Assembly: GCF_018977255.1 (NCBI RefSeq)
Contig: NW_024704742.1
Location: 72,232,001 to 72,296,000 of the forward strand
DNA: 64,000 bases
Direction of reading: 5' to 3'
Origin: Callorhinchus milii
Lineage: Eukaryota
How positions within the stretch are numbered: position 1 is the first letter of the stretch; every line of letters begins with the position of its first letter. This document shows, one piece after another, positions 1 through 64,000 of this stretch. The position numbers and the translations under genes were made by a program. The notes beneath the pieces were generated by a model. That model was not told the origin of the DNA. It ran no database searches and was given only the letters and a program-made list of their open reading frames with translations.

Positions 1-169
1 TGACACCATGCAAAAACGTATTTGCTAAAGAACCTCAGGCTGGTGTTGGTGCTCTGCAATGCCTGTGGCAAGTCAGACATCATTCAAACCAGCCTCATCA
101 GTGCTGAGCAACCGGCTAGCTCAGTGGTGCTGAATAAAATAAAACTCAACTGAAAACACACTGCCGATC

Positions 170-560
170 GAACACGGACTTATTTAGACTTGTGTGGATG
201 TTAAGGGGGCCGCTTCTGGCCTGCGGGCTAGATTGGCCAGTGCTGGCCGGAGCCTGCTGAGTGAAGGGAGTGGACAGATTGATATGGTAGGTCGTAGAGA
301 TAGGAAGGAGCAAGGCCGTGGAGGGCTTTAATGGCGAGGAGAGCATTTTGAACTCTATCTTCTGAGGATGGGAAGTCAGTGGAGCCTAGTGCGGAAGAGG
401 ACGCGAGCTGCAGAGTTCTGGATGATCTGCAGCTTGTGGAGGGAAGAGATAGAAAGGCTGACAAGCAGTGAGTTGGCGTATTTGAGACTAGATGTAATAA
501 ATGCGTAGATGAGGATTTTGGCGGTCTGAGGGTAGAGGCAGTGTCAGAGCTGGGCGATGT
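170..560 (-). mobile_element. Decayed L2 3' fragment
   Basis: ccacaagctgcagatcatccagaactctgcagc and [11 protein letters not shown] on the minus strand. Confidence 0.75.
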
Positions 561-1434
561 CTCAAATGGATCAAAGCAGATAGAAAAACACAGTAACCAG
601 CATTGGTATAACAAACGCACAGACAGTAACCCAGTAACAGCCAGTAACCAGGGAAACCCAATCTGATATTGCACACACAGCCAATATTCTAGTATTGCCT
701 GTTGCTGTGTTTGCCAGACGTGCTGGGTGGCTGCAGTAAGCTGCATTGTCAGATCTGCTGAGTTACAGGGCCCTGACCTGTCTGCAATGTGTCTCGATTG
801 CCTGATTACTGCTCAATGCCATAGGTCTCTGGAAGGAACACACATACAGCAATGGTTACCATCACCTGCGAGGCTGAATAACAAGATGAAATTGTGAGTT
901 CATTGCTCCTGGGGCTCAGTGCCACTTTCCCCTGGCCTCTCTCAGGGTCAGGACTGCTCCTGACCCCACTTCTGAAAGTGAAGCCCTCGTTCCGTGAATG
1001 GTTTTGCTTGGTTTCTGATGGTTTTGACTAAGTGCCAATGCTGGCAGGGTATCGACGACAATCACCTTCATTCTGAGGTGGAGTCATTAATGTTGGAACA
1101 TCTCACTGTGCTTCACAAGTAACTGCTGTCAAGTGTAATGAGCATTCACCAAGAAGATCCCTCAAACAGCCATAAAGTGAATGATCAATTTATCTGGAGG
1201 TTTGTTAGCCAGCCCAAAGAGAAACTCCCTCGTCTTTTCCAAGTGAGATCAGATCTTTGACGTTCACCTGAATGGGCAGACAGAACCTCAGCTTGTCTCA
1301 CGTGATGGACAGCACCTCCAACACCGCACTGACATGTGAGTCTGAAGGGCGAGCTCAGAGTCCCCGAAGGTCTATTGACCGAGCCACAACTCGCATTCCT
1401 CTCACCATTCTCTCCTCTAACTCTGAGCTAAACC

Positions 1435-1785
1435 GGTCTTGTTGCTCAGTGGTTAGAGCACTCGCATCGCAAGCGAGAGGATCTGGGTTCAATTCCCGAG
1501 CAGGGCAAAACGTCGGGCAAGTTTCCTTACTCCACACGCCTAGATTTACCTAGGCGATTGGCGGATTGCTTTTCCGGGGGTAATGATCCCTTCAAAAAAA
1601 AGAAATTAAGAATAATTTGGTCATTCAATCTACAACTGTTTGTGGGACACTGTTGTGCGCAATTGATTGCCACATTTTGCCCACAAAATAGTCAATTCAC
1701 TTTACAGTATATCCTGTGAAGCGCTGTGAGATGCCTCGAAGACCTGATGAGGCGCTGTATCAAATGCAAGGATTATTATTGTTAC
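1435..1785 (+). mobile_element. tRNA-derived SINE with L2-like tail; full-length representative of the dominant family
   Basis: A-box gctcagtggttagagc, B-box gggttcaattccc, core ggcaagtttccttactccacac, tail gtgaagcgc...aggcgctgtatcaaatgcaaggattattatt. Confidence 0.9.
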
Positions 1786-4700
1786 TTATTAAGAACAGCA
1801 AGGTTACATGGAGATACAAGTGCTCAACAGGTTTCTGTTGGACTGTTTAGCAAAAGGACATTCCCTTGATACATTATTCTTATGTCAAGAACTCCCATGA
1901 GTATATTCTGTGAAGTGCTTTGAGAGTCTTGAAGACCTGATACGGGCACTATATCAAATGCAAGGATTATTATAATAACTTGTGAGTGTGCAGGTGCGAA
2001 TGAGCTCAGCTGCTCTCCTCTCCCCACTCGCTCAGCTGCAGATCTTTCAACATTATCAAACAGCCCATTATAAAGGCAATACTACATCAGTGACCAGAAT
2101 ATAGCAAACATCAGACAATCTGTAGAGTTTCTGTCCAGGCAGTTTGGGTTTGCTTCTCTGTGAATGGTTACCCATCCACACACACAAATCACTCACCTCA
2201 TTCAAAAGAACAATGTAGTATACACTTGCTAGATAATGGAGAAACACCCTCCATTCCCTGAGATAACCGCTACAAACGCTAAGCTCAGGTCTTACAACAT
2301 TGCTAACTTTGTCTTCTCTCCCCTTTACAGAGGTTCAACACACCCAGAGTAACTAAATTTCAACTATACAAATACTCCCTCTTCCCCCTGACACTCAACC
2401 AGCAGCAGGTCACAGTGAAGACACAGGGAGCTGAGAGGCTACAGTTGGGACAGGCAGACCCTGTCTTGCCAGGCTGAAAGGCAACCTGGAGAGGAATGGT
2501 CAGCACAGCCATATTGCTCTTCCTGACTCCTGCAGGCCCTATAATCGACGACAGCTTGCATTTATATAGGGCCCTTCACACAGGGCAGCATCTGAACACT
2601 TAACAGTGGCACTGAGCTGGGAAGAGAGGGGAGGTGACCATAGACATGGCCGAAGAGGAAGGTGTTCAGCTGTGATCTGAAGACAGGCAAGGAGGGGCAG
2701 GGCGGAGGGATTGAGGCTTTGTGGTGCTTTACCTTCTATTCTGAAATAGTTCAATAAGAATGTTAATCCTCATTATCAGTGAATACTGTAAAACAGTCTT
2801 TAGTAATCAAACGTCTGTCTGCAGTTCTCCAATTATAGACAATTGATCATCTTATCGCACACCTAATTGGGCCAACAAGTAGGGAGAAAGGCAACCACAA
2901 CATACAAGAACAGTCTGCACATGTTCACCCAAGCCAACATATCAAAAGCAACACTCAGGCCATTCAGTCTCACAAGTGTATCAGGTATGAACTGTCACTA
3001 GTTACATAGGCTAGAAAATATGGCGGCGTGTGGTGTGGAGACCACTGCAAATTGATCAGATTAAACAGAGAAAAGAAGCTGACAAGATGGGACAACTATT
3101 CTAAGACAAGCAACTTTATTTAGAACTCGGAACTAACCAATACATTAATTTAAAATCCTGAACTGAGTAGCAATGACTGGCAATTCAGAATTACTGGAGT
3201 TCACAACCAACGTTAACTTGTAAATGCATTAAATGACAGCAGTCCCGTGCTAATTGTAGAGAATGGTTTATTAGACTGGGTCAGGGCTAGGTGGAAAAGG
3301 AATAAAACAGAGCACTTGAGCAGGAAGGGGTTTCCTGAACACACAACCATGGTCCATTCCAAAAACGCATGTGGGATTGTGGCCTGTCCCATCTTCCCCA
3401 CTGCTGTCAGAACCTCATCTATGGCCTGGTTTTCCTGAAGAAAGGAAACTACATATAAATGTTGGGTGGACAAAGAGGAAGCTGCCTTAAACATAACCCT
3501 ACTTAGAGTAGGAGATGCCAGAAGACAAGACATGCCCTTGAGTGGATAGGTTATCTGATCTCTGCTGTACTCTAGTGGAAATGGGCTTTCCTCAGCCTGA
3601 AATTCAGAACAAATCTTGTTTCACCAAACAGGAACTGATTATACGCTGGGAGGTTCAGGAGCACCAGGCGGGTCACACTGTTATCCCGGGCAGGTTCCCC
3701 TCCATTGTTTGCACCCAATGTCAACATCCAGTCAGCCCAGTTATCAGTTGGGTTAAATGCAGAGTGAAGCTCCCATCTTAGGATCACCCCCCAATGCACC
3801 AGGATAACATCCCCACTCCCATGCCTGCTACTCTCAGTGAGGCCACTATTGTAGGCAGTTGTCATGGCCTTGCTGAGCCTGAAACAAAACTGCCCAAACT
3901 AGTTATTTGGGACCTTTCCCACCAGCAGAAACATGAAATTCGTTCCTGCGATCTTGGTTGTATTCAAAGCGTGCCTCAACAGTTAACAGCCAAGGGTTTC
4001 ATCACTGCTCACTCCATGACCAGATGTCCCGGTTTAAGGCAGACAGATGAACAGACAGACAGACTTGGTAAGATTACAATCATTTGGGAAGAAGCTTGTG
4101 TTCCTCAGAGTAGTGAGTAAATAATTCAATGGCAGCGTGGACAGCTGGTATGATACAGTCCTAAATCTGAGGAGATCAAAGGTCGATCTAACCACCCATC
4201 CATCATCCCAAAGTCTCATTAGCATATCTCAATGTCTAATGACCTGGACGCCCTTTAATGCACGGATTACTATTATCAGTTTATTTTTGAAATCCTCTAG
4301 TTGTTTGATGCCCTGAGCTGGTCTGTTCCAGCCCACCATTCTGACTAAAATTCTGTCTCCTGCACTGCCTATTGCCTTTACGTTCCCTTAAATCATGGCT
4401 GTTGCTCCTGAATTCTGAACAACTTTGGAAGATTGTATCTGAATCCAAATTTTCCCAAACCTTTAGTAATCTTAACCATTTAAATCAAATCTGCCCTCAA
4501 TTTCTGTTCCAGAGAGAAATGTCCCGAGATTGCCAAAGTTTCCTCATAGCTCTGTCCTCCAGTTTCTGGGCTGAATAATCACCATCCACCGCTTATCCTC
4601 TTCATGCGAGTGCTTAAACACCACGTACTGTAGGCAAAAGCATTGCATTTGGGAGTCGCAGCAAGGTTGACTTGATATCGATAGACAACATGTCCAAATT

Positions 4701-5567
4701 CATTCAACACTTGTTGAAAGATCTCCAGATAAAATGTTACACAGAAGGAAGGAAGATTTAGAAATTTCTTATAAGTTCAGAAAGTTTCTTTAGCACTTTG
4801 CAATGTAATAAAAACACCGAGACCTTCAACACAAACAATTTAAAGGCCATCAAAATTCTGTAGCAACAGTTTGACGAACTATGCAACCTCATACAGTAAG
4901 TCGTCACTTTTCCCAACTAGGAGAGATCTGCCCAATGCACTGGGGTTTAAGTACAGAACTCCTCGCAGGGCACGTATTGTCTGGTGAGCTCAGTCTTACC
5001 TGAGCCAGAAGGTTGTGTGATCAAAGTCCCACATCAGGACTTTCAACTCACATAGTTTGGGCTGACACTCCAACACAGTGCTGGTGGGGTACTATATGGT
5101 TGGAGACGCTGTCCTTCGGATGAGATGTTAAACTGAAGTCCAGTCTGTGCCTGTTCCTGTTCAGGTGGATGTTAAAGATCCTCAGGTGGATGCTCAAGTT
5201 GAAGCAGCTGATTTCTGTGCACACTGGTAATGGACCAGGAAACCACAAATTGACCTGACCTCAGAAATTCTAAGTGTTTGTGACAAGGATAACAACAGGG
5301 CGACTATTGTGGTGAGAAACTGCTAATAGCACAATGCGCTATCGATAAAATGAAGAGGAACACAACACAAATACAATGAACAAAGACCTTTGGTGAACCA
5401 ATATCACTTGAAGACTCACTTCAGAAAGTGGAACAGAGGGTCTAGATCTATTGCAGAAGAAAATAAAATAAGCTTCTTTAGATGAAAACGGCTTTGCAGA
5501 GTGTCTCAGATAAACAGAAGCCTCAAGCCACGCCTGCTGCCAGGGATCAGAGGCACACTGACTGGCA

Positions 5568-5860
5568 GCAACAACAACAACTTGCACTTATATAGTGCCC
5601 TCCACACAGGGTAGCGTCTCTGAGCACTTAACAGTGGCAGAGCCTAACTCTGAGCTGGGGGAGGGGGAGGTGGCCATAAGCACGGTCGAAGAGCAAGGTC
5701 TTCAGGTGAGAGTTGAAAAAGGGGAGAGAGGAGGCAAGGCGGAGGGATTGAAGGAGAGTGTTCCAGAGTTTCGGGGCGTAGTGGCTGAAAGCATGACCTC
5801 TGATGGTGGGGCAGATGGTGCGAGAGACGAGCAGGGATCCTGCTCCAGACAGTTCCACAG
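5568..5860 (-). mobile_element. L2 3'-end fragment
   Basis: PTIRGHAFSHYAPKLWNTL...LKTLLFDRAY plus (TTG)n tail. Similar short L2 ends at ~2540-2720 (-), 21635-21920 (+), 31760-31940 (+), 36955-37215 (+) and 50180-50410 (+). Confidence 0.8.
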
Positions 5861-8223
5861 GGGAGTTTGCATGTTTGACTTGATGCAATCCAGGTCATTG
5901 CAGTCACTGCTTGTTATAACTTCTGTTCCAAATAGCTGCGTGCATGATGAAAGATTCAAACGGAGGAAGATGCACACTAAGTTTAGAGTCCATCTGTTGG
6001 TGAGCTTTCTGACCAGAGCTTGCTTCAGCAGAAGGAATGCTCGAGAGTGAAGAGATGCAGCAACCACATTCCTGAACACTTAAATGGAGCTGGATGGCAC
6101 ATCAAATGAACGCGACCCAAGGGAGGATTTGAAAGAAAACTCCTGTATCCTGTTTTGCCGCTGCCAGTAAACACAAACTCTGACAGGCTTCCTAACTCAC
6201 TTCACTTACAGCACTGCTAAACCCAGTGCTGTACTATACCGCACACTTCGGATGGGATAGGGTTAAATTAGAATCTTTGCTTCTCGGTATAAACAAGTTG
6301 ATTCTGATCAGAGTGAGCAAACTACACAAAGCACATCCATAGGCAGCTGCAGACGTCGGTTGGTGCTGAAGGCTGATTCCCTTCCCTGCTGTTTGTAAAG
6401 ATTCTCCCCAGTAATCTTTCCTCTCTGTCCCTTAGAAACTGCTATTCACCAATCTATCTGGAGGGGGCGAGTTTGAACAGGTGAAGTTGCAGGAGAGGAA
6501 GGGAAGAGAAAAAGAACACAAAATGCCAAGTCCAGAAATATACACCTCGAAACTTTAGATTCAACCAGAGAAGTTGAGCTTATTACGGGAGGGAAATGGG
6601 GGCCAGCTGCCATTGAAAGTGCTTCTTTTCTTTAGTCCTTTCAGCTTGTTATCCATGGTCATTTGTTTGTGCTCTTCCTGCTTAGTGGACAAGACCCCCA
6701 TGTCCATGTAATGTGGACCAAACAAGTTGGTGGTGAACAGGTTGGGAAAATCCAAGGGATCGGGAGCAATCCTTTCCATGCCTCATGTCCGTAATAGCTT
6801 ATCTGACTTCAACTCAGAAAGGAAATTGTATGTCTATCCAGCTAGAGCAACAGCTGGACGACAGGCGGTCACTGCTGAGGTCAACTTCTCCCTGAGCTGC
6901 TCAACAGAAAGGGAAGTGTTCCCATCCAGCTGATCCAGTTCGTAACTCTCAGCAGCCTTGATGAGAGGGCTTACACTCTCAGTCACCCTCCACTGGATGG
7001 AACGGGTTGCTTCTATCACCCCTATCCTTCCGTCGAGCTGCTGTTTGCCAGATATAATGTGCTTTGAGACAAACAGGTCCAAAACTTTCTGATCAACCTC
7101 CGGAGCGGAAACAGCAGGAACACTGGGAACGCCTGCGGGGTACCGCTAGCTCGGGGTATGGCGAAACGCCAAGGTTAAGAGACTACAGCATTCCAGCGGC
7201 TTTCCTCCGCAAGTGATGGGTTGCTAGCATTTCCTGTCATTGAGGGAAGCCTCCGCGGACCGGCCAGTCCAGTGGAGGAGATCAGAAGACCATTTTGTCC
7301 TGGAGCCGGACAGTATAGTCTTAGAAGTAGACTTTTCTGTAACGGCCGACTTGAACTGAGGGGCAGGCTGAGAATGGGCAAGTGGCATGAACTGTGTTGA
7401 ATGTCTAGACCACCCCCACCAAGTATTGGGCTGATTGTCGGGCTTCAACTCCAGTGCTGCACTTGGATGCTGCCAATCGCTTGTGGGACGATCAGCGCAC
7501 TGAGACTCTGGAGGTGAAGGAGGATGAAACAATCAAAACGTAGGAAGACTGTCGCTTGTGACGTCAAACTGAAATGACAGATAAAATATTAAGCATATCA
7601 GAGACGTCCTCAGAGTGCTCACTGAAATGGCACTGAAATGGAAAGCTATATTTACTGCAAGATCAAGAGCCAGCCTCCATGGGCCCACAAGAAAAGACTG
7701 CTTTAGAACATTCCTTTTAGGGGGGAGAAAAAGAGAAGGGGACACGTGGAAGGGGGAGAAATCTCTCAACTGAGTTTTGCTCAGGAATCAAACTTAGAGA
7801 CTGGTTCTCTCCCGGCACCTGGGCTGCTCAATGAGTACATCATTGGTGCCTCGTGTCTGAAAACCCAGCAGAATCAAGACTTTTCCATGCAAAATAAAAG
7901 TGAACCATATTATCTGGCTGGTTAGTTAAGAAAAGCTAAACAGAGTACGTTTTCCAAAAAACACTACACGTTCAACAGCGCGTCACTAAACAGACACTTT
8001 CTAGTCTTGATACAGTTGGTTATTGGCAGTTTATCACCAACTGAGCATGCCTGATACACATGAATACGAGACTGAATGACTTGGAAGTTCAACGTAGCTA
8101 CTCAGGTTCAATTTACCAGAGACAATGGTTTCTCTCTCACACATGGACACACACACACAGACACTGGCAGGACACCCACACACACACAGAGCTGAAACAG
8201 ATAGAATGAAAAAGTCCACATAC

Positions 8224-8421
8224 CTGCGATGGAGTTGCTTCATGGGGAAGGAATGGAATTCCTGGATCTTGTGGGGGCAGCAGGGTCTCGGGGACCTGTG
8301 TCATGGTTACTTTAGGAGACAAGGAAAATTCCAGGGTTCGACCGCGGAAATCGTGAGGAATTTCTTTGAAAAAGCAGCACATGGTACTTGCGGCACTGGC
8401 ACACTCCAGCTGAATCAGAAC
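8224..8421 (-). CDS. ZNF638: RRM3 second exon ([37 protein letters not shown]...ATPSQ)
   Basis: ttttctccag|GTT...CAG|gtatgt; 198 nt, phase 0-0. Confidence 0.85.
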
Positions 8422-11400
8422 CTGGAGAAAATCACAGGGAAAAGGAAACTGACTGATGTCTTTCCACAGCAGAGAAAATCCAGTAGTGAGGCCCATCTAG
8501 GCCACAAGCTGAACTTGGTAACTTCTTACTCAACTGCAGAACTGGTTGACTCCTTTGCAAAGTAAAGTGCCCCACACCAAAAGTCATGCCTATACGAGGC
8601 CACACCAATAATCTTTAGGGATGTTTTGGTGGGTTAATACCATACACCCGATGAAACTTAGAATGACCTATTAGGAGTGAAATCAGGAGGGTTTTTCATG
8701 CAAAGGGTAGTGGGAATCTGGAACTCTCTTCCCCCAAAAGGTTGTGGATGCCGGATCCATTCAAATTTTCAATACTGATGGGAGCTTTTCCAAAGGAATG
8801 GGCTCCACCTAAATAGGGCTGGGACAAATGTCCTGGCTACGCGAATAAATAGGGAGGTAGAAAGGGCTTTAAACTACTAAGGGGGGGGAGGTAAAAACAT
8901 AGTATAGTCCACCACAGTTAAACTTGAGATCAACAAAAGCAAGAGAGCAGATTAACAAGGGAGAAGAGCAAAGTGTGTCAAGCAGGGAAAGGAAGTACAG
9001 TGATAGAGTGCTGGTGAATAGGGTTAATAGCCAGAAGTCAGAATTAAGGGCGCTATATCTGAATGCACGAAGCATTCGTAACAAGATAGATGAATTAGTT
9101 GCACAAATAGAGACACACCAGTATGATCTAGTAGCCATCACCGAGACATGGTTACAGGGTGATCAGGGATGGGAACTGAATATTCCCGGCTATATGGTAT
9201 ATAGGAAAGATAGGCGATGTGGTAAACGAGGAGGGGGAGTGGCCCTGCTAATAAAGGATGGGATAAAAACAGTAGAGAGGAAAGATTTTAAATCTGAAAA
9301 GCAAGATGTAGAGTCAGTATGGGTAGAGATACGTAACTTCAAGGGGCAGAAAACTATAGTGGGAGTAGTTTATAGACCCCCAAACAGTGGTCAAAGTATC
9401 GCTCAAGGTATAAATCAAGAGATTAGTGGAGCATGTAGCAAAGGAAAGACACTAATTGTGGGTGATTTTAACCTGCACATAGACTGGGACAACCAAATTG
9501 GGAAAGGTAACAAAGAAGAGATAATTTTCTAGATCAATATGCTGAGGAACCGACCAGGGAACAAGCCATATTAGACCTTGTTTTGTGTAATGAAACAGGG
9601 TTGATCAGCAAACTGGAACTTAAGGCTCCTCTAGGGCAAAGCGATCATAATATGATGGAATTTAGCGTTAAGTTAGAGAGGGAAGTAGTTAAGTCTGAAG
9701 CAAAAGTCTTCAATTTAAATCGAGCCAACTTTGCTGGTATGAGAGAGGATTTAGCCAGAATAAACTGGGAGACTAAACTTAAAGATTTGACGGTAGACCA
9801 GCAATGGCAGACATTCAAGGAGATAGTGCAAAATTCCCAACGAGCACATATTCCTTTGAGGAATAAGAATGCCATGGGAAAGGTGGTGCAGCCATGGCTA
9901 ACTAGAGCAGTTAGGGAAAGTATCAAATCAAAAGAAAAAGCCTATAAAACAGCGAAGATGAGTAGTAAACCCGAGGATTGGGAGAACTTTAGGGAACAAC
10001 AGAGGAGGACCAAAAAATTGATCAAGAGGGAGAAAATAGATTACGAGGGCAAACTAGCAAAGAACATAAAAACAGACTCCAAGAGTTTTTACAAATATAT
10101 AAAGAGGAAAAGGCTAGCGAGGGTGAATGTGGGTCCATTACAGGCAGAGACCGGAGGAATTATAATAGGGGACAAAGACATGGCAGAGTCATTAAACAAG
10201 TATTTTTCTACAGTCTTCACCGTAGAAGACACTGGAAACATACCAAAAATAGAGGACCAAGAAGACAATGTTAGCGAGCAACTTAGGGAGATTAACATTA
10301 GTAAAGAGATGGTTCTAGGTAAATTGTCGGGTCTTAAAACCGATAAATCCCCTGGACCGGATGGCCTGCATCCGAGAGTTTTAAAGGAGGTGGCTACTGA
10401 GATAGTGGATGGCATGTCTATAATCTTCCAAAAGTCTGTGGATACTGGAAAAGTTCCCATTGATTGGAAGATTGCAAACGTAACTCCACTATTTAAGAAG
10501 GGTGGGAGAGAAAATAGGGAAAACTATAGACCAGTTAGTTTGACGTCAGTTGTAGGGAAAATTCTTGAGTCCTTAATAAAAGACGTAGTTATGGGATACC
10601 TGGAAGACCATAAAAAGATTAGGCAGTCAACATGGCTTTACAAAAGGGAAGTCATGCTTGACTAATCTTTTAGAATTTTTTGAGGATGTATCCAGCAGGT
10701 TGGATAAGGGGGAACCAGTAGATGTGGTATATTTGGTATACCTATATTTGATCCCTCAAGATCAAGGCCCACGGGATTAATGGGAAAATATTAACATAGA
10801 TAGAAGAGTGGCTATCGGGTAGAAAGCAGAGAGTAATGATAAACGGATCATTCTCGAATTGGCAGGATGTAACTAGTGGAGTGCCACAAGGATCAGTGCT
10901 TGGGCCTCAGCTATTTACCATTTACATCAATGATCTGGACGAGGACATTGAATGTAATGTGTCTAAATTCGCGGATGATACTAAACTAGGTAGCAGAGTG
11001 AGCTCTCAGGATGATGCAAAAAGATTGCAACAAGATATAGATAGGCTAGGGGAGTGGGCAAGTAGGTGGCAGATGGAATTCAATGTTAGCAAATGTGAAA
11101 TTATTCACCTAGGTAGCAAGAATAAAAGAACAGATTATTTTCTGGAAGGGGAAAAGTTAGATTTGGGTGTCCTTGTACACCAGTCCCAAAAAGTTAGTTT
11201 GCAGGTGCAGCAAGCAACTAAGAAGGCGAACGGCATGTTAGCGTTCATTTCGAAAGGTTTAGAATATAAGAGTAGGGAAGTCCTGCTGTAACTGTATAGG
11301 GCTTTGGTGAGACCGCACCTAGAGTATTGTGTGCAGTTTTGGTCTCCTTATTTAAAAAAGGACATATCTATCTCAGTCTTGAATATGTTCAAGGACTGAG

Positions 11401-14400
11401 CGTCAACAGCCCTTTGGGGTAGCGAGTTCCATACATTCACCACCCTTTGAGTGAAGAAGTTCTTCCTCAACTCAGTGCGAAAGGGCTGACCTCTGATTTT
11501 AAGGTTGTGACCCCTGGTTTTAGTTTCTCCAACCAGTGGGAACAATCTCCCACTATCTACTCTATCATACCCTTTGATGATCTTATAGGTTTCTATAAGA
11601 TCCCCTCTAATTCTTCTATATTCTAGAGAATATAGGCCCCAATTGGTCAGCCTATCCTCGAAACTCATCCCCTTCATTCCAGGTACTGACCTAGTAAATC
11701 TTCGCTGCACCCCCTCCAAGGCAAGTACATCCTTCCTTAAATAAGGAGACCAAAACTGCACACAGTATTCCAGGTGTGGTCTCACCAGGGCCCTATACGG
11801 TTGCAGCAAGACTTCCCTACTCTTATACTCTAATCCTTTCATAATGAAAGCTCACATACCATTCGTCTTCCTAATTGTTTGCTGCACCTGCAGACTAACT
11901 TTCTGTGATTGGTGTACAAGGACACCCAAGTCCCTCTGGACGCTAACACATTCCAATCTCTCCGCTTCTAAAAAAATAACCCGCTCTACTGTTTTTGCTA
12001 CCTTTGCACTTCCCTACATTATACTTCATCTGCCACCTACCTGCCCAATCACCTAACCTATCTATGTCTCGCTGGATTTTTTTAATGTCATCCTCTGTGT
12101 TGACACTTCCTCCTAGTTTGTCACCCGCGAATTTAGATATATTAAACTTCGATGTCCTCATCTAGATCGTTGATGTAGATGGTAAATAGCTGAGGCCCAA
12201 GGACTGATCCTTGTGGCACTCCACTAGTCACATCCCGCCAATCCGAAAAGGACACATTTATCCCTACTCTTTGTTTCCTACCCGTTAACCATTCCCCAAT
12301 CCACGTTAATATGCTCCCCCCCAATTCCGTGGGCCCCTATCTTTTGGACTAGCTTTTGTGCAGCACCTTATCGAATGCCTTCTGGAAGTCCAAATAGACC
12401 ACATCCACTGATTTACCCTTATCTAGCTTACTCGAAATATCCTCAAAAAATTCTATGAGATTTGTCAAACATGACTTCCCTTTCGTAAAGCCATGTTGAC
12501 TTGGCCTAATTATATTGTGCTCCCCTAAATACCGCACTACTACATCCTTAATCCTATCCTTGCATTTTGATATAGCGCTTTTCATGTCGGGAGGACGTCC
12601 CAAAGTGCTTCACAGAACATACTGTAAAGTGAATTGACTGTGTATTTGTGGGCGAACGCGGCAGCCAATTGCGCGCAGCAATGTCCCACAAACAGTCGTA
12701 GATTGAAAATGAACAATTTATTATTGTTTTTTGTTTTTTTGGAGGGATTATTATTAGGTGTCTGGAGTAAGGAAACTTGCCCAAGGTTTCGCCCTCTGCC
12801 TGGAATTGAACTCAGGTCTCTCGCTTGGAAAGCGAGTGCTCTACCCACTGAGCTACAGGACTCCTTCAACGATTCTAAAATTTTTCCTATCACTGATGTG
12901 AGACTAACTAGCCTATAGTTCCCCATCTTTTCCTTCCCACCTTTTTTAAATAGTGGTGTGACATTTACGATCTTCCAATCCATGGGGACTACTCCAGAAT
13001 CCAAGGAATTTTGGAAGATCAGACACAAGGCCTCCACTATCTCATAAGCTACCTCTTTTAAAACCCTGGGATGCAAACCATCCGGACCAGGGGATTTGTT
13101 ACTTTTTAGTGCTAACAGTTTCCCTAGCACCAATTCTCTACTAATGAAAATTTCCCTAAGTTTCTCCCAGTCCTTATCCCCTTGGTGCAAGACTTGCTGT
13201 GTCTTCTAGGGTGAAGACAGATGCAAAATATCCATTTAGAGACTCTGCCATGTCCTTATCCCCCATTACAACTTCTCCCGTCTCTGACTGAAGTGGTCCT
13301 ACATTTACCCTCACTAGCCTATTCCTCTTAATGTATTTGTAATAACTTTTACAATCTGACTTAATGTTCCTAGCTAGCTTACCCTCATACTCCTCTTTCT
13401 CGCTCTTAATGAGTTTCTTAGTTTTTTTTGCTGGTTTCTAAAACTCTCCCAGTCTTCAGATTTGCTGCTTTTCTTGGCAGTTTTATAAGCTTTTTCTTTT
13501 AATTTGATGCTTTCCCTAACTGCTCTAGTTAGCCACGGATGAATTGCTTTCCCCGAGGTACTCTTATTCTGCAAGGGAATATGCGACTGCTGAGAATTAT
13601 GCACTACATCCTTAAATATTTGCCACTGTTGATCTACATTTTTACCTCTTAATCTGATTCTCCAGTCTATTTTACCTAAATCTTTCCTCGTACCTACAAA
13701 ATTAGCCTGATTTAAATTCAGAATACTTGCCTCGGATTTAACTATATCCCTCTCTAAGTTAATGCAGAATTCAATCATTTTGTTATCACTCTGCCCTAGA
13801 GGAGTCTTTAATACCTACACTGCCAACTAGCCCTGTTTTGTTATACAAAACAAGGCCTAGGATGGCCTGTCCTCCAGTTGGTTCCTCGGCATGCAGCTCT
13901 AGAAAGTTATCTCTCTTACACTCAATGAACTCTTCTAGCCTACTTTTGCCGATTTGGTTTTCCCAATCTACGTGGAGATTGAAATCACCCACTATTATCG
14001 CTTTACCTTTCCTACATGATCCACTGATTTCTTGATTAATACCCTGTGCTATATTGTGATCACTGTTTGGGGGTCTATAAACCACTCCCATTAATATTTT
14101 CTGCCCCATATTATTTTTTATTTCCACCCATATTGTCTCTACCTCCTGGTCATCGGATTTCAGATCCTTCCTCTCCACTGCGTTTATTTCATCCCTAATT
14201 AACAGTGCTACCCCCCACCTCGTTTCCCACAGTGCCTATCTTTCCTGTAAACTGAGAACCCTGGAATATTTAACTCCCACCCTAGATCTCCTTGTAACCA
14301 TGTTTCAGTGATGGCTACTAGATCATACCCAGATGTGTTGATCTGTGCTTTTAATTCATCATTTTTATTCTGAATGCTTTGTGCATTCAGATATAACATT

Positions 14401-17400
14401 TTTAATTTCCTACCATTTCCTCTATTCTCTGATTCCTTATCTGCTTTGCCAAGCTTCTTACCCCTAGTTATGGATATGGGGCAAAGGCAGGTAAATGGAG
14501 CTGAGGTATAGATCAGCTATGGTCTAATAGAATGACGGAATAGACTCGAGGGACTGAATGAACCTTCTCCATAGATGCTGCCTCACCTGCTGAGTGTTCC
14601 CAGTGACTTCTGTTTTTATAGGAATGAGTAAAGTCTTCCTGAAAACCAGCCTTTGGCTGCCTCCAAGCCACAGAAATGTGCTGAATTTATTTTGGTCACT
14701 GGTACAAACATGCGCATCGCATTACCTTGTTCTGTGGGCTCAGGAACATGGAGTCCTTCACACATCCAAATCGAAAAGCAATACATAGGATGTCAACTTC
14801 GGTGTAGCCGTCTTCCGGTAGATTGCTCACATGAACCAAGTGGTCAAATATAGTGCAACCGTCCTACATGGATAAAGTGAGGAGATCAGAGAAATAAGCA
14901 TCTGTAGCAGGTAAAAAGATTAGGAACAGATAGTTTGGTCACACTATAGCTCAGATCAAGAACTGGGACAGTGAAGGGCATGAGGTCACGATGTGTCACT
15001 GTGACATAGAGTGTTACATGTGACATAGAGTGGTCTTCTGAACTCCTCTCCCTCTGGCCTTCAACCCTCACTGACCCCTCTTCTCCTCTCTCCCTCCTCC
15101 ACAATACCCTCTCCTCCACACTCGATACTCTTGCCCCCATCACTTCCCGCACTGTCTCCTACTCCCGCTCCTCCCCCTGGTACACCACCCACCTCCGCTC
15201 ACTGAAAAGCCAGGTGCGGGCTGCTGAACGCACCTGTGTCAAATCTGGCCTAACGGTCCACCGACAAATCTGGCTGGACCTCCTCAAAATTTACCGCTCC
15301 ACTCTAGCCTCGGCCAAGTCGTCCTTCTACTCCAGGATAATCCTGGAGGCGAAGAACAACCCCAGGCTACTGTTTTCCACCACAACCCGACTCCTCCGTC
15401 CCCCCGCCACCCCGCGCAGGTCATCTCCTCCAACCTTCACTGCGAGGAGATGCTGGATTTCCTTGAATCCAAGATCAAGGGAATCCGCTCCGCGGTCACT
15501 TCCCCTCCAACTTCCACCCACCCCCCACCCCTTCCCTCCCACACTCCGACTCCTACCCATCCTCCCCTACACACCTTCGTACCCGTTTCCCCACCCTCTG
15601 TCACTGAACTCATCCTATCCCTAAAACCAACCACCTGCTCCCTTGACCCCATCCCCACTCCACTCCTTATCTCCCAGCTCCACTTTCTTGCCCCACATAT
15701 CACTGACATCATCAACCTGTCCCTCTCCTCTGGCTCTGTCCCCATTCCATTAAAAACTGCCATCATCACGCCCACCCTGAAAAAACCCTCCCTTGATGCG
15801 TCGCAGCTATCAAGCTACCGGCCCATCTCCAACCTCCCCTTTCTCTCCAAGGTCTTGGAAAGAGTTGTCGCCTCCCAACTGCGCTCTTTCCTTTCCACCC
15901 ATTCTCTTTTTGAACCCCTTCAGTCAGGTTTCCGTGCTGCCCATAGCACAGAAACTGCCCTGGTCAAGGTCACCAATGATATCCTGACCATCTGTGACCA
16001 GGGCTCCCTCTGTCTCCTCGTCCTCCTCGACCTATCGGCAGCATTCGATACGGTCGACCACGCTATCCTACTCCACCGCTTGTCCTCCCACCTCAACCTT
16101 CAAGGCACTGTCCTTGAATGGTTTAGGTCGTACCTTTCTCACCGTCTTCACTTTGTCTCAACGAATGGCTTCTCCTCCACCCCCCGTACTGTCTCATGTG
16201 GTGTCCCTCAGGGCTCTGTCCTCGGTCCCCTCCTCTTCACCCTCTATATGCTCCCCCTCGGTGACATCATCCGCAGACATGGAGTTAACTTCCACATGTA
16301 TGCGGATGACACCCAACTCTACCTTTCCTCCTCTACTCTCAACTCCACGACCACCGATGTCCTGACAGCCTGCCTGTCCGACATCGAGTCCTGGACGAGA
16401 GACAACTTTCTTCAGCTCAACGTGCGAAAAACCGAGGCCCTCCTGATTGGCTCACGTCAGCGCCTCCGCACCTCAGGCGCTGACACCATCAGCATCCAAG
16501 GCTGCACTCTCCACCTCTCAAAGCCAGTCAGGAACCTCGGCGTTTTGTTCGACCCTGAGCTGTCCTTTCTCCCTCACATCCGCACCACAACTGGCACCGC
16601 CTTCCATCACCTTCGGAACATCGCCAGACTACGGCACTACCTCACCCCTCACGCTGCTGAAACCCTGGTCCACGCCTTTGTCACCTCAAGGCTGGACTAT
16701 GGGAACTCTCTCCTCGCCGGCCTTCCCGGCACCTCCCTCCACAAGCTGCAGGTCATTCAGAACTCTGCAGCTCGTGTACTGTCCCGCACCAGGCTTCGGG
16801 ACCACATCACTCCCACCCTCGCTCGCCTCCACTGGCTCCCCATCCCCCAGAGGATTGATTTCAAGATCCTCATCCTCACCTACAAGGCCATTCACGGCCT
16901 TGCTCCCTCCTACCTCTCCAACCTACTATCCCCCTACCTACCTGCCCGTACCCTCCGTTCCTCTGGCTCCGGTCTGCTCCACGTCCCCCGCCCCAACCGC
17001 CCTACCATCGGTGGTCGGGCCTTCAGCCTCTCAGCCCCAGGCTCTGGAACTCCATCCCCCAGTGCCTTCGCCGCTTCCTCCCTTTCCTCCTTCAAGGCCG
17101 GTCTCAAAACCTTTCTCTTTGACCGTGCCTTCAGCTCCCCTCTCGACTCTCTTCCCCTCCTCGCTCCCTCCCTTCCCTCCCCTCACCCTGACCATTTCCC
17201 CCCTCCTTGCTCCCTCCCTTCCCTCCCCTCACCCTGACCATTTCCCCCCTGCTCGGGTCATGACCCAACTGTGCAGCGCCTTGGGACGTCCTCCTGACGT
17301 GAAAGGCGCTTTATAAATGGAATCTTGTTGTTGTTTTTGTTACATGTTACAGATGATGCTGAACCTGGTGAGGCCAGATATCAAGCTAACATGGATCCAG

Positions 17401-20400
17401 ATTAGTAGCAAAAGCACAATACAATCATCAGCTTTACATTTGGTATAGTGTCTTTCACATCGTGTGTGTGTGCTGGGGTGTGCGGGTAGGCAGGATATCT
17501 CAAAGTGCTGGACCGGATTTACTATAACGTATTGTGACTGTATAGTCTCTATGTACAGTCATGTTATATGCTACAACAACTTACATTCATGTCAAATGAA
17601 TGGTTGAAAGTGATTCACCAATATGAAAGTGAGCAACGGCAGGGAGAATTAAATAAAACGAGGTCAAAAAAACTTCTATGAGTTTTAAGTTAAAGGAAGC
17701 AAGGTGAAGAGATATTGGAAGAGATTTCCGGAGTTTAGATATCGTGACTGAAGGCTCAGCCACAGAGGGTATGACGGAGGAAACGAGGAATAAGCCGAAA
17801 CCAGAATTAGACAATTTCAAGTAATATGAGTCGGTGCTCCTGACTAGGAATAGAATACAGGGTTATAATCAGCAGCATACTTACTTCAGCTTTAAAACCA
17901 GCTGCTTCAATCATATCTTTAAATATAACCTCCTGGAGAGAGAAAACCAAATAGAGGGTGTTAGTGTGCATCACCACAGCTGTGAGAAGGCACACACCTT
18001 CCACTTGCCACAGAAATTAAATATTTGCTCAGTTTCCCCAAATAACCAGACATTTTCAGCACTGAAGGTGGTCTTTCTGCCTATTGTGGCAGGGCTGAAA
18101 GCAATCCATTCATGCCACTAACCTGCCTTTTTATCATCCTCTTGCAGATTATTCCTCTTTTGCTATCTATCTCATTCCCTCCTGAAAGCTCATTTACATC
18201 CTGTTTCCTGGTCTCCTCACTTTATCCATTTAAAATAACCCTCTGTATAAGAGAAATTCCTCTCCATTCCCCCTTCTCTCCCTTGCTAATGAAACATCAC
18301 GGGAGTTGTTCTTGACATAAAAATAATGCATCATAGGAATGTTCCTTTGCTAAACAGTCCAACAGAAACCCGCTGAGCACTTGTACCACTGTGTAACCTT
18401 GCTGCTGCTATATCAGCATTAAAATGTTAAAATTGTTAATGAATAATAATACAAATCTTTGCATTTGATATAGCACCTTATCACGTCTTTGAGACGTCTC
18501 AAAGCGCTGCACAGAAAATACTGTAAAGTGAATGACTATATTTTCTGGGTGAAAGGTGGTAGCCAATTGTGTCCCATAAACAGTTGTGGATTGAGTGACC
18601 AAATTATTAATTTTTTCTCGAATGATTATTACCCCTGGAAAAGCAATCCGCTAACTGACTAATTACTGGGTACTTATGTACTGCTAAGTAAACAGAGGCA
18701 TGTGGAGTAAGGAAACTTGCCCAACGTTTCGCCCTGCCCGGAAATTGAACCTGGGTCATCTCGCTTGTGAGGCAACTGCGCTAAGCAGTACTCTAGGACT
18801 CCAATGCGTAATGTGTGCACGTATCCCGTAAACTACTTGAACATCCTTGACCATATCCGTTGTCATTCTGTATAAAGAGGATGTGTAACAGATGATTACA
18901 CCCAATGCTCCTCACCATGTCACTCAGGTCCATGTACTGAGGCAGGATCTCCATGCTGACAGGATTCCCCTTCAGTTTGATGGTAGACAGGCTGTAAAAC
19001 TCCACCATTTTAGCTGCTGATTTTGCACAGCCCATTTCCAGATATGCCTGTCAACAAAAACAAGGTTCACCAAGTGTCATAATCAACCTTGCAACGTTTT
19101 ACCCTCCCAAGACAAAGACAGTCAAGCTGTCAGCCACATGTTAAAGAAAGTACTTGTGCCGTTAAGGACCCTCATCACACTGAAATCTCAAAGAATGTCA
19201 CTGTCATATTGTCAAGTGTAGTTGAGGGTCCTAGAATCAGCCCCGAGGTGAACAAATTATTGTTGGCTGGGATGGCGATAAAAATGATAATCTCTCACCC
19301 CCAGAAATGCAGAGTACTAATCAATTCTTTATTATTAATAATATAGCACCTTATCGTGTCGTTGAAACGCCTCAAAGCTCTTCACAGAATATGCTGTAAA
19401 GGTAATTGACTGTATATTTTGTGGGCGATACCCGGCAGCCAATTACGCACAGTAGTGTTCTACAAATAATGAATGACCAAATAATTAATTAGGTTTAATT
19501 AATTATTTCTGAAGTGATTATTAATGCCGGAAAGCGATCTGCCAATCAACTAACAACCAAGTTCCTACTTACTGCTAGGTAAACAGAGATGTGTGGAGTA
19601 AGGAAACTTGCCTAAGGTTTTGCCTTACCCAGAAATCGAACCCGGGTCCTCTCACTTGCCAGGCGAGTGCTCTAACCAATACGCTGCAGGACTCCACAAA
19701 ACATCAACAACCCAATAACTGCCTTACAGAACGAATTTTACAGCAAAACAAACAATGGCGACTAACGTTGCTGTGCAGGGTAGCTGACGCGGAAGGAAGA
19801 GTCACCTGGTTTCTGGAGTATGTGATAACTGCGGTGATAGCCTGTCCGAAGGGCTTGGCCAGCCGTTTTAGGTCATCCTCTTTGTAACCTTTCGCAGGGA
19901 GATTGTTGATGCGGATAACCCGACCTTTCTCATTCAAGTTAACACTCTGCAAGTCAAATAAACATAAGAACATAAGAATTAGGAGCAGGAGTAGGCCATT
20001 CGGCCCCTCGAGCCTGTGCCTCGCCATTCGATAAGATCATGGCTGATCTTCAGACCTAACTCTAGTTACCGGCACTATCCCCATATCCCCTAATCCCTCT
20101 GTTTTTTAAAAATCTATCGGTCTCAGCCTTGAAGATGTTCAAGGACTGAGCATCTACAGCCTTCTGGGGTAGTGAATTCCATAAATTCACTATCCTCTGA
20201 GTGAAGAAATGTTTCCTCAACTCTGCTCTAAAAGGCTGACCCTTAATTTTAAGACTGTGACCCCTGTTTATAGATTCTCCTACCAGGGGAAACAGACCCT
20301 CAGTGTCTACTTTATTCAACCATTTAAGAATCTTATATGTTCCAATAAGATCTCCCCTAATTCTTCTGTACTCTAGAGAATACAGCCCTAGTTTATTCAG

Positions 20401-23400
20401 CCTATCCTCATAGGTCAGTCCCCTCATCCCAGGAACTAACCGAGTGAATCTACACTGCACCCCCTCCAGGGCAAGTATGTCCTTTTTAAATAAGGACCAA
20501 AACTGCACACAATACTCTAGGTGCGGTCTCACCAAGGCCCTATACAGTTGCAGCAAGACTTCCTTACTCTTGAACTCTAAACCTTTTGCAATGAACGCTA
20601 ACATGCCGTTCGCCTTCTTAGTTGCTTGCTGCACCTGCAAACTAACTTTTTGAGACTGGTGTACAAGGACACCCAAATCCCTCTGAACACTAACACTATC
20701 TAAGCTCTCCCCCTCTAGAAAATAATCTGTTTTTCTATTTTGTCTACCTAGGTGAATAACTTCACACTTCCCCACATTAAATTCCATCTGCCACATACTC
20801 GCCCACTCCCCAGGCCTATCTATATCCCGTTGCAATCTTTTTGCATCATCCTCAGAGCTTACTCTCCCACCTAGTTTAGTGTCATCCGCGAATTTAGATA
20901 CGTTACAATCAATGTCCTCGTCTAGATCATTGATGTAAATTGTAAATAGCTGAGACCCAAGCACTGATCCTTGTGGCACTCCACTAGTCACATCCTGCCA
21001 ATTCGAGAATGGCCCATTTATCCCTACTCTCTGTTTTCTACCCGTTAGCCACTCTTCAAGAAGTTACCTGAACTGTTCCAGCAAGTAGCTTCAGAATGTG
21101 GAGAAGGTACTGCTCATTCAGGCTCATGACCAGAACCGCTACCTTCACACAACTTGACCACGCTTTCAGTCATTTTACTCTTCCTCTCCCACTCAGCTCC
21201 CACCCTCAGCTCAGGTGCTATGTCAGGACTGTGGAACAACCTCCTGTTGTGAGTGGCGCTGTGTAAATGTAAATTTGTATTGTAGCTTGTTGAATTGAAA
21301 GTTTGATTTGCAGGTTATTGTCGTGAGGTGAGGCGCTTGGGAGGTGTGCTGAAGCACTATGACTGTCACTCTGCTGTGAGTCAGGAGGGAGAAGCTCTAG
21401 ATTTCCAGAGGGTCCTGTACTTGGTTTACACATAACACACCCCAATGCAGAGCATAAAGGGTCAGAAGACTCTCCGATTGTACACCTATACACTGATATA
21501 TAACACACACACCAGATCGAGAGAAACAGGCTAGAGTCTAATTGAGGGTGCTTGGATTGTTCAGATCTCCAGAAGTGAGTTACAGTCTGGAATTGAATTG
21601 AGGGGGGTTTGTATAAAGAATTGCTCCACGAACTTGCCCGGCCCGCCCCACCATCAGTGGTCGGGCCTTCAGCCCCTCTGCCCCCACCCTTTTGAATTCC
21701 ATCCCACAATCCCTTTGCCAAGGCCCCTCCCTTGCCTCCTTCAAGGCACGTCTCAAGACCCTCCTCTTCAACTGCGCCTTTGGTCAACCTCCTACCGCCA
21801 ACCCTCCCTGCCCTCCACCCTCCCTGATCCCACCCCACTGCTTGGATCCAAATCTCTAACTCGCCAGCTGCTTGGGAAGCCCCCCTGACATGAAAGGCGG
21901 ATATAAATGTAATTTGTTGTGCCTCATGCTGAGGATCACAGTATGTCAATATCGGGATCATCCATTACCAATTATAACCACACAAACCATTTACATGTGG
22001 AGAAAATAGATTTTCGTTTTCAAACTCAGAATCTATTGTGCTAACAGTTCATTCAGGTTTTCACCAACCAAACAGCTGAAAGTGGACTGACCTCGGAATT
22101 CTTCTCCACAGAAGCAAACCCTTCACACGCCAGCTCTAGAAAAGCAAAAACAAAATTGTAAGCTGAACACATTAGCTTTGGTAAACTGGGTGTGTGACAT
22201 AATAATAATCCCTGCATTGATGTGGAAACCCATCACAATGCTTATATATCCAAATCAGACATAGTTGCACATATGTATGCCACTTACATATGGAAATTTC
22301 CGGTGTCTGAATTGGAATGCACTCTCTTCCTCTACACTCTCTTCCCCCTTGGTGACATCATCCGCAGACATGGGGTAAATTTCAACTCTATCTTTCTGCC
22401 TCCACCCTCAACTCCAGGACAACTGGTGTCCTGACCGAATGCCTGTCCGACATCAAGTCCTGGGTGAGGGACAACTTTCTCCAGCTGAACGTCAGCAAGA
22501 CCGAGGCCCTCCTGATTGGCTCGCGCCAGCGCCTCCACACCTCGGGCGCTGGCAGCATCAGCTTCCACGGCTGCACACTCAACCTCACTAAGCCAGTCAG
22601 GAACCTGGGTGTCTTGTTTGATCCTGAACCCCGAACTGTCCTTTCACCCCAACATCCGCGCCATGACCGGCACTGCCTACCATCACCTCCGCAACATTGC
22701 CAGATTCCGCCACTGCCTCACCCCTCAGGCTGCCGAAACCCTCACCCATACATTCGTCACATCAAGACTCGATTATGGAAATTCCCTCCTCATCGGCCTT
22801 CCCAACTCCTCTCTTCACAAGCTGCAGATCATTCAAAACTCTGCAGCTTGTGTACTCTCACGCCCCAGTCTCCATGACCCCATGACTCCCACCCTCGCCA
22901 GATTCCACTGCTCCCCATCCCCAGAGAATGGAATTCAAGATCTTCATCCTCACTTTCAAGGCCATCCATGGCCTTGCCCCCTCCTACCTCTCTGACCTGC
23001 TGACTCCCTACCAACCTGCCCACTCCCTCCGTTCGGCGGGCTCCGGTCTGCTCCATGTCTCCCGCCCGACCCTCCCTACCAATGGTGGCCGAGCTTTCAG
23101 CTTCTCTGCCCCCACACTCTGGAACTCCATCCCACGATCCCTTTGCCTCGCTTCCTCCCTCGCCTCCTTCAAGGCTGGTCTCAATACCCTCCTCTTCGAT
23201 CGTGGATTCGGTCACCCTCACACCTCTCTGCCTTCCCTCACCCCTACCCCTATCCCATGCTCGGATCCTAACCCGACTGTCCAGTGCCTTGGGACGTCCT
23301 CCCGACGTGAAAAACGCTCAATAAATGTAATTTTGTTGTTGTTGTTTTGTTCCTGGAGGGACGCACCCTGTTTACCTAATTCCGGAGAGTATTAGGTGCA

Positions 23401-26400
23401 GATTGGCAAAAGCCAAGGTTTACATAGCCTAGAATGTGTGTTGGGGTAACTGCTGTTTAATAATAAATAATAATCCTTGTATTTGCGCTTTTCAATCTTC
23501 TAGGTGTCTCAAAGCACTTCACAGTATACTGTAAAGTGAATTGACTGTATATTTATGGGCGAAACGTGGCAGCCAATTGCGCACAGCAGTGTCCCACAAG
23601 CAGTCGTGGATTGAGTGACCAAATTCTTATTATTTTTTGTTCTTGAGGGAATATTATCAGGCATGTGGAAACTTGTCCAAGGTTTCGCCCTGCCGGGAAT
23701 CAAACCCAGATCTCTTGCTTGCAAGGCGTGTGCTGTAACCACTGGGCTACAGTTAATCAACTAAAACCACATAGCTTCATTGATATCGCTGTCTGGCAAG
23801 CTTTTCCACTGCTTGTCCAGCTTGGACCATCCTACCTGTTAGGGCTTTGAGTTGCAGGGTTAACAGAGCTGATTGGGATGACTGTTTGTCCCCAAAGACT
23901 GGTCCATCCTTCCAGGTCCGGCCGATGAGCCAGGCTGGCTGTGCTGTCATCAGCAGTGCCCTGGAATACTGTGGACCCACCTGGCTCAGGAATTGGACTA
24001 CCCAGACCACCAGAGGGCTGGCTCGATTCCGACATTCCATTGCCAGTTCAGCTCCAAGAAGACCCCGTTTACCTCATTAGAGGTATTCATTACCTCCAAC
24101 AAAGTGCAGGTTTGAACCTCGCTAGATGGATGGTAGGTACCAGGACTTGCAAATGTGCTGAAGGAAACCCTTCTGCTGCACGGACATAAGCACGGAACCA
24201 GGAAGGAGAACTGGGGAAGCAGTTCAGTAAGAATCATGTGAACAGGATCAGCACCACTACCCTGGCTCATCGGCAGGACTCAAGATGCAGACTGGCAGCA
24301 GGGATTCCTCACACTCAGTTTCTGTTAATTCTGCATTTCCCTTCAAACAAATCTCACGCGGTCTCTCAGCAGCCCTGGCTCAGATATAGGCGTTTTTCTC
24401 GTGCAGACGCTCCTTGATCAGCCCACCACACGTAGGCTGAGCAGAAGACGCAAGCACTCAGCTCCCATTATCCAGCTGAGGTAAGTACCCCTGCGCCAAT
24501 CATCACTGCCAGAAACACAAGGTACACAGAACAGCTCAGCTCTCACCACACTGGGATCAGAGACATCACTAGTTACTGAACAAACAAAGTGACTGAAATA
24601 TTCTTGAGGGATTATTATCAGGGAAGTGGAATAAGGAAACTTGCCCAAGGTTTTGTCCTGCCAGGAATCAAACCCGGCAAGAGACCCGCCCCCACCCCAC
24701 CCCGTCCTATTACAACACACAGTAACACCCGCCACCCACCTCCCACCCACCGTCTTACTGCAATCAGAGGATCTGGATTTAATCATTAGCAATTACCACA
24801 GAATCATGCCCCTCCCATGTACTGAAGATTTCATTAATGAGAGACTTTACAGAAGCTTTCTCCATCCAATAATTACCAATATCAGTTGAAGTTTCTGTTG
24901 TGTCCTGTAAGTCACCACTCGCCTCTAAAAGGGCTACATCTTTCCTAAAAAAGGCAGAGAAAAAGGAAATATTAGATATGCTCTTTTAGCCCCAACCTAA
25001 AACAAGCAGTTTCCTCAAGCCATCTTGGCACTGGTCATCATTACCCTGTGTAAGTGTTGAGTGCTGATCTGCTGATGAGTTCCCCTCCCTCACTCCTATC
25101 ATTGTTTACAGTTTGATACCATTTAGGCCTGTAGGGCTGAGAATTCCACTAGGCAAGGAAACCAATAGAATTAGCAAAGGAATGGGTGGAGACTTATGTG
25201 GAGGGTAAACATTAGCAAGGACTAATTATACCGAATGGCCTGTTTCCATGCTGACAGAATGTACAGAGTCCCTGCCCCACATCCATTTGGAGTCTGTGCT
25301 AAAAGTTAACGCCGGTGGCACGTGCACTACATGGTGAAAGTGGTGACAGATTCAAGTTCAGCTCCTGAGCCTCCAATCTCAGCAATAATGCTCAGAAGAA
25401 ACATGGAGCAAAGAACATGTAAGAAAGGGGTGTCAGAAAAATATGGATGGATATCTGCCATCAGTTCTCTTGCTGATTGCAGCATTTGTCCACTTGAGGC
25501 CACATAATAAGCCTTGCATTTGATATAGTGCCTTATCACATCTTCGAGACATCTCAAAGCGTTTCACAGAATATACTGTAATGTGAATTGACTATATTTT
25601 GAGGGTGAAATATTTTGTGGGTCAAATCTTCTATCCGCGGAGATGCTGGAGCAGCGGTCCAGCTGCTCCATGATCGCCTCTCCTCCACCTTCAACTCCCT
25701 CGTCCCCCTGAAATCCAGGACCATATCCAAACCCACCCGATCCCCCTGGTACAACAACCATCTCCACTGCCTAAAAACCCAAACCCACTGCTTAAGCACG
25801 GATGGCGGAAAACTGGCCTGATAGTTCACCGCCAACTGTGGCTCGAACATCTCCACAGTTACCGCCGTTCTTTGACAAGTGCAAAAACGGCCCTCTACTC
25901 CAACATCATCTTGGAGGCTAAAAGCCCTAAAATCCTTTTTTCCCCACCACCCACTACCTCCTCCGTGCTCCCCCCACAGGCCTCCTCAATCTTCATATTA
26001 TCCAATGCCAAGTGCAAGTGGACTTCTTTTCATCTAAAATACACAACATCCGCCAGGCAGCCTCATCCACCTGCCTCTTGTCACCCACCATCATGCCCTC
26101 TCTGTCCCCTCACCCTCCCCATCATCAGCTCCTACCATGACCCCCATCCTACATTCCTTCCTCCCCATCTCTCCCTCCTCCCTCTCACCCACCATCACCT
26201 CAATGAAACCAACCACCTGCTGCCTTGACCCCCTCCCCACCAACTTGCTGGTTACACAGCTCTCCCTCCTCTGCCCACTACTGGCTGATGTCATCAACCA
26301 GCCCCTCTCCTCCGGATCACTCCGTGTCCCCCTTAAAACTGCTGTCATCACCCCCCTCCTCAAAAAACCTTCCCTAGATCCCTCAAACCCCAGCCACTAG

Positions 26401-29400
26401 CGCCCTATTTCTAACCTGCCCTTCCTCGCAAAAGTCCTAGAATCTGTTGTTGCAAATCAACTCCGCAAACACCTCTTCTCCCACTCCCTCTTCGAAACCC
26501 TCCAGTCCGGTTTCCGCCCACAGCACAGAGACTGCACTTGTGAAAGTAACAAATGACATCCTCTCTATCTGTGACCAGAGCTCCCTCTGCCTTTGTCCTC
26601 CTGGACCTCTCTGCCTCGTTCGACAGTCGATCACGCCATCCTCCTCCACTACCTTTCCTCCGTCATTCACCTCAGCGGGAACGCACTCGCCTGGTTCAAG
26701 TCCTACCTCACAAACTGCCAGCAGTACATCTGCACAAACGGCTTCTCCTCCCACTCTCACCCAGTTACCTGTGGGTATCCCAAGGATCCATCCTTGGCCC
26801 CCTCCTCTTTCTGATCTACATGTTCCCTCTTCGGGATGTCATCTGCAGACATGGGGTACACTTCCACATGTATGTGGATGACACTCTTCCTCCCTATCCC
26901 CCTGACTCGGCGCTGGGATCCGTTACTGTGAAGCACTATGAGACGCCATCCGGCGTGGAGGGAGCTATATAAATCCAAGTTGTTGTTGTTCTTGTTGTTG
27001 AAACTCGGCAGAATTGCGCACAGCAGTGTCCCAAAAAACAGTCATGAATTTATCATTATTTATTTATTTGTAAGGGTTTATTACCCATGGAAAAGCGATT
27101 TGTCAATTGACTGTCAACCGGGTTCCTACTTACTCCTAGGTAAACAGAGGCATGTGGAGTAAGGAATCTTGCCTACTGTTTCTCCTGCCCGGGAATCGAA
27201 CACAGGTCCTCTTGCTTGCGAGTGCTCTAACCACAACATTACAGGACTCTAATGGCATGGAATTCCACCTAGTCCTGTCTCGTGCGGTGTCCCTCAGGGC
27301 TCTGTCCTCGGTCCCCTCCTCTTCACCCTCTATATGCTCCCCCTGTGGTGACATCATCCGCAGACATGGAGTTAACTTCCACATGTATGCGGTGACACCC
27401 AACTCTACCTTTCCTCCTCTACTCTCAACTCCACGACCACCGATGTCCTGACAGCTGCCTGTCCGACATCGAGTCCTGGACGAGAGACAACTTTCTTCAG
27501 CTCAACGTGCATAAAACTGAGGCCCTCCTGATTGGCTCACGTCAGCGCCTCCGCACCTCAGGCGCTGACAGCATCAGCATCCAAGGCTGCACTCTCCACC
27601 TCTCAAAGCAGTCAGGAACCTCGGGGTTCTGTTCGACCCTGAGCTGTCCTTTCTTCCTCATATCCGCGCCACAACTGGCACCACCTTCCGTCACCTCCGA
27701 AACATCGCCAGACTACGGCACTACCTCACCCCTCACGCGGCTGAAACTCTGGTCCACGCCTTTATCACCTCAAGGCTGGACTATGGGAACTCTCTCCTCG
27801 CCGGCCTTCCCGGCACCTCCCTCCACACTGCAGGTCATTCAGAACTCTGCAGCTCGTGTACTGTCCCGCACCAGGCTTCGCGACCACATCACTCCCACCC
27901 TCGCTCGCCTCCACTGGCTCCCCATCCCCCAGAGGATCGAATTCAAGATCCTCACCCTCACCTACAAGGCCATTCACGGTCTCGCTCCCTCCTACCTCTC
28001 TGACCTACTATCCCCCTACCTACCTGCCCGTACCCTCCGTTCCTCTGGCTCCAGTCTGCTCCACATCCCCCGCCCCAACCGCCCTACCATCGGTGGCCGG
28101 GCCTTCAGCCTCTCAGCCCGAGGCTCTGGAACTCTATCCCCAGTGCCGTCGACGCTTCCTCCCTTTCCTCCTTCAAGGCCGGTCTCAAGACCTTTCTCTT
28201 TGACCGTCGCCCTTCCTCAGCCTTCCCTCTCCGACCATCCCCTCCCCCCTCCCTTCCCTCCCCTCACCCTGACCATGTTCCCCCCTGCTCGGGTCCTGAC
28301 CCAACTGTACAGCGCCTTGGGATGTCCTCCCGACGTGAAAGGCGCCCTATAAATGGAATCTTGTTGTTGTTGTTGTTGTTGTAGGACAACCTTAACTAAA
28401 AATTAAGATTTTTTAATTTGAGTTTGGAAGCTGGTTTTCCAGTTTTTTTTAAACTAGATTCCTAATTTAGAAAGAATTAATAATAAAATCATTAATAATT
28501 AATAAAATAACAATTTGGTCACTCAATCCACGACTATTGTGGGATATTGTTGTGTGCAACTGGCTGCCGTGTTTCGCCCACATAATATACAGTAAATTCA
28601 CTTTACGGTATATTCTACGAAGCGCTTTGAGACGTCTTGAAGATGTGATAAGGCGCTATACCAAATGCAAGAATTATGATTATTAATTGAAGAATTGCCA
28701 CAACTCCTAAATTTAAGACAAATGATCTTAAAGTGGATTTCAAGCCTCAAAACTTCCATAAAATATAATAATCCACCTTTCCCAAATACCACCTGAGGCT
28801 TTACACCACAATTCCTCCCGTCTCTCACAGCAACATTCCCATTTTAACTTGACATTACCAGCCTTTCCCTGGAGGCCAGGATCACAAAACCCATCACTAA
28901 GTTGTAAATAACCAGACTTACTGTGCAGAGCATTCCTGGCTCTTTGGTTCCTCCTTTAGACCCTAATTAGGAAAAAAAAAGTTAAATATTTTACAGTAGC
29001 TAATTTTATATGACCGCAAGCTCTCGTACACAACACAGACACACTTTCACAGACACACGGGCTGACACAGGCTGCTCTAATCTCTCGCTCCGGTATATTC
29101 ACGCTGCCTGCGGTCTTGCCAGACATTCCTTACCAGCTTAGCAACCTCCTTCTTCTTGCCGAGCAGCATCATGGTGACTTGCCGGTGGTTGATCTCCACT
29201 GGTGTGATGCTATAAAACTCCACAACAGCCACTGCTGCCTCCTTGAAGGCCATCTCCAGGAAAGCCTGTAGCAAACAGGGCACAAACCCAGGGTTCCAAA
29301 ATCTACACTTGTATTTTCCTCGATCTCCCTCCCCCAGCACAACACACTCTGCCCAGGGTTACTTCCTGCCCCATGCATCCAGACTGCCCCACCCACCACC

Positions 29401-32400
29401 CCAGACCCTGGCCCCACTCCCAACCCCCACACAGACCTCAGACCCTCCCCCCATAGTCCCCACTCCAATGTGCTTCTCCTCCAGCCCCCACCACCATCTT
29501 ATGTGGCGTTCCTCGGGGCTCTGTCCTCAGTCCCCTCCTCTTCAACATCTACACGCTCCCTTTTGGTGATATCATACGCAGATATGGGGTTAACTTCCAC
29601 ATGATTGCGGATGACACCCAACTCTATTTCTCTGCCTCCATCTTCGATTCCAGGACAACTGACAGACATCAAGTCCAGGATGAGAGCTAAGGGCTCCAGT
29701 TTAAGGACAACAAGATTGAGGCCCTCTTGATTGGCTCCTGTCAGCGCCTCCTCACCTCGGGCACTGGCAGCATCACTATTCATGCATGCACACTCCACTT
29801 CACTGAGCCAGTCTGAAACCTTGGCATCTTGTTTGACCGTCACGGCAACTTCTATCCCACATCCGTGCCATGACTCGCTCTGCCTTCCCCATCCCCAACC
29901 TTGCCTGGCCCCATGCCCCAGAGGATAGAGTTAAAAATCCTCATCCTCGCCTTCAAAGCTTCCACGGCCTTGCACCTTCCTATCTCTGTAACCTGCTACC
30001 AGCATATCAACCTGTCCACGCCCTCCGCTCAGCAGGCTCCGGCCTGCCACGTCCCCCGCCCGAACACCCACAATCTGCGTTCGAGCCTTCAGGCTCTCTG
30101 GCCCCACCTTTGGAACTCCATCCGACATTTCCTTCACCATGCTCCCTCCCTTGTCTCCTTCAAGGCACGTCAAGATCCTCCTCTGCGACCGCATCTTCGA
30201 CCACCCTCCTAACTCTACCCTCCCTGCCACCACCGCTCCTAATCCCAACCCCCTGCTTGGGCCCTAAACTCTTGACTGCTTTAATATCTTGGACCTCTTG
30301 ACGTGAAAGGCGCTATACACATGTAATCTGTTGTTTTTGTGCACAAACCCTGCCCGGCTGCTGGAGAGTTGGATAATTTCTGATCGGGTGTCTGATCTAT
30401 GCTGTCGCACCACGTTAGCATTCCACGTTACCCTGCTCCCATGCAAGCAAACACACAACCAGTTGATCTGCGTTTCATTACCTCATTTTTTGAGCGCAAC
30501 AGCTTAATGGAGGTGACTTTCCCGAATGGCTGGGTCAGCTTTAAGACATCTTTCTGTGTGTAGCCATCGGGGGGCAGGTCAGTCAGGTGAACCACACGCC
30601 CGGTCTTCCTCATTGCTTCCTCCTTCAGACAGTGAGCAAAAAACAGAGTTCATTGCTTTCAGGTGCAAGATTACAACAGACAATAATAATAATCCTTGCA
30701 TTTGATATAATAATAATCCTTGCATTTGATATAGCGCTTTTCACGTCTCAAAGCGCTTCACAGAATAGAATGTAAAGTGAATTGACTGTATATTTGTGGG
30801 TGAAACGCGGCAGCCAATTGCGCACAGCAATGTCCCACAAACAGTCGTGGATTGAAAATGACCAATTTATTATTGTTTTGTTTTGGAGGATTATTAGGTG
30901 TGTGGAGTAAGGAAACTTGCCCAAAGTTTCGCCCTCTGCCTGGAACTGAACCCAGGTTCTCGCTTGCAAGGCGAGTGCTCTAACCACTGAGCTACAGGAC
31001 TTCACGATATACCGCCTTATCACATCTTCAAGACGTCTCAAAGCGCTTCACAAAATATACTCTAAATTGAATTGACTGTATATTTTGTGGCGAAACATGG
31101 TAGCCAATTGCGGACAACAGTCCCATAAACTCTTGTGGAGTGAGTGACAAAATTATTATTAATTTTTTTTGAAGGGATTATTACCTCTGGAAAAGTGATT
31201 TTTTTCAATTGTGCACAAAATATGTAAATTTACAAATCATAGCATAGGCCGAATGGTCTCTTTCTGTGCTGTATGATTCTATGACATCCCATGCAGGCCC
31301 ATCCAGCAATGACACACACCACATGACATACAGGCCCAGTAATTACACACACCACATGACATACAGGCCCAGTAATTACACACACCACATGACATACAGG
31401 CCCAGTAATTACACACACCGCATGACACACAGGCCCAGTAATTACACACACCGCATGACACACAGGCCCAGTAATTACACACATTACACATTAATTCTGT
31501 CCCTTCCTTTCTTCATTCCCCACAGAGACACTGACCTGTTGGACACTAGTCTCTTTCTGGGCAGCTTGCTGAGCAGGTTTCTGCACTGAGGCGGCAGCAC
31601 GCACTGGAAGACACGACACAAACAACCATTGAAAGAATGAGTTCTATTTTTGTGTATAAAGAATGTTTTTAAACAGCCATTACATTTAAGGTTGATTTCC
31701 TTTCCCTACTGTACCAAAATGAGAAGAAATGGTTTCCCATGCTACAGTGGTTTCCCAGTCACTCTGCCTCGCCCCCTCCTTAGCCTCCTTCAAGTCCCGC
31801 CTCAAGACCATGCCATCCCCCTTCCTCTCCCTTCCCCCACCAACCCCAGCTCGGGTCTGAAATGCTGTACACTGTCCAGTGCCTTGGGACGTCCTCTCGA
31901 CGTGAAAGGTGCTATACAAATGTAATCTTGTTGTTGTTGTGCTGTGTGCACTGTCTTCATTTGCAAGAAAGCTTACCTTCTTCACAAGCAAGGTCAATCT
32001 ATAGCTAATGGACGTCCTTACCAGCCTACATTAGACTGGAGTTTAATTTCTGAATCATCACATTCATTAATGGAGTAAAACTTGCATAAATCTGATCTGT
32101 ATCAATCGCATAATGGCCCAAGTCTTACATCCACCCAAGTCCCGCTGAATTTCCTATTAAATCCATTTAAGTTTACATGCCCTTATCGTACCGAGTAACT
32201 TGTAACGCCGCTACTGCACTTGCCGGGTCAAAATTTTGTTTCCTGCCCCTACCTCAAACAGAAAATGTGTTACAGCATGAAGCAGCATATTCAGTGCTTC
32301 ATGGGAGGCAATCACAGGAACCTAAGTCCCCACCCGTCATGCGCATTTACTGTCTGCAATTCTGAAGGACCGAGTGCACAGTACAAAACAGTGAACAAGT

Positions 32401-35400
32401 ATGGAAGACAAGGTGTTGACCAGAGATTATGATATCAGGCAATGCAGATACCCCAGCTAAATGCAAATTAGTAACAAGCACCTATCAGGACAAGTACCAA
32501 ATTCTCCAATTTTGCGAGTCAAATCCTAAATTAAAAAGGAAATTTGATTTGAAGCCACAGAATTTGAATGAGGGAGATCAGGCAGAGTGGACTGAGGGTA
32601 TATGTCTGACTTAATGTTTTCTTAAAAAGTGATTGATAATTCAATTACAGTGTTAGTACTGTAGTTCTTTAATAAGAGTTTATATTCTATCAAAACAATT
32701 TGATTTTGAAATCCTTTTGGTTGTGCCATTCATTAGACAGTACATGTTTTCTGCACATGAGGTACAGTACTACGCAGTACTGTATATGGAAAGAGTGGGC
32801 TACCATAGCTTTAATATGCCTAGGTTACACATGGTACAGAAACCTTGCTTTAATGTCACCAGCCAAGACAGTACTTGTCTATTTATGATGTGTAATTCAT
32901 ATAAAATCTGACTTATACATTACTTTACATAAGTGATATTAAATATATGGTCCCATATGACTTATGTGAGGTTTACTGTACTCTACCTTCAGTGCTCTTT
33001 GCTTCACTGGAGGCCGCAGGCCTCGCTGTGTGGCCAGCCACTTTTGAAGACTTCTGGTTTGCAGGCTTCTGGCTTGTATGCTTGGAACTGGATTCCTTCT
33101 GAGGTTTGCGCTTTGGACTGGAGTGGCGTGGGCTTGACTTGGATTGGTGCGGGCTGGAGCGTTTTGGGCTGGCCCTGGACTTATGTGGACTCAAGCGCCG
33201 AGGACTGGCTCTGCACCTATGTGGGCTTGAGTGTCGTGGACTGATCCTGGACCTGTAAGGGCTCAAGCGATGAGGACTGTGTCTGCCTCTGTATGGGCTA
33301 GAACGTCTGGGACTTGATCTCCTTGGGCTCAGACGTCTAGGGCTGCCCCTGTATGGGCTCAGATGTCTGGGACTCCTCGATCTATGAGGGCTAAAACGTC
33401 TCGGGCTCCTTGACCTATGTGGGCTAAAACGCCTGGGGCTCCTTGACCTATGTGGGCTAAAACGTCTAGGGCTCCTTGACCTGTGTGGACTAAAGTGTCT
33501 GGGACTCCTCGATCTATGTGGGCTCAGACGTCTGGGGCTCCGTGATCTGTATGGGCTCATTCGCCTGGGGCTGGACCTGTGTGGACTTCGCCTGGGGCTG
33601 GATCTGTGTGGGCTGAGATGTCTGGAACCGGATCTTCTGGGACTCAAATGCTTTGGACTCATGCGCCCGGAGCCGGAGGACAAGAGGGCTACGTCCGCAG
33701 CAGCAGCCTCTTTCTCTTTTTTCGCCAGATCATCCCTATTGGTAAACAATCAAATACATTTCCTTCAGCTTGGATCACGGTTAAACAGTAAAAGTGAGAA
33801 CGCTTTTGTGCAAGAAATGTATCAATTTAAAAAACACAATACTACTTCAACATCAGGAAAACTATTATATTATTGATCATCACACCCCAGCCCACCGCTT
33901 CCATTCTGTACGTGGTAGGTGGAACTGTATGTGGTAATTGGAATGGGGAAGATGTCTACACAAAATGGGGACTTCCTCTAAAGAGAAGTTTTGAATCAGG
34001 AACCAAACCAGCCATAGCAACCACCTTAGTAACTATCTGAGAGTCAGGTGGAAGTGAGGTTGGAATATAAACTCACAGCACATGTGCGGGAGTGACTGCA
34101 TTGATTGTGTGACTAATCGTGGATGTACGTTTCCATGTTTCCAGCTTTTGGAAACAATACCTCCGTGCTCCACCGGCGATGTACAAGGAGCAGAGAGTGG
34201 ACCCAGGAGTAGTAAAGATGCTACCTAGCCCAATTGTTCTTGTTGCATGGACCAATGCTCCACTCTTGCCCAAAATGGTTACTAAATTACTCAGTGCCAG
34301 AGAATGTTCATCCAGTTTAGAAAACCCACCCTAACCCCAGCCCTGCCTCCAGCTAATTCCCCAATGAGAAAAGTTTGATTTCATAATAAAACTTACTTTG
34401 TTGGAGGAATAGCATCTGGATTCCAATCTGGATATCTGTAAGACAAAACATTTGAATTCATGTGGAGTGACTGAAGCACCCTGCAGTATGGTGTGAGGCA
34501 AACCTGTGAGGCAAACCGCTGATCACTCTTTCAATTATCTACACAACATCTTGGCAACAGCAGTCTTAATCCCTGTGCCCAGATTACTCAATTGTTATAG
34601 AATAACAGTATGTGTACAGTACAGAGCAAGGTCATTTGGTCATAGTGTGTGCTAGCTTCCCTACTGGAGCCATTTACTCATGCCAGTCCCTGGTCTCCTC
34701 CTCCCCTAACCATTTAACATTTCCCTCACTTACATTAATCCATTCCCTTTTAAAAGCTCTTATGGAATCTGTAGTTTAGTGGTTTTGATTCCCAGACAGT
34801 GCGAAATGCTGGGCAAGTTTCCTTACTCCACACACCTCTGTTTACCTAGCAGTAAGTAGGAACCCGGTTGTTAGTCAATTGGTGGATCGCTTTACCGGGG
34901 TAATAATCCTTCAAAAAAAATAATAATTGTCACTCACACTGCTGTGTGCAATTGGCTGCAAAGTATACAATCAATTCAAGTATATTCTGTGAAGCGCTTT
35001 GAGACGTTGCAAAGACGTGATAAGGCGCTATATCAAATGCAAGGATTATTATTAATATTATGGACTCAGCTTCAACTATTCATGGTGAGGAAGATAACTG
35101 AAAATAGTACTGTAAAAATCACACAAAGGAGGGGAATAAACAAGACTGGGCGTGCAGATTTATCTCAAACAATTGAGAGAAAACCAAGGACAAAAGTTAA
35201 GATGTAATTTAGAAAGAAGAATATTGGAGAAAAAGGCAGAACGTTTACAATATTTACTGTAAACTAAGAATTGATCTAATACTTTTCAAAGCTACTTATA
35301 AATATTTTCACAATTGAAATGCATGAAAAAGAAAGCCCCCTCCATTAATAACCCAATGAAATCCAAACTTAAATCCTCACTCTTTGAGCAAAAGCCGGCA

Positions 35401-38400
35401 GCTGTCATTGTGGATAGATGTTTTGTTGTGACGATCCCAGTCCTGCAAGAAACAAACGATAAAAGACTTTAGCAAAGCTCAATGTGAGTCGATTGTTGAC
35501 TTACAACAAAAACACAGTGATGGAAGCAGACAGGAAGTTGTCTGTTTCTTTAACTCAGCACATGTCTGCATCAGCCCAGATCTGTGCTGCATAGATTAAA
35601 GTAGCAGCACCTGGCAACTGCATCACGACTAGGAACCGCAGCATCATCGATGCTGAATGAACTGAAACTGAAACTAGGAGGAAAGGGATCACATTAGACA
35701 TGGAACCTACCTGTAATGTTATTCAAAAAAGATTTCCCAAAGAGATGCAGCTAAGAGCTCGGAAAAAATCCCTTTTTGTGAATGCTAACTCATTGCATTG
35801 AAATTCGAAACACCAGTCCTCAAAAACACAAGACTCTAAAAGCTGAATCTTCCACACATTTATAGCCTTGCACTTTTATACAAAGCTGCTGAATACAGGT
35901 ATGTGATGGGGTATGCTGTATAGCAAGGCTTGAACTACTTTGGATAAGATTTAGCATAATTGCTAACTGCTGGATTGTGTACAGCAAACTGCTAGGATTT
36001 TCAACCTTGTAATCCACAATGTACAAGAAGATTTATGACCAAAAGTGGAAAATGTTTTTGCATTGTCAGAGAATAGCCTCATAACTAGCTCATTGCATTA
36101 AACCATCATTGCAATGATACACAACTGCACTTTGCAGTAAAAATAACCTGGAGAAACTGCGTACTCTTTTAACAGCAAAAACAATAAAGTCCCATATTGC
36201 CCACGATTTCTCTCTCCATTATTATTATTAAACAGCCTATGAAAATGTAAACCAGTAGGCAAAAAATCAAGCCAGTGTTTGAGGCCTGTGATAAACCAGT
36301 TTCACTTCATCCCAAAAGAGTACAGACAACCTGAAACTTTAATTAACCATTTTAATGATAACTCGCTGGAGGATTTTGTTACCAATAGGCATTCTGTTCC
36401 TTTTCTGCCTCTCCTCTCCTGAATACATTTCAACATATCCTCTTCCACTGGGAAGGCCAGCCAGCTGCCCTCTAATGGGTCAAGTAAACATGACAGTCTA
36501 TTCAACCGTGATTGGCACTGCAGCACAGTCTAGTCCAAATTTTGCCCAATATCCCCAAACCCACCTCCAGCAACTGTAGGGTCCTAACTGAGGTCAGCCA
36601 ATTCAGTCTTGAACTGAAACCTTCTTGGTCTCTGGGCTCAACAACTTACTAGATAAACTCACTGAGCAAGCATTCAGAGAATTTCTGAATAAAACATTGA
36701 CAGGGTACAAAAGAGATCTGGCCAGAGCAGTCAGCCCACAATATGAACAATTCCCTCTCTTATTCATAGAACCTGCAATTTCCTCAACTATCGAATGACT
36801 AATATAAGAGAAATTCTCTTTTCTAACTTTTGTTAAAAACTAAACAGTAGTTAGTCATTCAGTCTCCCAAAGCCCATTAATATCGAAGAAAAAAAAGGAA
36901 AAAGAGTGGAGTCTTGGTGGGTTCATATTTCACAGTCTAGTCACCAATACAATGTGGCCTCCTGCACTTCCCTTATCTCCGCACCACGATTGGCAGCCAC
37001 GCTTTCAGCCACTACACCCCGAGACTCTGGAACTGTCTGCCTCAATTCCTCCACTTTGTCCCTCCTAGTCCATCTTCAGATCACATGTGAAGACTTTTTT
37101 CTTCGATTGTGCCTACAGCCACCTTCCACCTCTTCCTGGCTTGGTGTCAAGATCTGCCACTATTAAGCATTCTGAAACACTACCCCACTTGAAGGGCGCT
37201 GTGTAAATGTTGTATCCCAGGATCCCTCATAAGTGGAAACACATAAATAGCAAATGGCTTCTTTTTGTGCAGAATATTTTCACATGTTGCACTGAATCAT
37301 ACATAGCACACAAGTCAGTTAGAACTTCAACGTCTCTTTACCTTTTCTCCCATTTCCACAAGTCAGACCATTGTAAGGGGCTTGGCATAGAAATGCAGCA
37401 CCAGCCGAGCTGGAAATGGTGGATGCCACTAAAAGGTGTTGGATAAACCATCAGCCCTGACCACACTCAGCCTATTGAACCCCTCCCAGTTTTAATTTAG
37501 GATCAACATTTCTATAAATCCCCTTTTACAACAGTCATCAGACAATTTAATTCCTGTCCCAGGCTCAAATCAAAATCCCACCCAAAGGAAAGGTACTGTA
37601 CTTTCTCTCATTACATGGCAGTCTCACTGATGTTTGGGACTGTATAATTGAGGTTGGGTAGTATTATTCTCTAGGGCTGTAACAGTTTTTATTGTAGTAC
37701 ACTGTTGCCTCTCTCGCTCACACATTTGCTTGTACTTTAATAAAATAATCTGTCAGAAATTGTGCCACATCAGACATGCTTTGTATCCAGGAGTCAGTGG
37801 ACAAGCACCGATTCTTTTAAAGAAGTGAAGAATTGCACATAAGAGGATTACTGGATACATAACTCACAGAACGATCTGCCTTTGGTAAGCTGGCCAGTGT
37901 TGAAGGTTATTAGTTCCAAAGCTACTCCATACGTCAACAACATTGAAGAGCTATTTCTCTTCACTGCAGAGGGTACAGTGTGGATTTGAAAGCACGTCAA
38001 ACTCCCATACTTTTTAAACACCGTTTCTTTGTCAGAGATGTTGGGCAGTCTTCAAATACCAGACAAATTAAAAATAAATGTGGGAGGGAGAGAGAAAGAG
38101 AGGATAAGAGAACCAAGCTACGACCATTGCAACCTTTAACTGAAACGGTTGACAGACAATACCACTTACAATACTGCTCAGCTTGTTGGTATACTCTTGA
38201 GTGGAAGAACGCTCTGCACAGCAGTAAGGTGGAAGCTTGTGAGCACCATCCCTATTCAGACACAAACCTTAATGTGGCGAGATTGTTCAAGTCTCTCCTA
38301 CTCAGATTACAATGCCAGATATTCCCAGTTCTTTACCTTGGGAGCCTTGAAGCAAGCTGCATCAGAAGTTGCCAAAGACACCAATACCTACTCTAAATGC

Positions 38401-41400
38401 ACAAGTTAATCCAGCTTCTCACAGTCTGAGCTTTTGCCCTGAGACTGACTGCCTCAAATGTACTGATCGACACATCAATCTAGGGCCACATCCTCCATCT
38501 GCAGCGATTTTCCACTTTTTACAGTGAATCACCTCACACTTTATCTTGCAGTTTACATGTGGGCTGCAGGAAATCCTTCGCGTTGCTAGGAGCTTTTGAA
38601 AGCCACATCCAAAACACAGTAATCTTATCCTGCATCAAGGCTCCACATTTCTTGAGATGAAAAAAGAGAGGAAAAGGAACAAAAAGCCTTTTCTCAATCC
38701 TCAAAATAATAATCCTTGCATTTGATATAGCCCTTTACCACATCTTCTAGACGTCTCAAAGCACTTCACAGAATATACTGTAAAGTGAGTTGACTATGTT
38801 TTGTGGGCGATCAGCTTCCAATTGAAAGTTAGCGGCTATCCGGACTCCTGGATCGGTGCAGATCAGCAGTTAGAAATGCCTGTATCGTCCAAATGAGGTC
38901 CTCGTGAGCCCGAACGTTGCACTTGAGGGCAGCCACCACCATATCCTGCTGTGTTTCCTCTGTTGGATCCATGCATCACTTTGACATGATGCAGCTAAAA
39001 GTGATAACCATTGCCAGTCTGAATACATGAGAACACAAGATCTTGCACTTGTGACCTGATAATGTTCAAGGCACAATTTATAATTCACAGAGCACAAGCT
39101 TTTTACAACACTAAAGTGCTGACTGTGATGCATTATGGCCAAGTTTCAGTGAATATTCAAATATTTGGCAGCTTTTCCCATTGTGACCACCACTCACTTG
39201 CTTTGGTACAGCACAATCTTCACTGGTACCAGGTCTTCAGTGTGAATTGACTGTCACCATGTAAAGAACACATTTACTTTCTCTATCAGAAAAGCAAGCG
39301 ACAAGACCTGGGTTTGATTCCCGGACAGGGCGAAACCTTAGGCAAGTTTCCTCACTCCACACTGTTTACCTAGCAATAAATAGGAATCCGGTGGTTAGTG
39401 AATTGGCGGATCGCTTTTCTGGGGCTAATAATCCCTCTAAAAATAATATTCTGCTCATTCAATCCACGACTGTTTGTGGGACACTGCTATATGCAATTGG
39501 CTACCACATTTCAACCACAAAATGCACAGTCACGACACTTTACAGTGAATCCTGTGAAGCGCTTTGAGGCATCTCAACCAAGTGATAAGGCATGATATCG
39601 TATGCAAGGATTATAAATGCAAGCTTTATCAGGATGCCCAGCCTCTGGGTGAGATTTTCCAATGACTTCTCTGTCCTCGATAAACAAAGCAAACTGAGGA
39701 AAAGGCTATGACTGCACTCAAGGTCCAAATAACTGTGGACAGAGTGTCAATGTCCAATAATAGGACACTGGGAAAAATTAAGGGAGGGTGTAGAGTTTAC
39801 CCTTTCACAAATTTCCTCTTTTTATATTATAATCCTTGCATTTGATATAGTGCCTATCACCTTGTTGAGACATTTCAAAGCAATTCACAGTATATAGTGT
39901 AAAGTGGAGTGACTATGTACCTTATGGGGGAAACTCTGCAACCAGTTATGCACAGCAGGGAACCACAAACAGCCTCAAGCTGAACCACCAATGCTTTTAT
40001 TGGGGGATTTGTTACATGGATTTCTGCATTGCACCAGTTAGGCAGTCACTAAGATCCACCTGCTCAACATTAAAGGCATATCAAGCAGGCCACATGTACA
40101 AAACTGGCCTGGAGTCCTGAGGTTCTGAAATTCAACACTGGATGGAGCCCAGCAGCTGGATCTAAACAGCATTTCAGCATGTGATCTGAGGTCCTTGGTG
40201 ATAAGAGTCAATGTGACCCACTGCAGAATAATAAGGACCTCACACCAGCCAGCATCTGAGATATACATGAAACCCTAAGTGCCACAGCCAATATGACACA
40301 AGCATCAATGTGAAAAAGAACCAAGTGCTAACAATGTAGTTACACCAGGTACAGTTTTTTCTCTTCAAAGGTGACTCTTATGGACCAAGGACACCAGCCC
40401 TTTGGGTATTGTTCTCTGCTGTCAATATAGTTCTATGACCATGAAGGTGCTCAGTTGAAACCATATACTGTTACTCGCCCAAGTGGCTCCCAGGGGATCC
40501 TGAGCCTCTGTGCATGAGTGTTCTCAAACCCTACAAGAATCTTGAATAATGGGCGATAACTATAGCCGCTGGACTTTTCCCGAAAGATAACATGGCATAA
40601 ATATTAATTCACATTAAAAGCCACAGACTTTCTGAGCAAGTGTTCAGTGGAACTGCACAGGCTCACAGGTAGTCACATACAAATTTGCTGGGAACACCTG
40701 AGACGCTCAATGCACAGCAGATAGGGGGTTTTCCTTGATCTTCTGGAAGAATCACTTTCATATCGACGTTACCAATACTGATGAGCAGCAACAAAACAAG
40801 AAAGAGCGAATGAGCCAACATCACAATGTCAGCACTGAAGTCTTAGAACGTGTCTCATGCAATTCTTCCATTGGTAACCTCGGCTTGTCCTCACAGTATG
40901 TGGAAGATGCAAAATAGCGATTGAAGAGAAACTTTTGGTGTTGGTTTGCACCACTCTATACATGGATCTGCTCACACAGTGAGTGACTAATTACTCACAC
41001 ATGGTTCAAGCCAAATGGTGGATTTTCCCCAAAAATTAATCATTAAAAAATGTGAAATGAGAAGTTTACTGGAGGTTCTCTCAGTGGCTTGTTATCGTTT
41101 ACAGAAACATACACAACTTCACACACACACATCAGTTTAAAATAAAGTCATGAGCACATGTCCTAAAAGACTAGCATTCCATGTAAGCAGTGCCTCCATT
41201 TTCCCTGACCCCTTGCTTAAGCTTTAAACACACGAGATGGGAGTGTGAGTTTTTCTGCTGGAAACACAGCAACAAACAAGTTCAGATTTAACACAGTGCA
41301 TTAAATCATTGGTCTCAGTGCTCCACAATACAGATTTGCTTTTCTCATTGCAGCGAGATTTAACCTTGAAAAATGAAGTTTTTCTTGAGCGGTACATCTA

Positions 41401-44400
41401 ATCACTAGCGTCATATTTCAAGGCTATCAGAAGGGCCTCCCAAACTGCTGACATGAGACTAGAGAAGTGATCTTTATAAGGTTTCACTTGCTTTATTCTC
41501 ACTCTCACCAAGCAACCATATCCTTAGTGCCCAGCATCATAACGGACCACCTTGCCCGTGAGTGACCTGGCTAAACTGGTCGGAGGACCAGCAGGATACA
41601 ACAAACTGATTTGAATATTTGTTACAATCATCTTTATTGCGATAATAAAGCAAAGGGGAAACTTGAATGTTTATCTAGATTGCAGGACCCTATCGAGTAA
41701 ATGCAGCGCTAAGTTCTTCTCTCTATGATCAAAGGTCTTCAATTAAGGTTGGAACTGAATACTTGTCGAACTAAGACAGAGGCCTCACAGCTAGACAGCT
41801 TTGCAGGCACTCCACAGAAAGACAGCGAGGACTCACAGTAACGACGCCTGTTAAGGAAGAAAATAGAAAAGGCGAACTAGGTAACAAACACTCACCCTCA
41901 TTTGTCTACATTCTATGTTACACAAACTGCACACGTGGGGCAGCCGCCTCGCAGGGACACCATAGTAATCATTCATCAGCCTGGGTGTTGGCAGTCCCTT
42001 CTTCACCACTATGTTTGTCCACTTCATGGTGTGTGCAGAGTTGTCATGCAGAGGCTCGCTTGGGTAATTCGGAGTCGGACGTTTGTAATCATCATTCCAG
42101 GCTCCTTCTCTCACCGTGTCGCGGCCATAGTGCATGTTCGGACTCGCCATGGGTCGGTCTCGATAGTCGTACTGTTGTCCATGTCCGTACTCCACCACAC
42201 TGCTCTGCACCTCTCGCCGGTAGTCTTCGTCTTGTAGCTTGTACGGCTGATCGTAACCGCTAGTTTGTTGCTTGTTCATTTTCCGCATTCTTATCTCCCT
42301 TAAAATGTAGGGCATGTTCTCAGGAGTCAACTTCTCGTCTGGGTAACGGCTAAGTTCTTCTAGATCTTCATTTGAAAGACCGAAATTCGCCAAGATATTG
42401 GAGGCCTTCATCGTGTCGTGAAAACGCTGCACGGCAGATCTTGGGTCTGGGTTCGGCGGGGCCGGTGTGCCAGTGTTCCCATAGCCAGGCCGAAAGCCTC
42501 CCGGTGGAGGATTCTGGTACGACCACTGACCTAAGCCTATATTATTTCCAGGTTGGTTCATCATTCCCATGTTCATTCCACCACCAAAGCTGCCCGGTGA
42601 TTCTGCTGGAGCTCCTATTCCTACGCCTCTTCCTCCTCTTCCGCCTCCCATGAAGGGTCCCTGAGGGGGATTCATGCCAAATTGGTTGGGCGGTGGTCCT
42701 GGGTTCTGGCCGAACGCCCCTCTGGCATTGAACATGGACATGTTGATCTTCACCAGAGCTTGGTTCAGAGACGTGAGTGTTGGGTTGGAGACAGTTGTGG
42801 AGGCGACAGAATTCAGCTGTTGTAGGGCCAGATGGGCTTTTATCTGGGCGAGCTGTAAATTTGCTTGGCCTAATAGAAGCGGACTGGTAATGCCGAGGTT
42901 CAATGAATTCACTGCTGGAGTACAATTTTCCAAGAATAACGCAAAGCTGAAAGTTAAAACACAAATATTAGATTTTTACGTTTGAGGAAGTTTTAGCATA
43001 TCAAGGGTTTTAAAGCCAGTCATCATATATTTACACGTGCCTATTAAAGGAAGCTATTCTGGGTGCAGCAAAACAAACCCAATGAGGACAGCTACATCAA
43101 GGACATCCAAGACATTAGAAAATGTGTGACTGACAAATAGGCATCCAGCAGTAGAATTTTCTGTGTGGCTTTTTGAAACATCTGCATAGTACCTATACAA
43201 AGCTTAAAGTGCATATTGTTTACTCTTGTGTACATTCTACTTTCCAAAAACTTACCAGCATTGGGGTCATCATCTTCCTGGTGGATCCACATAATGTTTT
43301 TTCAACTCTGCCAAACACCAATTGATTTTCCACCTAATTCCATTTTAAACCATCAGCCATTGGCTATACAGAAGGCTTGATCTGAGATCTGCAGCACTAC
43401 ACTAGTGATGTCGGAGAATGATTCAACAGAATCACGGACATGTCCAGCTGCCTATTATTTGGAGTGCAGTCAGATTCGCCTACAGAATAGTTATTAATCT
43501 ACAGTAAATCCTACAAAGCACTCTGAAATGATTCAAGAGATTTGATGAGGCATTATACCAAATGAAAGCATTATTATTCCCATATGTTGCAATCGTTAAA
43601 GGCCCACATAAAGCAAGTTATAGTAAATGTAATTTCAAACATTCAGCATACTGATATCTTCATATCCCTTTCTGCCCAATCAATAGCTTAGCACTAAGAA
43701 ACACTGAAATTTTGCTAAATTCTACATCTTTTAAAGCTAGACTTAAAGGTGTCAGCTTGGCTCAGTTGGTAGCACTCTTGCCTCTGAGTCAGAAAGCTGT
43801 GAGTTCACGGCCCATGTGGGGACTCTGAACTCACCGTGTCTAGGCTGAAACTACAGTGCAGTGCTGGAGTTGTGCTGCATTGCTGGAATAGCAGTCCTTC
43901 AGATAAAAAAGTTAAACCGAGATCCTGTCTTCAGGTTCAGGATGTTAATCAAGATCCCATGGCACTATTCGAAAAAAGGAGGCAGTTTGACACCCTGTTC
44001 TAGCAACAAACCCCCAAATATAATTGGACACTCACCCCATGGCTATTTGTGGAACACTGCTGTGCACAAATTGGATACCATATTCACCTACGAGTACAGT
44101 CGCTCTGCTTCACAGTAAAATCCTATGAGGCATCTTGATGATGTGCATGGATTATTTATAATTTCCACATTTTTGACATGTTGTAGTCCCCGACCCCATG
44201 CCAAGACATTGCTGGTGCACTGTGTGCTGAGTGGTGAGAATCTACCCCAACATCAATAATGAAATGTTTTCTGCTCACCATGTGACCTGGTTTAATGGAA
44301 TCACACAGGCGAAAGGCATGAGGTGGAATTTCAGCTATGCACCTTGAGCTAAAGGTAACTGCAGTTTTAATACAGAGCGTTACATTGCCGTCCTTGAAAA

Positions 44401-47400
44401 AAAACTTTAAAAATCACTTAGTTATACATTTGCGTGGCGTTTCAAATGGCACATTAATGTTTTAAGCACTCTGGTACGCTACCCTGCGTGAGTGGTGCAA
44501 GTTGTAGTTGTTGTATGGAGGTGCCTTACCACCACTGCAAAGAGAAAAAAAATGGAGACCATCAAAGAGGGTGGACTCGATTCCAACATTCATTCCATTA
44601 TGAAACATGTCACCTTGTACCCAGCTCAGCTCCTTCCTTCCTCCCCCCAGGAGGATAGTAGGTTGTGGGTTCAAATGCTGTGAGAGGACTATAGGCAATG
44701 TTAAAGTCTCAAATATAACAGCTCAAAACCAAATATAATGTCCACTGTTAAGTGTTCAAGCAATATTCTGCTTCTAGCTTAGTAAGATCAGGGATTTTTT
44801 GTGCAGTTACAACTTTCTGTCACTGGTTTGTATAATTTTTGCCAAATTCCTACTCATTGAGTCTTATTTATAAAGTGCTGCATGGCTTTTGAAGTACTCA
44901 TTAATTTCACACCTTTATTTCAAGGCATTCACATGGAAGGTATTTGAAGCATGTATGGAGAAGTTTCTGGAATGCACATATTTCCAGATCACAGACCACT
45001 CTCATACTCAGGGGAAGATAATAATAATAATCCTTGTATTTGATATAATGCCTTATCACATTGAAACATCTCAAAGCGCTTCAGAGTAAAGTGAATTGAT
45101 TGTATATTTTGTGGGCAAAATGCAGCAGCCAATTGCACACAGCAGTGTCCACAAACAATTGTGGATTTTTTATTAAAAAGGGATTATTAACACTGGAAAA
45201 GTGATCTGGCAATCGACTAACAACCGGGTTCCTACTCGCTGCTAGGTAAACTGAGGGGTGTGGAGTAAGGAAACTTGATTAACTTTTCGCCCTGTCCAGG
45301 AATTAAGCCCAGAAACTCTCGCTTGCGAGGCAAGTGCTCTAACCACTAAGCTATAGGGCTCCACAAGATATGGTACTGAATGTGTACAACTATTGAATAG
45401 TTGACAAGAGTCACTATTCATACCCCGATCTTAAAATTAAATTCAAAATAGTGGTCTAATTCTAAATTCCACCCATATGATACTTTCAATTCCTTGCAAG
45501 ATCTCATGTACCCTAACCAAACCACATTAACTAGATTGTGCATTTCCAGTTTACGAAAATCTAAACTCAGCCATATCCTCAACTTTTTGAAAACCAGCAC
45601 AACATGGTTGTCATGTACATTACAGGCCAGAGTTTAAGCAGCTCAATCAAGGCATATAGCTGCCCATCTATTTCAACAGATAGGATTTAATATTACACTT
45701 TTTGTAACACAAGGATACCACATGTAGAAAACATACGTATGGGAAACTGTGGATACACTGAGATTTTTAGGTATGGAATGGAGGAACGCATAATTCCAGA
45801 GAGACAAGGCTTGGAGACCCAGAATGCGGGGTAACTGCTGGAGTTTAACCAACTAAAATCTCATAGCTCATCATTGAGAATAAAATTTGGCAAGCTTTCT
45901 GCTGCTTGTCCAGCAAGGATACCCTACCTGTTTGGGCTTTGGATTGTAGCGTTAAAGGAGCTGAGTGGGAAGAATGACAGTGACTGGTCTGCCCCTACAA
46001 GTTCACCCAATGTGCCTTGGACTGCAGACTCACCTGGCCCTGGAACCAGGCTGGAGACTGCCACAGAAGGTTGACACAATTCTGATATTCGGTTGTCAAG
46101 CTTCATACCTTGGAGCCAGCTCAACTCAAGGAGACCCTACTTGCTTTCCCCCCCACCAAGAAGGACAATCATTAGTTGATCATTTGACATACGACATGCG
46201 CAGGTTTGAGATCTCACTTAGTGGACAACAGTTATAAGTAACCACTCCCTGCGAACTTCTCAGTGAACAGCACAGCATGAAATGCAGAGTATTGCAGAGA
46301 AGCTTTGTTCAACATGATAGCCAAGTCCTATGCTGCTCTGGTTCAGCATGCACAGCGTCCTCCTCTAGCAAGGGTTGTTGGGGTATGAGCAGCAGTGGGA
46401 GCATTCACTAACTCGCGGCATTGGGGCCAAATGTAGCTCCTATTTGCTCGCAGACTGATCAGCTGCTCATCTAAATGGCCCAGCTACATCCTGAATAAAA
46501 TATCCAAGCCAAAAACACAATAATGATTTGGTCACTCAATCCATGACTGTTTGTGGGACACTGCTGTGCGCAATTGGCTGCCGCGTTTCGCCCACAAATA
46601 CAGTCAATTCACTTTACAGTATATTCTGTGAAGCGTTTTGAGACGTCTAGAAGACGTGAAAAAGCACTACATCAAATGCAAGGATTACTATAAACCATGA
46701 AGAGAATTATTCTTGAAATGGCATTCCATATGAGTTCAGTTCTGTGGTGTTTAATGTACACGTCATTTCCAGTTTATTTTAAAGTTGCTGTTTCAATATG
46801 ATTCCTAAACAGCACACTTTATAGAAGGGCGTTTTACAGAATGAATGAAAGAAATGCACAAAATGCAATTTATTGAACAAAGTTAGTGTAACATCTTCAA
46901 TCAACACATACTGCATGACAGCTACATACATGTTTCAGGACTAAACTTTACAAGCTGGAAGGTGTATGTGTGTGTGTGTGTACTAGCTATTAGTCAGATC
47001 ACTTTAACTGCCACTCAAAAACGAGGAAAATCTGGATTACAGTGTTCTGAATATAGTCTGGGTAACACTGTTAACATCTGTTCATCTGTTAAAATCCAGG
47101 AAAAATGGGCAGGATAAAAGTAGCTTCTCGTGCCCAAGTTGGAGAAAACATTCAGTCTTAACATTATTCCTGGCATTCAAGAGTCAATGGCACATAACTG
47201 CTGATAATTCTGCACAATGGGTGACCTCATTCAGGATAATTCACACAGGTTCTGCTGTATTACTCTCCGAGGTGGAGGTTAAATCAGACGTTTGTGGAGC
47301 ACAGGTTATCTGGATCTTGTCTGGATTCTTGCCAATCTTGCTTCACAGGGTGCATTATTTGGGGTGCTGTGCTGGTTTGGAGTGCTGCTTATTCTAGTTC

Positions 47401-50400
47401 TATTAGCTTGATTTTTACATGGATTATGTTTGTGCTCTGGATTAACACACAGAGCTCTAATAAATCACAGACATGGGCTGTTTTAATATAGCCACCTCAG
47501 ACTTTGCTCTACAGATTAATTTTACATAACTTATGAGGACTCCACTGTGTGTAGTTTCTGTTATGTAATGGGTGTGAATTCCCAGTCCAATACACAATCA
47601 CACACAATACAAATTAACTGAAAAGGGATGTTGCTTTGAGCCAACTCATGTTGCCGTGGATGAACAAGACAATTATGTTTCACTTCTCATCCTCACCCAA
47701 GGGCCAGGGGATGACACTGTGTCGTCACACCTCCTTTTGCGCTGGAGGACACTGGTGGACAAAGCAGGTCATCCCATTCTGGCAGCACCCATCTGTCAAA
47801 CATTCATTGCCTTTGTGAATATATCCCTACAATACTCATTGCCTTTCTTTCCTCTTGGATTACGTTGCAGTCATTCCTTCTTTCTAACAGAAGTGGTAAA
47901 TAACAAGCACTGTAACTGTCACACAGACTACCTGTCCCCCTCCCCCGGGCTTGATAAGCTCAGGTCTATTTCCTGTCCCCCCTCCCCAAATCGCTGACCG
48001 AGCCTTCAGCCACTAGACTCTACCTTCAAAGGGGAGAATAGAGTAATTCCACAATCCCATTGATCTTCCCCATTTTTAAGGCTCCTAAAACTCTTCCCGA
48101 CTTTGCCTGTAGTCGCCTCACTCTGCCCGCCCTCCTGCTCAGTCTCCAGTACCGTCTCTGTGAAGCGCTTCAAGATATTACCTTAGGTGTCTGTATAAAT
48201 GCAAATTGTTGTGATCACAATGCGAGTTTGACTTTAGGTCTCTATTCTACAGTGAATAAATCAGATGCTTTGCAATGGGTGTCAGGTCACCATGACTAGT
48301 GGTAGAGATATAATTCAGCCTCCTCAGCCTGTATACTACTCCAACCCACAGAAAACCACCACCCCCCAGTTGCTTTTCTCACCTTCTAGTCAGTGCCGGT
48401 AGTCTGCGTGTACCCGAGTTGCCAGGAAGCTCTTACAGATAGCTTTCCTTTCTTCCTGTCATTTCAAGGAGACCTGAGAGTGCATCATTCTCTGAGAGAC
48501 ACCAAGGCTTTCTTGCGAAGAAAGATCACAGCTTTTGCATCCTATAAGCACAGACTCCAAATTCCAAAATGTGTCTGAAAAGGCAGCTTCGAAGGTTTGA
48601 ATCTACCCATGCAGCTATCAAGTCTTCACAGGTCATTGATAGCCTTCAGGAAGGCAAGAGGCAACTAGATCTTATGCACAATTTCAAAGCAGAATATGCC
48701 CAATCCATCTGACAAACACTGGCTTTTGAGTGTAAAGTAAACTCCTCACCTATATCTTGCATAAGCAGCAAACTGATAGCCAGCCTAAACTCTTGGGATG
48801 ATTTAAAATTGACCTCTGCTGCTGACATCAACTCAAGAGGTTTCTCGCTTCCATTGAGCTCCGTAAGTCACAGGGTGCAGTGTAGCTCGTCATTATTGGA
48901 CAATGTCTTGCCAGCATGCTGTTTTCTTGGCTGTTCGGGGAGGACTTTGCTCTGAACTCTACAATCCTGTTGGAAAAGGTTATCCAGGCTAGTCAGTCCA
49001 AACAATCTGGTAGGGTTCCAGGGCCAAGTGGATTCCTCACTGCTGACTAAATAAACATAAAGGATGCATCCTACACAAATTATATGCCAGTATGTCACTG
49101 AGACCAAATTGATCTCAATCCAGGGAGAAATGCGACCATCTCTAATTAGATAAGTATTTAAAATGAAAGAATTTGCAGGGCTATGGAGTAAGAATGGGGG
49201 ATTGGGACTAGTAGAATAGCTCTTTCAAAGAGCCAGCACAAGCACGATGGGCCGAATGGCCTCCTATGCTGTAAAATTCTATGATCTCCCTTCTATTGAA
49301 GTGAAAGATTCCCTCTGAATTCTACAATATTTGTTAACATACTGGCAGCCTGTCTGAGCAGGTGTATGTCATGGGATTTGGTGAGCCTGTCATCCGATGT
49401 GTTTCACCTTCATCAATGTTGTGTTTTCTCCTGTGTTTGAGCTGGGAGGTATAGCAGGGTACCCATTACCCATGCCTCTGTTTGCCCTGGTGACAGAAAC
49501 GCAACTGTGGTATTGATAGGAAACCTGTCACACATCAAATACAGAATTTCTTACTTTCAGCCATACTGTCTCATCGAGAGGATTTGATTGCAGTTTGTCA
49601 CCCATCTCAGACAAAACTTCAAAGTCAGAGACTGTGAACACTGGGCTCCAGTAGCTTGCGATTCCTTCCTTTGGCCCAGTTCAGGGTTTCAGTTCCTGTA
49701 ATTTAGATCTTTGCAGACATCCACCATCCTCATCATCACTATCAGAGACACTGTGTGAGGACACAGTCTGCTGGGAAACGGTGTTCTGCAGATGGGTATA
49801 CCCATGTTTCTCACTTATTTTTAAAAGTCCATATACCAAAGTTCAGCTGTGGGTATGGTGGTCCTAGCTGGATAAACAGCAGGAAAGTTTGCCAGGCAGT
49901 GCTCTGAATTGCAAACTAGGCGATTTTAACTGGTTAGATTCCAGCAGTTACTCCCAACGCACATTCTAGGGTCCTGAGGCCTTGGCTCTTGCTGAAATTA
50001 GGTAAGCAGGATCCATCAAGGGAGAGAACGCATATTCCCCATTCCAAAAGATATCTCTTGTATTTCCACGAATAGACGGGAAGCATGGAATTCTCAGTCT
50101 GGTGTGGATACTCTTAAGAATGATGATGGGTTTCCGTTGCATCAAAGACGCCCCCAAAAAATAAACCCCTCCATGTCCTCACCCCCACCCTACCACTACA
50201 ACCTCCTACAACTGTACTGACCAAGATACTCCCTTCACACTGCAAACACTGGCCTGCTTCATATCTCCTGATCTACTCATTTCACCATCGGCAGGTAAGC
50301 TATCAGACATTCTGCCACTGCGCTCTGGAACTCCATCCCAAAATCTGTTTGACTCACTCACTCCCTCCCCACATTCAAAGCCTGCCTCAAGACATCTTTT

Positions 50401-53400
50401 TGACCACGTTTTCCATATTTTTTTCCTCCCTCCCTACACTCTTCAGCACTCAACTGCGCACAGCAGTGTCCCACAAACAGTCGTGGATTGAAAATGACCA
50501 ATTTATTATTGTTTTTGGAGGGATTATTATCAGGCGTGTGGAGTAAGGAAACTTGCCCAAGTTTTCGCACTGCCGGGAATCGAACGCAGGTGTCTCGCTT
50601 GCAAGACGAGTGCTCTAATCACTGAGCTACAGAACTCCATTGTGTATTGTGTACGAATTATACACTGTAAACTGGACTCTGCTCCCATCCACCCTCGTTT
50701 CTCTTTTAAGCCTGAGTTCCCCAAAACATTCCTTGCTCCTCCTATCCCACACAATGTTCTTTGATTCCCAGCTTTGATGCCTAAATGTTAATTTGATGAC
50801 TAAATGTTCGTACTTTGCCTGCTTACCATAAATTGGTAACCGTCAACCTTGGATTTGAAGCTGGATATCATGAAGTCCTTCTGCAGCCTTTGATGTGGTT
50901 TGCCCCAACTCAAGGAATCATCTCTATTATACAAAGCGCCACAGAAAGAAAACTGGAAGCTGCGAGGGACTGAGCCTGACCTAGGCCTCGATCCCCACCC
51001 GACCGAACTCCCCACCTCTATCTTCCATTTTATATTCTCTCCATTTTAATCTTTTTTCTTTTGTCTTTTCTTCCTCAAATTGAATTCCACTTGCTGGTCA
51101 GATAACCACCTTTTCTTTGATTAGAATGTTACATTTAGGATCTATCTGCCTTGTGATGCCTGTATGATTATGCCATTGCTATTTGAAAGAAAAACAAAGT
51201 ATTGCTCCTACTTTTATACTTCCTCCCAAACCTGCCCCCAAATTCACTTAAATTGGCTACTCGCCCCATTGTTTTTAATGGAGCATTGCTAGCACAGATT
51301 AGCTGCCATATTCGCTTCCAAAACATTCACTTTGTATCTAATTCATTATATTCTGCAATATTCTATATTTCTGAAGCTCTTTGAGACATTTATTCTTACA
51401 TGAAATCACTATATAAATGTAATTGATTATCTACATTTATAGTTACTATTAGAAATTATACCAGGGCAGAATGTAGAAGGCAACATAAACAGCAGACTTA
51501 GCAATAGCAAGTTAGGGAGCCAGTAACCAGGGGACACAATTATAAGATAGCGTCTAGGGGATCCAGGAGAATTTAGGAGGAACTACTTCATGCAGAGGCA
51601 AGTGAGATTGTGGAACTCGCTGCCTGCAACGGTGGTTGAATCAGAGAGTGTAGATGCATTCAAGAGGAAGCTAGACCTTCACATGAGGTTATTATTATAT
51701 TTTGTGGGCGAATCTCAGCAACCAATTGCGCACAACACTGTCCCATAAACAGCCATGGAGTGAGTGACCAATTTTATTTGGGGGATTGTTGGTCAGGACA
51801 CCGGGAGAGAGAAATTCCCCTCTCTTTTTGAATAGTGCTGTGGGATCTTTAACGGCTACCTGAACTGTCAGATGCAATCTCAGTTTAATGCTCATCCGAA
51901 GGATGGAAAAGGTGACTAATAGCCATTGAACTAATACCCATAGCACTGTAACTAATACATATAACTATCCTCCAGTCAATAGCTTTAATGAGGAAGGGGA
52001 ATCATGTGTAAAGACTGTAATTATTGTAATTAGTAGCTCCACAGATGCCAACTGTTCCACATCAATCAAATCCCATCAACACCTAGTAAATATTTGAGTT
52101 GCTCTAATGATAAATTGCATTTATTATATTACTTATTTATAAATATGATGTATTAATGAATTGCTCTAATAATAAATAATTTGATATTGTGCTTACAAAG
52201 CATCTCAAGAGTGCTCCATAGATAATATGTGTAGCGACTATTTGCAACAAACATGGCGCCATTTAACATATAACAAGGTCCCACTAAAGCAAATGTCCAG
52301 AATGGAAGAATTATTGGTCACCGGCTGAACCCCTCTATTTCTTTTCAAATAATTTTAGGAAAACAACAACTTGCACTTACATAGCGCCCTCCATACAGGG
52401 TAGTGTATCAGAGCGCTTAGAAAACTAATATTCAACAGAATATGATAACATTACAGCCATGTAATTGGAAAAGCACACAAATAATTCTGACCTTTTTACC
52501 CCACACTATAAACTAGCATTGAAGAAATAAATCTGACTTCCTAGATCGTACTACAGAAACTAATACAGTACATCAGTATTAAGATTACAAAACTAATAAT
52601 TACATCAGTCAAGAAAATCCATCCCAAAAAATTCAAATATATGGTCATTCTAATTGGATTGATTTCTGTTAGGTCATTCTTATTGGATAGTATTACTCAG
52701 GCTACACTTAAAAAGCATTTCACCCACAAAAAGAATGTTCACTCAATCCATGACTATTTGTGGGACACTGCCGGGCTCAATTAGCTACCACATTCGCCCA
52801 CAAAATACAGTCAATCCACTTTACAATATATTCTGTGATACACTTTGAGACGTCTCGATGACGTGATAAGGCGCTATATCAAATTCAAGTATTATTATTA
52901 CTGAGCCTCCACAAAGACTACCTCGGAAGCACTGATGTCTCTGCAGTCAGCAGTTCCCAATTACCTCAACTCTTTCTCCCAAGTACCATGATCCTCTTGT
53001 TCTCTATCTTTTATCCCTCACTTCCTTATTCCTGAGGCCACAAATATGTTATTCTAATCATGATTTCTGTTCTTCATCCCTTGTCAATGTATCTTAAAAC
53101 TTGCATGGTAACCACAACCCCTCATGTTCAACTTTTATTCCTGGAACTATCTCCCTTAGCTTTTACTCCCAGAACTATCTTATTTGCAAATGCCTCAGCG
53201 AATCACCCAACCATCAGCCATTATCTGCTCCATCCGATTTTTGTTCCCTAGCTGCCAATAACCCTCATTGGTCACCTCCAGGCCCTCCCACTGGCCCAAA
53301 GCACCATGCCTGGGGACCCTGAGGCCAAAGGGGGAGCCTGTTCAGTTGCTGTTTTTCTCGTCTCCATTTCAGAAGATTCAGAGTTCAAGCACCATGTTAG

Positions 53401-56400
53401 AATTTAAGCTTATATGTCCTAGTGAATGCTGTGGGAAAGCTGCATTATAGAGGTACATCATTCAGATGTGGCATTAAACCGAGGTCCCTTCTGAAGGATG
53501 TACCTTCATCAAAGAAGCCGTTCCCAGCATGGTATGGGCAATGAAATGACTCACAAACATACAGCCACTCCACTTGACAGTAAATCCTGTGAAGTACTTT
53601 GGACATCCTCCTGATGTGAAAGGCGCTATACCAAATGTAAGAATGAATATTTAGAATTAGCAAGTCGTTTACCTCGTAGCTGTTTGTGGGATATTGTATA
53701 AATTGGTTGCCGTATTCTACTACAAATAATCACTTCACAGACAAAACTCTTATGCACTTTTGAGATGCAATAAAGCCCAATATCAAGTGCAAGAATTATT
53801 TTAAGAACTATAATTGTCATATTGCTACTCCAGCTGATATCAGCAAACACCAAGTGGTGGACATTTTGATGCTTCGTGGTTCAGTTTCACTCATGGCAGT
53901 GTTCTTTCACTTTCTGACCTGATCTATTATCAAATCCCCATGTGTGTTTCTTATTTACAAATTCTACTACTTTCCATTGGCCTTCAATCAGGTATAATCT
54001 GTCTAATGCTCATGCTACCCTTCTCCAATCAATCGATTCATTATTATGATCCTACCCTTTCCAGCCACATCCCTGCCAGAGCTAATGCCACAAATAGTGC
54101 TGCCCTTCTATAATCCTGATCTCTCCACTGGGTTCTACTAGTGCTACCCTTCTCAATACATGCTTCACCAATGTTGGCTTCCCCTATCCCTGTACGCTCT
54201 GCTCTATCTTGGTCATCACAGTTTGAAGAGGCCAGGTTTATCAATGAAGGCCTGTTCCAGTGGTGAATGCTCTGCTGAATCTTGTAATTGTGTCCAGCCA
54301 ACCACTGTTGCCCTCTTCTAACCCCTCATAGTGCCATTATCTTCCCATCTTGTTCACTGAGCAAATGTTGACCTCCTCTGGATCTGGAGATTTGGTCACT
54401 TCTTCAGGTTATATTGCATCTGCTGTAGATGCCAACATTCCATCAAAGCTACCATCCCGGTGCAGTTTCTTCTCATCTCCATCTTGCATCCTCCATGGAT
54501 GTTGGTAACTTCCTGTCCTTTTGGTTTGAGTACTTTCTCCCTGCCCCGGATGACGTGCACCTTACCCAACCACTTGCCATTTTGTAGACATTTTATATGA
54601 AAAAAAACTTGCCACAATATATTTGGTGTTGCCATTCTCCCACCTGCCTGTTCCATTGATTTTCTTTACTGTTTCTTACACTCAGAATGCAATCCTCTCA
54701 AGTGTATCTTCCCGACAGCTCAGTCAAGATGATCTTCTCTACTCACAGCCCCCCGAAATGAAATTAAGACTAAGGCCAGATTAGTCAATGATTTAGTTTA
54801 TCTTCAATACATCAAGCTAATTCTAAAGCAAAGATGCTATTAGAAAAATGCACATTGTATGCATACGAAAACGTTGTATAGTATCCAGTAAGTACAATCC
54901 AAACAATCAACCAACTGTAGTCCCTGAGCTCAGTATCACTTCCATTAATAGATCAACGTATAAAAATGCTATTTTCTGTAACCTTGATTTGTCAATTAAC
55001 TGACTTCAAGTACTCACCTGTACCCGTAGAGGACAGGATTGGCCAGACTTCTATATAACGTCCTTCGTGTAGCCTGTCTATGACAGGAAAATGCACACTA
55101 TTAGGTTGGGAATGGACTGTGCACTAATAGTTATCTTCGTAGGAAATAGTCTACTTGTGACGTATTAAATACCTCTTCAATTAAAATGACTAAGTTTAAA
55201 TCCTAAAATGAAACTCCTGGAACACCTATAAAAACGCAGCCCAGGATTACAAAATTAATCCTTGACGAATCACCTCTCGAAAAGTCCACACCCACTCACA
55301 TCATCTTACAGCTTTGAGCTTTCATTCCAAAAGAGGTCACGTCAGCTGATTATTGTGCTGCACAGTGCATTAGTCTCCTTGCCAGCTGCACTGCGCTACA
55401 TCTCTTTTAACATAAAAGACCGAGCCCCACTGATATTCTTCATGTGCCAGAGACAGTCACACTTTCAAGCATACTGCACAAATAGATGTGGCAATTCAGA
55501 AAACAGACTCGCACATATCACTACTTTAACAGCAAAAAAATTGAAGGTTTGAGAGAATAAGGATATGATTTGGCGTTGAAGATGTCAGCGTTCCACACAG
55601 ACTGGTGCATAATCTCGATCAGATGAGATTCGGGCCAACAGCCTGAAAACCTTCAACATGAAGCAGCATGGTCTTGATTTATATACTCTCTGTATTGATA
55701 CAGGCAAAGAGTACAAAGAGGTAACTTAACTCTTCACGTCGCTAAATATTTCAAAACTGCATTTGTGTCATTCCATTTTTTATTCTTTTATCCACTGATG
55801 GCTTAAAATGATCTCTCAAATGAATATAAACTTCAAGTTTACACCTACTTAACACCCAGACATTTATGACTATCTGTTATCACCAAAAGGGCCAATTTAT
55901 TTCTGTAGCTATTTTTGAACATGCAAGGCATAATAAGGATCACTCCACTAACCTCTGAACCTACCTTTGTAAATCTATTCTCAACACCGGGTCAAACCCT
56001 GACCCAAGCAGCTGATTTGTATAATTTATTGAAGAGACATTTGCACAACTTGTGTCTTATTTATCTCCATTCCAAACACTCACACGCATTTATTTTCAAA
56101 AGTTATTAAACATTTATTTATTCATTAAGGCTCCTGAAAACTATGCACACTTTACTATATCAAGTATAATTAATAGAAAAAATATGCAAAATATTAAAAA
56201 TGCAACTGTCTAGAAAAAATAAAAAAAAAGATACAACTACTCAAGAAATCCATGACATTATGGTCTAAAAGTCTAAGTTCAAAATCAGATGTCATTCAGA
56301 AAGGCACAGAAATCAACACTGTATTTTTACAACGGACATTCAATGACCCTGCCCCCCCCTCCCCCGAAGTATGGTCTTTTGGAAAGCAGCAGATGAGAAG

Positions 56401-59400
56401 AGAACCTTTTTACTTACTTGAAAATTGCTTTGAAGAGCTTCAGTGTGGGATGTCCCAAATCAGAACAGAGTCCATTACTTGACTGCAGGATACATATTTG
56501 TTCTGGCCATGTTTAAGAAGGAATCACTGAATACGGGGACAGCAGTGATTCAACAAAAATAATTCCTCTGAATTTCTGCAGATATTCAACATCCTTGGAA
56601 CAGCAGCAGAACCTCAACAATAGCTTTGAAAATCTAAGTTTTTTTGATTAAAAAATAAATACTGAATAGTCGCTTTGTAATATTTACTCAAAGTCCTACA
56701 CTGTTCAATAGCTGCAGGTGACTATGCTAGGGACAAGGCAAAGCCTTATCTAAACTGAAGAAAAGCTCATAGGATCTTAAATTTTGATGTTGAAGGGTCA
56801 GATATGTGAAGGAAAAAAAGGGAAATGTAGTTTCAATCCAAGGAAAGAAGTAATGTGCAGTCTTATTTCATTATTGAATGCTTACCTTCAACCAAGCCAG
56901 CGACAAAATATCTTCTGAAAAAGGTGGTTAATTGATTCAATGCAGCACCACAACATTGCCTGCACCAAAATATCGGCATTTTCGATGAGAAAAACGAATG
57001 AAAAAACCCCACTAAATTGTAAAACTTAGTCTGGATAATGAATAGAGATTACATCATTGCAGATCAACACACAAACACAAACCTAGGAAAGGAGTTTGCA
57101 ACAAAATGTTCTTGGATGTATTGAAGCATTAAAATGAGGATAATGCAAATATCTTTGCTATTCTGAAAAGAACAAGACCTTCATAAATTATCCTTTCATG
57201 CAGCACACAGAGTGCCTACAATTCCTCACATAATATTCCATTATCAGTTGTAATGGGAGAGAGATGGGGGGAAACGAAAGAACTAAGGAGTGAAAGGAAA
57301 ACCATGAAAACACATTTCATTTTAGATACTTCAACCCACTCTCCTGAATCAGGTTCATAAAGCCTACAGCCTCAGGAAATGGTGTCCAATCTGCTGACAT
57401 GTATCGATCCACAGCTAGTCTGCCTATCCACCTATCTGCATGGTGCCGACTTGGGTTCCAGAAGCATTGGTCTGTGATCAGTTTTATGTAAAATAAATCA
57501 TTGCTTTGATAAAATAACAGTGAGTCAACACCTCACACCAGTGCTCCATTAAATAATGCTGAAGTTAGCAGTATAGATTTTCTTTTGCAAGCCAGTAATT
57601 TTCCATCACAGGATGTTAAACTAAGCAATCTCTAGATTCTAGCACTAGCCTAAGCTTGAAAGGGTAATCAGCAATATTAATTCCTAAACTTAAATGTAAC
57701 CCACCCAGATTTAAAAATCAGACAAAACGCAAATACTGCAGATGTTGGAAATCTGAAACTTAAATCTTCAATTAAATCTGAAACACTCAGCAGGTCAGGT
57801 AGGTTCTATGGAAAGGAAAGTGAGTCAACGTTTCGGGTCCATGACCCTTCCTTTGTCAGAACTGTTTTTCCCGTTTTGTTGCAATCCCCACTTTGTTTTG
57901 CATCATTAACACCTCTTTAAACCATCATCCCCTGACCACTACTCCATTTTCTCCTTTATCTTCCTTGCCCTGCTTCCCCACTTTCTGTTAGTCCTTAAAA
58001 ACCTCTCCCTCCCAACATGCCCCAGTTCTGACGAAGGGTCGAGGGCCCGAAACGTCAACTCACTTTCTTTTTTCCATATAGATGTTGGCTGACCTACTGA
58101 GTGTCCCAGCGAATTCTGTTTTTGTTTAAAATCAGACAAAACTATTCATGGCTGGGTTGAACTTTACAGGAAACAAGTACATAGAATATGTGAAGTTCAG
58201 TGAGTTAATGTAATATGCTTTTCAGCAGTTACTTGAAAACGACTGCTGAATGAAGCAGAAACTCTTGGGTTTCCTCGGTCCTAAATATTGTCATAAACAT
58301 ACACGATGAAGATGTCTTGGAGATGATGTGCAGGAGAATGAGTCAGACACCTCAGAAGAGGAGGGGTGAAAATTAGCAGAAAAAACAGTGCATCAAAGTG
58401 AAATTATATTGTAGTGCTGTTCCCAAGGATACCCATATCCAGAACAGGAACATTGAGGAAAATGCTGATCCTTGTAGTGGAGTTTTAGCTAAGAGGGGAA
58501 AAATACAGATAGCCTCCACTATGTAGATACCTTAAATGACATTTAGGCCTAGATGGTATACATAGTCGAATTAGATAGATATATGTTTGATAGATAGGGG
58601 AGGGGAGAAAAAAACCCACAGAGTGGACCATACATTTCAAGCCAACTCTTCACACACTAACCCTTCCCTTTCTGAAAGTGCTGTAAAAGACTTGCAGCAG
58701 TGAGGGAGATATACAGAAAGCATGTAGAACATGGAGTGCTGCAATGCTGAACAACGTGACGAGACACCATCTGATCCACATTCGTGTGTCCAGATTTTAC
58801 TTAAATTCCAGCAACTGGTTAACTAAAAAGCCTCTGGACTTCAGTTTACTTTACTTAGTTGGTAACTTCACAGTAAAGCTCTTTAACAAGCTCGACTACG
58901 CAAACTCCATGCTTGTCAACTCCTCCCTCCACAAGCTGCAGATCATGCAGAACTTTGCAGCCCATGTCCTCTGCTGCACCAGACTCCGTGACCTTATCAC
59001 CACCATCCTCTCCCAACTCCACTGGTCCCCATCACTCAGAGGATACAGTTCAAGATCCTGGTCCTCACCTTCAAAGCCCTCCACTGCCTTGCTCCTCCGT
59101 ACCTGTGAACTCTAACCCCCTACCATGCCATGACCCGCTCTGCCTTTCCCCACCTCTGCAGCATCACCCAACTCCGCCACTGTCTCACACCGCAGGGCCG
59201 CTGAGACCCTCATACTTGCTTTCATAACATCCAGGCTTAACTATGTAAACTCCCTGCTTGTCGGCCTTCCAAACTCCTCCCTCCATAAGCTGCAGATCAT
59301 CCAGAACTCTGCAGCCCAACCTCTCCTACACCGTGACCCCATCAGTCCCATCCTCACCCGACTCCAATTGCTTCCCATCACAGAGAATACAGTTCAAGAT

Positions 59401-60321
59401 CCTGGTCCTCACCTTCAACCTCCACCATGGTCTTGCTCCCCGCTATTTCTGTGACCTCCTAACCCACTACCATCCTGCTCGCTCCCTCTGCTGAACGGGC
59501 TCTGGTCTGCTTCAAGTCCCCCACCTCGCCCACCCACCATTGACGGGCGGGCCTTCTGCCCCTCTACCCCCACCCTCTGGAACTCCACCCGCAGTCCCTC
59601 CGCCTCGCCCCCTCCCTTTGCCTCCTTCAAGACCCTCGTCTTCGACTGCGCCCACGGTCACCCTCCTACCCCTCCCCGCCTTGCTGATCCCAACCAGCAG
59701 CTCGGGTGCGGATCCCTGACTCTCCAGCGCCTTGGGACGTCCTCGTAAAACATAAGGAGGACACAGCTGTGTAAATGTAATTTGTTGTCGTGTAAACTAA
59801 ATTAATGATGGCGCCCCCGGGGGGGGGGGTGGGGGGGGCAGCGCAGAGCCGGTGCCTTTACAGCTCCTTCCTCAGGGAAACCCCGTCCCCGCACAGGAGA
59901 CCGACTCGAGCACCTGGAAGAGGTGGGGACTGGAAAGAGAGGCCTTCCCATCCTCTCCCTCCCTCCCTGGCCCGGACCTGCCTCGGGCTGAGGCTGTGCA
60001 GGGAGCGGCTGGAGCCGGGGGCGAGGGGCCGGGGATTCGGTCGGGACGAGTCGGGGGAACGCGAAGGCGAGTGGTCCGAGGCCCGGCAGCCATCTTGTGG
60101 AAGGTTCTAGACTCGGGGCGGCGACCCAAGGCGGCTCCGCGGCTGTGACTCTGTCTCCCGGTGTGAAATGGGCGCCGGGGCCGTCCCTACCTGCCGTGCG
60201 GCTCGGTGCCCGCGGGCCGCACCGCTCGGGTCTGTGTCGCTGGCTCTCTGCCCCACTCCCTCGCCACCGCCGCTCCGCGATCCTCTCCCGCCGCTGGTCC
60301 TCCAGTCCGGCCCCGACACAT
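8224..60321 (-). CDS. ZNF638: Multi-exon gene span: zinc finger protein 638 (NP220)-like, MATR3/RBM20/ZNF638 family; 3' end not found in window
   Basis: Spliced translation gives [42 protein letters not shown], then [11 protein letters not shown]...[11 protein letters not shown]...[15 protein letters not shown]...YPDWNP, an RS region and three RRM-like domains. This matches my recollection of ZNF638 domain order (MATR3 has two RRMs, RBM20 one). The upstream boundary depends on the inferred exon 1. Confidence 0.88.
8779..11365 (+). mobile_element. CR1-clade LINE, truncated at both ends and frameshifted: ORF1 esterase tail, APE endonuclease, RT
   Basis: [14 protein letters not shown] (ORF1 end), YLNARSI/ITETW/YRPP/GDFN/SDH (endonuclease), [44 protein letters not shown]. 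Confidence 0.95.
11365..14460 (-). mobile_element. Second CR1-clade LINE, decayed, convergent with the first; carries a SINE insertion
   Basis: ORF-track fragments from 14208..14399 down to 11348..11842 give the same endonuclease-to-RT motif order on the minus strand. Confidence 0.95.
12553..12863 (-). mobile_element. Same SINE family, nested in the minus-strand CR1
   Basis: Splits CR1 [10 protein letters not shown]; head gagtcctgtagctcagtgggtagagc. Confidence 0.9.
14726..14863 (-). CDS. ZNF638: RRM3 first exon ([46 protein letters not shown])
   Basis: Not in the ORF track; translated by hand. ctttatccatgtag|...AAG|gtaatg; 138 nt; VH..NLPEDG motif. Confidence 0.9.
15040..17338 (+). mobile_element. 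Young L2-clade LINE, 5'-truncated, with 595-aa RT ORF (15450..17237) and (TTG)n tail
   Basis: [78 protein letters not shown]. Confidence 0.95.
17885..17932 (-). CDS. ZNF638: 48-nt linker exon ([16 protein letters not shown])
   Basis: ttttctctctccag|...GAA|gtaagt; phase 0-0. Confidence 0.85.
18440..18801 (-). mobile_element. Same SINE family
   Basis: Head, core and tail all present on the minus strand. Confidence 0.85.
18916..19047 (-). CDS. ZNF638: RRM2 second exon ([44 protein letters not shown])
   Basis: tttttgttgacag|...ATG|gtgagg; 132 nt, phase 0-0. Confidence 0.9.
19325..19694 (-). mobile_element. Same SINE family
   Basis: Head gagtcctgcagcgtattggttagagc, core and tail present. Confidence 0.85.
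19806..19946 (-). CDS. ZNF638: RRM2 first exon ([47 protein letters not shown])
   Basis: tttgacttgcag|...CAG|gtgact; 141 nt, phase 0-0; NLP.KGY...LAKPFG motif. Confidence 0.9.
19961..21055 (-). mobile_element. 5'-truncated CR1 LINE with intact 3' UTR and (TTCTTATG)2 tail
   Basis: 309-aa RT C-terminal ORF at 20062..20991, followed by ggctcgaggggccgaatggcctactcctgctcctaattcttatgttcttatg. Confidence 0.95.
22320..23348 (+). mobile_element. L2 LINE 3' fragment
   Basis: [30 protein letters not shown]; tail gccttgggacgtcctcccgacgtgaaaa...ttgttgttg. Confidence 0.9.
23459..23752 (-). mobile_element. Same SINE family, interrupting an older dispersed repeat
   Basis: Head tgtagcccagtggttacagc; tail attatt. 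Confidence 0.85.
25630..27000 (+). mobile_element. L2 LINE fragment, internally deleted
   Basis: [39 protein letters not shown] and FHMYVDDT joined directly to an L2 tail. Confidence 0.85.
27005..27249 (-). mobile_element. Same SINE family, 5' two-thirds
   Basis: Head and core present; tail replaced by the adjacent L2 end. Confidence 0.8.
27272..28384 (+). mobile_element. Young L2 LINE 3' fragment, same family as 15040-17338
   Basis: Near-identical by eye to 16190-17338; (TTG)n tail. Confidence 0.93.
29134..29265 (-). CDS. ZNF638: RRM1 second exon ([44 protein letters not shown])
   Basis: tgtttgctacag|GCT; AFLEM RNP1-like motif; donor CTG|GTAAGG; 132 nt. Confidence 0.9.
29500..30338 (+). 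mobile_element. Decayed L2 LINE 3' fragment
   Basis: tgtggcgttcctcggggctctgtcctc, ttccacatg..gcggatgacacccaactcta, and L2 tail gacgtgaaaggcgctata. Confidence 0.85.
30482..30622 (-). CDS. ZNF638: RRM1 first exon ([47 protein letters not shown])
   Basis: Matrin-type RRM motif RVVHL..LP..GY...PFGKV; 141 nt; donor GAG|GTAATG. The acceptor is an AAG, so the exact start is less sure. Confidence 0.88.
30683..31200 (-). mobile_element. Full SINE (30683-31002, duplicated tail) plus adjacent 3' half of a second copy
   Basis: ataataatccttgcatttgata occurs twice in tandem; head gtcctgtagctcagtggttagagc at ~31000. Confidence 0.88.
31312..31485. repeat. 33-bp minisatellite, about 5 copies (acacaccacatgacatacaggcccagtaattac)
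   Basis: Directly visible; gives 11-aa periodicity in the ORF track. Confidence 0.95.
31536..31603 (-). CDS. ZNF638: 68-nt linker exon ([23 protein letters not shown])
   Basis: gtcttccag|...CAG|gtcagt; phase 1 to 0 exactly bridges the RS exon and the RRM1 exon. Confidence 0.75.
32987..33735 (-). CDS. ZNF638: Arg/Ser/Pro-rich (RS domain) exon
   Basis: ORF-track 32973..33749. Acceptor tttaccaatag| in phase 2; donor AAG|GTAGAG in phase 1 (moderate strength). Confidence 0.85.
34397..34435 (-). CDS. ZNF638: 39-nt exon ([12 protein letters not shown])
   Basis: ttttgtcttacag|...|gtaagt, phase 2-2; YPDWNP is the family motif after the zinc finger. Confidence 0.92.
34768..35055 (+). mobile_element. 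Same SINE family, with internal deletions
   Basis: ggcaagtttccttactccacac core and standard tail. Confidence 0.85.
35381..35442 (-). CDS. ZNF638: 62-nt exon, second half of zinc finger ([20 protein letters not shown])
   Basis: gtttcttgcag|...|gtgagg, phase 0 to 2; supplies the two His ligands after CxxC. Confidence 0.92.
39292..39615 (+). mobile_element. Same SINE family
   Basis: B-box gggtttgattccc, core and tail. Confidence 0.85.
41896..42946 (-). CDS. ZNF638: Large exon: Leu-rich segment, G/P/M-rich low-complexity region, matrin homology domain, first half of matrin-type zinc finger
   Basis: ORF-track 41851..42933. Acceptor ttttaactttcag|CTTTGCG at 42946; donor AGG|GTGAGT after 41896 (phase 0). 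First in-frame ATG within the exon is at 42741 (MSMFNARG). Confidence 0.93.
43750..44155 (+). mobile_element. Older Deu-domain SINE (SacSINE1/AmnSINE-like)
   Basis: Head tggctcagttggtagcactcttgcctctgagtcagaa; Deu-like core gttaaaccgagatcctgtc...aagatcccatggcactattcgaa. Related copies at ~4985-5185 (+), 1100-1340 (-), 51690-51910 (-) and 53390-53645 (+). Family name is from memory. Confidence 0.7.
45018..45362 (-). mobile_element. Same SINE family
   Basis: Full head to tail on the minus strand. Further partial copies at ~24590-24680, 25505-25620, 28505-28685, 38705-38810, 39825-40010, 46520-46690, 50450-50637 and 52735-52900. Confidence 0.85.
51500..51690 (+). mobile_element. Old CR1 3' fragment
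   Basis: TRGHNYK...[16 protein letters not shown]...[14 protein letters not shown]. Short CR1 tails also at ~25170-25265 and 49150-49285. Confidence 0.75.
55018..55077 (-). CDS. ZNF638: Candidate 60-nt symmetric cassette exon ([19 protein letters not shown])
   Basis: Acceptor ttttcctgtcatag|, consensus donor CAG|GTGAGT, stop-free in phase 2-2. No homology evidence. Confidence 0.4.
57729..58127. mobile_element. Penelope-like element remnant with inverted terminal segments and a 15-bp flanking direct repeat
   Basis: 57783-57864 is the imperfect reverse complement of 58023-58104; AAAATCAGACAAAAC at 57714-57728 and 58128-58142; contains a hammerhead core. Confidence 0.75.
58024..58060 (+). ncRNA. 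Minimal type I hammerhead ribozyme motif
   Basis: AGUU (stem I) - CUGACGA - A - GGGUC/GAG/GGCCC (stem II) - GAAACGUC - AACU (stem I'); palindromic ACGU in place of stem III. Confidence 0.75.
58890..59790 (+). mobile_element. Two adjacent decayed L2 3' fragments
   Basis: The LDY.NS...[10 protein letters not shown] segment appears at ~58890 and again at ~59230; tail cagcgccttgggacgtcctc. Confidence 0.8.
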
Positions 60322-60460
60322 CGAGCGCCAAGAGAGGGAACCGCGTGAACCACGCCGTGCGCAGCCAACACAGACGAGCGCCTATCCGGTCCCAATGCCA
60401 GCTCAGAGCTGCTGTCAGTCACTCCCTCGTTGTCACTCAACCCAGAGCCCCGCCCACTCC
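59810..60460 (-). promoter_or_regulatory. CpG island / promoter region of the minus-strand gene
   Basis: Sharp rise in GC and CpG; GC box ccccgccc at 60448-60455; CCAAT at ~60392-60396; YY1-like CAAGATGGCTGC at ~60086-60097 (minus). Confidence 0.8.
60191..60321 (-). CDS. ZNF638: Candidate exon 1, coding part ([43 protein letters not shown], phase 2)
   Basis: Lies in the CpG island. ATG at 60321-60319; donor CAG|GTAGGG after 60191; 131 nt = 43 codons + 2, matching the phase-2 acceptor at 42946. Confidence 0.5.
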
Positions 60461-63400
60461 CACCGTGACTGACTGTCACTCCCCCCACTCACTGTGACTG
60501 ACTGTCACTCCCCCCACTCACTGTGACTGACTGTCACTCCCCCCACTCACTGTGACTGACTGTCACTCCCCCCCACTCCCTCACTGTGACTGACTGTCAC
60601 TCCCCCCCCTCACTGTGACTGACTGTCACTCCCCCCACTCACTGTGACTGACTGTCACTCCCTCCCACTCCCTCACTGTGACTGACTGTCACTCCCTCCC
60701 ACTCCCTCACTGTGACTGACTGTCACTCCCTCCCACTCCCTCACTGTGACTGACTGTCACTCCCCCCACTCACTGTGACTGACTGTCACTCCCTCCCACT
60801 CCCTCACTGTGAATGACTGTCACTCCCCCCACTCACTGTGACTGACTGTCACTCCCTCCCACTCCCTCACTGTGACTGACTGTCACTCCCTCCCACTCCC
60901 TCACTGTGACTGACTGTCACTCCCCCCTCACTGTGACTGACTGTCACTCCCCCACTCACTGTGACTGACTGTCACTCCCCCCACTCACTGTGACTGACTG
61001 TCACTCCCCCCACTCACTGTGACTGACTGTCACTCCCCCACTCACTGTGACTGACTGTCACTCCCCCCACTCACTGTGACTGACTGTCACTCCCTCCCAC
61101 TCCCTCACTGTGACTGACTGTCACTCCCTCCCACTCCCTCACTGTGACTGACTGTCACTCCCTCCCACTCCCTCACTGTGAATGACTGTCACTCCCCCCA
61201 CTCACTGTGACTGACTGTCACTCCCTCCCACTCCCTCACTGTGACTGACTGTCACTCCCTCCCACTCCCTCACTGTGACTGACTGTCACTCCCTCCCACT
61301 CCCTCACTGTGACTGACTGTCACTCCCCCCCCACTCCCTCACTGTGACAGACTGTCACTCCCCCCCCTCACTGTGACTGACTGTCACTCCCCCCACTCCC
61401 TCACTGTGACTGACTGTCACTCCCTCCCACTCCCTCACTGTGACTGACTGTCACTCCTCCCCCTCACTGTGACAGACTGTCACTCCCTCCCACTCCCTCA
61501 CTGTGACTGACTGTCACTCCCCCCCCACTCCCTCACTGTGACTGACTGTCACTCCCCCCCCTCACTGTGACTGACTGTCACTCCCCCCACTCCCTCACTG
61601 TGACTGACTGTCACTCCCTCCCACTCCCTCACTGTGACTGACTGTCACTCCTCCCCCTCACTGTGACAGACTGTCACTCCCTCCCACTCCCTCACTGTGA
61701 CTGACTGTCACTCCCTCCCACTCCCTCACTGTGACTGACTGTCACTCCCTCCCACTCCCTCACTGTGACTGACTGTCACTCCTCCCCCTCACTGTGACTG
61801 ACTGTCACTCCCTCCCACTCCCTCACTGTGACTGACTGTCACTCAACCCACTCACTGTGACTGACTGTCACTCCCTCCCACTCCCTCACTGTGACTGACT
61901 GTCACTCCCTCCCACTCCCTCACTGTGACTGACTGTCACTCAACCCACTCACTGTGACTGACTGTCACTCCCTCCCACTCCCTCACTGTGACTGACTGTC
62001 ACTCAACCCACTCCACCAACAACAAGATTCCATTTATAGAGCGCCTTTCACGTCGGGAGGACGTCCCAAGGCACTCTACAGTTGGGTCAGGAACCGAGCA
62101 GGGGGGAAATGGTCAGGGTGAGGGGAGGGAAGGGAGGGGGCGAGGAGGGGGGAAATGGTCAGGGTGAGGGGAGGGAAGGGAGGGGGCGAGGAGGGGGGAA
62201 ATGGTCAGGGTGAGGGGAGGGAAGGGAGGGAGCGAGGAGGGGGAAGAGAGTCGAGAGGGGAGCTGAAGGCTCGGTCTAAGAGAAAGGTCTTGAGACCGGC
62301 CTTGAAGGAGGAAAGGGAGGAGGCGGCGAAGGCACTGGGGGATGGAGTTCCAGAGCCTGGGGGCTGAGAGGCTGAAGGCCCGGTCACCGATGGTAGGGCG
62401 GTTGGGGCGGGGGATGTGGAGCAGACCGGAGCCAGAGGAACGGAGGGTACGGGCAGGTAGGTAGGGGGATAGTAGGTCGGAGAGGTAGGAGGGAGCGAGG
62501 CTGTGAATGGCCTTGTAGGTGAGGATGAGGATCTTGAATTCGATCCTCTGGGGATGGGGAGCCAGTGGAGGCGAGCGAGGGTGGGAGTGATGTGGTCGCG
62601 GAGTCTGGTGCGGGACAGTACACGAGCTGCAGAGTTCTGAATGACCTGCAGTGTGGAGGGAGGTGCCGGGAAGGCCGGCGAGGAGAGAGTTCCCATAGTC
62701 CAGCCTTGAGGTGATAAAGGCGTGGACCAGGGTTTCAGCCGCGTGAGGGGTGAGGTAGTGCCGTAGTCTGGCGATATTCCGGCGGTGATGGAAGGCGGTG
62801 CCAGTTGTGGCGCGGATATGAGGGAGAAAGGATAGCTCAGGGTCCCCCCCTCACTGTGACTGACTGTCACTCACCCCACTCCCTCTCACTGCGACTAACT
62901 GTTACACACCCCCACTCCGTCACTGTGACAAACTGTAACTCCCTCCCACTCCCTCACTGTGACTGACTGTCACTCCCTCCCACTCCGTCACTATGACTGA
63001 CTGTCACTCCTTCCCAATCACTGTGACTGACTGTCACACCTCCCCTGCTCCATCACTGTAACTGACTGTCACTCCCTCCCATTCCCTCATTGCGACTGTC
63101 TCTCCCCCACCCCCCGACTGACTATCACTCCCCCTCACTCCCTCACTGTGACTGACTGTCACTCTCCCACTCCCTCACTGTGACTCACTGTCACTCCTCC
63201 CCCTCCACTGTAAGTGACTGTCACTCCCTCCCACTCCCTCACTGTGACTGACTGTCACACCCCCCTCACTGTGACTGACTGTAACTCCCCACTCCCTCAC
63301 TGTGACTGACTGTCACACCCCCCCCACTCCGTTCACTGTAACTGACTGCCACTCCCTCCCACTCCCTCACTGTGACTGATTGTCTCTCCCCCCCACTCCG

Positions 63401-63860
63401 ACTGACTGTCACACCCCTCTCACTGTGACTGACTGTCACACCCCCCTCACTGTGACTGACTGTCACACCCCCCTCACTGTGACTGACTGTCACTCCCCCC
63501 CCTCACTGTGACTGACTGTCACACCCCCCTCACTGTGACTGACTGTCACACCCCCCTCACTGTGACTGACTGTCACTCCCCCCCCCACTCCGTCACTGTG
63601 ACTGACTGTCACTCCCCCCCCCACTCCGTCACTGTGACTAACTGCCTCCCCCCCACTCCATCACTATGACTGACTGTCACTCCACTCCTCACTGTGACTG
63701 ACTGTCACTCTCTCCCAACTCTCTCACTCTGCTTGAGTGTCATTCCCCCCCACTCACTGTGACTGACTGTCACACCCTCCCACTCCCTCACTGTGACTGA
63801 CTGTCACTTCCTCCCACTCCTTCACGATGACTGATTGTCTCTCCCCCCACTCCGACTGTC
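60405..63860. repeat. Minisatellite array of ~25-32-bp units (CCCACTCCCTCACTGTGACTGACTGTCACT-like), interrupted by an L2 copy
   Basis: Directly visible; homogeneous at 60465-62010, more degenerate at 62845-63860. Confidence 0.97.
62016..62843 (-). mobile_element. Young L2 LINE 3' fragment inserted in the minisatellite
   Basis: Reverse complement of 16555-17335; tail caacaacaagattccatttata at the left end. Confidence 0.93.
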
Positions 63861-64000
63861 TGCCACAATCTAACTCTGACTCAGGGGTGAGAGTGTTACC
63901 ACCTGAGCCAGTCTGACACCAGATACAATTCACCCCTTGCCTGTGGGTAGGACATTCGTGTGTAAACAGACCAGCATGTTTGCCTGCACTTGACAATAAT

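Follow-up and report, generated by a model that had tools for sequence, protein, structure and literature searches.

A leucine-rich segment at the front of ZNF638 exon 2 in Callorhinchus milii is related to RBM20 and probably translated from an upstream AUG

The ZNF638 gene of Callorhinchus milii lies on the minus strand of the 64,000-nt stretch analyzed here (the window, contig NW_024704742.1, positions 72,232,001 to 72,296,000; coordinates below without a contig are those of the window) and raises the question of whether the sequence in front of its conventional start codon is protein-coding and, if so, from where it would be translated and to what it is related. An initial annotation, made from the sequence letters, had read the 205 nt between the exon 2 acceptor and the first in-frame ATG as a stop-free extension that aligns with the leucine-rich region of RBM20, and had described it as a family-wide domain treated as 5′ UTR in reference annotation.

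The front of ZNF638 exon 2

The window gene is identified as the ZNF638 orthologue by tblastn matches to ray and shark ZNF638, which run collinearly from 42948 to 8224, and the gene extends beyond 8224 toward lower coordinates. The 68 codons of the segment occupy 42945-42742 and are free of stops, with ATG 42741 directly after them, and their translation is identical to that given in the initial annotation; the 205 nt of 42742..42946 contain no ATG in any frame. The open frame is weak evidence alone, as 4.6% of 20,000 mononucleotide shuffles are also open, and a second reading frame of the segment is likewise open. Judged by comparison with other vertebrates, it is the conservation of the 68-codon segment, and not the length of its open frame, that exceeds chance. 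Farther downstream, the RS-rich exon is enlarged by 33-nt (11-residue) tandem units present in 6.6 copies.

Table 1 Features of the ZNF638 locus in the window and the related RBM20 exon
Feature	Position	Strand	Basis or remark
Leucine-rich segment, first 205 nt of ZNF638 exon 2 (1 junction base and 68 codons)	42742..42946	-	Frame, conservation, RBM20 homology
Splice acceptor AG of ZNF638 exon 2, phase 2	42947..42948	-	Sequence and spliced contig
Conventional ATG, A at −3; first ATG of exon 2 in any frame	42739..42741	-	Aligns with first Met of RBM20 exon 2
Entire exon 2, 1051 nt, phase 2 to phase 0	41896..42946	-	Shares its terminal codon, within zinc finger 1, with the RBM20 exon
ZNF638 exons 3′ of exon 2: zinc finger end, RS-rich exon (32973-33749), RRM exons	8224..41895	-	tblastn with P0001, P0003 and P0007
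CpG-rich first exon, donor 60191/60190	60191..60385	-	Spliced contig reaches 60254, unspliced contigs 60351 and 60385; 5′ end unmapped
Sole ATG in 60191-60520, in frame with exon 2	60319..60321	-	43 codons and 2 nt before the donor; C at −3, T at +4
Promoter-like presumed reverse CCAAT box (60396) and GC box (60455)	60392..60455	-	Motif match only
RBM20 exon in the same genome, 1120 nt	L010 601-1720		Phase 2 to phase 0, ends at the same zinc-finger codon

Residues 1-80, used as a query, matched 7 of 115 candidates, all of them elasmobranch ZNF638 models with 86-91% identity over the full query length, and the ray segment matched 50 of 278 candidates, from sharks, rays, birds, turtles, a crocodilian, lizards and teleosts, with no mammal among the 50 matches listed. 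A profile search across 1.84 billion representatives returned 33 matches, those with names comprising ZNF638 of lungfish, caecilian, frogs, tarpon, milkfish, characin, lizard, alligator and birds, together with three hypothetical proteins and one frog RBM20. Similarity begins at the first exon 2 codon in 44 of the 48 proteins examined (two ray isoforms omitted), the remaining four being bird models without the first segment residues, and 23 columns are invariant in ten chosen sequences, with residues 1, 4, 5 and 6 among them, so that translation must begin upstream of exon 2. Compared with 12 chosen vertebrate proteins, identity is 50-90% over the 68 residues and 10-71% over the 100 residues after them. 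The initial annotation had named stops or frameshifts in orthologues as evidence that would speak against it; the protein alignment from shark to teleosts and amniotes contains whole-codon gaps only. These comparisons support the segment as strongly conserved coding sequence, and we infer that it is translated in Callorhinchus milii.

How the segment is annotated elsewhere is mixed. A query with the motif downstream of the segment recovered 412 proteins; among the 120 listed, 26 carry the full segment (14 of them mammalian, with opossum, tenrec, degu, voles and marmoset among them) and 94 do not, and thus the segment is annotated in many genomes and missing from most mammalian models. The statement that reference annotation starts at the downstream Met holds for most mammalian models, since 88 of the 94 segment-free models among the 120 listed begin at the conventional Met, 69 of these 88 in its mammalian form. 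The RefSeq models XP_051888820.1 (Pristis), XP_059506706.1 (Stegostoma) and XP_053560313.1 (Bombina) treat the segment as coding behind an upstream AUG, and XP_056670018.1 (Monodelphis) and XP_035128219.2 (Callithrix) do likewise, although these models are computational and their leaders lineage-specific, and the Hemiscyllium model XP_060689889.1 lacks the segment.

In human, a ZNF638 N-terminal extension is listed in Table S2 of Rodriguez et al. 2024 (PMC11317171), with its ATG at chr2:71276639, coordinates 71276639-71276751 and 71348753-71348954, an empty GENCODE v44 cell and conservation entries reading ‘Mammals’ and ‘Sharks and rays’; the upstream part measures 113 nt (37 codons and 2 nt) and the exon 2 part 202 nt (1 nt and 67 codons). 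Table S3 of the same paper reports one human peptide inside the segment with 2 spectra, which supplies a mass-spectrometric peptide upstream of the annotated Met, a check that the initial annotation had proposed. With I read as L, this peptide differs at a single position from marmoset segment residues 37-65. The main text counts ‘one in sharks and rays’ with the gene unnamed, ZNF638 being named only in the supplement, and the accessible passages draw no link between the ZNF638 extension and RBM20. The human extension shares with ours the gene and exon, the phase-2 junction and an upstream ATG exon, with 202 nt of exon 2 there and 205 nt here, whereas its ATG exon lies 72 kb upstream and the sole documented first exon here lies 17 kb upstream and carries an unrelated leader. 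The ZNF638 extension is already known, having been published for human and annotated in many genomes from rays to marmoset, and the novelty that the initial annotation had claimed for it is lost, given the supplement of PMC11317171 and the 26 of 120 listed models that code the segment.

The same observations bear on a further reading, in which the segment would be 5′ UTR that is not translated and would owe its conservation to a role as an RNA or splicing element, or be a relic of an ancestral coding region. The 94 of 120 listed ZNF638 models without the segment and a stop-free frame at the 4.6% chance level are compatible with it, but the whole-codon gaps from shark to teleost and amniotes, the stronger conservation of the segment than of the annotated coding sequence behind it, and an RBM20 counterpart (see below) that is canonical coding sequence all argue the other way, and the human peptide in the supplement of PMC11317171 contradicts it, making it the most improbable of the readings considered here.

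Where translation of the segment would begin

Contigs from four of 14 listed sequencing runs, the RNA status of which is a guess, were compared with 59790-60480. In run X6, one spliced contig covers 60254-60191, and its loose end equals the first 30 bases of exon 2, fixing the donor at 60191 and the phase-2 junction as seen from the exon-1 side only. This contig stops at 60254, short of ATG 60321, and only unspliced contigs span the ATG: those of runs X4 and X5 show no splicing at the donor and extend to 60385 and 60351, respectively, and run X1 has no contig there, which counts as evidence for nothing either way. The nearest in-frame stop upstream of ATG 60321 is at 60384-60382, and promoter-like motifs, which we take to be a CCAAT box and a GC box, lie just upstream.

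The X4 and X5 contigs run ~300 bases into intron 1 (59866-60190), which would reflect a retained intron, nascent RNA or DNA as alternatives. Contig variants at 60264, 60255 and 60241, a 3-base deletion and two substitutions, leave the frame from ATG 60321 intact; one substitution is synonymous and one non-synonymous, and the variants are too few to use. A 34-bp minisatellite at 60449-62004 and 62848-63853 (49 and 31 copies) adjoins the first-exon promoter, with a LINE fragment between the two arrays.

We consider it probable that the segment is a conserved RBM20-like front of exon 2 that is translated only in a long form, from an AUG in an upstream exon, and that a short form starts at 42741. 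In Callorhinchus milii, the long form would start at the weak-context ATG 60321 in the spliced first exon, provided that the mRNA begins upstream of it, and initiation there would add 112 residues, while ribosomes scanning past 60321 would reach 42741 and produce a short form without the segment. On the spliced mRNA, no further ATG would precede 42741, so that one mRNA could give both forms.

The initial annotation had left the start open between an exon-1 AUG and a near-cognate codon; the upstream AUG now looks likely, with 60321 in frame, and a near-cognate start is not needed. A long form starting at a near-cognate codon, such as the in-frame TTG 42933 or an exon-1 GTG, could draw on in-frame near-cognate codons at 60267, 60222, 42933 and 42912 and on the CpG-exon leaders, which are wholly different between lineages. 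Yet the residues upstream of the TTG are invariant at the protein level, and an in-frame ATG is present both here and in human, so we hold such a start to be highly unlikely. The in-frame ATG here (60321) and in human also sets the gene apart from non-AUG extensions of the type described by Fedorova et al. 2022 (PMC9789052), and ZNF638 is absent from the preprint text and, two files apart, the supplements of that work.

In other vertebrates, leaders of 18-60 residues that end in D-P-x-x-x recur among the ZNF638 models, and many other leaders are unrelated GC-rich strings. Such D-P leaders are found in shark, ray, lungfish, caecilian, two frogs, lizards, turtles, birds, opossum and placentals, with a modelled D-P exon in three amphibians, and in ray P0001 the D-P exon precedes a second leader segment. 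For most other jawed vertebrates, the models begin the long form in a separate AUG exon of 18-60 codons with this ending. The D-P set was chosen by eye, which makes the motif count of 18/19 in the set versus 0/24 outside it circular. In leave-one-group-out tests, from which four teleost leaders were omitted, the held-out member ranked first in 9/9 groups, but at 3.5-22.7 bits and with ties or near-ties (opossum tied). The marmoset model has a 39-residue leader and a segment of 67 residues, and the human arrangement of 37 codons and 2 nt followed by 1 nt and 67 codons fits the phase-2 junction and this leader length, so that the human ATG exon is likely the D-P exon as well.

The 43-residue exon-1 peptide of Callorhinchus milii resembles none of ten other leaders (in the best comparison, 28 of 500 shuffles scored as high). 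No D-P exon rose above background in the window by genome search and profile scan (337 candidates, including the first 80 kb), and none was found in the 280 kb upstream by profile scan (1864 candidates, best E 0.63-1.4). The window leader itself ends in E-P-x-x-S and ranked only 3rd to 11th of about 26 against the D-P profile. The D-P exon of Callorhinchus milii may have been lost, may be too diverged or farther away, or may be the 60191 exon itself.

It is also conceivable that the segment is translated from a D-P-type AUG exon that escaped detection, with 60321 a chance ATG in a GC-rich non-coding exon that gives mainly the short form. The D-P exon modelled in shark, ray, lungfish, three amphibians, sauropsids and mammals, together with the weak context of 60321 and its unconserved peptide, would suit this arrangement; against it stand the two scans, neither of which gave a candidate above background, and the E-P-x-x-S of the local leader, which could be the motif despite its rank. 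We regard an undetected exon as unlikely and retain ATG 60321 as the probable start.

Relation to RBM20 and to Matrin-3

Queried with the ray segment, the Callorhinchus milii genome yielded three candidates, of which two matched, the ZNF638 locus and G000:C7:4055671-4055844 (E 7.6e-4), and the latter locus (L010) resembles a frog protein named RBM20 at E 2e-49. Aligned with the first 85 residues of L010, the 68 residues of the window score 72 (shuffle mean 32.5, maximum 66; 0/3000 as high), and the HMM score is 27.5 bits versus a best of 10.7 among 2000 shuffles. Comparison of the ZNF638 segment with RBM20 by hhalign gave a probability of 91.6 and an E of 8.2e-7, with ~40% identity over 51 aligned columns, and the named frog RBM20 was recovered by the segment profile at E 3.3e-4. 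The alignment with the RBM20 leucine-rich region proposed in the initial annotation is borne out by the 0/3000 shuffles, the hhalign result and the frog match, which support homology of the two segments beyond compositional bias.

In RBM20, a splicing factor of the heart, the counterpart of the segment is canonical coding sequence. The first ATG in any frame falls at residue 71 in the RBM20 exon and at residue 69 in ZNF638 exon 2, and the two align, and therefore the conventional ZNF638 start would be the counterpart of an internal RBM20 Met. In the teleost proteins P0050, P0065 and P0078-P0080, the context of the Met is nearer to that of RBM20 than to that of amniote ZNF638, in support of the aligned-Met reading. 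In both genes, the homologous segment opens an exon that begins in phase 2 and terminates inside zinc finger 1, and the first ATG of this exon sits in the aligned position; a coding first exon leads to the long form of RBM20 and the exon 2 AUG to its short form, as would be the case in ZNF638. By contrast, the long form serves as the reference for RBM20, whose short form was the discovery, and for ZNF638 the roles are exchanged.

A different picture emerges for three loci on contig C13 of the same genome that share the downstream motif and that, by this motif, are likely Matrin-3. Like ZNF638, these presumed Matrin-3 exons have the downstream motif and an exon end inside zinc finger 1; unlike it, they have no leucine-rich segment and begin at Mets of their own, which follow an in-frame stop by 11 and 21 codons. 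A profile search of the three Matrin-3-like loci and a fourth weak match, each as a 3-kb locus, found no leucine-rich segment (best E 1.9), exons beyond these 3-kb loci being covered only by the genome search with its 2 matches among 3 candidates. Only one RBM20 and, among those named, no Matrin-3 is found in the 33 profile matches. By these comparisons, the leucine-rich domain belongs to ZNF638 and RBM20 and not to the whole Matrin-3/RBM20/ZNF638 family, and the ‘family-wide’ domain of the initial annotation fails because the Matrin-3-like exons of this genome lack the segment.

The three Matrin-3-like motif exons (L033, L034 and L032) lie inside 52 kb at G000:C13:10442895-10494060; two carry a Met of their own and terminate within zinc finger 1, the middle copy is diverged as well as shorter, and the three may be alternative first coding exons or tandem duplicates.

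A possible shared long/short switch

Radke et al. 2026 (PMC13198548) report that RBM20 exon 1B leads to a short form starting at an exon-2 AUG, which lacks about 50-128 residues and retains splicing activity. The discussion of that paper gives the leucine-rich region no mechanistic assignment, its main text leaves ZNF638 unmentioned, and one passage describes the RBM20 short form as shifting toward the L-rich N-terminus (PMC13198548). Such a shift would not fit the loss of the entire segment. A loss of 128 residues would fit a Met at the end of the RBM20 segment, to judge from human RBM20 and from the first-Met position in L010 and in the frog RBM20 protein.

Taking these observations together, we lean slightly toward one ancient isoform switch in ZNF638 and RBM20, in which first-exon choice or leaky scanning would include the homologous module and the short forms would start at the same ancestral Met. 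Since RBM20 has the same layout, the long/short design is likely older than the ZNF638-RBM20 duplication. We likewise infer this shared ancestral switch, the start at 60321 and a ratio of long to short form.

The accessible parts of Watanabe et al. 2018 (PMC6279932) and of PMC12795506 connect ZNF638 with RBM20 solely through their RRM, zinc-finger and RS regions. No paper linking the ZNF638 segment with the RBM20 leucine-rich region was found, subscription journals lying outside the search. Accordingly, the RBM20 homology and the likely shared long/short switch by first-exon choice were not found in print, and only the RBM20 parallel looks new.

By analogy to the RBM20 short form, which keeps splicing activity, we propose that the segment is likely a short helical protein-contact module, one that would tune abundance or partners and be dispensable for RNA binding. 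There is no Pfam family for the exon or the segment, a PDB sequence search with the segment gave nothing below E 1.1, and the ESM Atlas held no usable match for it. A homodimer prediction scored 0.00, which counts neither for nor against this proposal. The 100-degree hydrophobic moment of the 21-residue core is 0.15, a value that does not show an amphipathic helix, so ‘helical’ refers here to composition only.

If the shared switch is true, the reference human ZNF638 would correspond to the recently described RBM20 short form, and functional studies based on the reference cDNA would have overlooked a segment whose conservation exceeds that of the sequence behind it. In cardiomyopathy, the ratio of long to short RBM20 is shifted, and a homologous switchable module in the widely expressed ZNF638 would offer a second gene and 23 invariant positions for testing the leucine-rich region. 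It also suggests that human variants at present classed as ZNF638 5′ UTR fall in the coding sequence of a long form. As an annotation gap, the extension itself had already been pointed out in a published supplement, to which the RBM20 parallel is a modest and testable addition.

In the newt Pleurodeles, models P0075 and P0077 contain the segment, and the conventional Met is absent from the stretch behind it; should these models be correct, that newt may produce mainly the long form.

Follow-up and report, generated by a model that had tools for sequence, protein, structure and literature searches.

Decayed, likely Penelope-like insertion with two head-to-head minimal hammerhead motifs in a probable 5'-UTR intron

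A segment of 429 bp (57714-58142) in the window, the whole 64,000-nucleotide stretch of Callorhinchus milii DNA analysed here, consists of two head-to-head shortened repeat ends between exact 15-base direct repeats. This segment is very probably an old, dead Penelope-like insertion, likely within a 5'-UTR intron of a ZNF638-like gene. Neither of its two hammerhead motifs is likely to be active, and both probably decay without selection. The locus is one more copy of an already known arrangement described in 2014, namely dual minimal hammerhead ribozymes on opposite strands and approximately 100-700 bp apart in metazoan Penelope-like elements (Cervera and De la Pena 2014; available parts of PMC4209133). 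Taken alone, a worn copy like this from an abundant repeat matters little. The new point is structural and based on folding predictions: in this head-to-head geometry, the antisense arm would come first on either strand.

The two copies of the flanking repeat (57714-57728 and 58128-58142) match each other exactly, and the repeat extends to 18-19 nt if one A indel is allowed. Only 2 of 1000 shuffles of 57000-58800 contained any exact 15-mer repeat, so that the 15-bp flanking direct repeat described in an earlier sequence-only reading of this DNA is well founded. Between these repeats lie a plus-strand copy of 263 nt (57865-58127) and an inverted minus-strand copy of 136 nt (57864-57729). The plus copy starts with 158 nt of element body (57865-58022), followed by a core-complete minimal type I hammerhead motif (58024-58060) and a downstream arm part without a tail (58061-58127), which can be aligned with both the minus arm and a fragment 14.6 kb into the window. 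The minus copy comprises a 5'-truncated arm (57759-57864), which aligns to 58023-58104 and carries a damaged minimal hammerhead (57823-57863), and a 3' extension of about 30 nt (57729-57758). This extension, likely the Penelope 'tail', has no counterpart in the plus arm, and a rearrangement of 57759-57782 allows its boundary to be placed only approximately. Aligned to each other, the arms reach 76.7% over 86 columns (E 5e-11), with differences at 12 of 78 aligned bases and three gaps. The core-less fragment of the same family, previously placed at about 14565-14620, was recovered at 14563-14617 on the plus strand. It aligns to both arms, with 85% over 47 nt to 58078-58123 (E 2.5e-8) and an E value of 4.5e-5 for the other arm, and no hammerhead core is present upstream of it.

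This anatomy is what the class assignment rests on: the insert likely represents end pieces of a Penelope-like element. An inverted 5'-truncated copy adjoins the plus copy head-to-head (57729-57864 minus, 57865-58127 plus), a tail of approximately 30 nt is present at one end only, and an exact 15-mer target-site duplication flanks the whole. In published descriptions of Penelope-like insertions, a 5'-truncated copy lies inverted next to the other, one end carries a tail of 30-40 bp, and a target-site duplication is present (PMC8557442 and PMC3846280, in the parts available), and our segment resembles the endonuclease-positive insertions of the same sources in its head-to-head truncation, one-end tail and flanking duplication. 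In contrast to the rotifer examples given there, the ORF is gone and the target-site duplication measures 15 bp instead of 8-10 bp. No reverse transcriptase or GIY-YIG frame is attached here, and three frames over the element contain no Pfam family above the cut-off. The earlier description of Penelope-type inverted ends holds for the truncated arms, the one-sided tail and the duplication, with no reverse transcriptase or endonuclease frame joined to them.

The contigs of 4 out of 24 sequencing runs were aligned to 54900-60440 at 85% likeness, a setting that exposed the family state but let repeats crowd the listings; what is said below on letter differences and loose ends applies to the 40 of 156 and the 24 of 2,832 listed, respectively. 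Depth, given here as summed contig depth and not as copy number, rose from 7.5 (run X1) and 7.4 (run X3) to 32,410 and 38,027 in the bin 57675-57859, and the bin 57860-58044 reached 19,386 and 21,462. Contig depth over the element is thus thousands of times that of the background, which shows that the insert belongs to a very abundant repeat family. Because of the depth in the second bin, the 158 nt between the two hammerheads are family sequence and not host spacer. Over 57873-58041, five paralogous pieces differ from the window at 16-23 of 136-164 letters. The tail belongs to the family as well, since family contigs cover position 57730 at a depth of about 1,000 compared to a background of about 7 (X1 and X3). 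Single-copy pieces cross the right junction in three of the four runs, and no empty-site joint is found among the 15 of 344 joints listed. Outside these runs, the tail pattern had no match in viral contigs and metagenome contigs, and the core pattern had none in metagenome contigs and genome contigs. At five positions near the element (58406, 58627, 58711, 58738 and 58761), the window carries letters that disagree with the single-copy contigs of all three runs X1, X3 and X4; these shared differences are alleles or assembly errors.

The same contigs bear on whether the 429-bp hairpin amplifies as a whole, as a non-autonomous unit of its own that resembles a MITE or a retrozyme. Inverted ends and a target-site duplication would be expected of such a unit, and X1, X3 and X4 each contain single contigs with a different head-to-head junction (57839 to 58025), although their short side of 20-24 nt makes them unreliable. 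But no piece listed spans the inversion junction at high depth; the pieces listed begin at 57873-57888 or stop near 57850. The unequal arms, the one-sided tail and the lack of a tandem repeat also argue against this explanation, which we regard as very improbable compared to truncated end pieces of an autonomous element. A separate observation concerns the inversion junction at 57864. The minus arm starts there, 5 nt upstream of the CUGA box, and many family contigs also lose agreement at this position, which suggests that 5' ends of the family preferentially lie here, ahead of the core, and not at the cut site.

The plus-strand motif is complete in its core. Stem I has 4 bp (58024-58027/58057-58060), the CUGACGA box at 58028-58034 is followed by an extra A (58035), and stem II contains 5 bp including one U-G pair (58036-58040/58044-58048). 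The GAAA box (58049-58052) and the letters C-G-U-C (58053-58056) follow, with a predicted cut after 58056. The motif thereby shows the CUGANGA and GAAA boxes, an NUH triplet (GUC, 58054-58056), the G10.1-C11.1 pair of helix II, the extra nucleotide after A9, a helix I of 4-5 bp, and the palindromic positions 15.2-16.2 (ACGU, 58052-58055). On both strands of the 64-kb window, a minimal-hammerhead descriptor had its single match at 58024-58060; of 100 shuffled windows, one contained any match. The minimal type I hammerhead reported for this strand is thus real as a core-complete motif. The covariance-model search proposed along with it did not provide further support: Rfam hammerhead models gave no match at the gathering threshold in the whole window, and for 57600-58250 with E up to 10 only three chance-level matches were obtained, none of them a hammerhead. 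The copy is also 'intact' in its core letters only. It departs from its family at 58042 in loop II and at 58045 in stem II, where approximately 99% of the depth reads otherwise in all four runs (in X1, 21,907 of 22,013 and 21,824 of 22,006, respectively).

Compared to known hammerhead systems, helix II is shorter here (5 bp) than in the minimal hammerhead families of Schistosoma (7-8 bp; available parts of PMC4209133), and the text and supplementary material covered here name no cartilaginous fish among the carriers. Non-LTR retrozymes of animals have been reported in one chondrichthyan genome (10.64898/2026.07.22.740005, in the portion available). They share with our segment a non-coding repeat that is related to Penelope ends and contains a type I hammerhead, but according to the same portion they are head-to-tail tandem units with a hammerhead each, whereas we find an inverted pair without a tandem partner. 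The segment does not have the make-up of a non-LTR retrozyme: there is no tandem array over the element, and the 64 kb contain one core-complete motif. Domesticated intronic hammerheads such as that of RECK (PMC6155905, as far as accessible) likewise place a hammerhead motif in a vertebrate intron. They are canonical with tertiary contacts, whereas the motif described here is minimal, decayed and present in high copy number, with its core-complete copy on what is likely the antisense strand.

The minus-strand motif (57863-57823) has a stem II made up of Watson-Crick pairs throughout. Its box reads CUGACAA and is followed by AAGG twice (57853-57850 and 57849-57846), in agreement with the broken CUGANGA box, caused by a small insertion next to an intact stem II, that had been noticed before. 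The GUU triplet and the U-G closing pair of stem I are further features, absent from that description. The minimal-hammerhead descriptor does not match this copy, which has no CUGANGA box. Family contigs at 57850 lack the four extra letters and read as the plus copy does: 166 (X1), 200 (X3) and 73 (X4) contigs leave the window at this position and continue as 57855-57864, counts to which no denominator belongs. The loose ends there agree at 0.47-0.48, and their consensus turns AT-rich after the first ten letters. The minus copy thus equals the family state plus a perfect tandem duplication of AAGG and, at a CpG, a G>A change. Both are types of mutation that occur commonly. Both lesions lie inside the 5' box, while stem II is still in the family state. 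Reciprocal CpG decay at 58056-58057 and 57826-57827 is only a guess.

From the divergence of the arms, the probability of an intact core was estimated as 0.09-0.27 per copy over nine settings, an estimate that counts the lesion itself among its three gaps. If attention was drawn by an intact copy, its partner should be broken in 73-91% of cases. A lenient calculation by hand, which assumes 6% substitutions over 12 core letters and leaves out indels, gives a probability of about 0.48 for an intact core. Because the lesion has the form of ordinary mutations and a broken partner is the neutral expectation, the minus copy most likely decayed by chance and was not disabled to protect host RNA.

The predicted folds of the element, calculated as equilibrium secondary structures without tertiary contacts or proteins, reach -139.3 kcal/mol on the minus strand (z -5.3) and -129.3 kcal/mol on the plus strand (z -9.4). 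None of 100 shuffles on each strand was equally stable, which supports the earlier suggestion that the arms can form a long hairpin. Selection could have kept this fold-back, an imperfect duplex of roughly 80 bp, as a structure modulating editing or splicing, irrespective of the ribozyme. The stability of the minus-strand hairpin and the single-copy pieces across the right junction would fit such a role. But any inverted insertion folds, and the 12 mismatches and three gaps between the arms are as much as decay predicts, so that we give this possibility hardly any credence, even less than the mobile hairpin unit discussed above.

The hairpin is also predicted to compete with the ribozyme fold. 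In constrained folding, formation of the plus-strand hammerhead costs +5.9 kcal/mol for the motif alone and +44.0 kcal/mol within the element. The corresponding costs for the minus-strand motif are +4.0 kcal/mol alone, +25.0 kcal/mol in a transcript ending at 57815, and +34.8 kcal/mol in the element. When the minus transcript ends at 57830-57823, the emerged sense-arm bases are predicted to be paired with the upstream antisense arm at a mean probability of 0.80-0.82. The arm duplex is therefore predicted to out-compete the ribozyme fold on both strands, including that of the core-complete copy, and the head-to-head geometry would place the antisense arm ahead of the ribozyme whichever strand is transcribed. 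Dimerization does not appear to offer a way out: the predicted lowest-energy dimer of the plus motif is not the helix III dimer, and the descriptor finds no core-complete partner on the same strand in the 64 kb. For minimal hammerheads, cleavage by one copy alone was undetectable, and dimers were only weakly active (PMC4209133, in the parts available). In an anole element, cleavage by the hammerhead depended on the element's protein, and the cut site did not coincide with the end of any RNA-seq read (PMC11167929). The sense copy thus probably does not cut host RNA to much extent. Since a same-strand dimer partner is missing and the antisense arm would come first, there was probably little danger to the host transcript at any time.

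These predictions also bear on the proposal of the sequence-only reading that the sense copy was inactivated to spare the host transcript. It would require that the sense hammerhead could cut, either as a trans dimer or assisted by a Penelope protein, and that an allele with a broken box was favored. The damaged copy does lie on the likely sense strand, both of its lesions are in the catalytic box, and two changes in the 5' box next to a family-state stem II are also what targeted loss would look like. In addition, a 2026 preprint reports that retrozymes are under-represented in introns and exons of two Xenopus species, in an analysis that does not consider orientation in the parts available (10.64898/2026.07.22.740005), and the anole hammerhead cleaves in a protein-dependent way (PMC11167929). 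Against this stand the high expectation of a broken partner, the predicted capture of the emerging sense copy by the arm duplex, the lack of detectable cleavage by lone minimal hammerheads and low activity of dimers cited above, and the fact that a single locus is considered (n = 1). With a lesion of ordinary form, a neutral expectation of a broken partner and a ribozyme predicted to be out-competed, the proposal is not upheld; we consider it very unlikely, though slightly less so than a mobile hairpin unit.

The assignment of the minus strand as the host transcript is based on gene anatomy. A large open frame of 374 aa on this strand (41854-42975), likely part of the host gene, has 'ZN638 protein (Fragment)' as its best Atlas cluster, with a score of 0.90 and a recognition of 1667, which is a weak match, and it contains no Pfam family. 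For 26 frames of the window, Pfam returned two weak matches below the cut-off, none of them informative. RRM-like minus-strand frames were recognized by eye at 30431-30649 and 19707-20036. At the other side of the element, a CpG island at 60001-60500 (GC 0.70; CpG observed/expected 0.89, compared to 0.39 across the window) likely marks the promoter of the host gene, together with its first exon, on the minus strand. A candidate splice donor after 60191 has donor-like letters by eye and falls below the score cut-off of a ranking that uses approximate frequencies and serves to rank candidates only. Because of this layout of minus-strand frames, SNORD94 and CpG island, the element likely lies within a minus-strand 5'-UTR intron of a ZNF638-like gene. 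No splice joint is found among the 15 of 344 joints listed; run X8 has zero cover on the candidate 5' exons, and run X4 covers the region like DNA. These observations do not bear on expression. SNORD94 itself (24375-24512, minus strand; Rfam 129 bits) is located between the two RRM-like exons. In humans, its host gene is PTCD3, and therefore a different host gene may be present here. A 258-aa minus-strand frame at 32976-33749 contains many Ser-Pro-His-Arg-Ser-Arg repeats and no Pfam family, and it likely belongs to the host gene as an RS-like exon.

The history of the insertion could be as follows. The reverse transcriptase and endonuclease of an autonomous element would have copied its 3' end twice in one event, yielding the 263-nt plus copy and the inverted 136-nt copy with its tail and duplicating an A-rich target. 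Point changes, CpG decay and slippage would then have struck both copies, and the minus copy would have happened to gain the AAGG duplication and the G>A change in its CUGANGA box. From either strand, the antisense arm is predicted to emerge before the ribozyme and to pair with it.

The question raised by this locus is whether Penelope minimal hammerheads cleave in vivo. If they cut pre-mRNAs, in trans or aided by protein, solo intronic cores in sense orientation should be lost faster than those in antisense orientation, whereas fold-backs would be tolerated through silencing by the antisense arm. We consider this a long shot, with only marginally better prospects than host sparing at this locus, but such strand-wise purging would be the first in-vivo sign of minimal-hammerhead activity. 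The locus described here provides no evidence for a strand bias, although a weak one may exist across the genome. A genome rich in copies has the power for a strand-wise count of intronic core integrity, comparing solo to fold-back copies. With the antisense arm predicted ahead of the ribozyme on both strands, fold-back copies like the one described here would be least informative for this test. A published comparison of sense and antisense core integrity was not found in a literature survey whose coverage stopped short of subscription journals and bioRxiv supplements.

At the gathering threshold, Rfam gave seven matches in the whole window, SNORD94 and six tRNA-like ones. Seven tRNA-like heads are present (at 1436, 12791, 19621, 23690, 30931, 45288 and 50565), which likely belong to tRNA-derived SINEs. 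LINE-like reverse transcriptase fragments were recognized by eye at 8903-11851, 12582-14235, 15010-17316, 20062-21063, 58850-59800 and 62113-62870; the third of these includes an open frame of 669 aa (15228-17237). Contig depth is very high over 58785-59894. Finally, a tandem array of 29-nt units adjoins the CpG island and occupies 60461-64000, where it was detected to 61000 and similar frames continue to 63669.
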